Part shown: positions 1 to 64,000 of the stretch, piece after piece
Layout: every line of letters begins with the position of its first letter
How positions within the stretch are numbered: position 1 is the stretch's first letter
Translations under genes and position numbers: made by a program
NCBI GenBank assembly: GCA_048941625.1
Contig: JBHLNK010000004.1
Location: forward strand, 1,094 to 65,093
DNA length: 64,000 bases
DNA from: Promethearchaeota archaeon
GTDB taxonomy: Archaea > Asgardarchaeota > Lokiarchaeia > Sigyniarchaeales > SOKP01
Reading direction: 5' to 3'
The notes under the pieces: generated by a model
What the model saw: only the letters and a program-made list of their open reading frames with translations
The model's database searches: none
What the model was told of the DNA's origin: nothing

Positions 1-5
1 CTGGT

Positions 6-473
6 TTGAACGAGCAAATGCAAAATATGGTTAAAAGACGAATAATTGAAGTTCCAGAAATATCAAAAGAAGACTCTGTTATGCTATTGATCTTAACGGA
101 GGGTGGTAATCTTTTATTCTCAAAAAAATTCGTAGAAGACTTTTCTTTTGAAGAGAATATTATAGGAGGTTTTCTAACAACAGTAAATTATATAATTAGT
201 GAAGTATTTTCTGAAGGTCTTGATAGGGCTGTTTTTGGTCAATACACTCTTCTTATGATGCGTCTTAAACCATTTTTAGTATGTTATATCTTTAAAGGAT
301 ACTCCTATTTCGCTCATCGTAAGATTAAACAATTTATCGAATCTATTCAGAACGATAATCTGATTTGGCAATCTTTAGAAAACTTTTCCCAAATGAGTAA
401 ATTTGTTCAAGCAGAAAGTATTCCTTCACTTGAATCATTGATAACAAAAATCTTTATTGAGACACAAAATTAG
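6..473 (+). CDS. longin/roadblock-type (SNARE-like fold) small regulatory protein, a candidate MglB-like partner of the downstream GTPase. The frame is open to the window edge, so the 5' end may be incomplete.
   Basis: 155-aa ORF. The layout VMLLILTEGGNLLFSKKF ... IIGGFLTTVNYIISEVF ... YTLLMMRLKPFLVCYIFKG ... IKQFIESI mirrors the beta-alpha-beta pattern of sigma-adaptin/longin and roadblock domains. It lies directly upstream of an MglA-like GTPase. Confidence 0.5.
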   Translation: MNEQMQNMVKRRIIEVPEISKEDSVMLLILTEGGNLLFSKKFVEDFSFEENIIGGFLTTVNYIISEVFSEGLDRAVFGQYTLLMMRLKPFLVCYIFKGYSYFAHRKIKQFIESIQNDNLIWQSLENFSQMSKFVQAESIPSLESLITKIFIETQN

Positions 474-520
474 TAAAAGTTTACTTTTCAATCATTCCAA
501 TTCACAAAAGTTTTATTTTA

Positions 521-658
521 AACATTGTTGGAGTTGGAGCAGTAGGCAAAACATCCTTAATTAAGAAACTCACATTAGGAATATCCAAAAATGATGATTA
601 TCTTGTTTCTAATTTAACAGAAAAAATCAGATTCATATTTTTACATTGTTTAATATAA
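521..658 (+). pseudogene. remnant of a small-GTPase N-terminus (P-loop only), with no canonical start codon
   Basis: Manual translation gives NIVGVGAVGKTSLIKKLTLGISKNDDYLVSNLTEKIRFIFLHCLI*. It contains a perfect G1/Walker A (GxxxxGKT/S) but stops after about 45 codons, and there is no ATG/GTG/TTG in frame upstream. Confidence 0.35.
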
Positions 659-721
659 AAAACATTGATTTTTTAAACCTAGTTTAGAAATTGCATTTAT
701 AAGAATAGAGATGATTAAAGA

Positions 722-1315
722 GTGATTATTGACCATATTGAAAAAACAATTAGTATAAAAATAGTATATTTCGGTCCTGCTTTATCGGGTAAAACAACTT
801 CTATAAAGGCATTATTCTCCCATTTTGGTAAAGAAGAAGAGATTTATAGTATTGAAAGTACTGTAAATAGAACTTTGTTTTTTGATTATGGAACAATAAC
901 ATTTCAAAATCAAGAATGGGGTCTTAAAATCCATATCTACACAACTACAGGCCAGGATTTCTATTTTGTTACTCGTCCTATAACGTTAAGGGCAGTAGAT
1001 GGGATCATTTTTGTGATAGATTCTCAAGAAGAAGCTTATGAAAGAAATTTGATCTCTTGGAATGAATTAATCTCCTACTTTCGTGAAGAATTAGAGGATC
1101 TCCCAATAATTATAGCTTTTAATAAACAAGACAAGGATGATAAATTTGATTCAATAGATTTCTTAAGAGAAATAAGATACTCAAGATATAATAATGTGGA
1201 TACGAAATTTACTAGCGCAAAAAAAGGAGAAGGAATTATAGAATGTTTTGAAGATATAATAAGATTAGTATTAAAAAAATACTATGAAAATAAATTAGTG
1301 ACTAAAGTAAATTAA
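722..1315 (+). CDS. MglA-like small Ras-superfamily GTPase
   Basis: KIVYFGPALSGKTTS (G1), TTTGQDFY (MglA-type T-x-x-GQ G3), FNKQD (G4), TSAKKG (G5). Colinear with the MglA pattern KIVYYGPGLxGKTTN...TVPGQ...NKxD. Confidence 0.8.
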   Translation: MIIDHIEKTISIKIVYFGPALSGKTTSIKALFSHFGKEEEIYSIESTVNRTLFFDYGTITFQNQEWGLKIHIYTTTGQDFYFVTRPITLRAVDGIIFVIDSQEEAYERNLISWNELISYFREELEDLPIIIAFNKQDKDDKFDSIDFLREIRYSRYNNVDTKFTSAKKGEGIIECFEDIIRLVLKKYYENKLVTKVN

Positions 1316-1336
1316 ATTTTCAGTAGATAAAGAAAT

Positions 1337-2557
1337 TTAAAAGAAGCTTGCTTCTGATACCGCTGATTGAATTCTAATATTTTGTTGGCTATTATCTTCT
1401 AAAATAGAAATTAATGCAGTAATGTTTTGTTTTGTTTCATAAATGATCTCTTTTTCTTCCCCTTTTTTCCACAGATTAAATCCAGTTAAGCTTGGAGCAG
1501 TTTCGAATAAACCTTCTTGTAAACCAGTAACTTTAACTGTAATTCCGTGAAGATCTTCTTTTGAAATATTCTTTATTTTTAGGATATATCTATCAATATC
1601 CGAATCAATAGATACTACTTTATAGATTTTTTGAAATCTTGAAATTCCATCAAAAACTGAGGATGCTCCTGCTGTTCCCTCAGAAAAAAGATCTACACCC
1701 ACTTTCTTTTCAGAAATTGGACCTGTTGTTATGGTTATTGGAACTTCAAACTTAATTGGTTCTAATCCAAACTCTGGTTTCTTTTTTCCAAGAACTAGCA
1801 GACTCCATTTAGTGTATGCGCCATATTTAAAACCAAATTGCTCTTTCTCTGAAGGTGACCATAGGAAATTATGACTTGGTTCAGCTACTTCAGGAACTTT
1901 AAGAAGCAAAAAATCCTTATCAAAATTCTGAGTCCGAACATCACCAGCTATAGCAGGTGGTAATTCTTCGACTTTACGGCAATTATCACCATATGCCTCA
2001 CAATAACATATCAGATTTGAATCTTGAAGTAATCTTATTTCCAATTGTTTGAGTTCATCTGAACTATACCCAATTTTTATTGTTTCTCCTGGTTTGAACA
2101 CATCTTTAGTTAAAAGAATATTTAATCCAGCTATTGAAAATGATATTGGTTTTGGAACTTTTTCCTGAAGTCCAGAATTTCTTGCTTTAATTTCTATATC
2201 ACGCGTCTTATTAATGACTAAATCATCTTCAGGATTTACCGGATTTGGCTTTCTCAACACTAATTTTAAAATATAATTTAGATTTCTGTTTTTAATAGTA
2301 GGTACAACATTATTCTTAATTAAAAGAGATTTTTCACGTATGTATTCTCCCGGTTCAAAATTACCTTTTGAAAATATTTCTTCTTTTGAGATATGAAGTT
2401 CTTTTAAACACGGTGGGTTAGTAATTAGACTAATCCCACTCCAAAAAATTTCAGTATCTTCTTCAAAATTAAATTTAGTGCTTACTTTTACCTTATCTCC
2501 GACATAAACGGAAGCGTCAGTTGAATCACTAATCTCTAACTTTAACAAGTTTAACAA
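1337..2557 (-). CDS. arrestin/Spo0M-like two-lobe beta-sandwich protein with an extra C-terminal beta-sandwich-like module
   Basis: 406-aa ORF. It has two repeats of the arrestin-type signature (VYVGDKVKVSTKFNF..., then VFKPGETIKIGYSS...LEIRLLQ). The C-terminal roughly 95 aa resemble the tails of the ORFs at 10035-11525 and 51325-52368. Confidence 0.4.
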   Translation of the reverse strand: MLNLLKLEISDSTDASVYVGDKVKVSTKFNFEEDTEIFWSGISLITNPPCLKELHISKEEIFSKGNFEPGEYIREKSLLIKNNVVPTIKNRNLNYILKLVLRKPNPVNPEDDLVINKTRDIEIKARNSGLQEKVPKPISFSIAGLNILLTKDVFKPGETIKIGYSSDELKQLEIRLLQDSNLICYCEAYGDNCRKVEELPPAIAGDVRTQNFDKDFLLLKVPEVAEPSHNFLWSPSEKEQFGFKYGAYTKWSLLVLGKKKPEFGLEPIKFEVPITITTGPISEKKVGVDLFSEGTAGASSVFDGISRFQKIYKVVSIDSDIDRYILKIKNISKEDLHGITVKVTGLQEGLFETAPSLTGFNLWKKGEEKEIIYETKQNITALISILEDNSQQNIRIQSAVSEASFF

Positions 2558-2768
2558 AAATATTATTAATTTTTTCAGTTCATTAATTCTATTAATATTA
2601 AGATTAAAGATTAAATAAAAATTTTTTATGTTACTATTTTTCCTTTTTTATTTATTTATTTATGTAAGATTATCCACTTTTTTGTTAAAACAATGAACCT
2701 AAAAAGTATATATCATGCATCATTTTCAAATATAACGATATAAAGAAAAAATAGAGTATTTTTGAACA

Positions 2769-3485
2769 ATGAAGGGTAAACTTGATGATAAAACTAAAGT
2801 GATACTCTTTGATTTGGATAATACCTTAATAGAAGTAGATTTAGATAAATTTATTCCACAGTATTTAAACTTATTGTCTCAAAGTGTAGCCCATATTATT
2901 CCATCTAAGAAATTTATAGCTAAAATTCTAACTGCTTCAAAAGCAATAGAAGAGAATGATGGTTCCAAATCTAATGAGGAGGTTTATGCTGAGAAATTTT
3001 TCCCATTGGAAGGATATGACCGTGAGGAAATTAAACCATTTTTTGATGAATTCTATGAAAAAGATTTTTTAAAATTAAAAAAATACACTAAAAAAAAGCC
3101 TGAAGCTAAAGCTGTAGTTCAAAAAGCTTTTGACGAAGGATATGATGTTGTTATTGCCACAACTCCGATGCTACCTGCAACTGCTATCGAACAAAGATTA
3201 GAATGGGCGGGAGTGGCTGAATTCCCTTACCTTTTAATAACCTCAATAGAAAACTGTCATGCAACTAAATCTCTAACTCATTTGCTTTATTACGATCAAA
3301 TATTAGATAAAATTGGGTATCCTGCAAAATCCTGTTTAATGGTTGGTGATGATGATAAGGATTTAGTAGCTAAACGATTAGGAATGCTTACATATTTAAT
3401 TGAACAGAATGGAAGAGTATTGAGTCCAGAAATCCCAGAGCCGACATTTAAAGGCTCCTTAAAAGATTTGTTAAAGTTACTTTAG
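2769..3485 (+). CDS. HAD-superfamily hydrolase
   Basis: ILFDLDNTL (motif I, DxD) and MVGDDDKDL (motif IV). Confidence 0.7.
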   Translation: MKGKLDDKTKVILFDLDNTLIEVDLDKFIPQYLNLLSQSVAHIIPSKKFIAKILTASKAIEENDGSKSNEEVYAEKFFPLEGYDREEIKPFFDEFYEKDFLKLKKYTKKKPEAKAVVQKAFDEGYDVVIATTPMLPATAIEQRLEWAGVAEFPYLLITSIENCHATKSLTHLLYYDQILDKIGYPAKSCLMVGDDDKDLVAKRLGMLTYLIEQNGRVLSPEIPEPTFKGSLKDLLKLL

Positions 3486-3490
3486 TATTA

Positions 3491-3667
3491 TTATTTTTCC
3501 CTTTTATGCCATGTGTAGGCTAATTTACTCATATTATAAATGGGTGGAGGAGGTTCTTCTATTAATTTCTTACCAAGACACTTCGCACATAGATATACCT
3601 CTCTATTAACATCAGTAAAGAAGCACATGTACAAGTTTTCCTCATGAAGGCAGCCTTCGCACCTCAT
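3491..3667 (-). CDS. small (58 aa) CxxC...CxxC zinc-ribbon protein, absent from the ORF track
   Basis: Manual reverse-strand translation gives MRCEGCLHEENLYMCFFTDVNREVYLCAKCLGKKLIEEPPPPIYNMSKLAYTWHKREK*. It has an ATG start, a TAA stop and two CxxC pairs. Confidence 0.45.
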   Translation of the reverse strand: MRCEGCLHEENLYMCFFTDVNREVYLCAKCLGKKLIEEPPPPIYNMSKLAYTWHKREK

Positions 3668-3863
3668 TATTCATCTTAAAATCTTCGACAAAGAAATAAA
3701 AAACTTATTATTAAAATCGCAATAAATTTTTGAATTTATTTCCTTATTTTTTAAATATTTTGAGTTAAAGTTAAATAAAAATTTTTTTTTAGATTTTATT
3801 AGAAGTATATTTTTACTGATATAGTATAATTTTTTTTAAGGTTGAGGTTTTCTGAACGACGCA

Positions 3864-4700
3864 GTGTTTTTTAGTCTTATTGCTATGTTTATTATACGTA
3901 TTATTGGTTTAGGTACCTCTTTCGAATTTTTTTATGATTTGAAAAAAAATTTTTATTTTTATTTTATTTTAGGATGGATGTTTGCAATTATAGGGAATCT
4001 ATTAGCACTATTAATAGATTTGATAGACAATACTTCTCTTTTAGAGACAATCTTAGTATTTAATGCTCTCTTTATTTCTCTGAGTATGTTTTTGTTAATG
4101 ATCGGTATGTTGTCATATTATCTCAAAATTAATTTTCGATATCTAGTTTTAAGTTGCATAGGTATAATAATTATAGCTTTAATGTTGTTTATTTTTATTG
4201 ATTACACGATTTCAATCAATTTTTCTGTTTTAATTATGAATTTGGTGATAATAATTGCTTTTTTAATACCGTTCTTTAAATATAAAAAATTCCGGAAAAT
4301 TATTGGAAAAAGTATTAGATGGTATTATGTAGGTTTTGTAACTCTTCTTGGTTTTTTACCGATTTCTTTATTTATTTCTTCACAAGGTTATGGTTATGGA
4401 CTCTATTTTACTGATGATATTCTATTTATAATCTTAAACTATACAATTGGTATTATAAATCATCTACTATTGATTGTTTTACTTATTCATTTAGAATTTA
4501 CAATTTCTAATAGGCAACAAAACCAATTGAAAGATAAATATTCCCATAATTTAGGAAATATAATGCAAGTAATTTATAGCTCTGCTGATTTATTTAAGAG
4601 AATTATCAAAACAGAGAATATTGACAATGATAAATTGGATTTAATAGAAAAAAAGTGTAAAGAAGCCTCAAAAATAATTAAAGAGATTAGAAATTTATAA
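3864..4700 (+). CDS. polytopic membrane protein with a C-terminal HisKA-like helix but no ATPase domain
   Basis: About 6-7 hydrophobic helices, then QLKDKYSHNLGNIMQVIYSSADLF (an H-box-like dimerisation/phospho-acceptor segment). The ORF ends without N/G boxes. It precedes a receiver and a complete histidine kinase. Confidence 0.5.
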   Translation: MFFSLIAMFIIRIIGLGTSFEFFYDLKKNFYFYFILGWMFAIIGNLLALLIDLIDNTSLLETILVFNALFISLSMFLLMIGMLSYYLKINFRYLVLSCIGIIIIALMLFIFIDYTISINFSVLIMNLVIIIAFLIPFFKYKKFRKIIGKSIRWYYVGFVTLLGFLPISLFISSQGYGYGLYFTDDILFIILNYTIGIINHLLLIVLLIHLEFTISNRQQNQLKDKYSHNLGNIMQVIYSSADLFKRIIKTENIDNDKLDLIEKKCKEASKIIKEIRNL

Positions 4701-4723
4701 GTTTAATATAAGGAGAGATCAAC

Positions 4724-5086
4724 ATGTCTAATATTTTAATTGTTGATGATGATCTAGATATTGTAGATCTTTTCGAGCAATTCTTAAAACTAAAAGGGCA
4801 TAAGATTATAGCAAAAGCTTACGATGGTGAACAAGCAATTGAAGTTTTTAAGAAATCGCAAAACCACATAGATATAATTATAATGGATCATCGGATGCCT
4901 TTGAAAAATGGAGTTGAAACTACAGAGGAAATTCTTAACATAAATCCTAAAGTTAAAATTATTTTTGTGAGTGCGGACTATACTATTCGAGACAGGGCAA
5001 TTAAAGCTGGAGCCGTTGATTTTTTAGAAAAACCAATTGATTTCGACACTTTATTTAGATTGATTGAAAAATATATACCTTCCTAA
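4724..5086 (+). CDS. single-domain response regulator (CheY-like receiver)
   Basis: ILIVDDDLD, IIIMDHRMP (phospho-acceptor Asp) and IIFVSAD motifs. A GGAGAG Shine-Dalgarno-like sequence lies upstream. Confidence 0.85.
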   Translation: MSNILIVDDDLDIVDLFEQFLKLKGHKIIAKAYDGEQAIEVFKKSQNHIDIIIMDHRMPLKNGVETTEEILNINPKVKIIFVSADYTIRDRAIKAGAVDFLEKPIDFDTLFRLIEKYIPS

Positions 5087-5211
5087 AGGAAATTGTTAGT
5101 CTTTTACATTCATGGGTAGAATTTTGCTTTGATCTTATGGTGAACTGATAATTTTTAAAGTTTAAAACTAAGATATAATTAATATTCGTTTTAATTAAAC
5201 AACGATCTTAA

Positions 5212-6282
5212 ATGAAGAGATTAAATAATTTATATTATTCCTCATTAATTCTTTTCATTATAACTTCTCTCTTTTTATATCTCCAACTATTTTTGGTAAA
5301 CGCTGTTCAGTTCAGGATATTTTTAATAGAACTTGGTTATGGCTTAATGTTATTTATCCCCATTTTTCTAATTAGTTGGTTTTTAAGGAAAACTAAGTTT
5401 CAGTTTGATTTAATTATGATAATGTCAGGCATTTGTGCTTATGGTGCATATCTAGCGGATCTAATGACAAAATCTACTCCTAATTGGGGACTTTTAAGAA
5501 TAAATATTCCATTTATTATAGGATTCATCATTGTTGGATTGCTTAACATCGCTTCTTTGCTATATTTCACCATTATTTTAACAAAAAAAAGAGTAATTAC
5601 ACCACTACATCATGCAATTAAAGAAAAAAATAAAATAGAAAAGATACTTCTTCAACAAAAACAAGAATTAAGCAATTTCGCTCATATGATGGTTCATGAT
5701 TTGCGTAGTAATTTAACTTCAATAAAGGGATTCGCTGAATTAATGTCAAGGGAGTCCAATAAAGAAGACGGTTTACTTATGCTGGATAAAATCAATCAAA
5801 TCCAGGATTTGCTTGAATCTTCATTAAAATTAGCAGATTCTGGTAAAATCATAGATAAAAGAGAAAATGTTGATTTACATCATCTTACTCGGGAATTAGT
5901 TGATTCAATCATCCCAAAACCCATAAAAATACAATTAGATGGATTACCTAATATTTCTGGAGATAAACATCGGTTATTCCAGGTAATGAAAAATCTTTTA
6001 GAAAATGCTGTAATACACGGTAAACCAAATGAGATAAGAATATATTCTCAATATCAAAATTCCTCACTATTACTTTGTATAGAAAATGATGGCAATCCTA
6101 TATCAAATGAATCTTTAAACGATTTTAATAAGCAGACTTTTTCTTTAGAAATTAATAGAAAAGGATTAGGATTAAAAATAGTAAAAAGGATTATTGAAGC
6201 ACATGGATGGAATATTACTGCTAAAGATAAACCTTTGACGACTTTCGTAATTAAGATACCTAAGGATGATGTCATCAATTAG
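5212..6282 (+). CDS. membrane sensor histidine kinase (HisKA + HATPase_c)
   Basis: H-box FAHMMVHDLRSNLTSIKGF, N-box NLLENAVIHG and G-box KGLGLKIVKRIIEAHGW, with N-terminal transmembrane helices. Confidence 0.85.
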   Translation: MKRLNNLYYSSLILFIITSLFLYLQLFLVNAVQFRIFLIELGYGLMLFIPIFLISWFLRKTKFQFDLIMIMSGICAYGAYLADLMTKSTPNWGLLRINIPFIIGFIIVGLLNIASLLYFTIILTKKRVITPLHHAIKEKNKIEKILLQQKQELSNFAHMMVHDLRSNLTSIKGFAELMSRESNKEDGLLMLDKINQIQDLLESSLKLADSGKIIDKRENVDLHHLTRELVDSIIPKPIKIQLDGLPNISGDKHRLFQVMKNLLENAVIHGKPNEIRIYSQYQNSSLLLCIENDGNPISNESLNDFNKQTFSLEINRKGLGLKIVKRIIEAHGWNITAKDKPLTTFVIKIPKDDVIN

Positions 6283-6324
6283 TTAATATTTGTAAAATAT
6301 ACTTAATTGTATTAAATACAGATT

Positions 6325-6897
6325 TTATATGATCTCATTGATTTCTTTATATCTAAAACAATCTATTACATGATCGTTTACCATACCAACTGCTTGCATA
6401 AAGGCATAGCAAATTGTTGGTCCTACAAACTTAAATCCTCGTTTCTTAAGATCTTTACTCATTTGTTCTGATTGCTCCGTTTTCGAGGGCAATTCAGATA
6501 GTTCTTTAAATTTATTGTCTATAGATTTAAAATTAACAAATTGCCAAATATACTTGTCAAATGACCCAAATTCTTTTTGAACATCTAAAAGTGCTTTAGC
6601 ATTTATGATTGTTGCGGTAATTTTTAATCTATTTCTGATAATTCCCTTATCATTCATCAATTCCTCTATTTTTTTTTCAGAATACTTCGCAATTTTATTA
6701 TAATCAAAATTATCAAAAACTTTTCTATAATTCTCACGCCTTTTTAGAATAGTACTCCAACTTAAACCTGCTTGGGCACCTTCTAATATTAAAAATTCAA
6801 AAAGAAGCTGATCATCATGAATAGGAGTTCCCCATTCTCTATCATGATATAAAATCATCTGTGGGTCATTTCCTGTCCATCTACATCGGTTTACCAT
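6325..6897 (-). CDS. tag: DNA-3-methyladenine glycosylase I
   Basis: CRWTGNDP...YHDREWGTP..DD..LFEFLILEGAQAGLSWSTILKRRENYRKVFDNFD is the characteristic Tag family pattern. Confidence 0.85.
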   Translation of the reverse strand: MVNRCRWTGNDPQMILYHDREWGTPIHDDQLLFEFLILEGAQAGLSWSTILKRRENYRKVFDNFDYNKIAKYSEKKIEELMNDKGIIRNRLKITATIINAKALLDVQKEFGSFDKYIWQFVNFKSIDNKFKELSELPSKTEQSEQMSKDLKKRGFKFVGPTICYAFMQAVGMVNDHVIDCFRYKEINEII

Positions 6898-6990
6898 ATT
6901 ATATTACCATAATTTTGTAATTTTCTCTGTAATATTTTAAAAAATTGATAAACCAATAAAACAATTATTGTTAATTAACTATAAAATTAT

Positions 6991-7377
6991 ATGAATGGAT
7001 ATATGAATCTCAGAGATCCAAAAATAACTGCTTTACAGTTTAATCAATATATTAATGCCCAAGATATTCAAGGAATTATTAGTCTTATGGCTGAAAACTA
7101 CACATTTATTTCTATTTCTGGAAACATAGAAAAAGGAAAGGATATAAATATTAAAGGATGGATATCGTTTTTCAATAATTATCCTGATTATAAAAATATT
7201 TTTACAAGAGTAGAATCAAGAGATAATTTAGTTATACTAATTGGATATTCTACTTGTTCCTATGATCCTTTAGATGGTCCTGCGATATGGACAGCAACTA
7301 TTGAAGATGATCTTGTAGCTAAGTGGCAAATTTATGAGGACACGAAAGAAATAAGAAAAAAATTGAATATTGTATAA
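6991..7377 (+). CDS. SnoaL-like / NTF2-fold protein
   Basis: 128 aa. The pattern FNQYINAQDIQGIISLMAENYTF...GW..FF is typical of SnoaL-like domains. Confidence 0.45.
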   Translation: MNGYMNLRDPKITALQFNQYINAQDIQGIISLMAENYTFISISGNIEKGKDINIKGWISFFNNYPDYKNIFTRVESRDNLVILIGYSTCSYDPLDGPAIWTATIEDDLVAKWQIYEDTKEIRKKLNIV

Positions 7378-7384
7378 TAAAATA

Positions 7385-7930
7385 TCAAAGAGTAATTTGT
7401 AAAACAAATACTCCAATCAAACTAACGCTTAGGATAAATGAATACTTTAAATTGGTCTTACCATCATATTGTTTTTTAATTTTTTCAGTTATTTTTGCTC
7501 TTTTATATATCTTACAGGTATTTACTGCTACAGGTGGATATTTCATATATGATTGAATAGAATTATCATAAGGAATTGAACTTTGTGATGTAGTTGCTGA
7601 TTTTGAATAAAAAGTATAAATATATAGTATTTCTGGCAAAAGAAGGGCTCCCAATAACGGATAAAAATTCAAAAGATAGAATAAAAAGAATAAACCTCCA
7701 ACCATTAGAGCAAAACAATAATAAATATAAAGTGGATTATTCTGAATGAACTTCAAAATCAAAATAATAACTGATATGCTAGATAAAAAAATACCAATAG
7801 TAGAAACAAATATATTAGTTGATAAAATTAGCAATGGTAATATGATAATTAATAAATTCATTAAAGCTAAACTAATATCAATATAATTTACAAATCCTTT
7901 CCTGAACTGATACTCTAAATTATCACTCAT
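7385..7930 (-). CDS. hypothetical multi-pass membrane protein
   Basis: 181-aa ORF dominated by hydrophobic helices. No recognisable motif. Confidence 0.4.
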   Translation of the reverse strand: MSDNLEYQFRKGFVNYIDISLALMNLLIIILPLLILSTNIFVSTIGIFLSSISVIILILKFIQNNPLYIYYCFALMVGGLFFLFYLLNFYPLLGALLLPEILYIYTFYSKSATTSQSSIPYDNSIQSYMKYPPVAVNTCKIYKRAKITEKIKKQYDGKTNLKYSFILSVSLIGVFVLQITL

Positions 7931-8041
7931 TATGATTCTTTAAACTTTTAATGGTTTTTAAAATTATTAGGAAATCTCCAATATGTGATAAAGCGATTTA
8001 TTCTTTTAAATGTTAGGATAAAAAGGAGTAATAGTAAAAAA

Positions 8042-8929
8042 TTATTGATAAGCTTTACCTACGTTTTCACTAATTGCGTCCAATACTTGTGACCATACCT
8101 CTGGGGGTAGACTGTGCCCCATTCCTTCGATAATGAGTAATTCTGCCCCTGGTATTGCTTCCGCAGTATCATTACCTCCATCAGGTGGCATAAGAGGATC
8201 TTCAGACCCATGAATTACAAGTGTAGGGGCTGTTATAGAACCCAGAGCTTGTTTGCGATTTCCACTAGCTAATATTGCTGCTATTTGACGTGAATAGCCT
8301 GGACGATAATTTGAACGATCGTATGATGCAGTCACAAACTTACGTGCTTTTTCTTCATCAAAAGGAAAACCTTTCCCATGAATAACTCGTAAATTGTTCA
8401 CACCATGCTCAATAATTGCTTCACGTTCTGTGGGTGGGGGTTGAATTAATACTTTCATTGCTTCTGGTTTTGGACGAGGTAAATCGGGATTACCTGTACT
8501 ACTCATTATAGATGTAAGAGATAAAACACGAGAAGGGTGTCTATACGCAATAGTTTGAGCGATCATCCCCCCCATAGATACTCCACAAATATGAGCTTTA
8601 TCAATTTTTATAGCTGTTAAAAGTCCTACAGCATCATCAGCCATATCATTTAACGTATATGCGGCTTCAATTTCTTGTCCTTGGGCTAATTTCATATACA
8701 ATTTCATGATATCTGGTTCACCTGCATCATCAAATTTAGTAGATAACCCAACATCTCGATTATCAAATCGAATTACATAAAATCCTCGTTCTACAAATTT
8801 CTCGCATAGTTCTTCTTCCCATCTGATCATCTGAGCACCAAGCCCCATAATTAATAATAAAGGTTTTGAGGTAGTATCTCCAAATGTATCATACTCAATT
8901 TCAATATTATTAGCTTTAACTCTTGGCAT
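8042..8929 (-). CDS. alpha/beta-fold hydrolase
   Basis: Nucleophile elbow GVSMGG, HG-type oxyanion region LLLIMGLG and C-terminal GMGHSLP (catalytic His region). Visibly more G+C-rich than its neighbours. Confidence 0.8.
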   Translation of the reverse strand: MPRVKANNIEIEYDTFGDTTSKPLLLIMGLGAQMIRWEEELCEKFVERGFYVIRFDNRDVGLSTKFDDAGEPDIMKLYMKLAQGQEIEAAYTLNDMADDAVGLLTAIKIDKAHICGVSMGGMIAQTIAYRHPSRVLSLTSIMSSTGNPDLPRPKPEAMKVLIQPPPTEREAIIEHGVNNLRVIHGKGFPFDEEKARKFVTASYDRSNYRPGYSRQIAAILASGNRKQALGSITAPTLVIHGSEDPLMPPDGGNDTAEAIPGAELLIIEGMGHSLPPEVWSQVLDAISENVGKAYQ

Positions 8930-9050
8930 TACTTTTTTCCTCTTTATTAAATTTAATATAACTTAGTTTTATGTATTTTTATAGGTTATGAATAAACTTA
9001 GGTTTTAAAAAAAGAGATAAAGAAAATTAATTTAATTAAAATTTTATAGA

Positions 9051-9959
9051 TTAATCCGTATGCGCAGATATAATTAAATCTGCAAATAACTTCATATCAT
9101 TCAATAACATATTTAATTTATCCTGTGAATCTCTATCCAGTTCTCCAGACTTCATAACTAGAACAGATATGATATATTTGAATATGTGGAGCTCAACTTC
9201 TTTTCCATCTCCATCTCTACCCCAAAATTTCGAGGAATCTGACATAAATATGTTTTCTCTGACAGTATTGCAAGCATTAATAAAATCTCTTAGATCTCCT
9301 CTCAAAGTTAAACCACTACTTACACCTTGGACATTATGAACAATTACATTTCCTGAAATATCAGCAATAATCACTTTTGCCTTAATCTCATCAAGTTGCT
9401 TTTCCGCTTTTTCAACATGTTTCTTTAATTCAGCATACTCAGATATTAAAATATCTCTAAAAACTTTAGCTAACTTATCCTGTTCATAAATGCTGGTTAG
9501 CATGTAATCAAAATCATAGTCTTTGAATAAATCTAAGAAAATCTCCTTTGCATTCTTTACATTAGTATCAAGAAGCTCTTTCTGATAATCCTCAGTGTCA
9601 TATTTATGTAAGAATAAGAATATCTTAGGTTTTTCATTGTTTTTACGATAAAGATCTAATAAACTAATAAAATAATCTTTAGCTTCATTGAAAGTATTAG
9701 GTTCATGAAGCGAAACAATAGGGATCAGAATATCAGTACCACGAAAGATTTCAGGTTTTTCCATATATTCTTTCCTAAATTCTTCTTGCCCGCCAAAATC
9801 AAATATGCCCACTTGCAAACCCAGAAATGGGTGTCTTCTTGTTTCGTAAAGTATTGTCGGTGCTAATCCTTTAGTGTCTTCTGGTCTTTTAGCGGCAAAA
9901 GCTACAGAATAAACACTTGTTTTCCCACAACCGCTTAATCCGACTAAACTAATTTTCAT
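9051..9959 (-). CDS. Rag/Gtr-like small GTPase with C-terminal roadblock domain
   Basis: [15 protein letters not shown] (G1), [10 protein letters not shown] (G3), IFLFLHKYD (the HKxD G4 variant typical of Rag/Gtr) and TSIYEQ (G5). The C-terminal roughly 130 aa ([18 protein letters not shown]...[11 protein letters not shown]) have a roadblock-like layout. Length and order parallel RagA/Gtr1. Confidence 0.7.
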   Translation of the reverse strand: [302 protein letters not shown]

Positions 9960-10034
9960 TTTTGACTTTCCTTTTTTTGATGGTTTTTATAATAATTTAT
10001 TTCATTTAACTTTTTTAATAAAATATTTAGTTTT

Positions 10035-11525
10035 TTATTCTTTTGGTGTGATTTTTAGTGTTCTGGAAAAAATTTTGCCAAATGCCTCAGTTGATGCTTC
10101 AACTAATACATTTGCATTGATAGGCGTTCCATCCGGTATATCCAATGGATATCCAATTTCAATTGTTTCGTATGGAAATAATTCTCTAATAGTTGTTATC
10201 CATGGATTTTTTTCAAAAAGTTCTTCCACAGTGACAATCCGTATTTTTAAATCTTCTAAAACATATCCTATGGTATTAGTTAATGATACATTCAGAATTT
10301 TTTCATCCTCATTTAAATCCTTACTTACACTTAAAAATTTTCTTGCTCCAAGAGTGGGCGTTACTTCAGCTTGTTCTACTTCTGGTTTAGTTTCAATACG
10401 AGGTTCTTCTGCTTCCTCAGAATCTCGTACAATAAAGACTTTTCTTTTTTGTATAGTATATTGCGAAACTTTTTTCAGTTTTGCCAAAAATAACACAGCA
10501 TTTAAATTAATGGCATTAAAAGGTTCTATTTTCAGATAACCTTTTTCAGCAGCATCCTCCATAATTTCAGTTCCTATACCACTCCTAGCAAAAACAGTGT
10601 TTTTATTTGCACCAGAACCTACGCTGCCTACGCTAATGTCTGCATTTTCTGCTGTTAAATCAGTGCAAAAATTACAACTCGATGACTTAAATTTATCCAA
10701 TTGTCTAATGGTATATGATTTCACTGGATCTCCATTAGAATCATAATATAAATGGAATTTTCCTTTATTTATATCCATTTTCTGAACTTTTGACAAATCA
10801 ATCCCTTCATTTTCAAAAAATGGATAGATAGCTTCGGGTGAGAAAGAATCCATGCAAAAGAGTCCAATCTTAAGAACATTACATCGCATAAAATACTTTA
10901 ACATACCTGCTGGACTGTCGAACATTTTAGCAACAGCATCAATATTACATGGAGTTCCAACAAATGCAATTGAACGAAAATCTTGCCTAACAGCATCCAT
11001 TAAAGCTTCAACTGTTTGAGAGTGACTATAAATCGAGCCGGAGGATTTGATTGCATCATCTTTATTTGTGATAATTTGTGCAACAGGATACCAGGGTTTT
11101 TCCGGATTCTTCATTGTAACTACAGCAGCATCAATTAAATGCTCATCAAAAAGGTAGCAAAGCAAGCTTGTAACTGTTCCGCCATCTTGTCCACCTATTA
11201 CTTCAGGTATATTAGTATTAGCAACATAACCAGTTTTGAATTCACCCATAAGTTGATATGGATCAGTAATTGTCCGTGGGCACTGATTATAACAAATACC
11301 ACATCCTGTACATTTTCCAATTAATTTTGGTTGCCCTGCCAAATCATCCCATTCTAAAACGGGACAAACAGCAGCACAAGTACCACATTCAGTACAAATT
11401 CCAGTCCGTATAATCTCTTTCATCAACATACCAAAAGAATCCTTTTTTCCCTCCAATTTCTTCTGAATATATTCAAAAGAATATTCGTATGGAGTTTCGG
11501 TTTTATTAGCTTTATCTTCAGTCAT
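10035..11525 (-). CDS. FrhB/FdhB-family iron-sulfur flavoprotein with N-terminal 2x[4Fe-4S] ferredoxin motifs and a roughly 100-aa C-terminal beta-sandwich-like extension
   Basis: CTECGTCAAVCP and CTGCGICYNQCP, then GGQDGGTVTSLL, FVGTPCNIDA, GLFCMDSF and CNFCTDLTAENADISVGSVG, which are FrhB_FdhB N/C signatures. Confidence 0.75.
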   Translation of the reverse strand: MTEDKANKTETPYEYSFEYIQKKLEGKKDSFGMLMKEIIRTGICTECGTCAAVCPVLEWDDLAGQPKLIGKCTGCGICYNQCPRTITDPYQLMGEFKTGYVANTNIPEVIGGQDGGTVTSLLCYLFDEHLIDAAVVTMKNPEKPWYPVAQIITNKDDAIKSSGSIYSHSQTVEALMDAVRQDFRSIAFVGTPCNIDAVAKMFDSPAGMLKYFMRCNVLKIGLFCMDSFSPEAIYPFFENEGIDLSKVQKMDINKGKFHLYYDSNGDPVKSYTIRQLDKFKSSSCNFCTDLTAENADISVGSVGSGANKNTVFARSGIGTEIMEDAAEKGYLKIEPFNAINLNAVLFLAKLKKVSQYTIQKRKVFIVRDSEEAEEPRIETKPEVEQAEVTPTLGARKFLSVSKDLNEDEKILNVSLTNTIGYVLEDLKIRIVTVEELFEKNPWITTIRELFPYETIEIGYPLDIPDGTPINANVLVEASTEAFGKIFSRTLKITPKE

Positions 11526-11683
11526 AATATTTTATCTAATCGCTAAATTGATTATATAATTGTGAAATTCCAAATAAATAAAATAGGTTTTACAAAAAAA
11601 AGATTATTAAATTAAATAATTAGAATTGTGTTTTTTTGATAGATATGTCAAAAAAGTATTGAATGAAATTTTTATTTAGGAAA

Positions 11684-13282
11684 TTAAGAATTTTCTAATT
11701 CAAGTCTTTCTTCTATTCTTTTGATAGCATTTGATGCGTGAATTCGTACTACTCTATGGAAATCATTTACTCTGTTGATTAATGCGCTAAGAGCTAGCTC
11801 TCCACCGAAATTTTCTAAAAGTTTAATTAAACTTAACTTTACTTTATGGTTTTCACTTTCCTTCGCTTTTAAAAAATCAGTAAGAATTGCTAGGTATTTA
11901 TTCAATATTCTTGAGATTTCTTGTTTACTATCTTTAGTTTTGTACCAATTATTTTGGAATATGTTATAGATTGCGTCGATGGTCACTTTTTTTATAAGCC
12001 AGTAAGTATTTTCATTTTCTATTATTTTTTGTAAATCCCTCAAAGGTGCAACACTTCCAATTTTACCTAAAGCAATAATAGTGTTCTTTTTAACATCTAA
12101 ATTTCTAATTACTAAAAGATCACACAGCGGTTTCACAAATTCCTCTTTAGCGATTTCTCCTAGAAGAAAAGCAACACTCTCTCTAACTGTATCATTTTCT
12201 TTTTTTAAAGCATTATATAAATATTCATAAGAAGAACTTTGATTATTTTGATAAATCCGTTTTATAGAGTCGAGTATGTACAGTTTCATATCCAAATCAG
12301 TATATTCAAAACTTACATCTTCAATATCTAAAATATCTAGTAATTCTGGAACCGCTGATAAATCACCAATCTCTCCTAACGCTTCTATTGCAGCAATAGT
12401 TACTTCTTTGTATATATTGTCTAAGTTCGATATTAATAAATCTATAGCATCATTGAGTTTTAATTTCCCACATAATACGACTGCATTTTTTTTTACGATA
12501 AAATCATCAAGAAGCAATAATTTTAAAAGATCTTTCCTAACCTCATTTTCCATTAATTTTAATATTGAGACAACTGAATCCAATAAACTTAAATCTTCTT
12601 CTTTTAAGATTTGTGTGACAACTTCTAAAATGGTATCTTTATTTTGAATAATTTCTGTTAAGATTTCTGGATATTTTGCTTTGAGAAAGCTTACATCCTC
12701 AAATGAAACGTTGACACTTGAAATTTCGTATCCAATTAACTTTATTATTTCTGCTTTATGATTATTTGATAGTTTTCTATTTTTTAAAGCTCCTAATAGG
12801 AGCGGAATAAGTTTTTCTAAATTTAGACTTAATAATTGAATTGAAACATATTCTCTAATTGAATTAATAGAATTATCTAATTCATTGATAAACAACCTGA
12901 TTTCAGTTTCTTCAAATCGAGTTTTGTATATTGCTTTTAAAGCAGAAAGTTTAACATTATAATCGACAGGCTTTTGTTCTAATATCCAATTTAAAGGTTT
13001 TAAAGATTTTTCAATATTTAACCGACCTAGAGCTTTTGCAGCTTCACATTTTATCTCAATTTTATCATCTGAGATCAAAAGGTTTTCAAATGTCTTATAA
13101 CATTCATTTTTCAGCTGTATTGAATTATTGCTAATCATACCTAAATATTTAATTGCATCTCTCCGTTTAATATCATCCTTCTCTTTTTCTATTATTTGAG
13201 TTAGCATATTTGCTGAATTTTTTAAACCAAATTCCGTACTTCTCTGATATATTTCGCGAGGATGAAGTTTTACTTTAAGCAT
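11684..13282 (-). CDS. HEAT-repeat (PBS-lyase HEAT-like) protein
   Basis: Repeated A..ALG.IG...A...L units, e.g. AAKALGRLNIEKSLKPL, AIEALGEIGDLSAVPELLDIL and IIALGKIGSVAPLRDL. Confidence 0.7.
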   Translation of the reverse strand: MLKVKLHPREIYQRSTEFGLKNSANMLTQIIEKEKDDIKRRDAIKYLGMISNNSIQLKNECYKTFENLLISDDKIEIKCEAAKALGRLNIEKSLKPLNWILEQKPVDYNVKLSALKAIYKTRFEETEIRLFINELDNSINSIREYVSIQLLSLNLEKLIPLLLGALKNRKLSNNHKAEIIKLIGYEISSVNVSFEDVSFLKAKYPEILTEIIQNKDTILEVVTQILKEEDLSLLDSVVSILKLMENEVRKDLLKLLLLDDFIVKKNAVVLCGKLKLNDAIDLLISNLDNIYKEVTIAAIEALGEIGDLSAVPELLDILDIEDVSFEYTDLDMKLYILDSIKRIYQNNQSSSYEYLYNALKKENDTVRESVAFLLGEIAKEEFVKPLCDLLVIRNLDVKKNTIIALGKIGSVAPLRDLQKIIENENTYWLIKKVTIDAIYNIFQNNWYKTKDSKQEISRILNKYLAILTDFLKAKESENHKVKLSLIKLLENFGGELALSALINRVNDFHRVVRIHASNAIKRIEERLELENS

Positions 13283-13497
13283 AAGTTAAGATTTTTGATT
13301 AGCTTTTCAAAATATAACTTTTTATCTTGTTTAATTATCAATTATTGATCAGCTTTTATAAAAATATTACTCAAAACAAGCATAAAGCTAGAAATAATTT
13401 ATCAAAAACAATAAAAAGCTTCAATCTCAAAAATAATAAAATTTCAAATTACCGTTTTTAATTATATTTTGGATTTTATTTTAAATTTTCCAGAAGT

Positions 13498-13543
13498 GGT
13501 CAATTCAGAGTCTGATTTCAATGAAAATTTAGTGAAAATTACG
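13498..13543. repeat. copy 1 of an imperfect direct repeat of about 32-45 nt flanking the gene at 13772-14689
   Basis: GGTCAATTCAGAGTCTGATTTCAATGAAAATT compared with GGTAAATTCAACATCTGAGTTCAATGAAAATT at 14764. 27 of 32 core positions are identical by hand count. Confidence 0.5.
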
Positions 13544-13771
13544 ATATTAAAATTCTGTCAATATATAAAAAATGAGGAATTTGGACCTGCTTGCAGTCTA
13601 TCTTTAATTTTCTGAACTTTTGATAAATTAGGAAATGAAAACTTTTTTATAGAATTTAAGAATTTACAGGAATTTTACTTCATTGTTTAAAACGTTCTAT
13701 TTAATAAAAAAAGGGAAGAATTTTTCAACAGAAATAATAAAACTTAATATTTTCACTATTTTTTAAATACT

Positions 13772-14689
13772 ATGAAGTTTGGTTATTGTGTAAGAAGTCC
13801 TTCTACTCGTATATATTCTGAAATTAGAGACTTAACATTAAGAATTGAAAAGTTAAATTTTGATTCTATTCATGTTACCGACCATTTACTAGGTTTTGAT
13901 GAAACTCAAGAAAAAAAAGAAACGTTTTTAGAGTGTATGATACTATTGGGAGCGTTAGCAGTAGAAACAAATAAAATAAAATTGGGGCAAATTGTATTAT
14001 GCAACTCTTTTCGTAATCCTGCTTATTTAGCAAAAATGATATTGACTTTGGATCACATTTCTAATGGTCGAGTTTTAATGTGGTTAGGAGCAGGTTGGTA
14101 TGAGGAAGAATATAAGGCATATGGCTACGCATTTCCTTCTCCTAAAAGAAGAGTCGATGAGTTGGAGGAATCATTGACTATATATAAGAAGATATTTACG
14201 GAAGATGAAACTAACTTTGACGGAAGATTTTGGAAACTTGAAAAACATCGGAACTTTCCTAAGTCAGTACAGAAACCTTACCCACAATTAGTTATAGGGA
14301 CAAATGGTAAGAGGATGATTGACATTGCATGCCGAGAAGCAGATGGAATAAATTTGGCTTCATTGGAACTTTCGCAACAAAAAAAAAGAATGGAGAATAT
14401 TTCACTAATTAAAGAAAAACTAAGAAAGTACAACCGTGATCGTTCTAAGTTTGAGATCTCTCTTTTCACAGGTGTTACAATAGTCAGCATTCAAGAAACA
14501 GTTGAAAGGATAAGAAAAGAAAGGAATATTTTAAAATCTGATATGAAATATCAATTCATAGGAACTCCTGAAGAGATTAAAGAAAAAATAAAAGAAGCTG
14601 AAAATTTAGGTATCAATAAAATGGTTATAGTAATAGAAAGTCCTGATATTGAGGATCCTATTCACACTTTTTGTAGAGAAATAATGTGA
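13772..14689 (+). CDS. luciferase-like monooxygenase (LLM) family oxidoreductase, probably F420-dependent
   Basis: SIHVTDHL, LGAGWYEEEYKAYGYAFPSPKRRVDELEESL and FDGRFW are the typical LLM/F420-dependent oxidoreductase pattern. Confidence 0.65.
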   Translation: MKFGYCVRSPSTRIYSEIRDLTLRIEKLNFDSIHVTDHLLGFDETQEKKETFLECMILLGALAVETNKIKLGQIVLCNSFRNPAYLAKMILTLDHISNGRVLMWLGAGWYEEEYKAYGYAFPSPKRRVDELEESLTIYKKIFTEDETNFDGRFWKLEKHRNFPKSVQKPYPQLVIGTNGKRMIDIACREADGINLASLELSQQKKRMENISLIKEKLRKYNRDRSKFEISLFTGVTIVSIQETVERIRKERNILKSDMKYQFIGTPEEIKEKIKEAENLGINKMVIVIESPDIEDPIHTFCREIM

Positions 14690-14699
14690 TAAATTTTAA

Positions 14700-14715
14700 T
14701 CTGATCTAAATCAGA
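14700..14715 (+). terminator. short hairpin followed by T-rich tract in a convergent intergenic region
   Basis: TCTGAT-CTAA-ATCAGA lies 11 nt after the stop codon, followed by T-runs (CGATTTTTACTTATTTTTTATT). Confidence 0.3.
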
Positions 14716-14763
14716 CTGATCTTAAATCTTTTAAATCTCGATTTTTACTTATTTTTTATTAAG

Positions 14764-14810
14764 GGTAAATTCAACATCTGAGTTCAATGAAAATTCCTTT
14801 GAAAAAAATT
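14764..14810. repeat. copy 2 of the direct repeat (see 13498-13543)
   Basis: See copy 1. Both copies contain the small palindrome TTCAATGAA. Confidence 0.5.
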
Positions 14811-14839
14811 AGAAAATTATTCGAATTTTAATATTACAT

Positions 14840-15865
14840 TCAGGGACAACTTTTCAATAATTTTGTTAAAGTTGGAAACCAATCTTCCCTAATATTTTTC
14901 ATATTATTTAACTCCTTCACATTAAATTTACCGAAAATTTCCTCACCTAATCTAATGTATTCCACTTGTGATGGATTAATGTCAATTATTCCACAGATTA
15001 GAGCATCTAGAGAAACTAAATGATTACTAAAAGCAGCAATACCTAAATTTTCGATTATATCATAACTCCCCCATGGTACTTGTATACTTCCCTTTGGATT
15101 AGAAACAACTGCAGAATATATTCCTTCACACAGTCCGTAAACATCAAAAAAAGTGGCATAAATCTTATTTATATCTATTATATTTTGGCTTAATAAATTA
15201 TCTTCTGGTCCATGCCACCATGATCTTAATGGATCTGGGATAAGTCCAAACATATTTTTTAATGTCAAGCTAGGATATTTACTTTTAATTCCTTTTATCT
15301 TTCCAAAACTAATAAAGATTTGATCCCTATATTTCAGCAATTTAGATGGAAACAATTGATATAATTTATCGTTAACCACTGGTGGATATTCCCTTTCTAC
15401 TTCTCTTTTTATATTTTTAGATTTCGCTGAACAACCTTGCCAGATTTCCTCTGTTATATTAATATATTCGACTCCAAATTCAGAAAAAAGATCGTTAAAC
15501 CCAAATTCAGACAAAAACCATTTGTCTTGTTTTCTTAATTGATCCCATCTCCCTTTTTCCTTTATCCACTTCCAATCGGGATGTTCCATAATCCATTTCC
15601 AGTCCACTTCATGTTCATCAACGAAAAACTCTAAAGTGCCATCCTGTTTTTCTAAAGTATATGATTCTATAATTAATATCTTAGCATCTAAAGCCTCAAA
15701 TAATAATCTCAAAGTTTTTGCTTCCGTAAAATTACCGAGATGAGGACTAAACCAGTTAGGTTTTATAATAAAATTATCTGATTCTAAAAAATTGGCAGGA
15801 AAGATTTTTTTTAAATCAGATGCATTTCTTATCTTATTTAGATTAACTACTCCTAATTTTTTCAT
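14840..15865 (-). CDS. hypothetical protein (possibly DUF362-like). The start is placed at the internal ATG (MKKLGVV...) rather than the upstream GTG at 15910.
   Basis: Long ORF. The IIKPNWFSP segment resembles the DUF362 IKPN motif. No other motif was recognised. Confidence 0.3.
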   Translation of the reverse strand: MKKLGVVNLNKIRNASDLKKIFPANFLESDNFIIKPNWFSPHLGNFTEAKTLRLLFEALDAKILIIESYTLEKQDGTLEFFVDEHEVDWKWIMEHPDWKWIKEKGRWDQLRKQDKWFLSEFGFNDLFSEFGVEYINITEEIWQGCSAKSKNIKREVEREYPPVVNDKLYQLFPSKLLKYRDQIFISFGKIKGIKSKYPSLTLKNMFGLIPDPLRSWWHGPEDNLLSQNIIDINKIYATFFDVYGLCEGIYSAVVSNPKGSIQVPWGSYDIIENLGIAAFSNHLVSLDALICGIIDINPSQVEYIRLGEEIFGKFNVKELNNMKNIREDWFPTLTKLLKSCP

Positions 15866-16016
15866 AATATTGGCATTTAAGAGGAATTTTAGAAGCTTTG
15901 AAGTACACACTAGCTAATTGTATGTAATTAATAATTACCTTCAGCATTATAAATCTTGAGATTTTAATTTTGTCCCAATTTTCTGTGAAATTGGAAAGGA
16001 AAGGTAAATCCAGATT

Positions 16017-16835
16017 CTACATAATAGCCTTTAATGTGAATATAAGAGGAATTACTGCTTTTTGATTTTTCAAGTGAAAATATCCATCAGAACTACGCTC
16101 TGTAAACGAAAATTGTTTCCAAACAGAGAAAGGGTATTCATTTAAAAATTCAATTCTCAGACCTGCCCCAATTAGAGAATTTAATATGTCTGATATACTA
16201 TGCATCCATTCATATTCTTTTTTTGGTTTAAATTTGATTTTATCTGAGGCATAAGTTCCATCGGCCACAAATTCCATCGGTTTGGAATCATGAAAATAAT
16301 TACAGTAAATTTGTGGCTCGCTAACATCTTTGGTTTCATTATCAAAAATATTTGAAAATGGATGACTTTCTGCAATATAAAAAAATCCACCTTTTTTAAG
16401 ATAATTTGCAATAACTTTAGCCCATTCCCTAAGATCGTTTAGCCAACAGAGTACTCCATGTGAAGTATATACAATATCATACTTTTCGAAAAGAACCTTG
16501 GGTAAATCATAAACGTTTGATTCAATAAAATTAGCTTCAAGATTAGCTTGTTTTGCCAATCCTTTTGCTAATTGAATAGCTTCACTGGAAAAATCAACTC
16601 CAGTTACTAATGCTCCTTCTCTAGCCCAAGAAAGAGTATCAAGTCCGAAATGGCATTGAAGATGTAGTAATGATTTACCTTTCACATTTCCCATTTCTTT
16701 CAATTCAAAGGATTTCAGAGTAGATTGTCCTTTTAAAAAGGCTTTAACATTATAAGATTCCTCTCCGAGTTTATAATGTATCCTCGCAAACTCATCCCAG
16801 AGTTCTTTATTAGCTTCAAAATATTTTTTACTCAT
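16017..16835 (-). CDS. class I SAM-dependent methyltransferase
   Basis: Motif I region LLHLQCHFGLDTLSWAREGALVTGVDFSSEAI, then the DIVYTSHGVL post-I/II motifs. Confidence 0.8.
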   Translation of the reverse strand: MSKKYFEANKELWDEFARIHYKLGEESYNVKAFLKGQSTLKSFELKEMGNVKGKSLLHLQCHFGLDTLSWAREGALVTGVDFSSEAIQLAKGLAKQANLEANFIESNVYDLPKVLFEKYDIVYTSHGVLCWLNDLREWAKVIANYLKKGGFFYIAESHPFSNIFDNETKDVSEPQIYCNYFHDSKPMEFVADGTYASDKIKFKPKKEYEWMHSISDILNSLIGAGLRIEFLNEYPFSVWKQFSFTERSSDGYFHLKNQKAVIPLIFTLKAIM

Positions 16836-16952
16836 GCAATATCACGTTTAGAAGTATCATTTTTGTTTCCGAATTTGTTAGGTAATTATTAAGAAAATAA
16901 ATTTTTTTTTATATATTAAAAAAAATCAATTTAGAAGATCTTTATTCGATTT

Positions 16953-17783
16953 TTACGGAAAACTAAGAGATTCTAATCTTCTAAATTGTTTGAAAACCAC
17001 TTCAGAACCAGCTTTAAACATTTTTCTTAGACTTTTTTTTGCCATCTTTACAATAAAACCAGCAAAGAGTCTTTTTAGTAAACTTATCTTTATATCAACG
17101 TAATATTTTTTATCCTTATCTAGCCATCCTTGTTCATGCCAATATGCATAGTCTGCGTTTTTTTCATCATCCACTATCCTATGTAGTAATACTCTTATTT
17201 TAAAAGCAATGACACTTCCATAGGTAGGTTTTTGGAACTTTTTTTCGTGTAGTGCTTTTATCAAATTTCTACTCGTCTTTTGAATTTTTTTTATAATCTT
17301 TTTTTCATTCCCAGGTTGAGTTAAAAGTTCTAAACTATCAACATAATTAAAACCCCAAGAATGTGCAACCTCTTCAAAATAACTTGTAACTGCTTTTGAC
17401 CCAGCTATTCCTTGATTGCTAACACCAATAGCTATCTTCCCAAAGAAACAAGGTCTGTGAAAAATATAAGAAAATCTATCAAAAAAGTTCTTCATCAATG
17501 CTGGAATATGTAAAGCATAAGCAGGAGCCATGAATATAACTCCGTCAGACTCATTGATTTTATTTAAAATCATATCTCTATCGTCATTTCTAAAAGGACA
17601 TTTATTTTCCCCATCAAAAAAACAGTTTAAGCACCCTCTACATGATTCCAAATTTACATCTTTGAGATACAAATATTCAAACTTAATGTTATTGTTAAGA
17701 TATTTTATCTCTTTTTCCATCTGTTCCATTACAATAGTCCCATATCCTTTTCTTGGACCTCCCATTATAGTCAAAACTTTCAT
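16953..17783 (-). CDS. flavodoxin-like NAD(P)H-dependent FMN reductase / iron-sulfur flavoprotein family
   Basis: MKVLTIMGGPRKGYGT, CRGCLNCF and DGVIFMAPAY. Confidence 0.6.
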   Translation of the reverse strand: MKVLTIMGGPRKGYGTIVMEQMEKEIKYLNNNIKFEYLYLKDVNLESCRGCLNCFFDGENKCPFRNDDRDMILNKINESDGVIFMAPAYALHIPALMKNFFDRFSYIFHRPCFFGKIAIGVSNQGIAGSKAVTSYFEEVAHSWGFNYVDSLELLTQPGNEKKIIKKIQKTSRNLIKALHEKKFQKPTYGSVIAFKIRVLLHRIVDDEKNADYAYWHEQGWLDKDKKYYVDIKISLLKRLFAGFIVKMAKKSLRKMFKAGSEVVFKQFRRLESLSFP

Positions 17784-17936
17784 TTCTTATTTGCACCTTT
17801 AATATTTAAAATTCATTTGTTGTAACTACATAGTTGAAATTGATATTAATAATTACAATAGTCCAATTTTTTCATTTTTGGATCCTCCATCTTTTATTAG
17901 ATTTCTTAATTAAATATCTTTTAATAGAATTGTATA

Positions 17937-18664
17937 TTGAAAACTACTATGAAATTACGACAATCAATTAACAAGGCTAGAGCGAAATTTTACAATATAG
18001 TAACTGATTATGACTTTATAAAGAAAAGTTCTATTATTGTTATAAGCGTATACTTTACACTTCTTTTAATAGCTGTTATCATAGCAGCAGTCTGGGGGCC
18101 TTATGGATATACAATATGGACTCGAATGATCTCAGATTTAGGAGGAAGTAATTATACTCCTACTCCATTCATTTTTGATATTGCATGCATATTTGCGGGG
18201 ATTATGATGATACCATTAACATTTTATGTTGAAAATTTGTTTGCTCCATTGCCAAAAAGAAATAATATAGAAGAACAGCATTATTCACGTTTGAGATTTA
18301 GATTAGGGAGTAATGCATTTTTCTTTAGCTTATTGGGAAATTTAGCGTATATATTTGTAGGAATATTTAGCGAAGATCGCAATCCACCTTTATTGGATTT
18401 CGCAAGTTTTCATGATGTGTTTTCTTTTTTTCGTTTGTAGGTTTTGCATTTGGAGCTTTCTTTATTGGATGGATTATTGTACTTTATGACATGAAAATTC
18501 CAAAATTATTTGGAATTTACGGGATAATAGGCCCTCCCACCATGTTATTTATTTTTCTCTATACCATGAAAGCTTTATGGGAATGGATTTTATTATTTTC
18601 AATTCTTCTCTGGATAATTCCCCTCATCGTCATGATACTTCGAAAACCAGAATTAAGAGCATAG
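17937..18664 (+). pseudogene. frameshifted copy of the membrane protein encoded at 18774-19499 (DUF998-like?)
   Basis: Frame 0 stops at 18440. The paralogue-matching C-terminus (FVGFAFGAFFIGWIIVLYDMKIPKLFGIYGIIGP...) continues in another frame to TAG at 18662-18664. The shift maps to a T7 run at about 18424-18430. Confidence 0.6.
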
Positions 18665-18773
18665 TATAAAATTCTTATTTTTTTCTTTTTAGTGTATTGG
18701 CTCTGAATACCTAATCTTATTTATATTAGTTCGAGTCAAATATGATTTAACGAAACATAAAGTATGAATTATT

Positions 18774-19499
18774 ATGACAATACGCGAATCAATAAATAAA
18801 ATCAGGGCGAAATTATATAATTTTGCTACTAATTTTAAAGTAGTGAAAATATCTGCCATGGTTGTTATGGTTGGATACATTCTATTACTAATTATTGGGG
18901 TTATCGTAGCGATGGTACTTGATCCAGATGGTTATACCATTTGGGATAACTGGATTTCCGATCTCGGTTCCATTGATCACACTCCCGCACCATATCTATA
19001 TGATATCGCTTGTATAGTAGCTGGTTCGATGACTATACCCCTAACATTTTATATGGAGAAATTCTTAGCTCCATTGCCCAAAAGATCTGATTTAGGACGA
19101 GAACATTATTCTAGATTGCGATTTCGATTAAGTAGTTTCGCTTTTCTCTTTAATATTATAGGAAATTTTGGATATATTGGAGTTGGTATTTTTAGTGCTG
19201 ATCGTGATTATAATGTATTGAATATTCTTGGAATGGGACCACATGGACTCATGTCGTATCTAGCATTTGGAGGATTCACTTTTGGTGCCTTTTTTATGGG
19301 GTGGCTGATTGTCTTTTATGATACTAAAATCCCAAAAATTTTAGGTATCTATGGCATACTGGGGCCATTAATTATTACTATCTTAAATTTGATTGATAGT
19401 ACTCCATTATTAGAATGGATGCTACTTTTCTCAATATTAATCTGGATAATTCCGCTTTCACTTATAATACTAACCAAACGAGAATTAGTTCCAAGCTAA
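18774..19499 (+). CDS. multi-pass membrane protein, intact tandem paralogue (DUF998-like?)
   Basis: 241 aa. Shares RAKLYNF, WISDLGS, TPAPYLYDIACI, PLPKR and HYSRLRFRL blocks with 17937-18664. Confidence 0.55.
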   Translation: MTIRESINKIRAKLYNFATNFKVVKISAMVVMVGYILLLIIGVIVAMVLDPDGYTIWDNWISDLGSIDHTPAPYLYDIACIVAGSMTIPLTFYMEKFLAPLPKRSDLGREHYSRLRFRLSSFAFLFNIIGNFGYIGVGIFSADRDYNVLNILGMGPHGLMSYLAFGGFTFGAFFMGWLIVFYDTKIPKILGIYGILGPLIITILNLIDSTPLLEWMLLFSILIWIIPLSLIILTKRELVPS

Positions 19500-19584
19500 A
19501 ATTAAAAACTAAAAAAATATGAATATTTATTAATTTTTTTTTATACTCATAACTTAACGTGAAATTCGTATATCTTAAATCATT

Positions 19585-20478
19585 ATGTCTAAAATATGTC
19601 CTAATTGTGGAAGGACTATAGAAGAAAATTATAAGTTTTGTATTGATTGCGGTAAGCCTATAGAACCGGAAACTAGAGAAAAAAAAAGGAAATTTAAATA
19701 TTCACTTACAAATCCTCAGCGGGAAATCCTTTTACGGCGAGTTCTCCCTATAATGCTTATAGGCTCAATCATATGGTTAGTTAGTGAACTAATTTTCAGT
19801 ATGATTTTTATAGAAATTGAGTTTACCCCGGTATTTTTAATTTTTTATATCTGCATGATTATTCTTGAAGCAGTTCTATTTATTTCATTATTTTTTGTTT
19901 CTAAGGCTAATAAGATGATTTTAGCACTATTAATCTTCTTTATCTTTAGTTTTATAGCTGGGATTCTTAGCCTTCCAATAATTATGATCACAGAATTTTT
20001 GCCTCAAGTTCACATGTTTGTAAGTCTATCAGTTGGAGCATTATTGATTGTCTGTTTTATTGGATTAATTTTAAGAGAACGTTATTTTACTAAAGAATAT
20101 ATATGGAGTCATCTTGGTTTATTCTTAATTGGAACTTTGATAATTGAAATTGTGTTCATATTTATCTTTAATATACAAAATTATCTCGTAACTATTCCAG
20201 TGTCTTTAGCATATATATTAATCGTGTCTCTCACAACAATGTTTTATGGTTCTAGAGTTGTTCAGAAAAATGAAAATGAACCTTGGATGCTAATTTTCTA
20301 TAAAATAGAAGGGATTTTATTACTTTCCTTAATTATCGCTATAGTTGTGGTAGTAATAGTACTTATTATAGTAGGAATTGCAGTTGCATGTGGAGGTTCT
20401 GGTTTTGACTTATCTGGATTGGGAGGAGGCTCTGGAGGAGGCACAGGAAAATTAAAAAAGAAAAAAAAAACTTCTTAA
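19585..20478 (+). CDS. zinc-ribbon-containing multi-pass membrane protein (possibly BI-1/YccA-like) with Gly-rich and poly-Lys tail
   Basis: N-terminal CPNCG...CIDCG zinc ribbon, about 7 hydrophobic helices, and the C-terminus GGSGFDLSGLGGGSGGGTGKLKKKKKTS. Confidence 0.4.
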   Translation: MSKICPNCGRTIEENYKFCIDCGKPIEPETREKKRKFKYSLTNPQREILLRRVLPIMLIGSIIWLVSELIFSMIFIEIEFTPVFLIFYICMIILEAVLFISLFFVSKANKMILALLIFFIFSFIAGILSLPIIMITEFLPQVHMFVSLSVGALLIVCFIGLILRERYFTKEYIWSHLGLFLIGTLIIEIVFIFIFNIQNYLVTIPVSLAYILIVSLTTMFYGSRVVQKNENEPWMLIFYKIEGILLLSLIIAIVVVVIVLIIVGIAVACGGSGFDLSGLGGGSGGGTGKLKKKKKTS

Positions 20479-20595
20479 TTTAGTTAAAGAAATCTTTTTT
20501 TACAATTCTATAGAGTAAGTCTAAATCTTAATATTTATTACGATATTAGATATATCTATAATTGATACTAGTTCATTTTCAAATGGTTTTTTAAT

Positions 20596-21180
20596 TTGAA
20601 TAGTAAAGATAAAATAAAAAACTCGGAAAAAGTAGACTCTATTGCTGATGCTATAGAGCAATCAATGAAAAAAGGGCATATTAGCACCCTAATATTATTA
20701 GCATTAGAAAAAGGACCGTCTCATGGCTATAGTCTCATGCAAACTATAACTGACGATACCTATGGAGTTTGGAATCCGACAGCATCCTCTTTATATCCTC
20801 ATTTATCATCCTTAACAGAGAAAGGCCTAATTGAGTTTAAAGCTGAAATGGAAGGTAAAAGAGAAAAAAAAGTATATCAAATTACGCAGAAAGGGAAAAA
20901 AACTTTAAAAAAACTTCTTGAACGACAGCAAAATATGCGAAAATCTCTCCTTTCTATGATCATGTCAACTATAGGTCTGACAGATTTTTCTCTTCCTAAT
21001 GATTTTGAAGATTTATTTGGCCCAGATTTGATTGATGATGCAAGTCTAATTGGAAAAAATAATGAAGAAAAGCTTAAGATTCTCTCAAAAAGAAGACTTG
21101 TCTTATCAAGAATCGTTGATAAGTTACATAATTTTGTTAATGAATTGGACCAAAGAATTGAAGATTTGAAAGCCAAATAA
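20596..21180 (+). CDS. PadR-family transcriptional regulator
   Basis: LILLALEKGPSHGYSLMQTI...SSLYPHLSSLTEKGLIEF...KKVYQITQKGKKTL is the PadR winged-helix pattern. Confidence 0.8.
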   Translation: MNSKDKIKNSEKVDSIADAIEQSMKKGHISTLILLALEKGPSHGYSLMQTITDDTYGVWNPTASSLYPHLSSLTEKGLIEFKAEMEGKREKKVYQITQKGKKTLKKLLERQQNMRKSLLSMIMSTIGLTDFSLPNDFEDLFGPDLIDDASLIGKNNEEKLKILSKRRLVLSRIVDKLHNFVNELDQRIEDLKAK

Positions 21181-21363
21181 AATAGCAATAATCTTCATTT
21201 TAATTGGTCTAGACATTTCAGAATTCACATATATATTGTTTTTTGTTAGCAAAACTTTATATATGTTTATTTTCGATATATAATTATAGAATATATCAGT
21301 TACTTATATATTATCAAAATATATCAAAATTACATTCATTTTGAGAGCTTGGAGGTTATTTAA

Positions 21364-22332
21364 TTGAAGATATTATTAACAGGTGCCTTTGGTAATGTTG
21401 GACAAAGTACCTTAGAGGAATTGATTAAGCGAAATTATGACATTAGAATTTTTGATATTAAAAATAAGAAAAACAAAAGATTAGCATATAAATATAAAAA
21501 ATTTGTAGAAATTTTTTGGGGAGATTTGAGAAATTTTAAAGAAGTTGAGATGGCAGTATCTGATAGGGATATTGTAATTCATGTAGCTGCGATTATTCCA
21601 CCATTAGCAGATAAGAAGCCTAAATTTGCTGAATCTGTGAATGTTGGAGGAACAAAGAATTTGGTAAAAGCTATGGAAAGTTTATCTAAAAAACCAAAAT
21701 TAATTTTTACATCATCTGTTGCCATCTATGGTGATCGTCTTGAAAATCCCTTAATCACACCAGAAGATACCCCGAATCCAAATCCAGATGATGAGTATGC
21801 TAAACAGAAACTAAAGTGTGAAAAAATAATAATGGAATCTTCTTTGGAATGGGCGATTTTTCGTCTAACATATATCATCTCCTTAAATAAATTACAAATG
21901 GATCCACTTATGTTTGAAATGCCACTTGATACTTGTATTGAAATTTGTGATACTAAAGATGTCGGTCTTGCTCTTACTAATGCCGTCGAAAATCAAGAAA
22001 TTTGGGGGAATATTTTGCATATAGCGGGAGGAAAACGATGTCGAATTTCATATCGAGAATATCTTAATCAAATGCTGGATATTTTTGGTGTTGGTTTTGA
22101 TCATTTACCAGAAGAAGCTTTTTCTAGAAATGGTTTTCATTGTGGTTTCATGACAACAGATAAAAGCCAGGGTCTTTTGAACTATCAGAGGTTTACTCTT
22201 GATGATTATTTTAATGCTGTAAGAAAAAAAGTTGCAGTATCAAGATTCTTTACTATGATGTTTAAACCTATAGCACAGAAATTCCTTTTAGGTAAATCTC
22301 ATTATTATAGATCTTATCTAGACAATAAATGA
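21364..22332 (+). CDS. NAD(P)-dependent epimerase/dehydratase (extended SDR)
   Basis: KILLTGAFGNVGQ Rossmann motif, SSVAIYG and YAKQK (YxxxK). Confidence 0.75.
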   Translation: MKILLTGAFGNVGQSTLEELIKRNYDIRIFDIKNKKNKRLAYKYKKFVEIFWGDLRNFKEVEMAVSDRDIVIHVAAIIPPLADKKPKFAESVNVGGTKNLVKAMESLSKKPKLIFTSSVAIYGDRLENPLITPEDTPNPNPDDEYAKQKLKCEKIIMESSLEWAIFRLTYIISLNKLQMDPLMFEMPLDTCIEICDTKDVGLALTNAVENQEIWGNILHIAGGKRCRISYREYLNQMLDIFGVGFDHLPEEAFSRNGFHCGFMTTDKSQGLLNYQRFTLDDYFNAVRKKVAVSRFFTMMFKPIAQKFLLGKSHYYRSYLDNK

Positions 22333-22614
22333 TCTAATAAAAACATTATTTTCAATATATTTTTAACTTTTTAGTTTAAATCTCTTTCTTTTATTGATTT
22401 TTCCTTCCTAAATATGATACAATTATTAAAAATCGTCTTTGAAATTAAAAATTCTCTGATATTTGACTTTAATTACAATTTTCAATTCAGAAATGTTTAG
22501 ATTTGATCACAAATCATTGATTAATTGACCGCTTCAGAAATAATTGATTATATCGATTAACAGAAAGTATTAAAAATATTGAAAATGAATAAATTTTAAA
22601 AAAGAATATTTAAA

Positions 22615-22638
22615 ATTGATCTTAACAAAAAGATCAAT
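22615..22638. promoter_or_regulatory. perfect 9-bp inverted repeat with 6-nt spacer, upstream of the Sec-hdrA operon
   Basis: ATTGATCTT-aacaaa-AAGATCAAT, ending 89 nt upstream of the ATG at 22727. Confidence 0.35.
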
Positions 22639-22680
22639 ATTGGAACTTAAAAAACATCCAATAACAATCTAAGAAATTTA

Positions 22681-22688
22681 TTTATATA
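22681..22688 (+). promoter_or_regulatory. candidate archaeal TATA box for the hdrA(Sec) operon
   Basis: TTTATATA lies 39-46 nt upstream of the ATG, with a GAGGTGG Shine-Dalgarno-like sequence at 22706-22712. In AT-rich DNA such matches are common. Confidence 0.25.
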
Positions 22689-22726
22689 CAATTATGTAAA
22701 ATGTAGAGGTGGATGTGTAAAAATAG

Positions 22727-24670
22727 ATGAGAAATCCTGAAAATCATCGGATTGGATACTATGCTTGTCAATGAGGTGTAAATATAAGAACTAAAGTAGA
22801 CTGTGATGAGTTAGTAGATTATGTGAGTAAAAACTTTGATGATGTTGTTATTGCTAAGAAAAATGCTTTCCTATGAACTGATAATGCTCAGAATGAAATA
22901 ATTGAAGATATAAAGGAGAAAAACTTAAACAGAATAGTGGCATCAGCTTGAACTCCACGTACACATGAAGTAATTTACCGAGGAACTATTGCTAAAACAG
23001 ATTTGAATCCATACTATTTTCAAATGGTAAATGTACGTGAACATTGTTCATGGTGTACAGATACTAAGGAAGAAGCTACAAAGAAAGCAAAATCTTTAGT
23101 GAAAAGTGGAATTGAAAGGGCTAAAAGACTTGAACCCGTCCCAATTAGAACGGTTCCAGTCACTAAAGCTACATTAGTTGTTGGTGGTGGGATAGGTGGG
23201 ATGAACGCAGCTCTCGATCTTGCAAATCAAGGTATCAAGGTATATTTAGTTGACCAAAAGACAACGATTGGAGGACGAATGTCTCAATTAGACCGAACAT
23301 TTCCTACCGACGATTGTGCAATATGAATTTGCGGACCTAAAATGTTGGAAGTCAATAGAAATGAGAACATTGAGTTAATAACTTATAGTGAAGTAAAGAA
23401 AATAGAGGGATTTGTTGGAAACTATAAAGTAACAATTCAAAAAAAACCACGATTTACTACAAAAGAATGTAATGGATGTGGAGCCTGTGCCGAAGTATGT
23501 CCTGTTTATATATCAAATTATTTCGATGAATACTTAGGTGCACGGAAAGCAATAGACATTCCATTTGGTCAAGCAGTACCATTTTTATATGATATCGATA
23601 GAAAAGCATGTATTGAGTGTTTTTCATGTGTAGATGCCTGTGAACTTGATGCGATTGATTTTAGTCAATTACCTACTGATATTGAAGTTGAAGTCGGTAC
23701 AATTATTATTGCAACTGGTTGGGATATATATGAACCCTTTGGAGAATATGGATATGGAGAATTTGAAAATGTCATAACACAAGTCCAATTAGAGAGAATA
23801 CTTGCACCTAATGGTCCACTTGAGGGGCATGTTCACAGAATATCAGATAATAAAAAACCTAAAGAAATTGTATTTATACAGTGTGTAGGAAGTCGAGAAA
23901 CTGAACGAACATATTGTAGTGGTGTCTGTTGTATGCTTGCTTTAAAAAATGGAAGGTTATTACTGGAAGAGTTTCCTGATGCGAATATAACAATATGTTA
24001 CATTGATATAAGAACTCCTGAAAAAGGATTTGAGGAGTATTATGAACGCGCAAAAGAAGCAGGGATAAAGATGATTCGGGGAAAAGTAGGTGAGATCTCT
24101 GAAGATCCTGAAACTAAGAATGTAAAAGTCAGAGTTTATTCATCTTTAACAGATAAAATTGTACTAATTGATGCCGATTTAGTAGTCTTATCTACAGCAG
24201 CACTTCCTTCAGCAGGAACTCAGCAAATTGTAGATGTTTTAAATCTTGATACTAATACATATGGATTTCTTACTGAATCGCATTTTGGTTTATTACCACA
24301 AGAAACAAAGTCAAAAGGTATTTTTATAGCTGGTTTTGCTCAAGGACCAAAGAATATTTCATATTCGGTCTCTCAAGCAAGAGCAGCTGCTAGTAAAGTA
24401 GCTGAATTAACAGCTCCAGGACAAATCGATATTGAATTGATTACTGCTGAAGTAAATAGTGAATTTTGTATTTCTTGTAGACGTTGTGAAAAGGAATGTC
24501 CAAAGAATGCAATAAGGATTGAAAAAGATATTGGAGCATTTATTGACGAAATAAATTGTGATGGCTGTGGAATTTGTGCAACCTGTTGTCCTACACAGGC
24601 AATCGATATCAGATATTATAGAGACCATCAATTATTTGCTGAAATTGATGGTTTATTAGGAGGTGATTAA
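22727..24670 (+). CDS. hdrA: heterodisulfide reductase subunit A of canonical size (647 codons), with four in-frame UGA codons read as selenocysteine
   Basis: One frame is continuous from ATG 22727 to TAA 24668-24670. The only interruptions are TGA at 22772, 22874, 22949 and 23324. Each aligns to a conserved Cys of the in-window paralogues: CHCG->CQUG, YTCSAD->FLUTDN, ASCTPRTHE->SAUTPRTHE, DCAICILAPK->DCAIUICGPK. The rest carries GGGIGG FAD motifs, four CxxCxxCxxxC ferredoxin motifs and CVGSR...YCSGVCC. Confidence 0.85.
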
Positions 24671-24676
24671 AGAGAC

Positions 24677-25138
24677 ATGGAAAATACCTTTAAAATAATT
24701 GTCTTTGCTTGTTTAAAATGAGGTTATAGTGCTGCTGATTTAGCAGGAGTTTCACGATTGAAATATACATCAGCAGTAAAAATAATCAAAGTGAAATGTA
24801 CTGGTAGAGTTGATCTTAAACATATACTTTATTGCATTCGTTCGGGAGCTGATGGTGTGATGATCGTAGGTTGACGTCCTAACGAATGTCAATTCAAAAA
24901 TGGTAATTTTACAGCAGATAGACATGTGGAATTAGCAAATAGAATTTTAGCATCGAGAGGTTTCGGAGATCAGAGAATAAATATGTATTGGTTAAGTGGA
25001 GCAGAGTCAGAAAAATTTGTAAAAAGTGTAGAAGATGCATTAGAAAAAGTAAAAAATTCTGGACCAAATCCGCTTAAATTAGTAAAAAAAGAAGCTAATG
25101 TCGAAAAAAAACTAGTCATAACTACCCCTGCAGAATGA
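24677..25138 (+). CDS. vhuD: MvhD/VhuD-type subunit (hydrogenase delta-subunit family) with two in-frame UGA codons read as selenocysteine
   Basis: ATG 24677 follows a GGAGGTGA Shine-Dalgarno-like sequence. TGA at 24719 and 24872 align to Cys of the MvhD paralogues: CCNWCSYAGADLAG->ACLKUGYSAADLAG and TGCHIGDCHY->VGURPNECQF. The frame ends at TGA 25136, and the next in-frame stop is TAA 25145-25147. Confidence 0.85.
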
Positions 25139-25184
25139 CTCTTATAATAAAATTATAGTTATAAGATGACTAACCTTGCAAGGG
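25126..25184 (+). promoter_or_regulatory. candidate SECIS element (AUGA_AA_GA, eukaryote-like kink-turn layout) overlapping the vhuD 3' end
   Basis: Hand fold. Helix I pairs 25126-25133 (CCCUGCAG) with 25176-25184 (UUGCAAGGG, A25180 bulged). The core is A25135-U-G-A25138 opposite U25167-G-A25169. Helix II pairs 25140-25147 with 25159-25166 (8 bp). The apical loop UAAAAUUAUAG has an A-run on its 5' side. Confidence 0.55.
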
Positions 25185-25254
25185 AAGGGGTTTTCAAATA
25201 GTATTCAATTTAAAATAAGAATTTTAGTAAAATTTAATCCAAAAGGATGGAAAT

Positions 25255-26781
25255 ATGGTTCAAATTTCAAATAATGTAAATTTCAATAGTATATCTCCAA
25301 AAAATTTAATGGATGCAACTTATCAGGCAGTTGAAAATTTTCAGATTAGAGCCTTTTTCGAAGCAAAAGAAGAAATTTTAAAAACTGGAAAGTATAACGA
25401 AGGTGAATTTTACGATATATTAGATGCTCTAATTAATGCAGAAACAGAACGGAAATTAATATTAGAATCATTAAAAGGTAAAAAACCATCATTTTTAGAG
25501 GAAATTGTTAAAATTGTAAAAGAATTTCCAATAGAAAATGTTATCCGTGATATTATTTATCTTAAAGAACAAGGTTTTGTTGAAGAACTTATTGAAATAA
25601 AAACTAAAACAATTATAAAGAAAATAAAAGGCGAAGAGAAAGAAGTTGAAGAAAAAGAATATTATTATAGATACCAAGTCAAAGATCTGCCTGATAACTT
25701 CGTAGAACATTTTTTTGAACCAGTTTCTATTGTGTTTGATTCTGAAGTCTGCTGTCAATGTGGTTGGTGTTCATCAATTTGCCCCGTCAACGCTATAACA
25801 GTTACAGCAGACACTTTGGAGATAGATGATGAAACTTGTATGAAATGCGGTTTATGTTTTTCAGTTTGTCCAAGATCATTTTCAATTGAACAAGCAGGTA
25901 AGACTATAAATAAGCTTGATAAAAATTTAAAATTCTCAGAAAAAATAAATGGTTATATCAATACTTATTCTGCGAGTACTACAAAGGATGATATTAAAAA
26001 AGTAAGACAAGATGGCGGGATAGTAACCTCCTTGCTTGAATACTTACTTAAAAATAAAATGGTTGATGCAATTGTAGCAGTAAAACATTCGAAGGATTTA
26101 TGGAAACCTGAACCAGTTATAGTAGAAGATGTAAAAGATTTATACAAGACAAGTGGTACAAAATACGCCAATGCCTCAACTTTAAGTATTTTAGATAAAA
26201 CAAAAAAGTATGAAAGTATTGCAGTGGTGGGCGTTCCTTGTATGATGAATGCTTTAGAGAAAGGTACAATGTTACCGAGTGGACTACCCTTTTTCAAAAA
26301 CATTAAGTATCGAATAGGGCTTTTTTGTATGGAATCTTTTCCTTATACTGGTGTTCTTAGCTTAATTAATGAAAAATTTCAAAAAGATTTTAATGAAATT
26401 AAAAAAATGGATATAAGTGGAGGTAAATTTATCATATACTTAGAATCAGGTGAAGATTTAAATGTACCTTTAAATGAAGTTAAATCCTATGCACGTCATA
26501 ATTGCCATTATTGTGAAGACTTAACTGCTGATTATGCAGATATTTCTGTAGGATCAATAGGGTCTCCCAGTGGTTGGTCTACTGTAATCACGCGAAATGA
26601 AAAAGGTGAAAAGCTTTACAACGGAGTGATTAAAGCAGGTTTGATCGAATCAAAAAGCTTAGATGAAGTTAAACCTGGACAACCTTTATTAGAGAGGATT
26701 GCAGGTAGTAAAAGGAAAAATTGTAAACCAATCGAATTAAAAAAAGAACAAGAAAGGAGTGGCAACCATAACTGTAACTAA
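25255..26781 (+). CDS. FrhB/FdhB-family iron-sulfur flavoprotein with a roughly 150-aa N-terminal extension (winged-helix-like) and 2x[4Fe-4S] motifs
   Basis: CCQCGWCSSICP and CMKCGLCFSVCP, then VRQDGGIVTSLL, VVGVPCMMNAL, GLFCMESF and CHYCEDLTADYADISVGSIG. Confidence 0.75.
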   Translation: MVQISNNVNFNSISPKNLMDATYQAVENFQIRAFFEAKEEILKTGKYNEGEFYDILDALINAETERKLILESLKGKKPSFLEEIVKIVKEFPIENVIRDIIYLKEQGFVEELIEIKTKTIIKKIKGEEKEVEEKEYYYRYQVKDLPDNFVEHFFEPVSIVFDSEVCCQCGWCSSICPVNAITVTADTLEIDDETCMKCGLCFSVCPRSFSIEQAGKTINKLDKNLKFSEKINGYINTYSASTTKDDIKKVRQDGGIVTSLLEYLLKNKMVDAIVAVKHSKDLWKPEPVIVEDVKDLYKTSGTKYANASTLSILDKTKKYESIAVVGVPCMMNALEKGTMLPSGLPFFKNIKYRIGLFCMESFPYTGVLSLINEKFQKDFNEIKKMDISGGKFIIYLESGEDLNVPLNEVKSYARHNCHYCEDLTADYADISVGSIGSPSGWSTVITRNEKGEKLYNGVIKAGLIESKSLDEVKPGQPLLERIAGSKRKNCKPIELKKEQERSGNHNCN

Positions 26782-28018
26782 AAAGTTAGATAAAATAAAA
26801 TCATATTCAGATGATAAATATGAATATTTGAAAAAAATATTTGACCCTAATTTAAATAACTTATTAAAAAAATGTTATCAATGTGCACGCTGCTCAGGTG
26901 TATGCCAAATCAGTAAAGTCCAGAAATTTACACCTAGTAGAATTATACAAACAATATTAGAAGGTTTTGAAGATGAAGTAATTAAAAGCAAGGTGTTATG
27001 GGACTGTTTAATGTGTAATAGTTGCTTGCAAAATTGCCCTAAAGATATCAATTTTGCTGATATTGTTAGGATTGCGAGATATAAAATGCGGATAAAAGAC
27101 ATTCAAAATCCTGATCGTTCTATCGCCCATAAAGGCATTTATCCTTTAATGTCAGAAATGATGTGTCAAGAAAATATAAAAATTGAAAGACCTCTTGATT
27201 GGATTCCAAAAGGTTGTAAAACTTCAGACAGAGGAAATATTTTATATTATGTAGGATGTTTACCATTTTTTAATTATGAATTTCAAGATTCAATTTCTAT
27301 AGCTGAAAGCACACTAAGAATTATTTGTAATTTAGAAAACGAATCTATAGTTGTCCTTAAAGATGAGATATGTTGTGGTCATGATTTATATTGGGGTCAA
27401 GCTAAATTCGAAAGTTTTATTGATTTAGCGAAAAAAAATGTTAATATGTTTGAAAAATCAGGTATTACCAAAATCGTTACTGCATGTGCGGAATGCTATA
27501 GAACTTTTAAAATTGATTATCCTAAATTATTTGAAGATTTTAAGGAGAAATTTGAAGTCAAACATATAATTGAATATATTTATGAGAAATGGAAAGAAGG
27601 AAAAGTTCAATTTAAGAATCCCGTTGAATTTAATGAGACTATTCCTTTTACTTATCACGATCCTTGTAGGCTCAGCAGATTTTTACCTAAAGATAATAAA
27701 ATAGTTGAAATTGTCAGAGAGATTTTCAAATATTTGAAAGTTATTGGTTACAGTTTTAAAGAAATGGAACATAGTAAAGGGAATTCCTATTGTTGTGGAG
27801 TAAATTCATGGATGAATTGTAATGAGCGATCTAAAGCTTTACGATACAAACGTCTTTTAGAAGCTAAAGCTGTTGGTACAAAAATGATTACATCATGCCC
27901 AAAATGCCGAATGCATTTAAAATGCATACAAAAGGATTATGAAGATTTTTCTTCTATTGAAATTTTAGATTTTTCAGAATTTATGGTAAATTTAATAGAA
28001 ATAAAAAAGCAAAATTAA
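26759..28018 (+). CDS. HdrC-HdrB fusion (HdrD-like) iron-sulfur protein with two CCG domains
   Basis: CYQCARCSGVC and CLMCNSCLQNCP (HdrC-like), then CCGHDLYWG, CAECY, DPCRLSR, CCGVNSW and SCPKC (HdrB-type CCG motifs). The GTG start overlaps the upstream gene by 23 nt. Confidence 0.8.
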   Translation: MATITVTKKLDKIKSYSDDKYEYLKKIFDPNLNNLLKKCYQCARCSGVCQISKVQKFTPSRIIQTILEGFEDEVIKSKVLWDCLMCNSCLQNCPKDINFADIVRIARYKMRIKDIQNPDRSIAHKGIYPLMSEMMCQENIKIERPLDWIPKGCKTSDRGNILYYVGCLPFFNYEFQDSISIAESTLRIICNLENESIVVLKDEICCGHDLYWGQAKFESFIDLAKKNVNMFEKSGITKIVTACAECYRTFKIDYPKLFEDFKEKFEVKHIIEYIYEKWKEGKVQFKNPVEFNETIPFTYHDPCRLSRFLPKDNKIVEIVREIFKYLKVIGYSFKEMEHSKGNSYCCGVNSWMNCNERSKALRYKRLLEAKAVGTKMITSCPKCRMHLKCIQKDYEDFSSIEILDFSEFMVNLIEIKKQN

Positions 28019-28034
28019 TGATTGAGGAGAGCAA

Positions 28035-31000
28035 ATGAAGAAAGTCGGTGCAGTTTTAGTGATTGGTGGTGGAATCGCAGGAATTCAGACTTCTATAGAT
28101 CTAGCAGATTCAGGTTATAAAGTATATCTTGCAGAATCCACAACCAGTATTGGAGGAGTTATGTCTCAATTAGATAAAACCTTCCCTACTAATGATTGTG
28201 CGATATGTATTCTTGCTCCTAAATTAGTACAGACTGGAAGACATGAAAATATTGAAATTTTAATAGGATCTTCAATCGAAAAAATCGAAGGAGCTCCAGG
28301 TAATTTTAAAGTTTATTTAACTCAAAAATCACTTCGCTTAGATCAAAACAAATGTACAGGGTGCGGTTTATGTGCTCAGCAATGTCCAATAGAAGCAATA
28401 GATTTTTTCAATGAGAAGCTTTCTAATAAGGCTGCAATATCTGTAAAATTTCCTCAAGCAGTTCCTTTAGTTTTTTCAATTAACGATAAAAAATGTATTG
28501 GTTGCGGTATTTGCAAAGGAATATGTAAAGCAAAGGCTATAGATTATGAACTCCAAGATAAGTTAGTTAACCTTAATGTGGGAGCTGTGGTTTTAGCAAT
28601 TGGATTTGACGAATATGATCCAACACCTTTAACGGAATTAGGCTACGGTAAAAATTTAAATGTTATTACAAGTATTGAATTTGAACGTATACTTAGTGCC
28701 AGTGGACCACACTCTGGTTTAATAATTCGCCCTTCTGATGGAATTATTCCAAAAAAAATTGCTTTTTTACAATGTATTGGTTCAAGAGACAGAAAACGTA
28801 GAATTGATTATTGTTCTTCAGTATGTTGTATGTATACTACAAAAGAAGCAGTAATCGCAAAAGAGCACATGAATATTATAGAACCGACAATCTTTACAAT
28901 GGATGTTAGAGCATATGGGAAGGATTTTGATAAGTATATTGAACGAGCTAAGGAGGAATATGGAGTTAGATATATAAGGCGTAGGATATCTTCAATTAAA
29001 GAGATACCGGATTCTAAAGATTTAAAGGTTAATTATGAAACAAAGAATGGAAAAATTATTGAAGAAATATTTAATCTTGTTGTTCTCTCTGTTGGAATGC
29101 GACCTAATCAAAAAGCTAAAGATATAGCACAAAAATTAAATATCGAGTTGAATGAATATGGATTTTGTAAAACTGAAACATTTACACCAGTAGAGACTTC
29201 AAGACCAGGGATTTATGTGTGTGGGGCTTTTGCAACACCGAAAGATATTCCAGAAACTGTTATTGAAGCAAGTGCTGCTGCTGGACGTGTAAATGTACTT
29301 TTATCAGAAGCAAGAAATATGCTTATTACAAAGAAAGAACTTCCCGAGGAAATAGATGTATCAGATCAACCACCACGAATCGGAGTGTTCATATGTCATT
29401 GTGGTATAAATATTGGAGGAGTTGTTGATGTTCCTTCTGTAGTTGAATATGTTAAAACTCTACCAAATGTAGTATACGCTGAACATAATTTGTATACTTG
29501 TTCGGCAGACACTCAAACAAATATCAAAGAAAAAATAGAAAAAAACCATCTCAATAGAGTTATTGTTGCCTCTTGTACTCCAAGGACACATGAATCTTTA
29601 TTTCAAGCAACTATTAGAGAAGTTGGTTTAAATAAATATCTTTTTGAAATGGTTAATATTCGTGATCAATGTTCCTGGGTTCATATGCATGAACCTGAAA
29701 AAGCAACTGCAAAATCCAAAGACTTATTACGTATGTCTGTAGCAAAGGCAAGCCAATTAATCCCGTTAAAAGAACAAGAAATTTCTGTAATAGATAAGGG
29801 TTTAATCATCGGTGGAGGTGTGGCTGGAATGTCAGCAGCGTTAAATCTGGCATCTCAAGGTTATGAAATTTTCTTAATTGAAAAGGAAGATTCTTTAGGG
29901 GGTTTTGCTAAAAATATTTACCAGACTCTTGAAAATGATGATGTTCAGAATTATCTTGAAACCTTAATTGAAAGAGTTAAAAATAATCAGTCAATCCATG
30001 TGTTTACAAACGCTGGTATTAATTCAATATCTGGATATATAGGGAATTTTTCTACAGATATAAATTACGGAAATACTAATAAAAATTTAAATCTAGAACA
30101 TGGTATAATCATTGTAGCTACTGGAGCAAAAGAATATCAACCCACGGAATATAATTTTGGGAAAGATAAAAGAATTATAACTCAGGCTGAATTTGAAAAG
30201 AATCTTTTTACCACAGAGAATGTAAAAGAATTGAAATCTATAGTGATGATTCAATGTATTGGTTCGAGAAATGAGGAACATCTTTATTGTAGTCGAATCT
30301 GTTGCTCAGAAGCTATTAAAAATGCCTTAAAGGCAAAAGAAATGAATCCTGATATTGAAATAATTATTCTGTACCGTGATATACGAACCTATGGATTTAA
30401 AGAAAAATTTTATAATTTAGCTAGAGATAAAGGTGTTATTTTCCTTAGATTTGAAGAATCTAAGCCTCCAGAATTAAAAATAAAAAATAAGCAGTTAAAA
30501 TTAATATCAAATAATCCAGATTTAGGAAATCTTGAAATAAATCCTGATTTAATTGTACTAAGTACAGGTCTCGAAGCACCAAAAAATGAAAATGAAGAAC
30601 TAGCAAAAATGTTAAAAGTCCCCCTTAATGAGGATAAATTCTTTTTGGAAGCTCATGTGAAATTGAGACCAATTGATTTTGCTACAGATGGTATATATTT
30701 ATGTGGAACGGCACATTCACCTAAAGATCTTAGAGAATCAATTGCACAAGCGAATGGCGCTGCTGCTCAAGCGGTTAAAATTTTAAGTGCTGAAAAACTT
30801 GTGACTTCTGGTCTTGTAGCAGTTGTAATAGAAGAAAATTGCATTGGGTGTGGAAGTTGTATGGAAGTGTGTCAATTTAATGCCATTGAATTAATAGAAG
30901 AAGAAAGAACTTTTGAAGATCTTACAATGATTATGAGAAAATCTCATGTAAACCCTGCACTCTGTAAAGGTTGCGGTACGTGTGGTGCTCAATGCCCTAA

Positions 31001-31076
31001 TTCAACAATAGTTATAAAGCATTTTGGTTTTGAGCAAATACACGCTATGATTTCTGCCCTATTAGTTCAAACTTAA
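28035..31076 (+). CDS. hdrA: giant fused HdrA-like flavoprotein (1013 aa): thioredoxin-reductase-like module + ferredoxin, HdrA N-terminal-type Cys domain, second FAD module, C-terminal ferredoxin
   Basis: VIGGGIAGIQ, DCAICILAPK, CTGCGLCAQQCP, CIGCGICKGIC, CIGSRD...YCSSVCC, ICHCGINIGG, YTCSAD, ASCTPRTHE, DQCSWVH, IIGGGVAGM, CIGCGSCMEVC and CKGCGTCGAQCP. Confidence 0.85.
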   Translation: MKKVGAVLVIGGGIAGIQTSIDLADSGYKVYLAESTTSIGGVMSQLDKTFPTNDCAICILAPKLVQTGRHENIEILIGSSIEKIEGAPGNFKVYLTQKSLRLDQNKCTGCGLCAQQCPIEAIDFFNEKLSNKAAISVKFPQAVPLVFSINDKKCIGCGICKGICKAKAIDYELQDKLVNLNVGAVVLAIGFDEYDPTPLTELGYGKNLNVITSIEFERILSASGPHSGLIIRPSDGIIPKKIAFLQCIGSRDRKRRIDYCSSVCCMYTTKEAVIAKEHMNIIEPTIFTMDVRAYGKDFDKYIERAKEEYGVRYIRRRISSIKEIPDSKDLKVNYETKNGKIIEEIFNLVVLSVGMRPNQKAKDIAQKLNIELNEYGFCKTETFTPVETSRPGIYVCGAFATPKDIPETVIEASAAAGRVNVLLSEARNMLITKKELPEEIDVSDQPPRIGVFICHCGINIGGVVDVPSVVEYVKTLPNVVYAEHNLYTCSADTQTNIKEKIEKNHLNRVIVASCTPRTHESLFQATIREVGLNKYLFEMVNIRDQCSWVHMHEPEKATAKSKDLLRMSVAKASQLIPLKEQEISVIDKGLIIGGGVAGMSAALNLASQGYEIFLIEKEDSLGGFAKNIYQTLENDDVQNYLETLIERVKNNQSIHVFTNAGINSISGYIGNFSTDINYGNTNKNLNLEHGIIIVATGAKEYQPTEYNFGKDKRIITQAEFEKNLFTTENVKELKSIVMIQCIGSRNEEHLYCSRICCSEAIKNALKAKEMNPDIEIIILYRDIRTYGFKEKFYNLARDKGVIFLRFEESKPPELKIKNKQLKLISNNPDLGNLEINPDLIVLSTGLEAPKNENEELAKMLKVPLNEDKFFLEAHVKLRPIDFATDGIYLCGTAHSPKDLRESIAQANGAAAQAVKILSAEKLVTSGLVAVVIEENCIGCGSCMEVCQFNAIELIEEERTFEDLTMIMRKSHVNPALCKGCGTCGAQCPNSTIVIKHFGFEQIHAMISALLVQT

Positions 31077-31094
31077 TTTAAAAGGTGAAAATTT

Positions 31095-31526
31095 ATGTCT
31101 AAATCAAAAAAGAAAATAAGCAAAAAGGAGTTTCACCCTAATATATTGTGTTTTTGTTGCAATTGGTGTAGTTATGCAGGAGCAGATTTAGCGGGAGTTT
31201 CCCGATTTCAATATCCCTCCACAATCAGAATTGTGCGAGTAATGTGTTCTGGTAGAGTAGATCCTGCCTTCATTCTAGAAGCATTTAAAGATGGTATCGA
31301 CGGAGTAATTGTAACAGGATGTCACATAGGTGACTGTCATTATTTGAAAGGAAATGAGTTTGCTAGAGACAGGTTTGAAAATTTTCATAAAATTTTACAT
31401 ATTTTTAACCTTGATAAGAGATTTAGACTTGAATGGGTTAGTGCATCTGAAGGAAAACGATTTGCTGAAGTCATTGCAGAATTCACAAATCAAATTAAAG
31501 AACTGGGTCCACTAAGACCGAATTAG
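31095..31526 (+). CDS. mvhD: MvhD-type subunit (methyl-viologen-reducing hydrogenase delta subunit family), all-Cys version
   Basis: ILCFCCNWCSYAGADLAGVSRFQYP, RVMCSGRVDP and TGCHIGDCHY. Confidence 0.85.
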   Translation: MSKSKKKISKKEFHPNILCFCCNWCSYAGADLAGVSRFQYPSTIRIVRVMCSGRVDPAFILEAFKDGIDGVIVTGCHIGDCHYLKGNEFARDRFENFHKILHIFNLDKRFRLEWVSASEGKRFAEVIAEFTNQIKELGPLRPN

Positions 31527-31545
31527 AAATAATTTTTACATGAAT

Positions 31546-31559
31546 CAGCTGCTTTTTTT
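31546..31559 (+). terminator. possible operon terminator (palindrome plus T7 run)
   Basis: CAGCTG then C then TTTTTTT, starting 20 nt after the mvhD stop. Oligo-T tracts are the usual archaeal termination signal. Confidence 0.35.
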
Positions 31560-31996
31560 CCTTAAATTGTAAAAATCTCAATATTTATATTTTTTTTATT
31601 AAGTAATAATTCTAATTTAATTTATCCACTATAATGTCATTTTTTTTTCCATTCTTTGCATAAATTTAATGATGTTTGATCGATATTGTTATATTTCAAT
31701 TTAAAATTGCTAGAAATATATCACTAAAAAAGAAATTATTACTAATATCCAATATAATGTAATTTATTGATAATCATAAAAAATTACATTTATCATATTC
31801 TTCATCTCAAATGAGAAAAATGTTTCAATCAGTATATAAAATCCAAAAATACTAACAAAAACGAACAAAAAGCCCAAAAAAGCTAATAATAATATAATAT
31901 TATGACTGATTACGAAAAACTGACTCTAATAAAAGTTTGGGACTGATCACAACCAAAGCAAAAAGTGTCGGATTCTGATCATTTTTCATAAAAATA

Positions 31997-32004
31997 TTTA
32001 TATA
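31997..32004 (+). promoter_or_regulatory. candidate TATA box for the second hdrA cluster
   Basis: TTTATATA (the same octamer as at 22681) lies 73-80 nt upstream of ATG 32077. Weak evidence in AT-rich DNA. Confidence 0.2.
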
Positions 32005-32076
32005 ATTACATATCTTTATTTTTTAATCAACTAAGTTTTTGAGTAAATTATTCAATAACAATTTAAAATGGGTTAA

Positions 32077-35000
32077 ATGATGGAAGGATTTGTTTTGGTT
32101 ATTGGTGGTGGAATTGCTGGGATACAAGCTTCTTTAGATTTAACAGATTTAGGATTTAAAGTATATTTAGTAGAAAAAACACCTTCAATTGGGGGAAGAA
32201 TGGCGCAGTTAGATAAAACATTCCCCACTAATGATTGTAGTTTATGTATTCTTGCTCCAAAAATGGTTGAGGTGTTTAGAAATCCTAATATTGAATTAAT
32301 GACTTATCATGAGGTTAAAAAAGTATCTGGTAAGAAAGGAAATTTTATGGTTACAGTTCTTAAGAACCCTCGTTATATTGATGAAAAAAAATGTAAGGGA
32401 TGTGGTGATTGTGCTGCGAGATGTCCTAAGATTGAATTTCCTAACATATTTGATATGAATTTGGGTAAAAGAAAATCAGTTTACATTCCGTTTCCTCAAG
32501 CTGTTCCGCCTGTATACTTAATTGATTCAAATTTATGTTTAAAGCTAACCAAAGGAGTATGTGGGGTTTGTGAAAAAGTTTGTAAGGCAGAAGCGATAAA
32601 TTTTGAACAAAAACCTAAAGAAATTAATATTAATGTTGGTGCAATTGTAGTTGCTACTGGTTTTGATACTTTAGGAGAAGAATTAACTTCAAGATGGGGT
32701 TATAGATTTGATAATGTAGTAAGTGCTCTTGAATATGAACGGATTTTATCCGCATCAGGACCATTTGAAGGTCATATTTTACGACCTAGTGATAGAAAAG
32801 AGCCAGAAAAGATCGCATTTATTCAATGTGCAGGATCTAGGGATTTACGTGAAGGAATCCCTTATTGTTCCTCAGTATGTTGTATGTATACTGCGAAAGA
32901 AGCAATTATAACAAAAGAACATTCAGAAAACTCAAAGTGTTTTGTATTTCGGCATGACGTAAGAGCATATGGGAAAAATTTTTTTGAATACACTCAGAGA
33001 GCTCAAGAGGAATATGGAGTAATATATTTCCAAACTAAAATTAGCAGAATAATTGAAGATCCGGAAACAAATGATTTAGTGATACATTATGAAGATCTAA
33101 AAACGGGCGAATTTAAGGATTTTAAGGCAAATTTAGTAGTATTAGCAGCCCCTCTTGTACCTTCAGCTGGAACTATAGAACTAGCAAAGATTTTAGGAAT
33201 CAAATTAGATGAATATAATTTCTTTAAAGAGAAATCATATTTTGATAAAGCTTTATCTTCAAAGGAAGGTATTTTTTTAGCTGGTTTCTGTCAAGGTCCA
33301 ATGGATATACCCGAAACAGTAGCTGATTCAAGTGGTGTGGCTTCTCAAGTTGCAAGTTTACTTAGCAACTATAAGTTTACTGAAACAAAAGAAAAAGCTA
33401 TAAGAATACCAGAAAAGGAGGTAAAGCAATCAGATGAAGCAAGAATAGGCGTTCTCATATGTCATTGTGGAATTAATATTGGTAAATATATAGACATTCC
33501 TAAGGTTATTGAACAGATAAAAAAATTGCCAAATGTTGTATTTTGTGAAGATAATTTGTACTCCTGTAGTTCTGATTCACAAGAAAGAATTAAAGAAGTA
33601 ATATCGGAATATAATTTAAATAGATTTATTGTGGCTTCTTGTACACCGCGTACGCATGAACAATTATTCCAAGAAACCTGTCAAGAAGCAGGTTTAAATA
33701 AATATTTATTTGAAATGGTGAACATCAGAGACCAATGCTCATGGGTACATATGACAGAGAAGGAGCTTGCTACGGAAAAAGCAATTGATTTAATCAGAAT
33801 GGGGATAGCAAAATCAAGATTATTAAAATCGCAAGAAGAAAAAACATTGAAAATCACACAGACTGCGATGATAATTGGAGGAGGTATATCCGGAATGACA
33901 GCAGCATTGAATATAGCTAGTCAAGGATTTAAAGTGTATCTAATAGAAAAAGAGCAAAATTTAGGTGGAAATTTAAAATACTTAAATATGCTATTTCCTA
34001 CTCAAGAGGATGCTTCAATCTTGCTAAATGAAACAATAGAACAAGTAATAAATAATAATAACATTCAAATCTTTTTAAAATCTAATATAAAAGAAATTAA
34101 AGGGTATATTGGGAATTATGACGCTTCAATCATCGATTCAGAAAAGGTTAGCCATGAATTGAAAATTGGAACTATAATTGTTGCCACAGGTGGAAAAGAA
34201 TTAAAGCCTAATGAATTTTTTAATTATACATACACAAATCATAATGTGATTACGCAGCTACAATTAGAACAGAAACTAAAAGATGAAGATCAATCGTGGC
34301 TGGACAAACTTAATCATATAACGACACTTCTATGTGTTAACGCTAGACAAGAAAATGGGATTACCTATTGTTCGAACATTTGTTGTGAAACAGCGATAAA
34401 AAATATAAATATCCTAAAGGAAATAAAACATGATCTCAAGTTGATAGTTCTTTATAGAGATCTTCAGATGGCAAAAAAAGAATTTGAAAGATATTATCGT
34501 GAACGAAGAAAAGACGCCGTTTTCTTGAGATACGACTTAGATCACCCTCCTATCATTACAGAATCAAATGGAGAAAAAGAAAAATTTGAAATTGATGTAT
34601 TTGATACCAATCTTCAGGAAAATATTAACTTCAACACAGACTTAATAGTACTCTCAACACCAATGGTTCCAGCAGACAATTTGAATGAATTAGCACAAAA
34701 ACTTAAAGTTCCTCTAGATAAAAATGGATTCTTTTTAGAAGCTCATGTAAAATTACGACCATTAGATTTTGCGACAGATGGAATCTTCCTATGTGGATGT
34801 GCTCATTGGCCAAAAAATGTTCAAGATTCCATATCACAAGCAAATGGCGCTGCGGGTAGAGCATGCAGATTTTTAAGTGCTGGGGAGATTACAACATCTG
34901 GATTAATAGCAGAGGTAGATCCAGAGATTTGCATAGGATGTGGGACATGTGAGGAAGCTTGTTCATATAATGCAATAGAAATTACAAACTTTGTAAAAGA

Positions 35001-35160
35001 TTTTGAAGAAGTAAGTCTACCGATTAAAAAATCTACAATAAATTCGGGATTATGTAAAGGTTGTGGTACTTGTGCTGTTAATTGTCCAGTTGGGGCAATT
35101 TCTATAAAACATTATGATTTTGAGCAAATTAATGCAATGATTAAGACACTTGCTCTATAA
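32077..35160 (+). CDS. hdrA: giant fused HdrA-like flavoprotein (1027 aa). The start may be the second ATG at 32080.
   Basis: Same motif order as 28035-31076: VIGGGIAGIQ, DCSLCILAPK, CHCGINIGK, YSCSSD, ASCTPRTHE, DQCSWVH, IIGGGISGM, CIGCGTCEEAC and CKGCGTCAVNCP. A close paralogue of 36592-39696. Confidence 0.85.
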   Translation: MMEGFVLVIGGGIAGIQASLDLTDLGFKVYLVEKTPSIGGRMAQLDKTFPTNDCSLCILAPKMVEVFRNPNIELMTYHEVKKVSGKKGNFMVTVLKNPRYIDEKKCKGCGDCAARCPKIEFPNIFDMNLGKRKSVYIPFPQAVPPVYLIDSNLCLKLTKGVCGVCEKVCKAEAINFEQKPKEININVGAIVVATGFDTLGEELTSRWGYRFDNVVSALEYERILSASGPFEGHILRPSDRKEPEKIAFIQCAGSRDLREGIPYCSSVCCMYTAKEAIITKEHSENSKCFVFRHDVRAYGKNFFEYTQRAQEEYGVIYFQTKISRIIEDPETNDLVIHYEDLKTGEFKDFKANLVVLAAPLVPSAGTIELAKILGIKLDEYNFFKEKSYFDKALSSKEGIFLAGFCQGPMDIPETVADSSGVASQVASLLSNYKFTETKEKAIRIPEKEVKQSDEARIGVLICHCGINIGKYIDIPKVIEQIKKLPNVVFCEDNLYSCSSDSQERIKEVISEYNLNRFIVASCTPRTHEQLFQETCQEAGLNKYLFEMVNIRDQCSWVHMTEKELATEKAIDLIRMGIAKSRLLKSQEEKTLKITQTAMIIGGGISGMTAALNIASQGFKVYLIEKEQNLGGNLKYLNMLFPTQEDASILLNETIEQVINNNNIQIFLKSNIKEIKGYIGNYDASIIDSEKVSHELKIGTIIVATGGKELKPNEFFNYTYTNHNVITQLQLEQKLKDEDQSWLDKLNHITTLLCVNARQENGITYCSNICCETAIKNINILKEIKHDLKLIVLYRDLQMAKKEFERYYRERRKDAVFLRYDLDHPPIITESNGEKEKFEIDVFDTNLQENINFNTDLIVLSTPMVPADNLNELAQKLKVPLDKNGFFLEAHVKLRPLDFATDGIFLCGCAHWPKNVQDSISQANGAAGRACRFLSAGEITTSGLIAEVDPEICIGCGTCEEACSYNAIEITNFVKDFEEVSLPIKKSTINSGLCKGCGTCAVNCPVGAISIKHYDFEQINAMIKTLAL

Positions 35161-35311
35161 ATTCATATAAATACAAATCTTTAGTTTTCAATTCATTTAT
35201 TTCTTATTTGACATTAGAGTTATGAACCCTAATCAGAAAAAATAAATTATTTCCATTTTTTTCCTATTCATTATTGGTTCAAATTATTAAAATTTGATTT
35301 AAACAGTAAAA

Positions 35312-36592
35312 GTGAAGAATATTACTGAAACGACAAAAGTGGATGATTCTGAAGAACTAAAGGAAAATAATGATTCTTATCTCAGTAAAATTTATGAACC
35401 AAATATAAGGAAATTGTTATACAGATGCTATCAATGTGTTCGTTGTAGTGGTGTCTGTCAACTTAGTAAAGTTCAGACTTTCGAACCTAGTAAGATAATT
35501 CAATTGATTTTAGAGGGATTTGAAGATAAAGTTATTGAGAGTGGTATTTTATGGGATTGCTTAACTTGCAATGCTTGTCTTCAAAATTGTCCAGAGGGTA
35601 TAAATTTTGCAGATATAGTAAGAATAGTTAAATATAAAATGCGTAAATCCCACAATCAATCCCCAGATGATTATATTGCTCATAAAGGAATATATACTAC
35701 TATATCAGAAATAATGAGTGAACCTCAAATAAAACCAGAAAGATCTCTAGATTGGGTTCCCAAAGACTGTAAAATTGCTGACGAAGGAGATATTTTGTAT
35801 TATGTGGGATGTCTACCTTATTTTAATTTCGAATTCAATAATTCAGAAACTATAGCTGAAAGTACTTTGAAAATTCTTTGTCAAATTGAAAAAGAACCGA
35901 TTGTTGTTCTTAAAGATGAGATATGCTGTGGACATGATCTGTACTGGGGCCAAGGGAAATTTGATGCTTTTATCAATTTAGCAAAAAAAAATGTTAAAAG
36001 ACTTGAAAAAACAAGAGCTAAAACTATCGTGACTGCCTGTGCTGAATGCTATAGAACGTTGAAAGTCGATTATCCCAATTTATTTGATGATTTCAAACGA
36101 AAATTCAATGTTAAACATTTAATTGAATATATTTATGAAAAATGGAAGGAAGGAAAAATTGAATTCAAGAATCCAAATCAGGGAGAACTAAAGATCCCTT
36201 TTACATATCATGACCCCTGTAGATTAAGCAGGTTTTTACCTAAAGATAGTAATATAATTGAAAATGTTCGCGAGATTTTTAATCATTTAAAAACATTAGG
36301 TTATCAATTTAATGAAATGGTTCATAGTAAGACAGATGCCTTATGTTGTGGAGTTAATTCTTGGATGAATTGCAATGATCGGTCAAAAGCGTTAAGATAT
36401 AAAAGACTTCTAGAGGCAAAAGATGTAGGAGAAATAATGGTCACCTCATGTCCTAAATGTAAAATGCATTTATCCTGTTTACAAAATGATTACGAAGACA
36501 TTTCTTCAATTGAAATTGTAGATTTTTCTGAATTTTTAGTAGGATTCATCCTTATCGTAGATTCAAATAACAAAGGGGTGAGTGAAGGATAA
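35312..36592 (+). CDS. HdrC-HdrB fusion (HdrD-like) iron-sulfur protein, paralogue of 26759-28018
   Basis: CYQCVRCSGVC, CLTCNACLQNCP, CCGHDLYWG, DPCRLSR and CCGVNSW. Its stop overlaps the next ATG (TAATG). Confidence 0.8.
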   Translation: MKNITETTKVDDSEELKENNDSYLSKIYEPNIRKLLYRCYQCVRCSGVCQLSKVQTFEPSKIIQLILEGFEDKVIESGILWDCLTCNACLQNCPEGINFADIVRIVKYKMRKSHNQSPDDYIAHKGIYTTISEIMSEPQIKPERSLDWVPKDCKIADEGDILYYVGCLPYFNFEFNNSETIAESTLKILCQIEKEPIVVLKDEICCGHDLYWGQGKFDAFINLAKKNVKRLEKTRAKTIVTACAECYRTLKVDYPNLFDDFKRKFNVKHLIEYIYEKWKEGKIEFKNPNQGELKIPFTYHDPCRLSRFLPKDSNIIENVREIFNHLKTLGYQFNEMVHSKTDALCCGVNSWMNCNDRSKALRYKRLLEAKDVGEIMVTSCPKCKMHLSCLQNDYEDISSIEIVDFSEFLVGFILIVDSNNKGVSEG

Positions 36593-39500
36593 TGGAAGGG
36601 TCAGTGCTCGTTATTGGAGGAGGTATAGCTGGAATTCAAATTTCTCTTGATCTTACAGAATTAGGATTTAAAGTTTATTTGGTAGAAAAGTCGCCTTCAA
36701 TTGGAGGTAGAATGGCTCAATTGGATAAAACCTTTCCAACTTTAGATTGTTCACTATGTATATTAGCTCCTAAGATGGTAGAGGTATTTCGTAATCCAAA
36801 TGTAGAATTAATGACCTATCATGAAGTATTGAAAATAGATGGTAAACCAGGAAATTTTACAGCAAAAATCCTAAAAAAACCCCGATATATAGATGAAACA
36901 AAATGTAAGGGATGCGGAGAGTGTAGTGCTAAGTGTCCTAAAATTATGGCTCCTAATCCTTTTGAAATGAATATTGGAAAAAGAAAGTCTGTTTATATTC
37001 CTTTTCCTCAAGCAGTGCCCCCAATTTATTTAATTGACCCGGAAATGTGCTTGTATTTAACCAAAGGAGTATGTCAAATTTGTAAAAAAGCATGTCCTGC
37101 TGAAGCTATTGACTTTGAGCAAAAACCAGAAGAATTTGAAATAAAAATTGGTGCTGTTGTAGTTGCCACTGGCTTTGAAATGCCCGTTGAACAATTATCT
37201 TCAAGATGGGGTTACAGATTTGAGAATGTAGTAAGTGCTCTTGAATATGAAAGAATATTATGTGCCTCTGGACCATTTGGTGGTCATGTCAAACGTCTAA
37301 GTGATGAAGAAGAACCTGAAGTAATTGCTTTTGTTCAATGTGCTGGTTCCAGAGATCTTCACGAAAATGTACCCTTTTGTTCAAGTGTTTGTTGTACTTA
37401 TACTGCAAAGCAAGCTATAATTACTCAAGAACACTCTGATAGATCTGAATGCTACGTATTTCGACATGATATAAGGGCATATGGTAAAAATTTCTATGAG
37501 TTTACACAAAGAGCTCAGGAAGAATATGGAGTGAAATACTTTCAATCAAAAATAAGTGTTATTGAAGAAGAACCACAAACAAAGGATCTAATTATTCATT
37601 ATGAGGATTTAAAAACTGGAGAATTCAAAGACTTTCGTGCCAATTTGGTGGTTTTAGCCTCTCCTTTAGTGCCATCCAAAGGGGTTAGAGAGTTAGGAAG
37701 TTCTCTTGGAATTGAATTAGATAAATATGATTTTTTTAAAGAAAAATCTTATTTTGATAAACTAAAGTCTTCTAGAGATGGAATATATCTATGTGGATTT
37801 TGTCAAGGTCCGATGGATATTCCAGAAACTGTTGCAGATGCTAGCGGAGTAGCTGCTCAAATTGCTGATTTATTAAATTCTGTTAAATTTACACAGATGA
37901 AGGAGAAAAAATTTGATGTACCAGAGAAAGAAATTAAGATCACAGATGAGCCAAGAATAGGTGTTATGGTATGCCATTGCGGTATTAATATTGGTAATTA
38001 TGTTGATGTTCCTAGAGTTGTGGAATATGTCAAAAAATTACCAAATGTTGTAGTATGTGAAGCTAATCTTTATTCTTGTTCTTCTGATTCTCAAATAAGA
38101 ATTAAGGAATTAATTGATGAATATAATTTAAATCGATTTATTGTAGCATCCTGTACCCCTAGAACTCATGAATCTTTATTTCAAGAAACATGCCAAGAAG
38201 GTGGTCTGAATAAATATCTTTTTGAGCTTGTAAATATTCGAGATCAATGCTCCTGGGTTCATATGACTGAAAAAGTGGCGGCAACAGAAAAAGCAATTGA
38301 TTTAATTAGAATGCATGTAGCCAAATCAAAATTGTTAAAACCCCAGAGAGAAGATAAAATTGATATTACACATACTGCACTAGTCATTGGTGGAGGTATT
38401 TCTGGTATTACAGCTGCTCTTAATACAGCAAATCAAGGATTTAAAACAATTCTAGTTGAAAAAGAAAATGAATTAGGAGGAAATTTGAGATATCTAAATG
38501 TATTATATCCTGTCCATAAAAACGCTTTAGAGTTACTAAATGAATTAAACGAAAGAGTTGATAAAAATAATAATATTCAGGTTTTTCTAAATGCAGCAGT
38601 TAAAGATATCAGAGGGTATGTAGGGAATTATAATGTTATAATAAACGATTCAGACAATAATGCTCATGAGTTAAAGATTGGTACTATTATAGTAGCCACA
38701 GGAGGTCAAGAGTTTAAACCAATAGGTCTTTTTGGCTATGATGGAAAAAATAAGAATGTTATAACTCAATTGGAGTTAGAAAAGCAATTGCAGAATAAGG
38801 ATAATAAATGGTTAGATAATATTAATCGTGTAACGGTCATTTTATGTGTGAATGCAAGACAAAATGAAGGTATAACATATTGTTCTAACATTTGTTGTGC
38901 GACTTCACTGAAAAATGTAAGAATACTAAAAGAATTAAAACCTGAGTTAGAAATTATAGTAATCTACAGAGATTTACAAATGGCTAAAAAAGAATTTGAG
39001 GAGTATTACCGTGAACGACGGAAAGATGCGATATTTCTCAGGTATGATTTAGATAGTCTTCCAGAAGTAAAAAAAAAGAAAGGGATTGATAAGTTTCAAA
39101 TCACAGTTTTTGATACTAATTTAAAAGATACCATTGAGTATGAGACTGATTTAGTTATCCTATCGACACCTATGATTCCTGCAGATAACTTAAAAGAATT
39201 AGCAATGATGCTAAAAGTTCCTTTAGATAAAAATGGTTTCTTTTTGGAAGCTCATGTTAAACTACGCCCATTAGATTTTGCGACAGATGGAATATTTCTA
39301 TGTGGTTGTGCACAATGGCCAAAAAATATACAAGATTCAATTGCACAAGCGAATGGTGCATCAGGAAGATCAAGTAGATTCCTTAGTGCTGATAAGATTA
39401 CTACTTCAGGTTTAGTAGCGGAAGTATCAGAAGATAAATGTATTGGATGTGGTGAGTGCGAAGAAGTATGTCCTTACAAAGCAATAACGCTTGTAGAAAT

Positions 39501-39696
39501 TGATAAAGAATTCGAAGATATTAGCATTAAGGTAAAAAAATCTAATATTAACGCTGCTGTTTGTAAAGGATGTGGTACGTGTGCTGCAACATGTAAAGTC
39601 GGAGCTATTATGGTTAAACATTACGATTTTGATCAGATTTCTACGATGATTGATTCATATTTACTAGAAAAGGAGGAAATTAAGAACGGTTTATAG
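36592..39696 (+). CDS. hdrA: giant fused HdrA-like flavoprotein (1034 aa)
   Basis: Colinear with 32077-35160 over its full length: MEGSVLVIGGGIAGIQ..., CHCGINIGN, ASCTPRTHE, CIGCGECEEVCP and CKGCGTCAATC. Confidence 0.85.
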   Translation: MEGSVLVIGGGIAGIQISLDLTELGFKVYLVEKSPSIGGRMAQLDKTFPTLDCSLCILAPKMVEVFRNPNVELMTYHEVLKIDGKPGNFTAKILKKPRYIDETKCKGCGECSAKCPKIMAPNPFEMNIGKRKSVYIPFPQAVPPIYLIDPEMCLYLTKGVCQICKKACPAEAIDFEQKPEEFEIKIGAVVVATGFEMPVEQLSSRWGYRFENVVSALEYERILCASGPFGGHVKRLSDEEEPEVIAFVQCAGSRDLHENVPFCSSVCCTYTAKQAIITQEHSDRSECYVFRHDIRAYGKNFYEFTQRAQEEYGVKYFQSKISVIEEEPQTKDLIIHYEDLKTGEFKDFRANLVVLASPLVPSKGVRELGSSLGIELDKYDFFKEKSYFDKLKSSRDGIYLCGFCQGPMDIPETVADASGVAAQIADLLNSVKFTQMKEKKFDVPEKEIKITDEPRIGVMVCHCGINIGNYVDVPRVVEYVKKLPNVVVCEANLYSCSSDSQIRIKELIDEYNLNRFIVASCTPRTHESLFQETCQEGGLNKYLFELVNIRDQCSWVHMTEKVAATEKAIDLIRMHVAKSKLLKPQREDKIDITHTALVIGGGISGITAALNTANQGFKTILVEKENELGGNLRYLNVLYPVHKNALELLNELNERVDKNNNIQVFLNAAVKDIRGYVGNYNVIINDSDNNAHELKIGTIIVATGGQEFKPIGLFGYDGKNKNVITQLELEKQLQNKDNKWLDNINRVTVILCVNARQNEGITYCSNICCATSLKNVRILKELKPELEIIVIYRDLQMAKKEFEEYYRERRKDAIFLRYDLDSLPEVKKKKGIDKFQITVFDTNLKDTIEYETDLVILSTPMIPADNLKELAMMLKVPLDKNGFFLEAHVKLRPLDFATDGIFLCGCAQWPKNIQDSIAQANGASGRSSRFLSADKITTSGLVAEVSEDKCIGCGECEEVCPYKAITLVEIDKEFEDISIKVKKSNINAAVCKGCGTCAATCKVGAIMVKHYDFDQISTMIDSYLLEKEEIKNGL

Positions 39697-39706
39697 GTGA
39701 TTGATC

Positions 39707-40141
39707 ATGTCAAAATCAAAGAAAAAATTAGATAAGAAAGAATTTGAACCGAAGATATTAGTTTTTTGTTGTAATTGGTGTAGTTACGCTGGAGCAGATC
39801 TAGCAGGAGTTTCACGATTTCAATATCCTCCAAACATCAGGATTATACGAGTAATGTGTTCAGGACGCGTCGATCCTTCATTTGTGTTAAAGGCTCTTAA
39901 AAATGGTGCTGATGGTGTTCTCGTCAGTGGGTGTCATATTGGTGATTGTCATTATATAACCGGAAATGAATATACTCAAGAAAGATTCGAGAGATTGCAT
40001 AATATCTTAATTAAACAATTGGGAATTGATCCAAGAAGAGTAAGGTTAGAATGGGTGAGTGCTTCTGAAGGAAAAAGATTTGCTGAAGTAATTACAGAAT
40101 TTACTAAGACTATTAAAGAATTAGGTCCATTTAAAGAATGA
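39707..40141 (+). CDS. mvhD: MvhD-type subunit, all-Cys version. The start is placed at the ATG matching the paralogue N-terminus MSKSKKK.
   Basis: VFCCNWCSYAGADLAGVSRFQYP, MCSGRVDP and SGCHIGDCHY, with an AGGTGA Shine-Dalgarno-like sequence at 39695-39700. Confidence 0.85.
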   Translation: MSKSKKKLDKKEFEPKILVFCCNWCSYAGADLAGVSRFQYPPNIRIIRVMCSGRVDPSFVLKALKNGADGVLVSGCHIGDCHYITGNEYTQERFERLHNILIKQLGIDPRRVRLEWVSASEGKRFAEVITEFTKTIKELGPFKE

Positions 40142-40146
40142 AAGTC

Positions 40147-41094
40147 TTATAAATTATAATGTTCTTTTTCAGGATGGATTTGATTTACAAGTGAGAATTC
40201 AAAAACTTCATTTATTTTAAGAATTTTTTTAATATATCCTAAATTATAAAGAGAACTTACAAAATCCATTGTAGACTTAACATATTCATCTGATAAAGCA
40301 ATGCAATACTTAGGAGAGATTTCTAATACTGCTTTTACATATTTCTTATTTAATATTTTAAAATTCATACAAATTTTATTTACAGCCTTAGAGATATTAT
40401 TCCTTAGTAGGAACGATGCATTTTTGTGATGAACAAGAAATATTTTGACTATTTCTGGAGATTCTTTGATAAATTTTTCATGAAAGAAAATGCCATAACT
40501 AGGATTATTTTTTCGTAGATATTCTGGAGATATTATTATATGTGAATCTAAGATTGAAGAAGCAAAAACTGCCAATGCGGGAGTTCCTACACCAGCTTCA
40601 ATAATTCCTTTTTTCAAATCTATAGCAATAAATTCTGCTTGAGCGTAATTTTTTACATTAATTTCCTCCGTCAAATTAGTATTTTTTAGATAATAATTCA
40701 AAATAACATCATGGATAGATCCTTTACTGGTTACCCCAATTGATTTACCTTTAAATTGAGATAAAACGCAATAGATGTCGTCACCTAAAGATTTAATATC
40801 TTTATATTTTTTTTTAGCAATCATTATTGTTCCTTCAACATGACCTCCTGCTACACATTTAATAGGAACTCCTTGATCAATTCCTATTATTGCAGGAGGT
40901 AATCCCATATATCCAATTTCAATTTTTTTTTCTTTAAACGCCTGAACCATTTCAGGTCCTGTTCCAAATAAAATCCAATCTACATCTCGATTAATTTCTT
41001 TTTTAAAAGTCTTACTTCCCATTAAAATAAAATTAGTATGATAAACAGTTGATAAATGTCCTATACTTAATCTATCTTTTTTAGTATTAGTCAT
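40147..41094 (-). CDS. periplasmic-binding-protein-fold protein (NMT1/SsuA-like), with no obvious signal peptide
   Basis: 315 aa. RLSIGHLSTVYHTNF..., GYMGLPPAIIG and GVGTPALAVF resemble NMT1/THI5-like or ABC substrate-binding folds. By-eye call only. Confidence 0.35.
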   Translation of the reverse strand: MTNTKKDRLSIGHLSTVYHTNFILMGSKTFKKEINRDVDWILFGTGPEMVQAFKEKKIEIGYMGLPPAIIGIDQGVPIKCVAGGHVEGTIMIAKKKYKDIKSLGDDIYCVLSQFKGKSIGVTSKGSIHDVILNYYLKNTNLTEEINVKNYAQAEFIAIDLKKGIIEAGVGTPALAVFASSILDSHIIISPEYLRKNNPSYGIFFHEKFIKESPEIVKIFLVHHKNASFLLRNNISKAVNKICMNFKILNKKYVKAVLEISPKYCIALSDEYVKSTMDFVSSLYNLGYIKKILKINEVFEFSLVNQIHPEKEHYNL

Positions 41095-41231
41095 GAGTTT
41101 TATTTATTTAATAACTGAAAAACCTTCCAATTTTAGTTTTTATAATCAAAATAATTAATTATTTCAATCAATATTATAATAATAAAAGAATTTTCGATTC
41201 TGGTTATAAAATTTATGGCTAGGTGTACTTA

Positions 41232-41519
41232 ATGATTAATATTAGAATTAATTTCTTATCTTTATTAGTAGATATAACAAAATTTGACCATCTAGAGTTT
41301 TCAATAAATGAAAATTCAACAGTTAAAGATCTTTTAAGTGTCCTTTTTATGAAATTTGGCAAAGAACTTAAAGAGAAGATTTTGATTTCTTCAGATACTT
41401 TAAGTAAATATATTATTTTAGGATTAAATGGTAAAGATATTCGTGCTATGAATAATTTGGAGACAATTTTAAATGAAGGAGATGAAATCTCGTTTTTACC
41501 AGCTATTGCAGGTGGTTAA
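41232..41519 (+). CDS. ThiS/MoaD/SAMP-type ubiquitin-like beta-grasp sulfur carrier ending in Gly-Gly
   Basis: 95 aa. The LNGKDI...GDEISFLPAIAGG* C-terminal di-glycine is typical of MoaD/ThiS/SAMP. Confidence 0.7.
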   Translation: MINIRINFLSLLVDITKFDHLEFSINENSTVKDLLSVLFMKFGKELKEKILISSDTLSKYIILGLNGKDIRAMNNLETILNEGDEISFLPAIAGG

Positions 41520-41523
41520 AAAC

Positions 41524-41754
41524 CTAAATCTTTTTTAATTTCAATAACCAATTATCAACATTTCCCTTAATTTTTTTAATTTCTAATACTTCTGCCAGAT
41601 TTTGACGTTTGCAATTCTCTGGAATATTTTTAAGTGCAGCAGGAAAATCTAGAAGAACATCCAAGAATTCTCCTTTTTCAAGTTCTTCAAGAGCTAATTT
41701 AGTATATACAAATGTTAAAGGGCAGACCTTTCCTCTAATATCAATTTGGTTCAT
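41524..41754 (-). CDS. TusA/SirA-like sulfurtransferase
   Basis: 76 aa. DIRGKVCPLTFVYTKLALEEL matches the TusA active-site Cys motif (D.RG..CP.P..K....L). Confidence 0.7.
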   Translation of the reverse strand: MNQIDIRGKVCPLTFVYTKLALEELEKGEFLDVLLDFPAALKNIPENCKRQNLAEVLEIKKIKGNVDNWLLKLKKI

Positions 41755-41787
41755 ACTAAAATCTTTCCAGTAATTTATTTAATTTTA

Positions 41788-42591
41788 TTAACAAACATTC
41801 TCTAATTTATAGTCATAAGATTCTACTAATTCTTGGGCGTTAATACCACATGCAATACAATTCTCATTTCTAACTATCTTTACAAAATTAAATGCATTGC
41901 GTAGAAGGTCTATAAATAAAATCTTATTTGTTATCAAATCTCCAATATTCAAGATAGTTTTAATGGCTTCATTTGCTTCAATGCAACCGAAAATTCCTGG
42001 AATTAATCCAATTACTCCAGCTTGACTACACGACATTCCTGTAGGAGCATCCCTAATATCTCCAAAGACACACCTATAACATGCAGTGGTTTGATTTGGT
42101 ACAACTGTCATTAATTGTCCATGAAATCTCAGAACTCCTGCTATTGTAAATGGAACATTTAGAGAAATACAAGTATCATTAACTAGCAGCTTAGTTGGGA
42201 AATTATCAGATCCTTCTATTACAAAATCAGAATTTTTAAGAATATTTTTGGAATTTTCAGCTGTTAATTTTTCACTAACTATTTCAATATGACAATCAGG
42301 ATTTAAATTATTTAGTTTTTCCACAGCACTTTTGGTTTTTTTTGTTTGGATATCTTTTGTAAAATGTAAAATCTGTCTATGTAGATTAGAAATCTCCACG
42401 AAATCATAATCAATTAATTTTAAATGACCTATTCCTGCTGCTACTAAATAGTAAGCTACAGGAGAACCAAGCGCTCCCAATCCAATAAGGGATACCCTTG
42501 AATTTAATAATTTTTCTTGTCCTATACCTCCAATTTCTTTAAGGACAATTTGACGAGAATATCTATTTATCTGTTCTTCTGTTAAATTCAT
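41788..42591 (-). CDS. ThiF/MoeB/UbaA-type E1-like adenylyltransferase
   Basis: RYSRQIVLKEIGGIGQEKLLNSRVSLIGLGALGSPVAYYLVAAGIG, plus the CYRC and CIAC zinc-site pairs. Confidence 0.85.
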   Translation of the reverse strand: MNLTEEQINRYSRQIVLKEIGGIGQEKLLNSRVSLIGLGALGSPVAYYLVAAGIGHLKLIDYDFVEISNLHRQILHFTKDIQTKKTKSAVEKLNNLNPDCHIEIVSEKLTAENSKNILKNSDFVIEGSDNFPTKLLVNDTCISLNVPFTIAGVLRFHGQLMTVVPNQTTACYRCVFGDIRDAPTGMSCSQAGVIGLIPGIFGCIEANEAIKTILNIGDLITNKILFIDLLRNAFNFVKIVRNENCIACGINAQELVESYDYKLENVC

Positions 42592-42829
42592 TTTTTACAA
42601 TGCACTAAATACCAATTCAAATATTAAAAGATTTAAATTATAAAAAATAAAGCCTTAAAACAGTGAAAATTTTTACCATTCATTCTACTTTTCGGAAGCT
42701 TATAAATAACTGTTTGAGTGAAGTATTTATAATAACTATAGACTTAATAAATACAATAAAAATAAAGAATTTTAAATTATTTTAGCTAATTTTTATGTAT
42801 TATATAAAAAAATTATATACTTTATTGAG

Positions 42830-43576
42830 TTGATTCAATTGGAAAAAAATTATCAATTTATCGTAGTTGAGAAGAAAGGAAAAATTTCAATAATTAAGTT
42901 TAATCGTCATGAAAAGAAAAATGCTCTTAGCGAAGCTATGAGATCAGAGATAATAGATGCTTTGAATATATTAAAAGATGAAAAAAGAATAAAAGCCGTA
43001 ATCTTTTATGGTGGAGAAGAAATTTTTTCTGCTGGATTTGATAGAGATGAAGTTCAAGCAGTCGTACAAGGAAAGGGGGATTATCAGCAATTTATTGACG
43101 CAAACCACCTTTTTCATCAAACAATTTTCGAGTTCCCTAAGTTATTAATTGCTGCAATTAACGGTTATGCTCTTGCGGGTGCATTTGATCTTACTGTTAT
43201 TTGCCATCTCAGAGTTGCTTCAAAAGATGCTCTTTTTGGGCATCCTGAAATAAGATTTGGAGCATGTCCTCTACTTTTCCCCTATATGACTCTCGTAGGT
43301 CGTGGTAAAGCTCTAGAAATTACATTAAATACAAGTACTAAAGAAACATTTCTCACTGCTGAAGAGGCATATAGGTTAAATATAGTAAATAAGTTAGTTG
43401 AGAAAGAAAAAGTTTTAGATGAAGCTATTAATTTAGCTAAAGAAATTACACAATCACCTGAATATGCAGTAGCACAATTACTTCAAGTAAATAATGTCTT
43501 CTTTGATCAGGTCAAGACTTTTGATACAGAAATCAAAACTATCCTAAAAAGTATGACAAAACTTTTAGGACTCTAA
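42830..43576 (+). CDS. enoyl-CoA hydratase/isomerase (crotonase) family
   Basis: KKNALS, FSAGFD and INGYALAGAFDLTVICHLRVAS...FGHPEIRFG. Confidence 0.8.
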   Translation: MIQLEKNYQFIVVEKKGKISIIKFNRHEKKNALSEAMRSEIIDALNILKDEKRIKAVIFYGGEEIFSAGFDRDEVQAVVQGKGDYQQFIDANHLFHQTIFEFPKLLIAAINGYALAGAFDLTVICHLRVASKDALFGHPEIRFGACPLLFPYMTLVGRGKALEITLNTSTKETFLTAEEAYRLNIVNKLVEKEKVLDEAINLAKEITQSPEYAVAQLLQVNNVFFDQVKTFDTEIKTILKSMTKLLGL

Positions 43577-43675
43577 TATCCAATATTTTACAATTTAATT
43601 TTTATTTTACAAAAAGTATTTTTTTATTATTGAATAAAAGTTAATCAAAAGAAACATAAATGGGGATGATATTTA

Positions 43676-44656
43676 ATTAAAGCTGCTGTTATTGAAGATA
43701 TTAAGAAGATAGTATATAAAGAAGATTATCCAAAACCAAATCCGGGTCAAGATGAAGCTTTGGTAAGAGTCCATTATTGTGGCATCTGTGGAAGTGATAT
43801 TACGAATTTTAAGTATAAAATGTATAACTTTCCATTAATAATGGGTCATGAAATCACTGGAGTAGTAGAAAAAGTTGGAGAAAATATAACTGAGATAAAA
43901 CCAGGAGATAAAGTCATTTGCGTGAATGTTTCTCTTGATGTTAGTCAAGGGGAACTAAAAGGAATGGGAATGTTTCAAAATGGAGGATTCGCAGAATACG
44001 TCATAGTCCCAAAAATCTCTCTTTTTCCAATACCAGAAAAAGTTTCAATTAAAGATGCTGTGATGGTGGAGACTTTTGCTTTAATGATGCGAGCATTTAA
44101 ACTTTCTAAAATCGAAAAAGGGGAAAATATACTTATCATTGGAGGAGGAAATGTTGGATTAACTGCTCTTAAAGCATTATTAATTGAGAAGGATCCAAAT
44201 TATGTAGTTGTTATTGAACCAAACGATTTTCTAAGAGAAAAAGCGCTAGAAATGGGAGCTACTGATGCAGTCGGCACAAGTAGAGCGAAAGTAAAGAAAG
44301 TTATCAAGAAATTAGGTGCTCCAACATTTATTTTTGATTGTGTTGGGAATGAAGAGACAATTTCTAATGCCGTTAATTTCATAAAGAAAGGAGGTACTAT
44401 TTTATTAGAAGGAATTCATAAAGGAAGTATAACCTTTCCTTTATTTATGTTAAATTCCAAAGAGGTAACCCTGAAGGGATGCCTTGGTCATGATCAAGAT
44501 GATATTTTGGCGGCAATAGATTTGTTTGCAAAAGGTAAAGTTGATACCAATGAATTTATTTCTGAAATCATACATTTAGAGGATATGCAGATGACTTTTG
44601 AAAGATTTCTCGAGCCAACTGGGCGTAACTTTGTTAAAATGATAGTCGAAGTTTAA
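43676..44656 (+). CDS. zinc-dependent alcohol dehydrogenase (MDR family); the start is unresolved
   Basis: VHYCGICGSD, GHE..G and GGGNVGL. The conserved N-terminus IKAAVIEDIKKIVYKEDYPKPNPGQDEALVRV lies in frame upstream of the TTG chosen by the ORF track, but it has no canonical start. ATGs at 43660/43666 are one frame off. Confidence 0.7.
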   Translation: MKAAVIEDIKKIVYKEDYPKPNPGQDEALVRVHYCGICGSDITNFKYKMYNFPLIMGHEITGVVEKVGENITEIKPGDKVICVNVSLDVSQGELKGMGMFQNGGFAEYVIVPKISLFPIPEKVSIKDAVMVETFALMMRAFKLSKIEKGENILIIGGGNVGLTALKALLIEKDPNYVVVIEPNDFLREKALEMGATDAVGTSRAKVKKVIKKLGAPTFIFDCVGNEETISNAVNFIKKGGTILLEGIHKGSITFPLFMLNSKEVTLKGCLGHDQDDILAAIDLFAKGKVDTNEFISEIIHLEDMQMTFERFLEPTGRNFVKMIVEV

Positions 44657-44658
44657 TT

Positions 44659-45960
44659 ATGAAAGAAAAACCGAACATTATTCTATTTATTACTCATGAT
44701 CAAGGGCAATTTGCTGGATGTTATAATACACCTAAAACCCCTAATTCTCTTAAAACGCCTAATATTGATAAAATTGCTGAAAAAGGAATACGGTTCACTA
44801 ATTATTTTTGTACTGCTCCTCAATGTAGTCCCAGTCGAGGAGCAATTCAAACTTCTTTATATCCTCATCAGAATGGTCTAATGGGTCTTGTAGATCATGG
44901 ATGGACATTACCAGAAAGAAATAAAACTCTACCAATGTATTTAAAAGAACAAGGATATACTACTCATTTAATCGGATATCAACATGAATCCTTTAACGCA
45001 AAAACTTTGGGTTATGATTCTATTAGTAAGCGAAAATCTGAAATATTATATACCTGTCAAAAATTAAATAAATCCTATCAAAAATTCTTTGCAGAACATA
45101 AAAATGATAAGAAGCCTTTCTATCTATGTATGGGTGTTACTCAAGTGCATCGACCTTTTAGAATATGGGGAGATCCTGTTAATCCAAGTAATGTTTTAAT
45201 TCCTCCTTATCTTTCAAGTAATAAAATATTACAAGAGGATCTATCTCAATTTTATGGAGCAATAGAAGGTGTTGACAATTGTATAGGAAAGATATTTGAA
45301 GCTTTAGATGAATTTTATTTAAAAAAAAATACTTTATTCATCTATACAACTGATCATGGTGAAGCTTATCCTCGAGCAAAATGTACTCTTTATGACCCTG
45401 GATTAAAAACACTTTTATTAATTTCATGGCCAAATTCAACTTTATTTCAAAAAGGAAAAGTCTATGATCAAATGATTAGTAATATTGATTTATTACCAAC
45501 TTTATTAGATTTGATTGGGGCTAAAATACCAAAAAATATCGAAGGAAAAAGCTTTTTACCAATTCTACAAGAAGAAACTAAAAACTTTAGAAAAAAAATT
45601 TTTTCTGAAAAATCATTTCATGAATATTATGATCCTATTCGAAGTATACGTACTGAGGAATTTAAGTTTATTATCAATTTTGAAAAGTTTGAATATCTAT
45701 ATCAATTAGGTGCGGATATGCAACGAGATGAATTAGGAAAATATATGTTAGAACTTATCAATGGACCTCGACCTAATGAAGAATTATACGATCTCAAAAA
45801 AGATCCTTATGAGAAAAATAATTTAATTGGAGATCCAAACTATAAAGATATTAAGGAAAAATTAAAAGAAGATTTATTTGAATGGATGAGAAAGACAGAT
45901 GATCCGATCCTTAGAGGGAAAATTAAAGCGCCTAGTCAAAAACCTCCTACACAATATTGA
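44659..45960 (+). CDS. sulfatase (formylglycine-dependent, Cys type)
   Basis: IILFITHDQGQ and CTAPQCSPSRGAIQTSLYP (the C-x-P-x-R formylglycine motif), then TTDHGE. Confidence 0.85.
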   Translation: MKEKPNIILFITHDQGQFAGCYNTPKTPNSLKTPNIDKIAEKGIRFTNYFCTAPQCSPSRGAIQTSLYPHQNGLMGLVDHGWTLPERNKTLPMYLKEQGYTTHLIGYQHESFNAKTLGYDSISKRKSEILYTCQKLNKSYQKFFAEHKNDKKPFYLCMGVTQVHRPFRIWGDPVNPSNVLIPPYLSSNKILQEDLSQFYGAIEGVDNCIGKIFEALDEFYLKKNTLFIYTTDHGEAYPRAKCTLYDPGLKTLLLISWPNSTLFQKGKVYDQMISNIDLLPTLLDLIGAKIPKNIEGKSFLPILQEETKNFRKKIFSEKSFHEYYDPIRSIRTEEFKFIINFEKFEYLYQLGADMQRDELGKYMLELINGPRPNEELYDLKKDPYEKNNLIGDPNYKDIKEKLKEDLFEWMRKTDDPILRGKIKAPSQKPPTQY

Positions 45961-46029
45961 ATTTACTATATATTATAATTCTAAATTAATTCTATAGATA
46001 TAACCAACTAATATTATATTAATGCAAAA

Positions 46030-46986
46030 ATGTCAATTCAAGGAATAGAAGAAGCATTTCAAAGAATTAATGGTAAAGCCAATAAAACTCCTGTAATGAC
46101 TTCGAGGACATTGAATATACTCTATAAAACTCAAATTTTTTTTAAATGTGAGAATTTTCAAAGAGTTGGAGCTTTTAAATTCAGAGGAGCTTATAATGCT
46201 TTAAGTTTACTTAAAGATAAAGCGAAAAGGAATGGTGTAATTACACACTCAAGTGGTAATCATGCTCAAGCAATTGCCTTAGCAGCTTCATTATTAGGAA
46301 TCCAAGCAACTATAGTAATGCCAAAGGGAGCACCAGTAAATAAAGTCAATGCTACAAAAGGATATGGCGCAAAGGTTGTATTTTGTGATAATACACTTGA
46401 AGCAAGAATAAAACTTACTAATGAATTAATTCAAAAACATAAATATACCCTCATTCATCCATATGATAATGATGATATAATTAATGGGCAAGGAACAGCA
46501 GCTTATGAATTAATTAACGAAATTAATGGACTAGATATGCTCATTGCTCCACTTGGAGGAGGTGGCCTTTTAAGTGGGACTGCTCTTGCTACAAAAGGTT
46601 TATGTCCTGATGCAAAAGTTATTGGTGTAGAACCTTCATTAGCAGATGATGCTTTAAGATCACTTAAAGCAGGGTATATCATACCAAGTACTTACCCAGA
46701 CACCATTGCAGATGGTTTACGTACGTCTCTTTGTGAAAGAACTTATATTATAATTAGAGAATTTGTAGATGATGTAGTTACAGTATCAGAAAAAGAAATT
46801 CTAGATGCTTTGCGATTTTTATGGGAGAGAATGAAAATAATTGTTGAGCCCTCTGGAGCGGTATCCCTAGCAGCTCTAATGGCTAAAAAAATTGTTGTTG
46901 AAAATCAAAAAGTAGGTGTTATATTAAGCGGTGGGAATATAGATTTGGATCCCTTCTTTAAACTATTAGCGCAAAAAATTGAATAA
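46030..46986 (+). CDS. PLP-dependent serine/threonine dehydratase (or serine racemase-like), fold type II
   Basis: FKCENFQRVGAFKFRGAYNAL (PLP-Lys), HSSGNHAQA and GGGGLLSG. Confidence 0.8.
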   Translation: MSIQGIEEAFQRINGKANKTPVMTSRTLNILYKTQIFFKCENFQRVGAFKFRGAYNALSLLKDKAKRNGVITHSSGNHAQAIALAASLLGIQATIVMPKGAPVNKVNATKGYGAKVVFCDNTLEARIKLTNELIQKHKYTLIHPYDNDDIINGQGTAAYELINEINGLDMLIAPLGGGGLLSGTALATKGLCPDAKVIGVEPSLADDALRSLKAGYIIPSTYPDTIADGLRTSLCERTYIIIREFVDDVVTVSEKEILDALRFLWERMKIIVEPSGAVSLAALMAKKIVVENQKVGVILSGGNIDLDPFFKLLAQKIE

Positions 46987-46990
46987 ATAG

Positions 46991-47743
46991 TTATAGCTTT
47001 TTTTTAACTTCCTCTGTTAGGAATTCTACCATTTTTTCTATATAGATTTTACCATTTTTTTTGCTTGCTTTAGTAGGATCTCCAATTACACCAATTTCTG
47101 TCAGGGAAGGCATTCCCTTCTTAAAAAGCATGTCAACCTCTTCTTCTGATAAAACTCCAATGTATCCTGGTTGGAATCTTTCTTTCTTTACAAGTTTTTC
47201 AGCGAGTACTAGCATTTGGGATGTTTCTACTTCACCTGCATGAGCTCCTGCTTCTTCTTTTGTAATGTTTAACTCCTCAGCAATTTTATTTTGATAATTT
47301 ACAATTCTCATTAAATCTGTGTATGCATCTATTTTTATATTAGGGTAGTTATTTTGTATTTCATTAACTGCTTCCTTTATTGGATTAAAATTACCTCCAT
47401 GTGTAGGAATAAATATGATATTTTCAAACCCATGATTTTGAAGGCTCTTTATATAATCCTGGATTATAGCTTTTAATGTAGAATGTTTTAAAGTAATTGT
47501 CCCTGGAAATGCAATATGATGTTCGGAACAACCTACTTTTATTGTTTGAGCTTGCAAGGTATTTCCTAACTTCTTGGCTATTAAATTTATAAATATATCT
47601 GCAATTAAACCGTCTGTTTGAGTAGGTAAATGAGGTCCGTGTTGTTCAGTAGATCCTACTCCTATAATAACTGTTTTAAATCCCTTTTTTATTGCTTCTT
47701 GAATATCAACCCAATTCATTTCATCCATTCGAATTGTTTTCAT
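46991..47743 (-). CDS. creatininase-family amidohydrolase
   Basis: IIGVGSTEQHGPHLPTQTD and IPTHGGN. Confidence 0.75.
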   Translation of the reverse strand: MKTIRMDEMNWVDIQEAIKKGFKTVIIGVGSTEQHGPHLPTQTDGLIADIFINLIAKKLGNTLQAQTIKVGCSEHHIAFPGTITLKHSTLKAIIQDYIKSLQNHGFENIIFIPTHGGNFNPIKEAVNEIQNNYPNIKIDAYTDLMRIVNYQNKIAEELNITKEEAGAHAGEVETSQMLVLAEKLVKKERFQPGYIGVLSEEEVDMLFKKGMPSLTEIGVIGDPTKASKKNGKIYIEKMVEFLTEEVKKKL

Positions 47744-47826
47744 ATTAAATCACATTTTTTTAGTAAATTATGTATTTTATGATTTGTTTATATTCATTAA
47801 AAAAAAATCTCTAAGATTAATTATTT

Positions 47827-49107
47827 ATGGAAATAGAATCATCACTTTCAAAAATCTTTGAAGATATTGATATTTCTTGGATTGATAATACAAAAAATAT
47901 AAAGAACAGCCTTCAATTTCAAAAAATAATTTCCATCTTTCCCAACTTGGAATCAATTTTTCAAGATGGACTTCATACTAATCGAGAAGAATTCCACAGG
48001 ACAATAAAACACATATTTAGAGCTTTTAAAATTTATTTTCTCTTAAAAGAAGGGAATTTAATACATAAATCACTATCCCTCGAAACTATAAATCTAATTA
48101 GTAAGAGATTAAAAGACCAGGATTTAAAAAAAAGTCTACACCTTATTTTAATATTAATATATCATGATATTGGAAAGTTTTTTGATAGAAAAAATCACCC
48201 ACATCAAAGTTTTCTCCTAATATTAAATAATGAACTTCTCCAGCCATTTAGGCTTTTAGAAGAGGAAGAATTATTAATAAGTAAAGTTATTCAATATCAT
48301 TTGATATTTGCAACGATATATACAGGAGAATCCACTTTTTATGGGGTCTATTCTCTATTTAATGATTCAATGTTCGTTAAACTAATCTCTAATAAAGAAA
48401 ACATTGAAAAATTCTTGGATTTATTAGAAATATTCACTATTATCGATATTTTAGGCTATCCATATACTGAGATTTATGACCATTATTTAAAGTATTACAA
48501 TGAGATAAGAACAAAATTAAGAAATATTCTTGAATGTTGGCCGGATAAGGAGAAAGCTTTGATGGAAGCAAAAAAGTATTCTATAGATTGGTTAGAATGG
48601 AGGATAGCGGGTGCGCTAAGGATTTTTCAGTTTGTAGAGACAAAACCTCATTTAACTAAGGAATTTTACTTTGATAAACTAAAAGAAAGTGTTCAGAATT
48701 ATACTAATAAAGTAATAGGTTCTATGAACTGGGAATTAATAAGAGATCAATATTTGATCAATACTTATAAAATTCAGATGAAATATAGTCTAGCTTTATT
48801 GATGATCTTGGCATTTGGGAGTTTTCAGAGGATGGGATTAAAAATTAATGCCGGAATTTCGTACAAATTAATTTTATTTTGGACTCTTCTCTCTAGGGAA
48901 ATTAAAAACAGATCCAAAGAATCAGAATATTCACCTTGGAATGTTTTTTTAGAAGGAATGCCTCACTGGTCAAAAATAGATAAAGAATTCATAGAAAGGA
49001 TTAACGATGAAACGATTGAGAAGTCAATCCATAACTCTAAGCATGAGTTTAACATTGATAAAAAGGAATTTAATCTCTTTTTAGATTTTAGTAAAATCAT
49101 GGATTGA
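47827..49107 (+). CDS. HD-domain protein of unknown function
   Basis: H...LILILIYHDIGKF carries the HD motif. The rest was not recognised. Confidence 0.4.
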   Translation: MEIESSLSKIFEDIDISWIDNTKNIKNSLQFQKIISIFPNLESIFQDGLHTNREEFHRTIKHIFRAFKIYFLLKEGNLIHKSLSLETINLISKRLKDQDLKKSLHLILILIYHDIGKFFDRKNHPHQSFLLILNNELLQPFRLLEEEELLISKVIQYHLIFATIYTGESTFYGVYSLFNDSMFVKLISNKENIEKFLDLLEIFTIIDILGYPYTEIYDHYLKYYNEIRTKLRNILECWPDKEKALMEAKKYSIDWLEWRIAGALRIFQFVETKPHLTKEFYFDKLKESVQNYTNKVIGSMNWELIRDQYLINTYKIQMKYSLALLMILAFGSFQRMGLKINAGISYKLILFWTLLSREIKNRSKESEYSPWNVFLEGMPHWSKIDKEFIERINDETIEKSIHNSKHEFNIDKKEFNLFLDFSKIMD

Positions 49108-49112
49108 ATCAT

Positions 49113-50042
49113 CTATCCAAACCCTAAGATTATAACTAGAATCCACATTAGTATAAAAGATATAATAATTGTTAAATTCGAGACCATCCCTGCAACTCGT
49201 TCATCATAGGCAAATTCTACTGCAAATGGAATTATGGCTAACCCAATGGGTAAAATAAGTGCAATAGCTAATATTCCTCTATATAAAAGATTAAATGGTA
49301 AAAAGAAAAATAATAAGAGCCCTATTAATAATCCAAAAGAATATCGAATAATTAATACTAAAGAAACGTTCTTCCATTGTGATTTTTCGAACTTAAAATT
49401 AAGGAAAATACCTAATAATAGTAATGTTAAAGCCATATTCGCTCTTGATAAAATATCCAACAAATCTGATACAAAAAGTGGAAATTCCATATTAGCCAAA
49501 TTCAGGATAATTGCAATAATATAACTCATTAATGGAGCAGATTTTAAGAGTTTAAATCCTATACCTTTCACTAATTCCTTTTTATCTTTAAAATCATTTT
49601 TAGGTGAGTATATTAAACCTAGAATATAACATATTACGAATATCACTATTGCATTTCCAATGTCGAACATGGCAATATATTTCAGGCCCTCATCACTCCA
49701 TATTCCTTCAATTAATGGATATGCGAAATGGCCAACGTTAAATCCGATGACTGCCATTAATATCAATCCTTTTATATCTCTTGGATACTTTTTGAAGACA
49801 ATTAAGGCTAGAGTAATAATGGGAATGCAATAGACTAGTGAAATTACTGTAATTAATCCCAATGATGGTGTTATTTCAATAGAACTAATTACACTTAAAA
49901 TTAATGCAGGTAATGTGACATTAAAAACTACTTTAGCTATTGTTTTACCGTTTTCTTCTGAAATTATATTTAATTTTTTGAGAATAAAACCAATAGCTAT
50001 AATTGTAAGTGATAATAAGAAAATGTAATTTACATTAGTCAT
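49113..50042 (-). CDS. AEC-family (auxin efflux carrier-like) membrane transporter
   Basis: 309 aa, about 10 hydrophobic helices in two halves. The family assignment was made by eye. Confidence 0.45.
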   Translation of the reverse strand: MTNVNYIFLLSLTIIAIGFILKKLNIISEENGKTIAKVVFNVTLPALILSVISSIEITPSLGLITVISLVYCIPIITLALIVFKKYPRDIKGLILMAVIGFNVGHFAYPLIEGIWSDEGLKYIAMFDIGNAIVIFVICYILGLIYSPKNDFKDKKELVKGIGFKLLKSAPLMSYIIAIILNLANMEFPLFVSDLLDILSRANMALTLLLLGIFLNFKFEKSQWKNVSLVLIIRYSFGLLIGLLLFFFLPFNLLYRGILAIALILPIGLAIIPFAVEFAYDERVAGMVSNLTIIISFILMWILVIILGFG

Positions 50043-50087
50043 AATTTTACTTAAAATATTAAAAAATTTGAATTAAAAGTAGAAAAA

Positions 50088-51170
50088 TCATTTTATGACG
50101 TTTTCTTCAAACATCTTCTTGTTTATTTCAACTCCTAACCCTGGTTTCTCAAGTGCATTGATAAAACCTTTCTCAACTTTTATTGGCTCTTCAAGCATTT
50201 GGAATTGCTCAGGATAATAAGGAAATTCACAAAATTCACATCTCGAAGCCATTATGAAATGAAGGTTAGCAGCTAAAATATGACCATATCCAAAAATATG
50301 AGGAATGCAACGTACACCTTTAACTTCCGCTAAAGCATCAATTTTTTTAATTTCCATATAACTGCCACATCTTGTAACATCTGGTTGAATGATATCATAG
50401 CATTGCTTACTCAGTATATCTTCAAACCTAAAAATTCCCATGTCATTTTCTCCTCCTGCAATTGGAATTGGAGAAAGATCCCGCAATCTTGCCAGACCAT
50501 TAAGATTATCAGAAGGTAAAGGTTCTTCTAACCAAGTTAAATCATATTTATAACAGATTTCAGCAATCTTTAATGCATCAATTACAGAATTATAACCAGA
50601 ATTAACATCCACCATAATTTCAACTTCAGGAAAAGAATCTCGGACAGTCATTATAAGAGCTTCATCTTTTTTTATACCTTGTCCAATTCTCAACTTAACT
50701 GCATCAAATCCTCCTGCTTCTATTGCTGCCTGAACTGCACCTACAGCTGCCTTAGGTCTATAAACTCGAAAAAGTGAAGCATAAGCTCTTACTTTTTCTT
50801 TTCTACCTCCCAATATTTTATAAATTGGTTGCTTTATAGCTTTTCCAATAATATCCATTAAAGCTATCATCACTGCACTCGTTGCTTGTGGTATTCCAAA
50901 CATGATTCTATTGGTAGTATGATAAATTTCATTAAAAATCGCATCTGTCATGAAAGGGTCTTTATTGATTAACAATTTGCTAAGTGCATCATCAATAAAT
51001 TGCTTTTGAGCTAGATTAGATAAATTCCAATGAGATAATGCCCAACCTTCAATACCTTCATCAGTTATTATTTGAGTATACAATCCTGATGCTTTAAATC
51101 TTGGCATACTCCCAATTTTAATGGAGAAATCGAGTTGAACTAAATGAGTTTTGACATCCTTAATTAACAT
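50088..51170 (-). CDS. enolase-superfamily enzyme (mandelate racemase/muconate lactonizing family)
   Basis: KLRIG, MVDVNSGY, LEEPLP, IAGGEN and the IPHIFG pattern of metal and base residues. Confidence 0.75.
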   Translation of the reverse strand: MLIKDVKTHLVQLDFSIKIGSMPRFKASGLYTQIITDEGIEGWALSHWNLSNLAQKQFIDDALSKLLINKDPFMTDAIFNEIYHTTNRIMFGIPQATSAVMIALMDIIGKAIKQPIYKILGGRKEKVRAYASLFRVYRPKAAVGAVQAAIEAGGFDAVKLRIGQGIKKDEALIMTVRDSFPEVEIMVDVNSGYNSVIDALKIAEICYKYDLTWLEEPLPSDNLNGLARLRDLSPIPIAGGENDMGIFRFEDILSKQCYDIIQPDVTRCGSYMEIKKIDALAEVKGVRCIPHIFGYGHILAANLHFIMASRCEFCEFPYYPEQFQMLEEPIKVEKGFINALEKPGLGVEINKKMFEENVIK

Positions 51171-51324
51171 AATATTAGATTTGTAAATTTATCAAGTATT
51201 TTAAAATAACCCATTATCTTTTCATCATCAATATTATCAATTTTTTCTAGTTAAATATTTAGAATAAGAACAATTTTTATCTCTTGTATAAGGAATATTT
51301 ATTTCCTTTAGAATAAATCTTGGT

Positions 51325-52368
51325 TTGGTTTACGTGTCTGATATTTTTAATACAAAAGTGGAAAAGAATCCCCAAGAAGATTTATGTGTTGTTTACGTAA
51401 TGTTTTTTGATGAAAAAAAAGGACAAGTTCCTTTATTAATGTATCCTGATGATAGGCTTAGGAATGATAAAAGATATATGAGACCTATTAATTATCATCC
51501 CGTCTGGTTCTTAGAAACAGAAGATCTTGATCATATAGACTTAGAATATAAAGGTTATACTTTTTTCGGAAAAAAATTTCAAATAAAATCAGATAGACCA
51601 AAACGAAGAGCTGGATTAGAAGAAGATACTCCAGAAACAATAGTTATAATCGTATCTTTACCTAGTGAGATAGATATTTTTGGGGATGAACTTATCAAAC
51701 AATTAACTGAAGAATTAAGAGATAAGTTTGAGGATCAAATTTCTGAGGTAATAGAAAGTGAAATTGCCTCTGAAACCGTTATAAAAACCCCAAAAGTCCA
51801 AGAACGTATATCTAAAGGAACGAAAGTTAAAGTATTTATACGTGAATTAATAGATAAAACTATTAAAAAATATTTCTCAACAGCTATTAAGCAAAGATCC
51901 CAATCCCCATCTCTAAGAACTCAAAAAGCAATTTCATATTTTTCATTAAAAGGATTTGAATTTTCTCCTCTTAGTAATTTAAAGGGAGAAACTGATTTTA
52001 GTAATGTAGATATTTTTGATACAAAAAAAAAATGTGATGAAGACTTTGTACCAAAAACTATCCTTTCTGTAGTAAACATTAACTTTGTTGAAATTAGTCA
52101 GGAAATTGAAGTTATAGTCCAGAACACCACAGATAAGGAATTAAAGGATCTCACTGTAACCATTACTCATGTAAAAGAATTTTTTGAAAAAGAAATAATG
52201 AATCAAGATGTAGAAATTTGGTATCCGCATGAAGAACTCTTATTTGTTTCACCAACAGTTCCTCATATTAATGAATATTGTATAACTATTAGAAATAAAG
52301 ATGGTGAAGGGGAAGAAGAGAAAATTCTTAACCAAAGAATTGATTTAAATTCAATTAATAAAATTTAA
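51325..52368 (+). CDS. hypothetical protein with an N-terminal longin/uDENN-like region and a C-terminal beta-sandwich-like module
   Basis: CVVYVMFFDEKKGQVPLLMYP...YKGYTFFGKKFQIK...TIVIIVSLPSEIDIFGDELIKQL resembles the uDENN/longin pattern. The tail is IEVIVQNTTDKELKDLTVTITHVKEFFEK. Confidence 0.3.
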   Translation: MVYVSDIFNTKVEKNPQEDLCVVYVMFFDEKKGQVPLLMYPDDRLRNDKRYMRPINYHPVWFLETEDLDHIDLEYKGYTFFGKKFQIKSDRPKRRAGLEEDTPETIVIIVSLPSEIDIFGDELIKQLTEELRDKFEDQISEVIESEIASETVIKTPKVQERISKGTKVKVFIRELIDKTIKKYFSTAIKQRSQSPSLRTQKAISYFSLKGFEFSPLSNLKGETDFSNVDIFDTKKKCDEDFVPKTILSVVNINFVEISQEIEVIVQNTTDKELKDLTVTITHVKEFFEKEIMNQDVEIWYPHEELLFVSPTVPHINEYCITIRNKDGEGEEEKILNQRIDLNSINKI

Positions 52369-52386
52369 AAATAAAATGAAAAAATT

Positions 52387-52863
52387 ATGTCAGATGATCT
52401 AATTCAAGAAGAAGATATCATCATTAGGAATTACAGGACTTCTGATTATGAAGCAACCCTAGAAATTCTAAAAGAATTAAACGAAATGTTTGATATTGGT
52501 TTTAATGAAGATCAATGGAGAGAATCAAGTGGACTACGTCAATTTAAACCAAATTTAAAAAGAATTACGTTAATTGCTGAGTTAAAATCAACAGGACAAG
52601 TTGTGAGCATGGGAATGATCGAAGCAGTGAAAAATACTCTTGGACGGTATATTGGTTACTTAGATAATTGGGCAACCAAGAAGGAATATATCGGAAAAGG
52701 CGTAGGTAAACTTCTAGCCGATAAAGCTATCCAAATTTTAGAATCTTGGGGCACTGACTCAATTCGTATTAACCTTGCATATACAACAGACAAAAAACTA
52801 TTAGGTGTTTTTGCAAAAACAGGTTTCCATCCAATTATTACCGTTTTAGAAAAAAGATTTTAA
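52387..52863 (+). CDS. GNAT-family N-acetyltransferase
   Basis: YIGKGVGKLLADKAI (the acetyl-CoA Q/RxxGxG/A motif), at 158 aa. Confidence 0.75.
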   Translation: MSDDLIQEEDIIIRNYRTSDYEATLEILKELNEMFDIGFNEDQWRESSGLRQFKPNLKRITLIAELKSTGQVVSMGMIEAVKNTLGRYIGYLDNWATKKEYIGKGVGKLLADKAIQILESWGTDSIRINLAYTTDKKLLGVFAKTGFHPIITVLEKRF

Positions 52864-52942
52864 TAGTTCTATACTACTATATAAGAATATTTATTAAGAC
52901 CTTGTTTGATACTATTAACAATGAAAATAGCATTTAGTTGAA

Positions 52943-53920
52943 TTGTCTTTGGAAAATAAATCCTTTATTTCATTAGATGGAAACAAAGTATTATCTCATG
53001 TAAAAATATATGAAAGTGATTTCAATCACAAAATACATTTGATTCCAGTAATTCATATAGGAACAGCAGATTACTTCTTAAATATTGTAGAATATGTAGG
53101 AGAAATTCCTTGTATTTTTGAAAATCTAAAACTTGGAAGGAAAAATAGTGAATTTGATAAACCAATAAAGAATATTGATGATTTTATTGAATCTTATTCC
53201 AAAATCAGTGAAAAAAAATGGAGAGAATACGATTCTCTTATAAAAAAGTTTATCAGAAAATACATTAGTAAAGATATTAAGAAGTTACATAAAACAATTC
53301 GAAATTTAGTCAATGAATTAAATGGAAAATTAAAAACTATATATGAATTGTGCGAAAAAACAAATTTTGATTTATCTAACCTACTGATGATTCAACTTTA
53401 TTGGTGTGAGATCTTAAAACTAAAACACCAATTTGTTGTAATTGATTATGTAAATGATATCCCAAATCGTCGAAATTGGATCCATACTGATTTGAATTTT
53501 GAAAAATTGATGGATCAAGAAAATCTAAAAGAAATTATTAATCAATTTTTTAAAGATCCAACCCAGCAGCAAGTTATTGAAGCTCAAAAGCAAATGAAAT
53601 TAGTCCTGCTATCAATATTTCAATCGCTTCAATTTATAAAAACAGATGATATTTCCCAAAGAAGGAGAGAATTTGCTCGTATAATTATTGATGAAGTGGC
53701 AATACAATATAAAGCATTTGAGAATTTAAGCCCTAAACTTTTATTTAATGTAAGAAATGAGATGATTGCAAATGTTGTATTAGATCTCTTAGAAAATGAG
53801 GAGGAAATTATGATTTTTTATGGTGCTACTCATATGATTTTCATAGAAAAAATGCTATTGGATGCTGGATTTAAACCTAAAACAGAAAAATTATTTGAGA
53901 TTTTTAATACGAGGTGTTGA
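52943..53920 (+). CDS. TraB/GumN-like family protein (tentative)
   Basis: IHLIPVIHIGTADYF near the N-terminus and IMIFYGATHMIFIEKMLLDAGF near the C-terminus resemble the two conserved TraB/GumN blocks. Confidence 0.35.
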   Translation: MSLENKSFISLDGNKVLSHVKIYESDFNHKIHLIPVIHIGTADYFLNIVEYVGEIPCIFENLKLGRKNSEFDKPIKNIDDFIESYSKISEKKWREYDSLIKKFIRKYISKDIKKLHKTIRNLVNELNGKLKTIYELCEKTNFDLSNLLMIQLYWCEILKLKHQFVVIDYVNDIPNRRNWIHTDLNFEKLMDQENLKEIINQFFKDPTQQQVIEAQKQMKLVLLSIFQSLQFIKTDDISQRRREFARIIIDEVAIQYKAFENLSPKLLFNVRNEMIANVVLDLLENEEEIMIFYGATHMIFIEKMLLDAGFKPKTEKLFEIFNTRC

Positions 53921-54066
53921 TAAAGCATCACTTTTTAATATTTTTTCTTATATTCAAATTTAGTGGCAAAACCATTTCGATTATATGATCTCTATTCTAT
54001 TATAAATATAATCTACATTGAGGTTGTTTCCTTGAATAGAACAATTATACTACAAAATATTTTTTG

Positions 54067-55458
54067 TTATATTTTTTCAAATCGAGCTTGAAAGAATCTA
54101 AGATACTTTGGCTCATATACCATTTTTAAACCTCTTATAGAGTCACGCTTTTGATACAAACGAATTACACTATCTGCTGTATATTCCATATGTGTATTTG
54201 TATATACTCTTCTTGGAATTGTAAGTCGAACTAATTCTAATTTTGGAAATATATTTTCTCCTGTATCTTTATCCCTCCCCTTTGAGATAGCTCCTCTTTC
54301 CATAGATCTAACTGCTGAATCTTCATAAATTGCTGCTGCTAATGTTTGTGCTGGCCATTGTTCTCTTGGAAGATGAGAAAGAAATTTAGCGGCATCAAGA
54401 AAAACAGCATGACCACCAATTGGTTTTACTATAGGTACATTTGCATTAATTAGCATATCTCCTAAATAGCGAACTTGATTTACTCGGTATTTTAAGTAAT
54501 TATAATCCGTAGATTCTATTAAACCACGAGCTACAGCTTCCATATCACGTCCAGCCATTCCTCCATAAGTATGAAGCCCCTCATATACTACAACCATGTT
54601 TCGGCAATGTTCATAAATGTCTTCATCATTTGTAGCTAAAAATCCACCAATATTAACAAGGCAATCCTTTTTTGCACTGTATATACATCCATCCGAATAA
54701 CTCATCATTTCTCTCAGAATTTCTATAATAGGAGTATCTTCATAACCTTTTTCACGTTCTCTTATAAAAAAAGCATTCTCACTTGAACGAGTTGCGTCAA
54801 AAATAATCCGTAATTTGTAATCATTACAAAATTCACGTAATTCTCTTAAATTCTGCATAGAGACAGGCTGACCCCCTGCCATGTTAACATTCATTTCTAC
54901 ATTAACAAATGCGATTCTTTCAAGGCCAAACTCATCAATATAGTTTTGGAGTTTTTTTAAATCCATATTTCCTTTAAATGGATGCAAATTTTGTGAATCA
55001 TGGGCTTCATCTATTATAGAATCTACCATTTCCCCACCAGGAAGTTGTACATGCAATTTTGATGTAGTAAAATACATATTTCTAGGAACGAGTTGTCTTG
55101 GTTTAACAAGATAACTGTACATTAAATGTTCAGCACCCCGACCCTGATGAGTAGGGACCATATATTTATAACCTAAAACTTCATGTATTGCTTTTTCTAG
55201 GTTGTAGAAGTTACGCGCCCCCGCATATGCCTCATCTCCTAGCATTAATCCCGCCCATTGATTATCTGACATAGCAGATGTTCCAGAGTCAGTTAATAAA
55301 TCAATATAGACATCTTCCGATTTTAATAGAAATGTATTATAACCTGCTTCTTTGATTGCTTCAGTTCTTCTTTTTTGATCGGGCATTCCAACATGCTCAA
55401 TCATCTTTATCTTAAAAGGTTCAGGAGGACCATTCATTTTCAAATTCAAGTTATTCAA
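54067..55458 (-). CDS. tryptophanase / tyrosine phenol-lyase (beta-eliminating lyase family)
   Basis: EPFKIKMIEHV...RRTEAIKEAGYNTFLLKSEDVYIDLLTDSGTSAMSDNQWAGLMLGDEAYAG and SAKKD (PLP-Lys region). Confidence 0.85.
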   Translation of the reverse strand: MNNLNLKMNGPPEPFKIKMIEHVGMPDQKRRTEAIKEAGYNTFLLKSEDVYIDLLTDSGTSAMSDNQWAGLMLGDEAYAGARNFYNLEKAIHEVLGYKYMVPTHQGRGAEHLMYSYLVKPRQLVPRNMYFTTSKLHVQLPGGEMVDSIIDEAHDSQNLHPFKGNMDLKKLQNYIDEFGLERIAFVNVEMNVNMAGGQPVSMQNLRELREFCNDYKLRIIFDATRSSENAFFIREREKGYEDTPIIEILREMMSYSDGCIYSAKKDCLVNIGGFLATNDEDIYEHCRNMVVVYEGLHTYGGMAGRDMEAVARGLIESTDYNYLKYRVNQVRYLGDMLINANVPIVKPIGGHAVFLDAAKFLSHLPREQWPAQTLAAAIYEDSAVRSMERGAISKGRDKDTGENIFPKLELVRLTIPRRVYTNTHMEYTADSVIRLYQKRDSIRGLKMVYEPKYLRFFQARFEKI

Positions 55459-55628
55459 TTATTATACAATAATTGAAAAAATATTGAGACTTTGAAAAAC
55501 TTTTCGGAGAATCTTACCCATAGTTGTCCCATTAAAAAGGTACGCCCTTCAAAACTTTAGAAACCTAAATATTTAAGATCAGGTAAAACTATTTAACCTC
55601 AAAACAGAATTGTCTTAAAAAAATAGAA

Positions 55629-56468
55629 TTAAATATTGATTGTTATTTCCTCATCAAAGCTTGGTAGCAGAATTTCAATTTGAGGGAAATTCTTAGTCAT
55701 AAATTTTATAAAGGGATCTAAATTTTCTGTCCTGCTAATTGGGGGCATAAAATTATCCCAATGATGAGGAATTACAATTTTAGGATGCAAAACTTCAATC
55801 ATTTTTGCAGTCTTTTTTACCATATGTCTATTACTATTACCTGCATACGGGACAATGAAAATATCACATGGTTGGAATTTCTGTAGTTCTTCTTCATATT
55901 TATGCCATAAACTCCCAAATGAAACAATTTTAATGTTATTAAAGTAGACGCAAAAACCAAAAACATTTCCGGCTGGGAAACCTTTACCATAAGGTAAAAG
56001 AGATTTAGCTTGCTTTAGAAATTGCCATGAAAAAACTCTAGATAAAATTGTCTTTAAATCAAAATTGATGTGTTCAGATTTGATAAACTCTACTGTTACT
56101 TCTTCAGATATTTTAATTTTATCATAAAAATTACCTACTTTTATTTTATTTTTAGCTCTTTCTGAAAGGGTTTCCGTATGGCTTTCAATGATATTCCCTT
56201 CTGCCCAATTAATAATATTTTGTTTTGCTGTCTCTGAGCAATAAACAGGAACATCTAGATTCTCAGCAAACCATCCGGCATCACAAGAATGATCATAGTG
56301 ACCGTGTGAAACGAAGACAGCCGATATATTATCAATATCTTCTTTCTGGGTTGTTAATTTAGGTTCAGCAAAATCATTCCGAGAAAAGAAGGGATCAAAT
56401 AATAAGTTAGTGCCATTTAAAGATAAAATATATGAAGCAGTACCCATCCAAGTTATTTTTATTGTCAT
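55629..56468 (-). CDS. MBL-fold metallo-hydrolase
   Basis: VFVSHGHYDH (HxHxDH). Confidence 0.75.
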   Translation of the reverse strand: MTIKITWMGTASYILSLNGTNLLFDPFFSRNDFAEPKLTTQKEDIDNISAVFVSHGHYDHSCDAGWFAENLDVPVYCSETAKQNIINWAEGNIIESHTETLSERAKNKIKVGNFYDKIKISEEVTVEFIKSEHINFDLKTILSRVFSWQFLKQAKSLLPYGKGFPAGNVFGFCVYFNNIKIVSFGSLWHKYEEELQKFQPCDIFIVPYAGNSNRHMVKKTAKMIEVLHPKIVIPHHWDNFMPPISRTENLDPFIKFMTKNFPQIEILLPSFDEEITINI

Positions 56469-56585
56469 TGATGCAAGAATATAAGTAATTTTAATTAGTC
56501 TTCTCTTCTATTAAATAAAAATATATAAAATAATTTTTTTATTATTGATTTAAATTATTATCTAATTACCCTAAGATAAATTTAT

Positions 56586-57755
56586 TTGATAATGCTAAAC
56601 CAAACTTTAGAATTAAAAGAATTCCAATTTTTATTTTATTTAATCCCTGTGACTATCGGTATTGAATTAGTTATATTTTTTTATTATCAATATTTTAAAA
56701 TTAGAGATATTAAATTACAACTGAATAGAGTATTGTTAGCATTCGGGACATTCATTTTATTTATAGTACTGGGGCCATTATGGATTCAAATATCGAGAAA
56801 TTTTCTCCTTCAAGGGTCTTTCTTATATGAGATAATTTCTCGAATAGGTTGGGCATTTGCTTTTTCATCTACAATAGGATTCTCACTATTTATAATAAAA
56901 AAGGATTTTTCACAAATTGTCAACATAAATGTAGTTAAAATCCTTATAATTTTAAATTTTATCCCTCTTATTGTATTACTGTTTACGCCTTCTACAAGAG
57001 CTCCAATCTTCCTGATTAGTATTATATTTGTAGTTTTAAATGGTATAAATGTAATAAGATTTCAGATAATATTAATAAGAAAATCATTTGGAAAAATTAG
57101 AAAGAAGTTTCTCCTATTTCTAGTGGGAGCATTTGTAAGTTTTCCTGCTTTAGGGTTTGCTATTTTAGTAGGTATTGGAGTTTTACCTCAAATTATAAAT
57201 GAAATAGTATATTTCACAGGTGTTGCTTTTCTGTTAATTGGATTCCTAATTATTTCTTTTTCAGTTTACGAATTTCCTCCATTCTATGAATTTGAATGGA
57301 GAGAAAATTTGCTAAAATTGTTTATTATAAACGAAAAAACTCAAGAATCTATCTATTATTATGATTTTAATGGGGGATTCGAAGATGAAATAAAAAACTT
57401 AGAAAATGATTATGATTTATCTCAGACTGATAGGATCAAACTCCACTCAGGTGGAATTCTTGGTATAGAGAATATTATTACTACACTTACTAATACTAAA
57501 AATGATAAAATTAATAGAATAGAGCAAAAAGATTCAGTCATTCTGCTAACCTATAGTTCAATAGTACCGTATATAACCTATGCGTTGATGATAAAAAAAG
57601 ATTTATTAAGTTCAGAGCATCTTCTTGATTCTATTAAACATCAATTTGAAGTATTTTATCGTGAAATTTTGTTAAATCTAGATAATTTAAAAGGAAATCA
57701 AGAATTATTATTTGGAAGTTTTGATGTAATATTACGTAGTATATTAACCCAATAA
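56586..57755 (+). CDS. polytopic membrane protein with a C-terminal cytoplasmic longin/roadblock-like domain
   Basis: About 7 transmembrane helices, then EFEWRENLLKLFIINEKTQESIYYYDF...SGGILGIENIITTL...VILLTYSSIVPYITYALMIKK...HQFEVFYREIL. Confidence 0.5.
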   Translation: MIMLNQTLELKEFQFLFYLIPVTIGIELVIFFYYQYFKIRDIKLQLNRVLLAFGTFILFIVLGPLWIQISRNFLLQGSFLYEIISRIGWAFAFSSTIGFSLFIIKKDFSQIVNINVVKILIILNFIPLIVLLFTPSTRAPIFLISIIFVVLNGINVIRFQIILIRKSFGKIRKKFLLFLVGAFVSFPALGFAILVGIGVLPQIINEIVYFTGVAFLLIGFLIISFSVYEFPPFYEFEWRENLLKLFIINEKTQESIYYYDFNGGFEDEIKNLENDYDLSQTDRIKLHSGGILGIENIITTLTNTKNDKINRIEQKDSVILLTYSSIVPYITYALMIKKDLLSSEHLLDSIKHQFEVFYREILLNLDNLKGNQELLFGSFDVILRSILTQ

Positions 57756-58853
57756 ATGATGATGATAATGATATTCGTAGATTATCCACTAATTGGCGAA
57801 TTTAGATTTATTACAATGATATTTGAATGGATTTTTGCTATAATATGTTTAGAATTTGGGTTATTATTCTTATTTCGTCATAAGAAGGAACAATATAGAC
57901 TCAAGTATTCTCAAGATTTTGGGTATATTATTTTGTTTTTTGGTCTTTCATTGAAAAGTATTCTTTCAGTTTTAGGTTCCTATTTTTCACGTAACATTCC
58001 AACAATACAACTGCTCCATTTTTTCAGTCTAATCCCACTATTTTTCGGTTTTCTTTTATTTATTAGCGTTAAAGAGAAACAACGTAAATATATGGTAAGG
58101 AAATATTTTCTTACAATCTGTTTGTCTATTATTTCAATAATCTTTCTATTTTTATTCATTCTAGCTAATCAATTAGTGGTTTTTGATTTAATTATTTTTC
58201 TTTCTTTTGTTTTCATATTCTTTCTATTATTTTATCTTGATTTTATAAAAAAATCACAAATTAACATAAGCTTAACAATAAAGATTCTGACAACTTTAGT
58301 TCCATTTTCCTTTTTGTTGATAGGATTATTCTTTACATCAAACTATACATTGGATTTATCATTATTTCCCTTCAGATTAATCGGTTCTTTGTTTCAATTA
58401 GTTGGAATTGTTTTTTTTACTATTTTTTTTTTAAGATTTCCAATTCTTACAGAATTTGATTGGAAGGATAAAATTGAGGAGGTCTTATTAATCAATAAAG
58501 ATGGAGCATGCTTATTCTATAGATCATTTATCCAGAAGGCAGATATTTATGATGAAAACCTGATATCTGGCGCTATCTCCTTAATTAATATAATGCTTAA
58601 AGAAATAATGAAATCTGAATCTGAAGATGTCTCAGTGATCAAAAAAAAAGATAAGGTAACGTATATCTTCCCCAGTGATCTACTGACAGGAGTGATTTTT
58701 TCAAACGAAGAATCCAAAATGGCTGAATTTTATTTGAAACAATTAGTTGTGAAAATTGAGACAGTATATAAAAATATTTTATTAAATTGGGATGGAGATC
58801 TAGGGATTTTTGATCCAATTGATAACATTTTTCAAGAAATTTTCTCTGAATAG
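57756..58853 (+). CDS. polytopic membrane protein with a C-terminal longin/roadblock-like domain (tandem paralogue)
   Basis: About 7 transmembrane helices, then EFDWKDKIEEVLLINKDGACLFYRSF...LISGAISLINIMLKEI...KVTYIFPSDLLTGVIFS...LKQLVVKIETVY. It starts immediately after the stop of the upstream paralogue. Confidence 0.5.
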   Translation: MMMIMIFVDYPLIGEFRFITMIFEWIFAIICLEFGLLFLFRHKKEQYRLKYSQDFGYIILFFGLSLKSILSVLGSYFSRNIPTIQLLHFFSLIPLFFGFLLFISVKEKQRKYMVRKYFLTICLSIISIIFLFLFILANQLVVFDLIIFLSFVFIFFLLFYLDFIKKSQINISLTIKILTTLVPFSFLLIGLFFTSNYTLDLSLFPFRLIGSLFQLVGIVFFTIFFLRFPILTEFDWKDKIEEVLLINKDGACLFYRSFIQKADIYDENLISGAISLINIMLKEIMKSESEDVSVIKKKDKVTYIFPSDLLTGVIFSNEESKMAEFYLKQLVVKIETVYKNILLNWDGDLGIFDPIDNIFQEIFSE

Positions 58854-59025
58854 TATCAAAAACGACGTTCTACAAAAAAGTAAAAAGGAAAACTGGTTTT
58901 ACTAATTTTCAATTCGTTATCTTATTCAAATTTAAGGAAATATATTTATGTTGATACATTCAAAATCATATATATAATAATTTTAAAATAAGTATTTAAA
59001 TAAGAAATGGAGAGAGAATAAAAAA

Positions 59026-60465
59026 TTGATTGGAATAAAATCATATGGTGCTTATTTGCCAAAATATCTTTTACCTAGAGAATCTATAGGTAAAGCATGG
59101 GATTTCCCAATTGTCCCTGGAACAAAATCAGTGGCTATGACTGATGAGGACAGTCTTACAATGTCAGTAGAAGCCGGTTTAGATTGTTTAATGGGATTTG
59201 ATCCAAAAACAGTAGATGGATTATTTTTCGCTTCGACAACACAAGTATATACAGAAAAGGATTCTGCATCTTTAATCGCTACTGTTTTAGATATGAGAGA
59301 AGATATTATTACTGCGGACTTCACAGACTCTTTAAAGGCAGGAACGACTGCAGTAGCACGAGCAATTGATGCAATTAAAGCAAATAAAGATATCGAAAAC
59401 ATTCTTGTTGTAGCAGCAGATACCAGAGTTCCTGAACCAGCAACAATGTGGGAATATGGGTTTGCAGATGGAGCAGCAGCTTTACTAATAGCAGAAGGAG
59501 ATAACCTACCATTAATAATAGATGATTATTATTCTGTTTCTGCTAATGTTACCGGACCATGGAGAAGAGCAGAAAAAGACAGATTTATCAGAACTTTCGA
59601 AGGAAAGATGGACGCAAAATTCTATTTTGAAAATCTTACGAAAGTAATGGCTGAAGTTTTAAAAAGAAATAATTTAAAACCAGAAGATATCAGTGCTGCA
59701 GCATATTATTATAATAATCCTAGATTACATGGTAGAATTTCAAAGATAATGAAATTTGCTGGAGGAGTAGCCCAAAATAGTGTATTCTTTCAACTTGGTG
59801 ATTTAGGAACCCCAATGCCATTTATTCTTTTAATTGGTGCTTTAAGACGACCGAAACCTGATGCAAAAATAATTATGGCTGGTTTTGGTGATGGAGCAGA
59901 TGCTATTTTAATGCATGTAAATAATAGAGATGTTTTAAGAGATCTTGGTAAAACTCGAATGGGTTTTCTAGGGCATCAAAAATCTATGGAGACTTTAAAA
60001 AATTATAATAAGTTTCTTGATTTTAAGGAATTGCTTGAAAAAGATAGATACACCAGAAAAAGTTCTCCAGTTTTAATATGGCGAGATACAGCATCTGTAT
60101 ATAAGTGGTATGGTGTGAAATGTAAAAATTGTGGAGCCATACAATATCCTGATATGCTTCGTTCTTGTTATATATGCCGTGCAGACGATCAATTCGAAAA
60201 AGTAAAGTTAGGGCTAAAAGGTACAATTTTTACTTATACTTTAGATCACTTAGTCGGAGGTACTTATCTTGATATTCCAGTACCTCGGTGTGTAATTGAT
60301 TTAGATGGTGGTGGAAGGGTTCTATTAAACATGACAGAAATTAATAAACCTGAAGAAAATGTTCAAATTGGAATGAGAGTGGAATTAACTTTTAGGAAAG
60401 AACATGAAGGAGCTGATTTTAAAAATTATTATTGGAAATGTCGTCCCGAAAGGGGGAGACCATAA
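59026..60465 (+). CDS. HMG-CoA-synthase-like thiolase-fold protein fused to a C-terminal DUF35 (zinc ribbon + OB fold). The canonical catalytic Glu and Cys appear substituted.
   Basis: IGIKSYGAYLPKY, TDEDSLTMSVEA and VVAADT...ADGAAALLI are colinear with archaeal HMGCS. However FASTTQ replaces GSES and DSLKAGT replaces ACKAGT. The C-terminus carries CKNCG...CYIC plus an OB-like segment. Confidence 0.6.
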   Translation: MIGIKSYGAYLPKYLLPRESIGKAWDFPIVPGTKSVAMTDEDSLTMSVEAGLDCLMGFDPKTVDGLFFASTTQVYTEKDSASLIATVLDMREDIITADFTDSLKAGTTAVARAIDAIKANKDIENILVVAADTRVPEPATMWEYGFADGAAALLIAEGDNLPLIIDDYYSVSANVTGPWRRAEKDRFIRTFEGKMDAKFYFENLTKVMAEVLKRNNLKPEDISAAAYYYNNPRLHGRISKIMKFAGGVAQNSVFFQLGDLGTPMPFILLIGALRRPKPDAKIIMAGFGDGADAILMHVNNRDVLRDLGKTRMGFLGHQKSMETLKNYNKFLDFKELLEKDRYTRKSSPVLIWRDTASVYKWYGVKCKNCGAIQYPDMLRSCYICRADDQFEKVKLGLKGTIFTYTLDHLVGGTYLDIPVPRCVIDLDGGGRVLLNMTEINKPEENVQIGMRVELTFRKEHEGADFKNYYWKCRPERGRP

Positions 60466-60480
60466 AGGAGGTAATGAAAA

Positions 60481-61668
60481 ATGGCAAGAAAAGGGATAAA
60501 AGATAAAGTTGCTATAATTGGTTGTGATATGACAAAATATGGCGAATTATGGGACAAAAATCAATATGATCTCCTGTTTGAGGCGTTTCATGGCGCATTA
60601 AAAGATACTGGAATTAAAAAAGATGAAATAGATGCCAGTTGGGTTGGAATCTTCTATTATTTTACAGGGCTTTCTGGAGCTATGGTGGAAGACATTCTTA
60701 GATTAGATGGAAAGCCATCAACCAGAGTTGAAAACTATTGTGCTAGTGGGATGGATGCATTTAGGAACGCATCATTTGCTATAGCTTCTGGTGCATATGA
60801 TGTTGCACTGGCCTGTGGAGTGGAAAAGTTAATGGATGAAGGTGGTAGTGGACTTCCTGGGTTTAAAATCTTTGGACATCCTTTATATCCAACTCCTTCT
60901 GCACCTGCAATGTTTTCTATGGCAGCCACTAGAAGTTTTCACGAATATGGATGGACAAAAGAGGATTTAGCTCGTGTTGCAGTAAAAAATCATGATAATG
61001 GAGCTGAACACCCTAAAGCACATTTTCGAAGTAGAATTAGTCTTGATCAGGCAATGAAAGCTCCGATGATTGCTGATCCACTCGGCAGATTTGATTGTTG
61101 TGCCATGAGTGATGGAGCTGCTGCTCTTATTTTAACAAGACCAGAATTAGCTGAAAGTTATGCTCATGCAGATGATTATATTTTAGTTAAAGCTAATGCT
61201 ATTTCATGTCAAACCAATTTCCCTTGGTATGTTCCACAAGGAGGTCCTGGAGCTGAATTTACTCATTTTCCTGCAACGGAAAAAGCTGGACAATTTGCTT
61301 ATAAAGAAGCTGGAATTACTGATCCTCGAAAGGAAATTGATTGTGCAGAAGTGCATGATTGTTTTACTATCACTGAGCTTTTAAACTGTCAAGATTTACA
61401 ATTTTGCGAAAGAGGAACTGCTGCTGAAGAATTAAAAAATGGAACGTTCAATTGGGATGGTGATATAGCCGTAAATCCATCTGGAGGATTGAAGAGTTTT
61501 GGTCATCCAATAGGAAGTACAGGATGTCGAATGCTAACAGAAATAACAAAGCAACTCCAAGGGAGAGCTGAAGGAAGGCAAGTTCCTGATGCAAAAGTTG
61601 GATTGTGTCATAATTTAGGTGGAGCCTTTACAGTCTGCTCTGTAACAATACTAGGTCAAAGAGATTAA
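60481..61668 (+). CDS. thiolase (acetyl-CoA acetyltransferase, SCP-x/archaeal type)
   Basis: ENYCASGMDAF (nucleophilic Cys), GHPIGSTG and CHNLGG. Confidence 0.85.
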   Translation: MARKGIKDKVAIIGCDMTKYGELWDKNQYDLLFEAFHGALKDTGIKKDEIDASWVGIFYYFTGLSGAMVEDILRLDGKPSTRVENYCASGMDAFRNASFAIASGAYDVALACGVEKLMDEGGSGLPGFKIFGHPLYPTPSAPAMFSMAATRSFHEYGWTKEDLARVAVKNHDNGAEHPKAHFRSRISLDQAMKAPMIADPLGRFDCCAMSDGAAALILTRPELAESYAHADDYILVKANAISCQTNFPWYVPQGGPGAEFTHFPATEKAGQFAYKEAGITDPRKEIDCAEVHDCFTITELLNCQDLQFCERGTAAEELKNGTFNWDGDIAVNPSGGLKSFGHPIGSTGCRMLTEITKQLQGRAEGRQVPDAKVGLCHNLGGAFTVCSVTILGQRD

Positions 61669-61746
61669 TTATAATAAATCTTTTTTAATTTTTTTTACTT
61701 GTATATTTATTAAATTGTATGAATGTGAAATTAGAGGATGATCTAA

Positions 61747-63396
61747 ATCTCAAAAAATGAACAATACCATTGGGTTGATAAATTAACCAACGATCTAATC
61801 GAAAATTGGCAAGGTGTAGAAGATTTCAATTGCAATTGTGGAATTTCTGTATCTGGTCAAATACATGCTGGTAATGTGAGAGGAGAAATAGTTCTTACTA
61901 ATGCAGTTGTAAATGAGCTCAAGAATAAGGGATATAATGCAAAACACACCTTAATTCTTTATACTTCAGATCGATTTAAAGGAAAACCGGGTCAATTGAA
62001 TCTGTTTTCAGATCCAAAGAAAGCGGAACAATTTATCAATTGGCGATATATTGATATTCCTTCTCCTCATAATAACAATGAAACTTGGGTGGATTTTCAT
62101 TTGAATAATCTTGCCGTATGGATGCCAAAATTTAGTCATGATATTCAGATCGTCCAAACTCATGAGTTATACTTACAGGAAAGGATGCAAAAAGTTGTAA
62201 TAGAGTTAATTAATAAAAAAGATGAAATTCGAGATATATTAAATAAATATCGTAAAGAAAATCCTTTTCCTAAAAATTGGATTCCCATTGATCCTCGTTG
62301 TGAACAATGTAATCGAATAGCTACCACAAAAGCATTAGCAGTTAATCTGGATACATATAAAGTTAAATATATATGTGATGAATGTAAAAGTGAAGGATGG
62401 GCAGATATTAGTAAAGGGAAACTTACTTGGAGACTCGAATGGTTAGCAATTTGGTATGTCCTGAATGTACACTTTGAACCATATGGGAAGGATCATGCGA
62501 CTCCTGGAGGTTCTCGAGATAGTTGTCTTGAAATTATAGAATCTGTTTTAAATCATAGAGGACCATATGGATTCTGGAATGAATGGGTTGGATATTCTGA
62601 AGGTCAGAAAGATTTTGGAGATATGTCCGGTTCAGGTTTCATCGGATTTAGACCAACTGAGTGGCTAAGATATGCTGAACCAGAAGTTCTGAAATATCTT
62701 TATCTTAAAACCCCACCAAAAAGAAGAATTATTCTTGGTTTAGATAAAATTCCAAATTATATAGGTGATTATGACAGAGCTGAGCGAATTTATTATGGAA
62801 TAGAAGAATTTGGAGATTCAACTGAACTTCATACAATTCAAAGGAGTTATGAAATTACTCACTATAATGTTATTCCAAATTATAGAGGTTTCCAAATGGA
62901 TTATCATCATGCTATCATTCTTTCTCAGTTAGTATCTCCTGATCAAGCAGGAACTAAACAAGCTATTCAAAGATTACAAATAACAGAAATCTTAAAAGAG
63001 AAACTAACAAAAGAGATTACTGATCATATTCAAGAACGTTTAAACTTAGCACGGAATTGGGTAAATTCAAAATACGCTCCAGATCATTTGAGAATTGAGT
63101 TAAAAGATGAAACCTCATCAGAAATAAAGGATATATACAGTGAAAGAGTCTTTAATATCGTATTTGACCTTGGAAGGAATCTTGAGAAAATAAAATGGAC
63201 AGAAGAAAAAATCAAAGAAAAAATGATAGAGTTAAGAAGAGAAACTGGTATGTCTCGCAAAGAAATGAATGAATTCTTCCAGGTTCTTTATCAAATTTTT
63301 CTAGGAAATACAAAAGGACCTCGATTTGCCCCATTTATAGCGTCTTTAGATAAGAATTGGGTAATAAAAAAACTCCAAGATATTAAAAAACTTTAA
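61747..63396 (+). CDS. lysK: class I lysyl-tRNA synthetase; the start is unresolved
   Basis: HWVDKL...GISVSGQIHAGNVRGE (HIGH-type motif) lies in frame upstream of the GTG picked by the ORF track. FGDMSGSG is the KMSKS-type motif. There is no canonical start in frame after the TAA at 61744, and the ATG at 61757 is one frame off. Confidence 0.8.
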   Translation: MSKNEQYHWVDKLTNDLIENWQGVEDFNCNCGISVSGQIHAGNVRGEIVLTNAVVNELKNKGYNAKHTLILYTSDRFKGKPGQLNLFSDPKKAEQFINWRYIDIPSPHNNNETWVDFHLNNLAVWMPKFSHDIQIVQTHELYLQERMQKVVIELINKKDEIRDILNKYRKENPFPKNWIPIDPRCEQCNRIATTKALAVNLDTYKVKYICDECKSEGWADISKGKLTWRLEWLAIWYVLNVHFEPYGKDHATPGGSRDSCLEIIESVLNHRGPYGFWNEWVGYSEGQKDFGDMSGSGFIGFRPTEWLRYAEPEVLKYLYLKTPPKRRIILGLDKIPNYIGDYDRAERIYYGIEEFGDSTELHTIQRSYEITHYNVIPNYRGFQMDYHHAIILSQLVSPDQAGTKQAIQRLQITEILKEKLTKEITDHIQERLNLARNWVNSKYAPDHLRIELKDETSSEIKDIYSERVFNIVFDLGRNLEKIKWTEEKIKEKMIELRRETGMSRKEMNEFFQVLYQIFLGNTKGPRFAPFIASLDKNWVIKKLQDIKKL

Positions 63397-63448
63397 CTAA
63401 ATTTACTGTTTAAAAAAAAAAAAGAATTTTTTTAAATTAAAAAAACCT

Positions 63449-63853
63449 TTAATCAATTCCAAGACGTTTAGTTATCTTTACTAGGATAAAAATAACAAAA
63501 GCGACTATAATAAAGGTTATTAATTCACTAATAAAAAGTGTAGCGTTGAATCCTAATGGATATGATGCTGGATTTGCAGCAACTACTGCTGGATCTAAAA
63601 AACCAATTAACATGAAGAGATTATTCAGAACTGGTGAGATAAATGCAGTTACTAGGGCAGTGACAAGTCGACCAAGATAAATACCCATAATAAACGCAAC
63701 TGCAAGCCCCATTACTTTATAGTTTTTGATAAATCTTTTAAATTCGTCAAGTAAATTTTTAGGTGGAGGTGGAGGTGGTGCTGGACTTAGTAGTTCTCTA
63801 ATTTTTTTTAATTCTTCTAACATAGTAGCTTCTTCGGTCATATTAATAATCAC
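63449..63853 (-). CDS. mscL: large-conductance mechanosensitive channel with an N-terminal helix plus poly-Pro extension
   Basis: EFKRFIKNYKVMGLAVAFIMGIYLGRLVTALVTAFISPVL and FIIVAFVIFILVKITKRL parallel E. coli MscL [21 protein letters not shown]...FLIVAFAIFMAIKLINKL. Confidence 0.65.
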   Translation of the reverse strand: MIINMTEEATMLEELKKIRELLSPAPPPPPPKNLLDEFKRFIKNYKVMGLAVAFIMGIYLGRLVTALVTAFISPVLNNLFMLIGFLDPAVVAANPASYPLGFNATLFISELITFIIVAFVIFILVKITKRLGID

Positions 63854-64000
63854 AATAATTTTTTGATTATTTAAATTCTAAGAAAATAGAAATATTGTAT
63901 GTTATGATTTTTTCATAAATATATAAAGCTTATCTCTATTTTTTGAAAACATATATTTTTCAATCCTTATTTTAAAAAAAACCGGATTATTATACATAAT

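What the first reader, a model, noticed from the sequence alone, without database searches (positions are those of the whole stretch)
24677..25138. MvhD/VhuD homologue with two in-frame UGA codons at Cys positions, ending on a third UGA
The frame from ATG 24677 is interrupted only by TGA at 24719 (codon 15) and 24872 (codon 66). These align to Cys in the two all-Cys MvhD copies in this window: CCNWCSYAG vs ACLKUGYSA, and GCHIGDCHY vs GURPNECQF. VhuD of Methanococcus is a known two-Sec selenoprotein, so the homology argument is strong. The ORF ends on TGA 25136, with TAA following at 25145. The real C-terminus therefore depends on whether that last UGA is decoded as Sec, which would add U-L-L. 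The ORF track reports only the last 70 codons.
Basis: partly seen in the sequence, partly recalled or inferred. Interest (0 to 1): 0.8.

Follow-up and report, generated by a model that had tools for sequence, protein, structure and literature searches.

The report
Two-selenocysteine VhuD gene of Lokiarchaeon
This is a real gene for a small iron-sulfur electron-transfer protein (VhuD/MvhD) of an Asgard (Loki-type) archaeon in which two UGA "stop" codons are read as selenocysteine under the direction of an RNA signal just after the gene; the arrangement was already described for Lokiarchaeota in 2016, so it is a correct but ordinary find.

Summary
ATG 24677 opens a 153-codon frame with TGA at codons 15 and 66. 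The frame ends on TGA 25136, followed by L-L-TAA.

With U read as C it is a full-length MvhD/FlpD domain (Pfam E 3e-41). Both UGAs align to Cys in the two paralogues in the window. They also align to the two Sec residues of the solved Methanococcus maripaludis VhuD.

All 61 orthologous loci, all Asgard MAGs, keep TGA at both sites. All three coding segments show period-3 constraint.

A Loki-type, eukaryote-like SECIS lies at 25124-25191:
- AUGA core
- 9-position stem
- 11-nt A-rich loop ending AG
- GA after the stem
- a lower helix

It scores 95 bits with a model built without the window, and it covaries.

The terminal UGA is the UGA of the SECIS core AUGA, as in 51 of 55 orthologues. It therefore most likely acts as a stop, not a third Sec.

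Upstream hdrA (22727-24670) has four more Sec codons and no SECIS of its own. The pair shares one SECIS, as published by Mariotti et al. (2016) and Huang et al. (2024).

Verdict: new member of a known kind.

The parts
22727..24670 (+). hdrA, heterodisulfide-reductase subunit A homologue. It is 647 codons long with a TAA stop and is the first cistron of the pair. Four in-frame UGA (Sec) codons lie at 22772, 22874, 22949 and 23324 (codons 16, 50, 75, 200).
   Evidence: Translation. Pfam hits to FAD/NAD-binding and 4Fe-4S domains. Sec codons are conserved at positions 16, 75 and 200 in 52-57 of 57 sequences (56 loci and the window); position 50 is Sec in 47 and Cys in 5. The hdrA stop is always TAA or TAG.
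24658..24666 (+). Shine-Dalgarno-like AGGAGGTGA. It overlaps the end of hdrA and lies 10 nt upstream of the vhuD ATG.
   Evidence: Read directly from the sequence. The gap between the hdrA stop and the vhuD start is 6 nt here and 3-23 nt in all but one orthologue; L056 overlaps by 11 nt. Its function is inferred.
24677..25138 (+). vhuD/mvhD coding sequence, 153 codons plus the terminal UGA.
   Evidence: Pfam PF02662, E 3.1e-41, full domain. Matches to PDB VhuD/MvhD chains with E 6e-37 to 2e-26. 61 Asgard orthologues at 67-90% identity. Period-3 constraint in all segments.
24719..24721 (+). UGA codon 15, read as selenocysteine (C12-x-x-U15 motif).
   Evidence: Aligns to Cys in both paralogues and to X (Sec) in 9sfi_K. 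TGA in 60 of 60 sequences.
24872..24874 (+). UGA codon 66, read as selenocysteine (U66-x4-C71 motif).
   Evidence: Aligns to Cys in both paralogues and to X (Sec) in 9sfi_K. TGA in 59 of 59 sequences.
25124..25191 (+). Loki-type (eukaryote-like, type I) SECIS element. Its parts are:
- lower helix 25124-25129 paired with 25186-25191
- core AUGA 25135-25138
- upper stem 25139-25147 paired with 25159-25167 (8 Watson-Crick pairs plus a basal C.U)
- apical loop 25148-25158, UAAAAUUAUAG
- GA 25168-25169
- small hairpin 25174-25184
   Evidence: Motif scan. Alignment of 49 and 59 sequences with covariation: 93.5% of cells paired, 11 of 18 pairs with changes on both sides, 0 of 500 shuffles reach the score. 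A covariance model built without the window scores it 95.2 bits, E about 9e-25, against a next-best 14.6 bits. There is one hit per locus, always just after vhuD.
25136..25138 (+). Terminal UGA of vhuD, which is also the UGA of the SECIS core AUGA. It is inferred to act as the stop codon.
   Evidence: 51 of 55 orthologues end on this same core UGA. Three end on TAG 5 nt upstream and one on TAA 17 nt upstream. Mariotti 2016 and Huang 2024 describe the same overlap.
25191..25194 (+). U-tract directly after the lower helix (GGGGUUUU). Possibly an archaeal terminator for the hdrA-vhuD transcript.
   Evidence: GGGGUUUU(U) is conserved in most orthologues. The terminator role is an inference only.
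25255..26781 (+). FrhB/FdhB-family protein (508 aa) with a ferredoxin domain. Conserved downstream neighbour and likely electron-input partner.
   Evidence: Pfam PF04432 and PF04422. Present about 120 nt after vhuD in 58 loci.
26759..28018 (+). HdrD-like protein (two CCG domains plus a 4Fe-4S dicluster, equivalent to fused HdrC/HdrB). Likely disulfide-reductase partner.
   Evidence: Pfam PF02754 and Fer4 families. Found downstream in 50 loci.

Best explanation
The region 24677-25138 encodes the VhuD/MvhD subunit of an HdrA-type flavin-based electron-transfer complex of a Loki-type Asgard archaeon (Promethearchaeota). The protein is a 153-residue selenoprotein with selenocysteine at positions 15 and 66.

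How it most likely works:
1. hdrA and vhuD are translated from one bicistronic mRNA. They are separated by 6 nt, and vhuD has its own Shine-Dalgarno-like site.
2. A single eukaryote-like SECIS (25124-25191) lies at the 3' end of that mRNA. It recruits the Sec-specific elongation factor with Sec-tRNA(Sec).
3. This allows the two UGAs of vhuD, 263 and 416 nt upstream of the SECIS, to be read as Sec.
4. The four UGAs of hdrA, 1.8-2.4 kb upstream, are read the same way.
5. The last UGA (25136) is part of the SECIS core itself. A ribosome with that codon in its A site has melted the lower helix and has the 5' arm of the upper stem in its mRNA channel. The signal is therefore absent at that moment and the codon terminates translation. 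The C-terminus is ...ITTPAE.

The mature protein most likely carries a [2Fe-2S] cluster that passes electrons from an input module to the FAD of HdrA. Here the input module is probably the conserved FrhB-like neighbour. Only five Cys/Sec positions are invariant (C12, U15, C41, U66, C71). If all four cluster ligands come from these five, at least one Sec is a ligand.

Shown here: the reading frame, the homology, conservation of the UGAs, the SECIS structure with its covariation, and its overlap with the stop codon.

Inferred: actual Sec insertion, one SECIS serving both cistrons, termination at 25136, the cluster, and the partner proteins.
For: - Frame and codons.
- Full-length PF02662 match, E 3.1e-41.
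- UGAs align to Cys in both paralogues.
- UGAs align to the two X (Sec) positions of the solved M. maripaludis VhuD 9sfi_K (E 5.8e-37). VhuD carries the K1 [2Fe-2S] cluster that feeds the FAD of HdrA (PMC13518236; PMC6019823).
- 61 orthologous loci, all but one from bins labelled as Asgard or uncultured archaea.
- TGA at position 15 in 60/60 and at position 66 in 59/59; C12, C41 and C71 invariant.
- Third-codon-position entropy of 1.0-1.24 against 0.12-0.64 at positions 1 and 2, in the segments before, between and after the UGAs.
- TGA is an ordinary stop for 7 of 43 long frames in the window.
- SECIS: exact AUGA-9-11-9-GA architecture with the loop ending AG; covariation; 95.2 bits with an independent model; one hit per locus, none after hdrA.
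- hdrA always ends on TAA or TAG.
- 51 of 55 vhuD orthologues end on the core UGA and 4 end shortly before it.
- All of this matches the published description of Loki HdrA-VhuD pairs (PMC4989117; PMC11227280).
Against: - No Sec machinery (tRNA-Sec, EFSec, PSTK, SepSecS, SelD) is present in the 64-kb window. The source genome could not be identified, so its presence rests on the literature for the clade.
- Sec insertion has not been shown experimentally for any Asgard archaeon, as far as the papers read here report.
- The basal pair of the upper stem is a C.U mismatch. This position is unpaired in 24 of 59 sequences, so it is not unusual.
- The first loop base is U instead of the preferred A.
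- That one SECIS acts over 2.4 kb and across two cistrons is a published hypothesis, not a demonstrated fact.
- Termination at 25136 is inferred from geometry and comparison, not measured.
Confidence: 0.9

Rival explanations
1. The third UGA (25136) is also decoded as selenocysteine. The protein would then end ...TTPAE-U-L-L at TAA 25145 and carry three Sec residues.
For: The codon is a UGA in an mRNA that carries a SECIS. It is conserved as UGA in 51 of 55 orthologues. The two following codons always encode hydrophobic residues (F/L/I/V/Y, then L) before a TAA in most loci.
Against: - The UGA is part of the SECIS core, and the next nine bases are the 5' arm of the upper stem. Their conservation is explained by RNA: the first base after the UGA covaries with its 3' partner (UA 16, AU 11, GU 4, CG 2, UG 2).
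- Four orthologues stop on TAG or TAA 5-17 nt upstream while keeping the SECIS.
- Where the stem's TAA is replaced by CAA, read-through would add about 25-30 unrelated residues (L041, L049, L053, L055).
- A ribosome at this codon has the SECIS unfolded. Mariotti 2016 argues for the same minimal-distance rule.
Confidence: 0.05
2. The gene is a decaying pseudogene or is truncated. The UGAs are nonsense mutations, and at most the 70-88-residue C-terminal fragment is made.
For: A mechanical ORF call gives only 24926-25138. Two all-Cys MvhD paralogues in the window could cover the function.
Against: - The same two TGA codons are present in all 59-60 sequences that cover them, across the most divergent orthologues (down to 67% identity).
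- The segments before and between the UGAs are under the same coding constraint as the last segment.
- The fragment alone would lack C12, U15 and C41, and with the GTG start of the listed ORF also U66 and C71.
- A conserved SECIS follows the gene.
Confidence: 0.01
3. UGA is not Sec here. It is read as another amino acid (Trp, Gly or Cys) through a changed genetic code or general near-cognate read-through.
For: The genome is AT-rich (about 30% GC), as are some lineages with UGA reassignment. No tRNA-Sec lies in the window.
Against: - 7 of 43 long open frames in the window end on TGA, and only hdrA and vhuD have TGA inside a credible coding frame.
- All six internal UGAs sit at conserved Cys positions.
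- The SECIS is present and conserved.
- The homologous positions are Sec in a solved structure.

Some Cys misincorporation under selenium shortage cannot be excluded.
Confidence: 0.02
4. Sec insertion is directed by bacterial-type hairpins immediately 3' of each UGA inside the coding sequence, not by the 3' element.
For: In the window, a 10-bp helix starts 11 nt after UGA15.
Against: - That helix is not conserved. Orthologues keep 62% of the pairs on average, and wobble changes are uncompensated.
- Its energy is not unusual (z = -1.5).
- The regions after the other five UGAs fold no better than shuffles (z = -0.75 to +1.3).
- Apart from one 5'-UTR case recalled from memory, archaeal SECIS elements are known only in 3' UTRs.
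Confidence: 0.01

Closest known systems
Lokiarchaeota HdrA-VhuD tandem selenoprotein genes sharing one lokiSECIS (Mariotti et al. 2016, PMC4989117; Asgard-wide survey by Huang et al. 2024, PMC11227280)
   Same: - Multi-Sec hdrA directly upstream of two-Sec vhuD on the same strand with a very short gap.
- hdrA ends on UAA or UAG.
- A single SECIS lies only after vhuD.
- SECIS architecture: AUGA, 9-position stem, 11-nt loop with A-rich 5' part and terminal (A)G, then GA.
- The UGA stop overlaps the AUGA.
- Up to six UGAs are served over about 2 kb.
   Different: Nothing of kind. This is another species-level orthologue: 67-90% amino-acid identity to the copies in GTDB representative genomes, and not on record in the protein collection. 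Minor details differ, namely a basal C.U in the stem and U as the first loop base. I could not check from the text read whether the published lokiSECIS model includes the conserved lower helix and the small 3' hairpin seen here.
[quoted passage not shown]
   Same: - Same Pfam family.
- Sec at both homologous positions (CxxU and UxxxxC).
- Invariant C12, C41 and C71 equivalents.
- Neighbour and partner of HdrA.
- [2Fe-2S] relay to the FAD of HdrA.
   Different: - The methanogen SECIS is the euryarchaeal GAA_A type, with an added AUGA in VhuD.
- HdrA there has one Sec and, as the 2016 paper implies, its own SECIS.
- The methanogen protein is 134 aa and lacks the roughly 20-residue tail, whose last codons here double as the SECIS lower helix.
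- The host here is not a methanogen. No [NiFe] hydrogenase gene was found among the window ORFs scanned.
Eukaryotic type I SECIS (kink-turn AUGA_GA core, unpaired A's in the apical loop, 3' UTR)
   Same: Core motif, A-rich apical loop, position 3' of the coding sequence, action at a distance on several UGAs, and a minimal-distance rule that leaves a nearby UGA as a stop.
   Different: - The upper stem is shorter (9 positions).
- It serves a polycistronic prokaryotic mRNA.
- No SBP2 is known in Asgard archaea (PMC4989117).
- It is not detected by the Rfam library (no family reached E <= 10 over the element) or, according to the authors, by SECISearch.
All-Cys MvhD paralogues in the same window (31095-31526 and 39701-40141)
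   Same: Same domain (PF02662, E 3e-53 and 2e-58). Same five conserved Cys positions. Each follows an HdrA-type gene.
   Different: 33-36% identity. Cys instead of Sec. No SECIS after them. They follow double-length HdrA fusion proteins of about 1,000 aa.

Membership tests
MvhD/VhuD/FlpD (Pfam PF02662) | Sequence match to the family profile over the whole domain, above the curated cut-off | tested here: met
   140.7 bits against a cut-off of 22.3; E 3.1e-41; aa 7-127 on profile positions 1-121 of 123. PDB VhuD/MvhD chains match with E 6e-37 to 2e-26.
MvhD/VhuD/FlpD (Pfam PF02662) | Conserved Cys/Sec set that can hold the [2Fe-2S] cluster | tested here: met
   C12, U15, C41, U66 and C71 are invariant in 59-60 sequences and align to Cys in the paralogues and in PDB chains. 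Which four are ligands was not determined.
MvhD/VhuD/FlpD (Pfam PF02662) | Genomic association with hdrA | tested here: met
   hdrA ends 6 nt upstream. The pair is conserved in every locus that reaches far enough upstream.
MvhD/VhuD/FlpD (Pfam PF02662) | Binds a [2Fe-2S] cluster and transfers electrons to HdrA | not testable with these tools
   Known for the methanogen proteins (PMC6019823, PMC13518236). Inferred here.
Sec-containing VhuD (archaeal two-Sec selenoprotein) | In-frame UGA at the two positions that are Sec in characterised VhuD | tested here: met
   Query positions 15 and 66 align to the two X residues of 9sfi_K.
Sec-containing VhuD (archaeal two-Sec selenoprotein) | SECIS element on the same mRNA | tested here: met
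   25124-25191. 95.2 bits with a model trained without the window. Covariation supports the structure.
Sec-containing VhuD (archaeal two-Sec selenoprotein) | Sec machinery in the genome (tRNA-Sec, EFSec, PSTK, SepSecS, SelD) | not testable with these tools
   None in the 64-kb window. The genome was not identified. Huang 2024 reports the trait in 85.9% of Lokiarchaeia/Helarchaeales genomes.
Sec-containing VhuD (archaeal two-Sec selenoprotein) | Selenium actually incorporated | not testable with these tools
   Needs 75Se labelling or mass spectrometry.
lokiSECIS / Asgard eSECIS-like type I | AUGA immediately 5' of the stem, and GA (or AA) immediately 3' of it | tested here: met
   AUGA at 25135-25138 and GA at 25168-25169.
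lokiSECIS / Asgard eSECIS-like type I | 9-bp stem and 11-nt apical loop | tested here: met
   The 9/11/9 spacing is exact. 8 Watson-Crick pairs plus a basal C.U; that basal position is unpaired in 24 of 59 family members.
lokiSECIS / Asgard eSECIS-like type I | First five loop bases mostly A; last loop base G, usually preceded by A | tested here: met
   The loop is UAAAAUUAUAG: four of the first five bases are A, and it ends AG.
lokiSECIS / Asgard eSECIS-like type I | Located at or overlapping the end of the selenoprotein gene; one element for an hdrA-vhuD pair | tested here: met
   The core UGA is the vhuD stop. No second element was found in the window or after hdrA in any locus.
lokiSECIS / Asgard eSECIS-like type I | Structure supported by compensatory changes | tested here: met
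   7 of 9 upper-stem pairs and 3 of 6 lower-helix pairs show changes on both sides. 0 of 500 shuffles reach the covariation score. Slid controls give 45-63% paired against 93.5%.
Bacterial-type SECIS (hairpin just 3' of the UGA) | Stable, conserved hairpin starting about 11 nt after each Sec codon | tested here: not met
Rfam SECIS families (SECIS_1 to SECIS_5) | Match to the curated covariance models | tested here: not met
   No hit at gathering score in the window and none at E <= 10 in 25050-25300. This agrees with Mariotti 2016, who found that existing tools miss the lokiSECIS.

The most novel reading that the evidence does not exclude
Placing the stop codon inside the kink-turn core of the only SECIS may be a regulatory design rather than a neutral overlap. 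It is conserved in 51 of 55 orthologues.

Every ribosome that finishes vhuD must unfold the element that six upstream UGAs depend on. Ribosome traffic, or selenium supply, could then feed back on Sec decoding of the whole hdrA-vhuD message. Alternatively, a minor Sec-Leu-Leu-tailed isoform could be made when Sec-tRNA is abundant.

Nothing here excludes this. Nothing here supports it beyond the conservation, which RNA constraints alone already explain.
Probability: 0.06. Interest if true: 0.55.

Novelty: new member of a known kind. Interest (0 to 1): 0.3.

Why it matters
The locus confirms in one more Asgard genome the arrangement that links archaeal and eukaryotic selenocysteine decoding. That arrangement is a eukaryote-like SECIS in a 3' position that appears to serve six UGA codons in two cistrons over 2.4 kb.

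For annotation, it means that hdrA and vhuD here must be called through their UGAs. The protein should end at ...TTPAE.

The comparative set assembled here gives:
- 59 SECIS elements with covariation
- a conserved lower helix that overlaps the last five codons
- a conserved small 3' hairpin
- a stop codon inside the core in 93% of cases

This is a ready basis for reporter experiments. It adds detail, not a new principle.

Tried and rejected
1. **Second SECIS-like motif inside hdrA (24071).** It has the same ATGA-9-11-9-GA spacing. It encodes the conserved peptide MIRGKVGEISED. In orthologues the Arg wobble base changes freely without compensation, the ATGA is missing in about half of the loci, and the loop usually ends in A rather than G. 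The covariance models do not find it. Rejected as a by-product of protein conservation.

2. **10-bp hairpin 11 nt after UGA15, as a bacterial-type SECIS.** Not conserved.

3. **Rfam search**, at gathering score and at a permissive threshold. No SECIS family hit; only noise, including a weak C/D-box snoRNA hit at E = 9 over the kink-turn motif.

4. **Identifying the source genome** by exact protein look-up of the FrhB-like neighbour. Not on record.

5. **Sec machinery in the window**, by ARAGORN, Rfam and Pfam scans of 40 further ORFs (46 proteins with the locus genes scanned). None found.

6. **The split DUF998 gene at 17937-18664, as a possible mini-intron** (prompted by the introns seen in related loci). 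It is a frameshift in a run of seven T, not an insertion.

7. **The 35-nt insertion in L018 hdrA.** A strict bulge-helix-bulge motif with symmetric cuts does not give the right frame. Left unresolved.

8. **The HdrA N-terminal domain, added to the MvhD protein alignment.** It did not align usefully.

Full report
**1. The observation**

The sequence is as described.
- ATG 24677 opens a frame interrupted only by TGA at 24719 (codon 15) and 24872 (codon 66).
- The frame ends on TGA 25136, followed by CTC TTA TAA TAA.
- The plain ORF list gives only the last 70 codons (24926-25138).
- With the two UGAs read as Cys, the 153-residue product matches the MvhD/FlpD family PF02662 over the whole domain (E 3.1e-41).

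**2. The organism and the neighbourhood**

The window is about 30% GC. A scan of one genome per prokaryotic species with the protein returned 61 loci at 67-90% identity. All but one are from bins labelled Promethearchaeota/Promethearchaeia (Lokiarchaeia), another Asgard phylum, or simply uncultured archaeon. The exception, labelled a Sumerlaeota bacterium, is probably mis-binned. None is identical, and an exact look-up of a neighbouring protein found nothing. This is therefore a Loki-type archaeon not in those collections.

The window also carries Asgard-typical small GTPases, a Urm1/ThiS-ThiF pair and a class I lysyl-tRNA synthetase.

Directly upstream, with its stop 6 nt before the vhuD ATG, lies hdrA (22727-24670). 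It has four in-frame TGA codons at 22772, 22874, 22949 and 23324, all at Cys-type positions. Downstream follow an FrhB/FdhB-family gene and an HdrD-like gene. The order hdrA-vhuD-frhB-like-hdrD-like is kept in 50-58 of the loci.

**3. Are the UGAs coding?**

- Every sequence that covers the sites has TGA at position 15 (60/60) and position 66 (59/59). C12, C41 and C71 are invariant. C53 is not.
- The segments before, between and after the UGAs all show the coding signature. Third-position entropy is 1.0-1.24, against 0.12-0.64 at positions 1 and 2.
- TGA is not reassigned in general. 7 of 43 long frames in the window end on it, and only hdrA and vhuD have it inside a credible gene.
- The best match among solved structures is VhuD of the Methanococcus maripaludis Hdr-Vhu-Fwd super-assembly (9sfi chain K, E 5.8e-37). 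Its sequence has the non-standard residue X, which I read as Sec, at precisely the two aligned positions (PMC13518236).

Together these results exclude a pseudogene, a 70-residue fragment and a code change as serious readings.

**4.

The bases after the gene read AUGA | CUCUUAUAA | UAAAAUUAUAG | UUAUAAGAU | GA (25135-25169). This is the published lokiSECIS architecture (PMC4989117):
- AUGA
- a 9-position stem
- an 11-nt loop with an A-rich start and a final AG
- GA

In the window this strict pattern occurs twice, against 0.05 expected from shuffles. The other copy was rejected (paragraph 6).

The same element follows vhuD in all 58 loci that extend far enough. The alignment shows three further points:
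- A lower helix (25124-25129 with 25186-25191) has clear compensatory changes: CCCC/GGGG, CUCC/GGAG, CACC/GGUG and CUCUC/GAGAG.
- A small conserved hairpin lies at 25174-25184.
- A U-tract follows the lower helix.

Pair counts give 93.5% of cells paired, 11 of 18 pairs changed on both sides, and no shuffle of 500 reaching the score. Slid controls give 45-63% paired.

A covariance model built without the window scores 25118-25195 at 95.2 bits (E about 9e-25). The next best hit in the 64 kb scores 14.6 bits. There is exactly one hit per locus and none after hdrA. Rfam has no family that detects it.

**5. The third UGA**

TGA 25136 is the UGA of the core AUGA. The three following codons (CUC UUA UAA) are the 5' arm of the upper stem. 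The last five sense codons (ACU ACC CCU GCA GAA, TTPAE) contain the 5' strand of the lower helix.

- 51 of 55 orthologues with a readable end stop on this same core UGA. Three stop on TAG 5 nt upstream and one on TAA 17 nt upstream, each with the SECIS intact.
- If the UGA were read through, the tail would be 2 residues in most loci but about 25-30 in those where the stem TAA is CAA.
- The first base after the UGA covaries with its 3' partner.

A ribosome with this codon in the A site covers the lower-helix strand and holds the upper-stem arm in its entry channel. This follows from general knowledge of ribosome footprints. The SECIS therefore cannot be folded at that moment, and I infer termination at 25136.

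This is the minimal-distance argument of Mariotti et al.. Huang et al. state that Loki UGA stops often overlap the AUGA. As they also observed, hdrA always ends on TAA or TAG, here in 57 of 57 sequences.

**6. Rivals tested**

- Local hairpins after the six UGAs are no more stable than shuffles.
- The one 10-bp helix after UGA15 is not conserved.
- The second ATGA-9-11-9-GA motif, at 24071 inside hdrA, is a by-product of the conserved peptide MIRGKVGEISED. Its wobble changes are uncompensated.

**7. Mechanism and function**

The best-supported picture is a bicistronic hdrA-vhuD mRNA whose single 3' SECIS directs Sec insertion at six UGAs. These lie 263, 416, 1811, 2186, 2261 and 2363 nt upstream of the core.

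VhuD and MvhD carry a [2Fe-2S] cluster that passes electrons from an input enzyme to the bifurcating FAD of HdrA (PMC6019823; PMC13518236). Only five Cys/Sec positions are invariant and four ligands are needed. If all four ligands come from those five, at least one Sec is probably a cluster ligand (inference).

The conserved FrhB-like and HdrD-like neighbours suggest the partners. No [NiFe] hydrogenase gene turned up among the window ORFs scanned.

Sec insertion itself, the cross-cistron action of the SECIS, and the presence of the Sec machinery in this genome remain unshown. The machinery is not in the window.

**8. Comparison and verdict**

Every feature matches the HdrA-VhuD pairs described in Lokiarchaeota in 2016 and surveyed across Asgard archaea in 2024. 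VhuD is listed as a known two-Sec family (PMC13188914). The locus is a new orthologue of a known kind.

What this analysis adds is quantitative:
- the frequency of the stop-in-core arrangement
- the covarying lower helix that doubles as the last codons
- the small 3' hairpin

Interest is modest (0.3).

**9. Seen in passing**

In three related MAGs, hdrA carries short insertions within 20 nt of each other in the region encoding MVNVREHCSWC.

L001 and L002 each carry a 39-nt insertion containing a stop codon. It folds into a canonical bulge-helix-bulge motif: a 4-bp central helix UGGU/GCCA, two AAA bulges, a 9-bp inner helix and an exon-exon outer helix. Its excision restores QMVNVREH exactly.

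This looks like an archaeal splicing-endonuclease intron in an Asgard protein-coding gene. A search of the held papers for Asgard, bulge-helix-bulge, intron and protein-coding turned up no report of one. Asgard archaea do have the broad-specificity (alpha-beta)2 endonuclease (PMC5829648).

This feature is not in the window and needs RNA data.

Noticed in passing
L001:2310-2360 (CAYSZJ010000004.1) and L002:961-1011 (CAZBNW010000091.1); homologous to window ~23030: hdrA of two related Asgard MAGs carries a 39-nt insertion with an in-frame stop. It folds as a canonical bulge-helix-bulge motif:
- 4-bp helix UGGU/GCCA
- two AAA bulges
- 9-bp inner helix whose arms are conserved while the loop differs
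- exon-exon outer helix

Cutting in the bulges restores the conserved QMVNVREH exactly. This is a likely archaeal-type intron in an Asgard protein-coding gene. A loose BHB motif is common by chance in this AT-rich DNA (2093 per 446 kb). At one fixed place and length the expectation is about 4e-5.
   Followed up: partly
L018:~2335-2370 (NJBH01000004.1, Loki_b32): A 35-nt, frame-shifting insertion lies in hdrA about 20 nt 3' of the site above (inside H-C|S-W-C). Removing it restores the frame. The fold shows an exon-exon helix, a 3-nt bulge at the 3' junction and a 5-bp helix. It does not fit a strict symmetric BHB. It could be a relaxed intron, a pseudogene or an assembly error.
   Followed up: partly
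window 22727-24670: hdrA has four Sec codons (16, 50, 75, 200). Three lie in the N-terminal Fe-S domain. They are conserved in 47-57 of 57 sequences (56 orthologues and the window), with Cys at position 50 in five. hdrA has no SECIS of its own and always ends on TAA or TAG.
   Followed up: yes
window 25174-25184 and 25191-25210: A small hairpin (CC[U/C]-N5-[A/G]GG, with invariant CC/GG and a GC in the loop) sits in the 3' side of the SECIS internal loop in all 59 sequences. After the lower helix comes GGGGUUUU(U), followed in close relatives by a conserved AAAUAGUAUUCAAU. This may be a terminator plus the TATA region of the next gene.
   Followed up: partly
window 28035-31526, 32077-36592, 36592-40141: Three further Hdr-type modules follow in tandem. 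Double-length HdrA fusion proteins (1013, 1027 and 1034 aa) contain an internal copy of the N-terminal-domain motif. Two of them are followed by an all-Cys MvhD, and a second HdrD-like gene lies at 35312-36592. None has UGA codons or a SECIS.
   Followed up: partly
window 17937-18664: A DUF998-family gene, paralogue of 18774-19499, is split between two frames at a run of seven T (about 18424-18430). This is a frameshift (sequencing error, pseudogene or slippage), not an insertion.
   Followed up: partly
window 722-1315, 9051-9959, 41223-41519, 41788-42591: Asgard-type eukaryote-like genes are present: a Ras/Arf-family small GTPase, a Gtr1/RagA-family GTPase, and a Urm1/ThiS-like modifier close to (about 270 nt from, opposite strand) a ThiF/E1-like enzyme.
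   Followed up: no
window 24071-24105: An ATGA-9-11-9-GA motif with 8 of 9 pairs lies inside hdrA. It was shown to be a consequence of the conserved peptide MIRGKVGEISED, not a second SECIS.
   Followed up: yes
L005 (CAZYWQ010000329.1): A contig labelled 'Candidatus Sumerlaeota bacterium' carries the Asgard hdrA-vhuD-SECIS-frhB locus at 83% identity. It is probably a mis-binned Asgard contig.
   Followed up: no

What the first reader, a model, noticed from the sequence alone, without database searches (positions are those of the whole stretch)
25126..25184. Eukaryote-like SECIS candidate (AUGA_AA_GA kink-turn layout) whose core UGA is the last in-frame UGA of vhuD
This is a hand fold of the + strand RNA. 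Helix I pairs CCCUGCAG (25126-25133) with UUGC(A)AGGG (25176-25184, one bulged A, one G.U pair). A small asymmetric internal loop follows. A25135-U-G-A25138 then faces U25167-G-A25169, allowing tandem sheared pairs G25137.A25169 and A25138.G25168. Helix II is 8 bp (25140-25147 with 25159-25166). The 11-nt apical loop UAAAAUUAUAG has an A-run on its 5' side. This is the arrangement of eukaryotic form-1 SECIS elements rather than the GAA_A type of methanogens. It matches what has been described for Lokiarchaeota. The overlap of the SECIS core with the final UGA and the coding 3' end is an extra twist.
Basis: seen in the sequence. Interest (0 to 1): 0.75.

Follow-up and report, generated by a model that had tools for sequence, protein, structure and literature searches.

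The report
Asgard-type SECIS after hdrA–vhuD

Summary
The sequence features reported at 25126-25184 are all present. AUGA (25135-38), an 8-bp helix II, the 11-nt loop UAAAAUUAUAG and GA (25168-69) are there, and the UGA inside AUGA is the vhuD stop codon.

The same element lies at the 3' end of vhuD in 65 of 65 Asgard loci. A covariance model built without the window scores it at 98.9 bits (E 1.6e-24). It is the only hit in the 64 kb.

It matches the published lokiSECIS point by point (Mariotti 2016; Huang 2024). One element follows an hdrA-vhuD pair that carries six in-frame UGA codons. The AUGA/stop-codon overlap is also already published.

Covariation supports a different lower part:
- an outer helix, 25124-29 with 25186-91;
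- a G-C closing pair (25133-25170) that gives a classical 3-nt-bulge k-turn;
- a conserved 3' mini-hairpin, 25174-84, with an N-G-Y-R-N loop.

The same four-helix layout follows 10 of 10 Prx-like selenoprotein genes.

Verdict: a real feature and a new member of a known kind. Function is inferred, not tested. The three-way-junction refinement is not mentioned in the paper texts I could read and is the only possibly new point.

The parts
22727..24670 (+). hdrA, heterodisulfide reductase subunit A. It is a selenoprotein gene with four in-frame UGA (Sec) codons at 22772-74, 22874-76, 22949-51 and 23324-26. Its stop codon is UAA.
   Evidence: Translation. Each UGA aligns with a Cys of the Cys-type paralogue 28035-31076: ICHCG, YTCS, ASCTPRTHE and CAICIL. 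The UAA stop agrees with Mariotti's observation that hdrA never ends in UGA.
24677..25138 (+). vhuD/mvhD/frhD (FlpD family) selenoprotein gene, with Sec UGA codons at 24719-21 and 24872-74. The stop UGA at 25136-38 lies inside the SECIS core.
   Evidence: Homologues called with UGA=Trp show W at both Sec positions and end in ...TTPxE-W-FL, so the E-UGA ending is conserved. PF02662.
25124..25129 (+). H1, 5' arm (ACCCCU). It lies inside the last vhuD codons (Thr-Pro).
   Evidence: Pairs with 25186-91. All 6 pairs show compensatory changes over 66 sequences, and 90.9% of cells pair. The best 5'/3' flank helix in nearly every orthologue falls here.
25132..25133 (+). 5' side of the 2-bp C-stem that closes the k-turn (A25132-U25171, G25133-C25170).
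   Evidence: G-C in 65/66 sequences and A-U in the remaining one. The second pair is AU 33, UA 9, GU 7. G-C in 10/10 Prx-like elements.
25134..25138 (+). AAUGA. A25134, A25135 and U25136 form the 3-nt bulge. G25137 and A25138 form the sheared pairs with A25169 and G25168. UGA 25136-38 is the vhuD stop codon.
   Evidence: AUGA is invariant in 66/66. The UGA is the stop codon in 44 of 61 orthologues, and in the others the stop lies 4-17 nt upstream. The sheared G.A pairs themselves are inferred from the k-turn/SECIS consensus and were not tested.
25140..25147 (+). H2 (helix II), 5' arm. It is preceded by C25139, which faces U25167 (the variable 3b.3n position).
   Evidence: 98.5-99.6% of cells pair, and 5-6 of 8 pairs show compensatory changes. 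Pair probabilities are 0.93-0.98.
25148..25158 (+). 11-nt apical loop UAAAAUUAUAG.
   Evidence: Loop positions 3-5 are AAA in 66/66. The final G is present in 63/66, preceded by A in 52. This matches the published lokiSECIS loop features.
25159..25166 (+). H2 (helix II), 3' arm.
   Evidence: As for the 5' arm.
25168..25171 (+). GA of the core (25168-69), followed by C25170 and U25171, the 3' side of the C-stem.
   Evidence: A25169 is invariant, G25168 is G in 58 and A in 8 of 66, and C25170 is C in 65/66. The GAC trinucleotide is also reported for methanogen vhuD SECIS elements.
25174..25184 (+). H3, a 3' mini-hairpin CCUU-GCA-AGGG. It forms the third arm of a three-way junction.
   Evidence: C-G pairs in 61 and 64 of 66. 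The third pair is UA 30, UG 13, CG 7, AU 5, GU 2. The loop G is invariant in 66/66 and the next base is C in 63/66. It is present in 10/10 Prx-like SECIS elements with an N-G-Y-R-N loop.
25186..25191 (+). H1, 3' arm (AGGGGU).
   Evidence: This is also part of the minimum-energy fold of 25118-25196.
25191..25194 (+). U-run directly after H1 (UUUU here, U5 in many relatives). It is the likely 3' end of the hdrA-vhuD transcript.
   Evidence: The run is seen in the alignment columns after H1. The termination role is my inference from the known oligo-T termination signal of archaeal RNA polymerase and was not tested.

Best explanation
The element at 25124-25191 is the selenocysteine insertion sequence (SECIS) of the bicistronic hdrA-vhuD messenger. 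It is of the Asgard 'lokiSECIS' (eukaryote-like, type I) kind.

Folded on the mRNA 3' end, it presents three things:
- a kink-turn: a G-C closing pair, an AAU bulge and tandem sheared G.A/A.G pairs;
- a 9-position helix;
- an A-rich 11-nt loop.

These recruit the Sec-specific elongation factor (aSelB/EFSec) carrying Sec-tRNASec, directly or through a k-turn-binding protein that is still unknown. Ribosomes then read the six upstream UGA codons as selenocysteine. Those codons lie 263 to 2363 nt upstream of the AUGA motif.

The seventh in-frame UGA (25136-38) lies inside the core itself. A ribosome that reaches it has already unwound H1, the k-turn and part of helix II. No SECIS exists at that moment, and the UGA is read as stop.

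Shown here: the fold by covariation, its position, its uniqueness, its link to Sec-coding genes, and its identity with the published family.

Inferred: the sheared pairs, factor recruitment, the unwinding logic at the stop codon, and transcript termination at the U-run.
For: 1. All published lokiSECIS features are present (published list; present here).
2. The element is conserved at the vhuD 3' end in 65/65 Asgard loci. There is one per locus, and all have UGA at both vhuD Sec positions.
3. The four-helix fold pairs in 92.8% of cells. 16 of 20 pairs show compensatory changes, 0/500 shuffles reach the observed values, and slid controls pair in only 41-59% of cells.
4. The leave-one-out model gives 98.9 bits, E 1.6e-24, against 16.6 bits for the next hit in the window with filters off.
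5. The window's two Cys-type hdrA-mvhD modules have no such element.
6. The vhuD-trained model finds the same architecture right after 10/10 unrelated Prx-like selenoprotein genes in other genomes, E 4e-15 to 8e-5.
7. Where the stop codon lies upstream (UAA at -17), the H1 arm and GAAUGA are kept as non-coding RNA. The conserved TTPxE tail is therefore a by-product of the RNA constraint.
8. hdrA ends in UAA and carries four UGA codons aligned to Cys, which fits the published shared-SECIS model.
Against: - No lokiSECIS has been shown experimentally to direct Sec insertion. One tested in Methanococcus maripaludis was not functional (PMC11881835).
- No SBP2 homologue is known in Asgard archaea.
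- Rfam gives no hit to any family here, the eukaryotic SECIS models included.
- Thermodynamic support on this single sequence is weak: z -0.5 on 121 nt and -1.9 on 69 nt.
- The alignments used for pair counts A4 and A8 were fitted to the model, so they lean towards it. The unfitted MAFFT alignment still gave 91% paired.
Confidence: 0.88

Rival explanations
1. The element is a SECIS folded exactly. This would be a two-helix, eukaryotic form-1 hairpin with helix I = 25126-33/25176-84 and a small internal loop below the quartet.
For: RNAfold of 25100-25220 and of 25122-25190 returns this helix I. Its energy is -12.0 kcal/mol, against -13.0 for the alternative with H1, H2 and H3. Four of its pairs have probabilities of 0.42-0.77 in the ensemble. 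Two of its pairs, G25130-C25179 and C25131-G25178, are possible in most orthologues: 20-71 pairs in 60/62 and 19-72 in 37/62. They could be a tertiary contact between the junction and the H3 loop.
Against: Across 62 orthologues only 68% of helix-I cells pair. Pairs 25128-25182 and 25129-25181 are broken in 44 and 41 sequences, and only one pair shows any compensatory change. The competing H1 and H3 helices covary. With slightly longer flanks the minimum-energy fold switches to H1+H2+H3, at -15.6 kcal/mol.
Confidence: 0.07
2. The element is not a recoding signal. It would instead be a 3'-end element, such as a transcription terminator or mRNA-stabilising hairpin. Alternatively it would be a generic L7Ae-binding k-turn that regulates translation, or a C/D-box-like sRNA.
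For: It sits at the end of the transcription unit and is followed by a U-run. Its core is a textbook 3-nt-bulge k-turn, the kind L7Ae-family proteins bind (PMC1874613 abstract). No experiment has shown that a lokiSECIS works.
Against: It occurs only after genes with in-frame UGA. It is absent after the two Cys-type mvhD paralogues in the same window. It is present after an unrelated selenoprotein family. The invariant AUGA, the loop AAA and the loop-closing G are not features of terminators. There is no Rfam snoRNA or other hit at these coordinates. The sequence GAAUGA...GAC does not match C box RUGAUGA / D box CUGA (read).
Confidence: 0.04
3. The element is a chance hairpin in AT-rich intergenic DNA that happens to contain AUGA and GA.
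For: The window is 30% G+C, helix II is almost all A-U, and the single-sequence z-scores are unimpressive.
Against: The pattern is expected 0.005 times per shuffled window. It is conserved, with compensatory changes, in 65 further loci. The leave-one-out E-value is 1.6e-24.
Confidence: 0.01

Closest known systems
lokiSECIS, also called the Asgard eSECIS-like structure, type I (Mariotti et al. 2016, PMC4989117; Huang et al. 2024, PMC11227280)
   Same: - AUGA directly before a 9-position stem, an 11-nt apical loop, and GA directly after the stem.
- The loop is A-rich at its start and ends in A-G.
- A single element lies downstream of vhuD and serves the hdrA-vhuD pair, with up to six UGA codons over about 2 kb.
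- The element overlaps the coding 3' end, and the AUGA motif doubles as the stop codon.
- hdrA ends in UAA or UAG.
   Different: Nothing in the published key regions differs. The published text models stop at core + upper stem + apical loop. Here the lower part is also resolved: an outer helix H1, a G-C closing pair and a conserved 3' mini-hairpin H3. I could not see the papers' figures or supplementary tables, so I cannot say whether these parts are drawn there.
Eukaryotic SECIS, form 1 / type I (Rfam SECIS_1, RF00031 by my recollection of the accession)
   Same: - AUGA...GA core with tandem sheared G.A pairs.
- Unpaired adenines at the start of the apical loop.
- 3' location, acting on distant upstream UGA codons.
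- A minimum-distance rule that lets a nearby UGA act as stop.
   Different: - Helix II has 9 positions here, against roughly 12-15 bp in eukaryotes (my knowledge of the family). [quoted passage not shown]
- There is an extra 3' hairpin, so the base is a three-way junction and not an internal loop.
- No Rfam family, SECIS families included, matches at E up to 10.
- No SBP2 is known in these organisms.
- It overlaps the coding sequence.
Methanogen (euryarchaeal) SECIS with the GAA_A bulge, including the vhuD-specific variant that also carries AUGA...GAC
   Same: - 3'-UTR position close to the stop codon.
- The vhuD versions carry an AUGA and a GAC/AAC around the base of the main stem. This is seen directly in Methanothermococcus locus L066.
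- A hairpin follows the GAC there as well.
   Different: There is no GAA_A bulge and no G-C-rich upper stem. A pattern scan of the whole window on both strands found none. A lokiarchaeal SECIS did not work in M. maripaludis.
Classical kink-turn (Kt-7 and box C/D type, bound by L7Ae/15.5K/L30 family proteins)
   Same: - A Watson-Crick closing pair (G25133-C25170).
- A 3-nt bulge (AAU).
- Tandem G.A/A.G, followed by a variable 3b.3n position and then a regular helix.
   Different: The C-stem is only 2 bp long and opens straight into a three-way junction. Binding by L7Ae or any other protein is untested.

Membership tests
lokiSECIS / Asgard eSECIS-like type I | AUGA immediately 5' of the main stem | tested here: met
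   AUGA at 25135-38. Invariant in 66/66 aligned elements.
lokiSECIS / Asgard eSECIS-like type I | Main stem of 9 positions and apical loop of 11 nt | tested here: met
   The arms are 25139-47 and 25159-67, with 8 Watson-Crick pairs plus C25139.U25167. The loop is 25148-58. The 9/11/9 spacing holds in 61/65 orthologues.
lokiSECIS / Asgard eSECIS-like type I | Adenine-rich first five loop positions, and last loop nucleotide G, usually preceded by A | tested here: met
   The loop is UAAAAUUAUAG. AAA at positions 3-5 is invariant, and the final G is present in 63/66.
lokiSECIS / Asgard eSECIS-like type I | GA (or AA) immediately 3' of the stem | tested here: met
   GA at 25168-69. GA in 58 and AA in 8 of 66.
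lokiSECIS / Asgard eSECIS-like type I | Located at or overlapping the 3' end of a gene with in-frame UGA aligned to Cys/Sec, with one element per hdrA-vhuD pair | tested here: met
   Six in-frame UGA codons. Only one model hit in the 64 kb with filters off, and one per locus in 65 loci.
lokiSECIS / Asgard eSECIS-like type I | Directs Sec insertion at upstream UGA codons | not testable with these tools
   Needs labelling, mass spectrometry or a reporter. No published functional test of any lokiSECIS was found, and the heterologous test in M. maripaludis was negative.
Eukaryotic SECIS (Rfam SECIS families) | Scores against the curated covariance models | tested here: not met
   No hit at gathering threshold over the window. 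No SECIS family among the hits at E up to 10 over 24600-25400.
Eukaryotic SECIS (Rfam SECIS families) | AUGA_AA_GA layout: a quartet at the base of helix II and unpaired A's in the apical loop | tested here: met
Eukaryotic SECIS (Rfam SECIS families) | Bound by SBP2 | not testable with these tools
   SBP2 has not been found in Lokiarchaeota (Mariotti 2016).
Methanogen-type archaeal SECIS | GAA_A internal bulge flanked by a lower stem and a G-C-rich upper stem | tested here: not met
   Pattern scan of both strands of the window gave 0 hits.
Kink-turn | C-stem closing pair, 3-nt bulge, tandem G.A/A.G, NC helix | tested here: inconclusive
   Sequence and covariation fit: G-C in 65/66 with one A-U swap, and AAU-GA / GA invariant or nearly so. 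The kinked geometry and the sheared pairs cannot be shown from sequence.

The most novel reading that the evidence does not exclude
The Asgard SECIS may not be the simple 'core + stem + loop' hairpin of the published models. It may instead be a three-way-junction RNA with these parts:
- a canonical 3-nt-bulge k-turn, closed by an almost invariant G-C pair;
- an outer helix;
- a conserved 3' mini-hairpin (CC..GG stem, N-G-Y-R-N loop).

On this reading the mini-hairpin is a second recognition determinant for the still unidentified archaeal SECIS-binding factor. This layout is shared by the hdrA-vhuD and Prx-like families, and by genomes labelled as several Asgard phyla.

It could help explain why eukaryotic SECIS finders and a methanogen host do not recognise the element. 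A related Prx-like subfamily appears to carry a circularly permuted version, with the AUGA/GA pair on top of the long helix.
Probability: 0.3. Interest if true: 0.6.

Novelty: new member of a known kind. Interest (0 to 1): 0.33.

Why it matters
As an instance, it adds one more hdrA-vhuD lokiSECIS to the hundreds already catalogued, so its value is mostly correct annotation. Without it, hdrA would be called as four or five fragments and vhuD as three.

The broader interest lies in the evolution of selenocysteine decoding. Asgard SECIS elements are the proposed link between archaeal and eukaryotic systems, their binding partner is unknown, and none has been tested functionally. Two things here could guide experiments:
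- a defined, covariation-backed full architecture (k-turn closing pair, outer helix, conserved 3' hairpin) tells experimenters which RNA to synthesise for binding and reporter assays;
- the stop-in-core arrangement gives a natural test of the minimum-distance rule.

Tried and rejected
- **Rfam.** Nothing at gathering threshold over the whole window. At E up to 10 over 24600-25400, only a weak SNORD123 look-alike at 24638-24708 (E 0.27) and a CRISPR-DR39 look-alike (E 9.5), both taken as chance.
- **Origin of the window.** An exact-protein look-up for the neighbouring 508-aa protein found nothing. The closest species representative has only 82% VhuD identity.
Tested and rejected as a conserved helix.
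- **RNAalifold on the plain MAFFT alignment.** It recovered only helix II, because length variation misaligned the 3' arms. This was solved by per-sequence helix search and a covariance-model realignment.
- **Methanogen GAA_A SECIS.** None in the window.
- **Second strict pattern match inside hdrA (24071-24105).** It looked significant against shuffles. However, it sits on the conserved peptide I[KR]MIRGKVGE.SE[DE]. Its pair count ranges from 1 to 9 across orthologues without compensation, its loop usually ends in A, and the model does not score it. I rejected it as a coding by-product.
- **Other candidate selenoprotein genes in the window.** A search for open frames spanning UGA found only hdrA and vhuD to be convincing. 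The 9055-9489 candidate lies antisense to a real gene.
- **tRNA-Sec.** No tRNA genes in the window.
- **C/D-box sRNA reading.** Rejected on sequence.
- **Supplement of Mariotti 2016.** Not held. Huang's Table S4 with the SECIS sequences is not among the held files.

Full report
**What is at the coordinates**

Reading 24400-25600 and listing the reading frames shows a gene of the FlpD/MvhD/VhuD family running from ATG 24677 to TGA 25136-38. It has two earlier in-frame TGA codons, at 24719-21 and 24872-74 (translation).

- CCCUGCAG at 25126-33 and UUGCAAGGG at 25176-84;
- AUGA at 25135-38 and UGA at 25167-69;
- eight complementary bases at 25140-47 and 25159-66;
- the loop UAAAAUUAUAG at 25148-58.

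The UGA inside AUGA is the third in-frame UGA of vhuD and is its stop codon.

**The genes it serves**

Directly upstream, separated by 6 nt, lies hdrA (22727-24670). It carries four in-frame UGA codons, at 22772, 22874, 22949 and 23324. Each falls where the Cys-type paralogue at 28035-31076 has a cysteine. hdrA ends in UAA. The pair therefore contains six presumptive Sec codons, 263 to 2363 nt upstream of the AUGA motif.

Downstream come the following genes (Pfam):
- a FrhB-like gene;
- an HdrB/C-like gene;
- two further hdrA-mvhD modules that use Cys throughout.

**Is it more than chance?**

On this sequence alone, folding support is modest. The z-score is -0.5 on 121 nt and -1.9 on 69 nt. 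The motif itself, however, is very unlikely by chance. The strict arrangement is expected 0.005 times per dinucleotide-shuffled window on both strands. That arrangement is AUGA, two 9-nt arms with at least 8 pairs, an 11-nt loop with at least three A among its first five bases and a final G, then GA.

Homologues of VhuD in the large protein collection were mostly called with UGA read as Trp. They end in ...TTPxE-W-(F/I)-L, which showed at once that the E-UGA ending is conserved.

I fetched 80 loci from species-representative genomes. All 65 Asgard loci that could be read have UGA at both vhuD Sec positions. Of these, 61 carry the strict AUGA-9-11-9-(G/A)A element within 17 nt of the stop.

A covariance model then found the element once in each of the 65 loci and once in the window. 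A second model, built without the window sequence, scores the window element at 98.9 bits (E 1.6e-24). The next-best hit in the 64 kb, with all filters off, scores 16.6 bits.

**The fold**

Helix II is solid. It pairs in 98.5-99.6% of cells, with compensatory changes in five or six of its eight pairs.

Only 68% of its cells pair across 62 orthologues. Two of its pairs are broken in 41 and 44 sequences.

A per-sequence search for the best helix between the two flanks pointed almost everywhere to a more distal pairing. Examples are ACCCCU/AGGGGU, ACUCCU/AGGAGU, AACACCU/AGGUGUU and CUCUCUCGU/AUGGGAGAG. It also pointed to a small hairpin within the 3' flank.

The resulting four-helix model is:
- H1: 25124-29 with 25186-91;
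- a 2-bp closing stem: A25132-U25171 and G25133-C25170;
- H2: 25140-47 with 25159-66;
- H3: 25174-77 with 25181-84.

On the plain MAFFT alignment the four-helix model pairs in 90.8% of cells (91.0% before the 2-bp closing stem was added). On the model-fitted alignment of 66 sequences it pairs in 92.8%. There, 16 of 20 pairs carry compensatory changes, none of 500 column shuffles reaches the observed values, and partners slid by 1-3 columns pair in only 41-59%. The fitted alignment leans towards the model, so the unfitted result is the fairer one.

In energy terms the two folds are close on this sequence. With flanks 25118-25196 the minimum-energy structure is itself the H1+H2+H3 fold, at -15.6 kcal/mol.

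The closing pair G25133-C25170 is G-C in 65 of 66 sequences and A-U in the other one. With the AAU bulge and the G.A/A.G tandem, this is the layout of a classical 3-nt-bulge kink-turn. The sheared pairs are inferred, not shown.

H3 has an almost invariant CC..GG stem. Its third pair covaries (UA 30, UG 13, CG 7, AU 5, GU 2). The loop has an invariant G followed by C in 63/66.

**What it is**

The published description of the lokiSECIS (Mariotti et al. 2016, PMC4989117) lists these features:
- AUGA before the stem;
- a 9-bp stem;
- an 11-nt loop whose first five positions favour A and whose last is an 'ultraconserved' G, usually preceded by A;
- GA after the stem;
- a position close to or overlapping the coding end;
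- a single element after vhuD shared with hdrA, supporting up to six UGA codons over about 2 kb;
- hdrA always ending in UAA or UAG.

The window element meets every one of these.

In my sample the overlap is the majority state for vhuD, in 44 of 61 loci. The rest stop 4-17 nt upstream.

In the loci where the stop lies 17 nt upstream, the H1 arm and GAAUGA are retained as untranslated RNA. The conserved TTPxE tail of VhuD is therefore dictated by the RNA.

**Controls for the SECIS reading**

- The two Cys-type mvhD genes in the same window have no such element.
- There is no methanogen-type GAA_A element anywhere in the window.
- Rfam gives no match. This agrees with both papers, in which eukaryotic and archaeal SECIS finders also failed.
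- To see whether the lower part of the fold is peculiar to vhuD, I took Prx-like selenoprotein sequences from Huang's supplement. I located homologues and fetched ten loci from different genomes and metagenomes.
- The vhuD-trained model finds an element right at the end of all ten genes, at E 4e-15 to 8e-5.
- That element has the same four helices:
  - H1 pairs in 90.9% of cells, with 5 of 6 pairs compensated.
  - The closing pair is G-C in 10/10.
  - H2 has all 8 pairs compensated.
  - H3 has the CC..GG stem and an N-G-Y-R-N loop.

The architecture therefore belongs to the SECIS class, not to one gene family.

**Mechanism**

By analogy with the eukaryotic system and as proposed in the cited papers, the folded element recruits the Sec-specific elongation factor with Sec-tRNASec. 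Ribosomes translating the bicistronic hdrA-vhuD mRNA then read the six distant UGA codons as Sec.

The UGA at 25136-38 cannot be recoded, because a ribosome with that codon in its A site has already melted H1, the k-turn and the start of helix II. This is the minimum-distance argument of Mariotti et al., taken to its limit. It also means every terminating ribosome unfolds the SECIS.

These steps are inferred. No lokiSECIS has been functionally tested in a homologous system, and one was inactive in Methanococcus maripaludis (PMC11881835). No SBP2 homologue is known.

**Novelty and score**

The element is a new member of a known kind.

The outer helix, the G-C closing pair and the conserved 3' hairpin are not mentioned in the text of the 2016, 2024 or 2026 papers I could read. 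[quoted passage not shown] I could not see their figures or tables, so I treat this only as a possible refinement.

Noticed in passing
window 22727-24670: hdrA carries four in-frame UGA codons (22772, 22874, 22949, 23324). Each aligns to a Cys of the Cys-type paralogue in the same window. An ordinary gene caller would split it into several fragments. Together with vhuD this makes six Sec codons on one SECIS.
   Followed up: partly
window 28035-31526 and 36592-40141 (also 32077-35160): There are two further hdrA-like (about 1010-1030 aa) plus mvhD modules, and a third long hdrA-like gene. All use Cys and lack any SECIS hit. The window is thus a cluster of paralogous Hdr/Mvh-type modules, with FrhB-like and HdrB/C-like genes, of which only the first is a selenoprotein version.
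   Followed up: partly
window 24071-24105: A second exact match to the strict lokiSECIS pattern lies inside the hdrA coding sequence. It sits on the conserved peptide I[KR]MIRGKVGE.SE[DE]. Pairing is not maintained across orthologues, and the covariance model ignores it. It is a coding by-product that pattern-based SECIS finders could report falsely.
   Followed up: yes
L081-L160 (JGI metagenome contigs), about 5-90 nt after the stop of 'MKDKF...-U-PYCRW' Prx-like genes: This Prx-like selenoprotein subfamily has no canonical AUGA-9-11-9-GA element within 250 nt. Most of the loci instead have a conserved element of about 75 nt with three helices:
- GAUUUGG/CCAAAUC;
- a covarying helix of about 10 bp whose apical loop reads N-GAAAA-N4-AAUGA-N;
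- a 3' mini-hairpin AAGU-UAGCCAC-ACUU.

The local motif (AAUGA-N-helix / helix-N-GA) is kept but the connectivity is swapped. It looks like a circular permutation of the lokiSECIS. I could not check whether it has been described.
   Followed up: partly
L070 941-5054 (DATKTP010000045.1, MAG labelled Candidatus Deferrimicrobium sp.): A contig filed under a bacterial MAG carries the same cluster in the same order: hdrA with in-frame UGA, vhuD with both Sec UGA codons, then a SECIS-like three-way junction at about 3408-3482. That element has AUGA, a 10-bp stem, a 10-nt A-rich loop, GAC, a hairpin with CGCAA in its loop, and a 7-bp outer helix (z -3.7). A 508-aa FrhB-like gene follows. G+C is only 34-41%. 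It is probably a mis-binned archaeal contig, otherwise a lateral transfer.
   Followed up: partly
L063-L065, about 3435-3540: Three Asgard loci carry a variant with a much larger apical region, about 23 nt in place of 11. The stop UGA lies immediately before AUGA (UGA-AUGA). H1, GAC and H3 (UCCCU-GCA-AGGGA) are kept. This may be the type II-like form.
   Followed up: no
L066 3415-3470 (Methanothermococcus okinawensis) and L067 3400-3460 (Borrarchaeota): The vhuD SECIS elements of a methanogen and of a Borrarchaeote show AUGA...GAC around the main stem. A further hairpin follows right after GAC: CCUCC..GGGGG, and CCCU-UACGC-AGGG. A 3' hairpin may therefore be older than the Loki-type element.
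   Followed up: no
window 25195-25254: The spacer between the SECIS U-run and the next gene (ATG 25255) contains TTTAAAATA at about 25209-17. This resembles an archaeal TATA box about 40 nt before the start codon. The FrhB-like gene may have its own promoter, and the hdrA-vhuD transcript may end at the SECIS.
   Followed up: no
L161-L171 flanks: The 'FFRGNW-U' Prx-like selenoprotein gene is repeatedly flanked by an Arf/Ras-family small GTPase gene upstream. In several genomes a Sec23-like gene lies downstream. Both are eukaryote-signature proteins of Asgard archaea.
   Followed up: no
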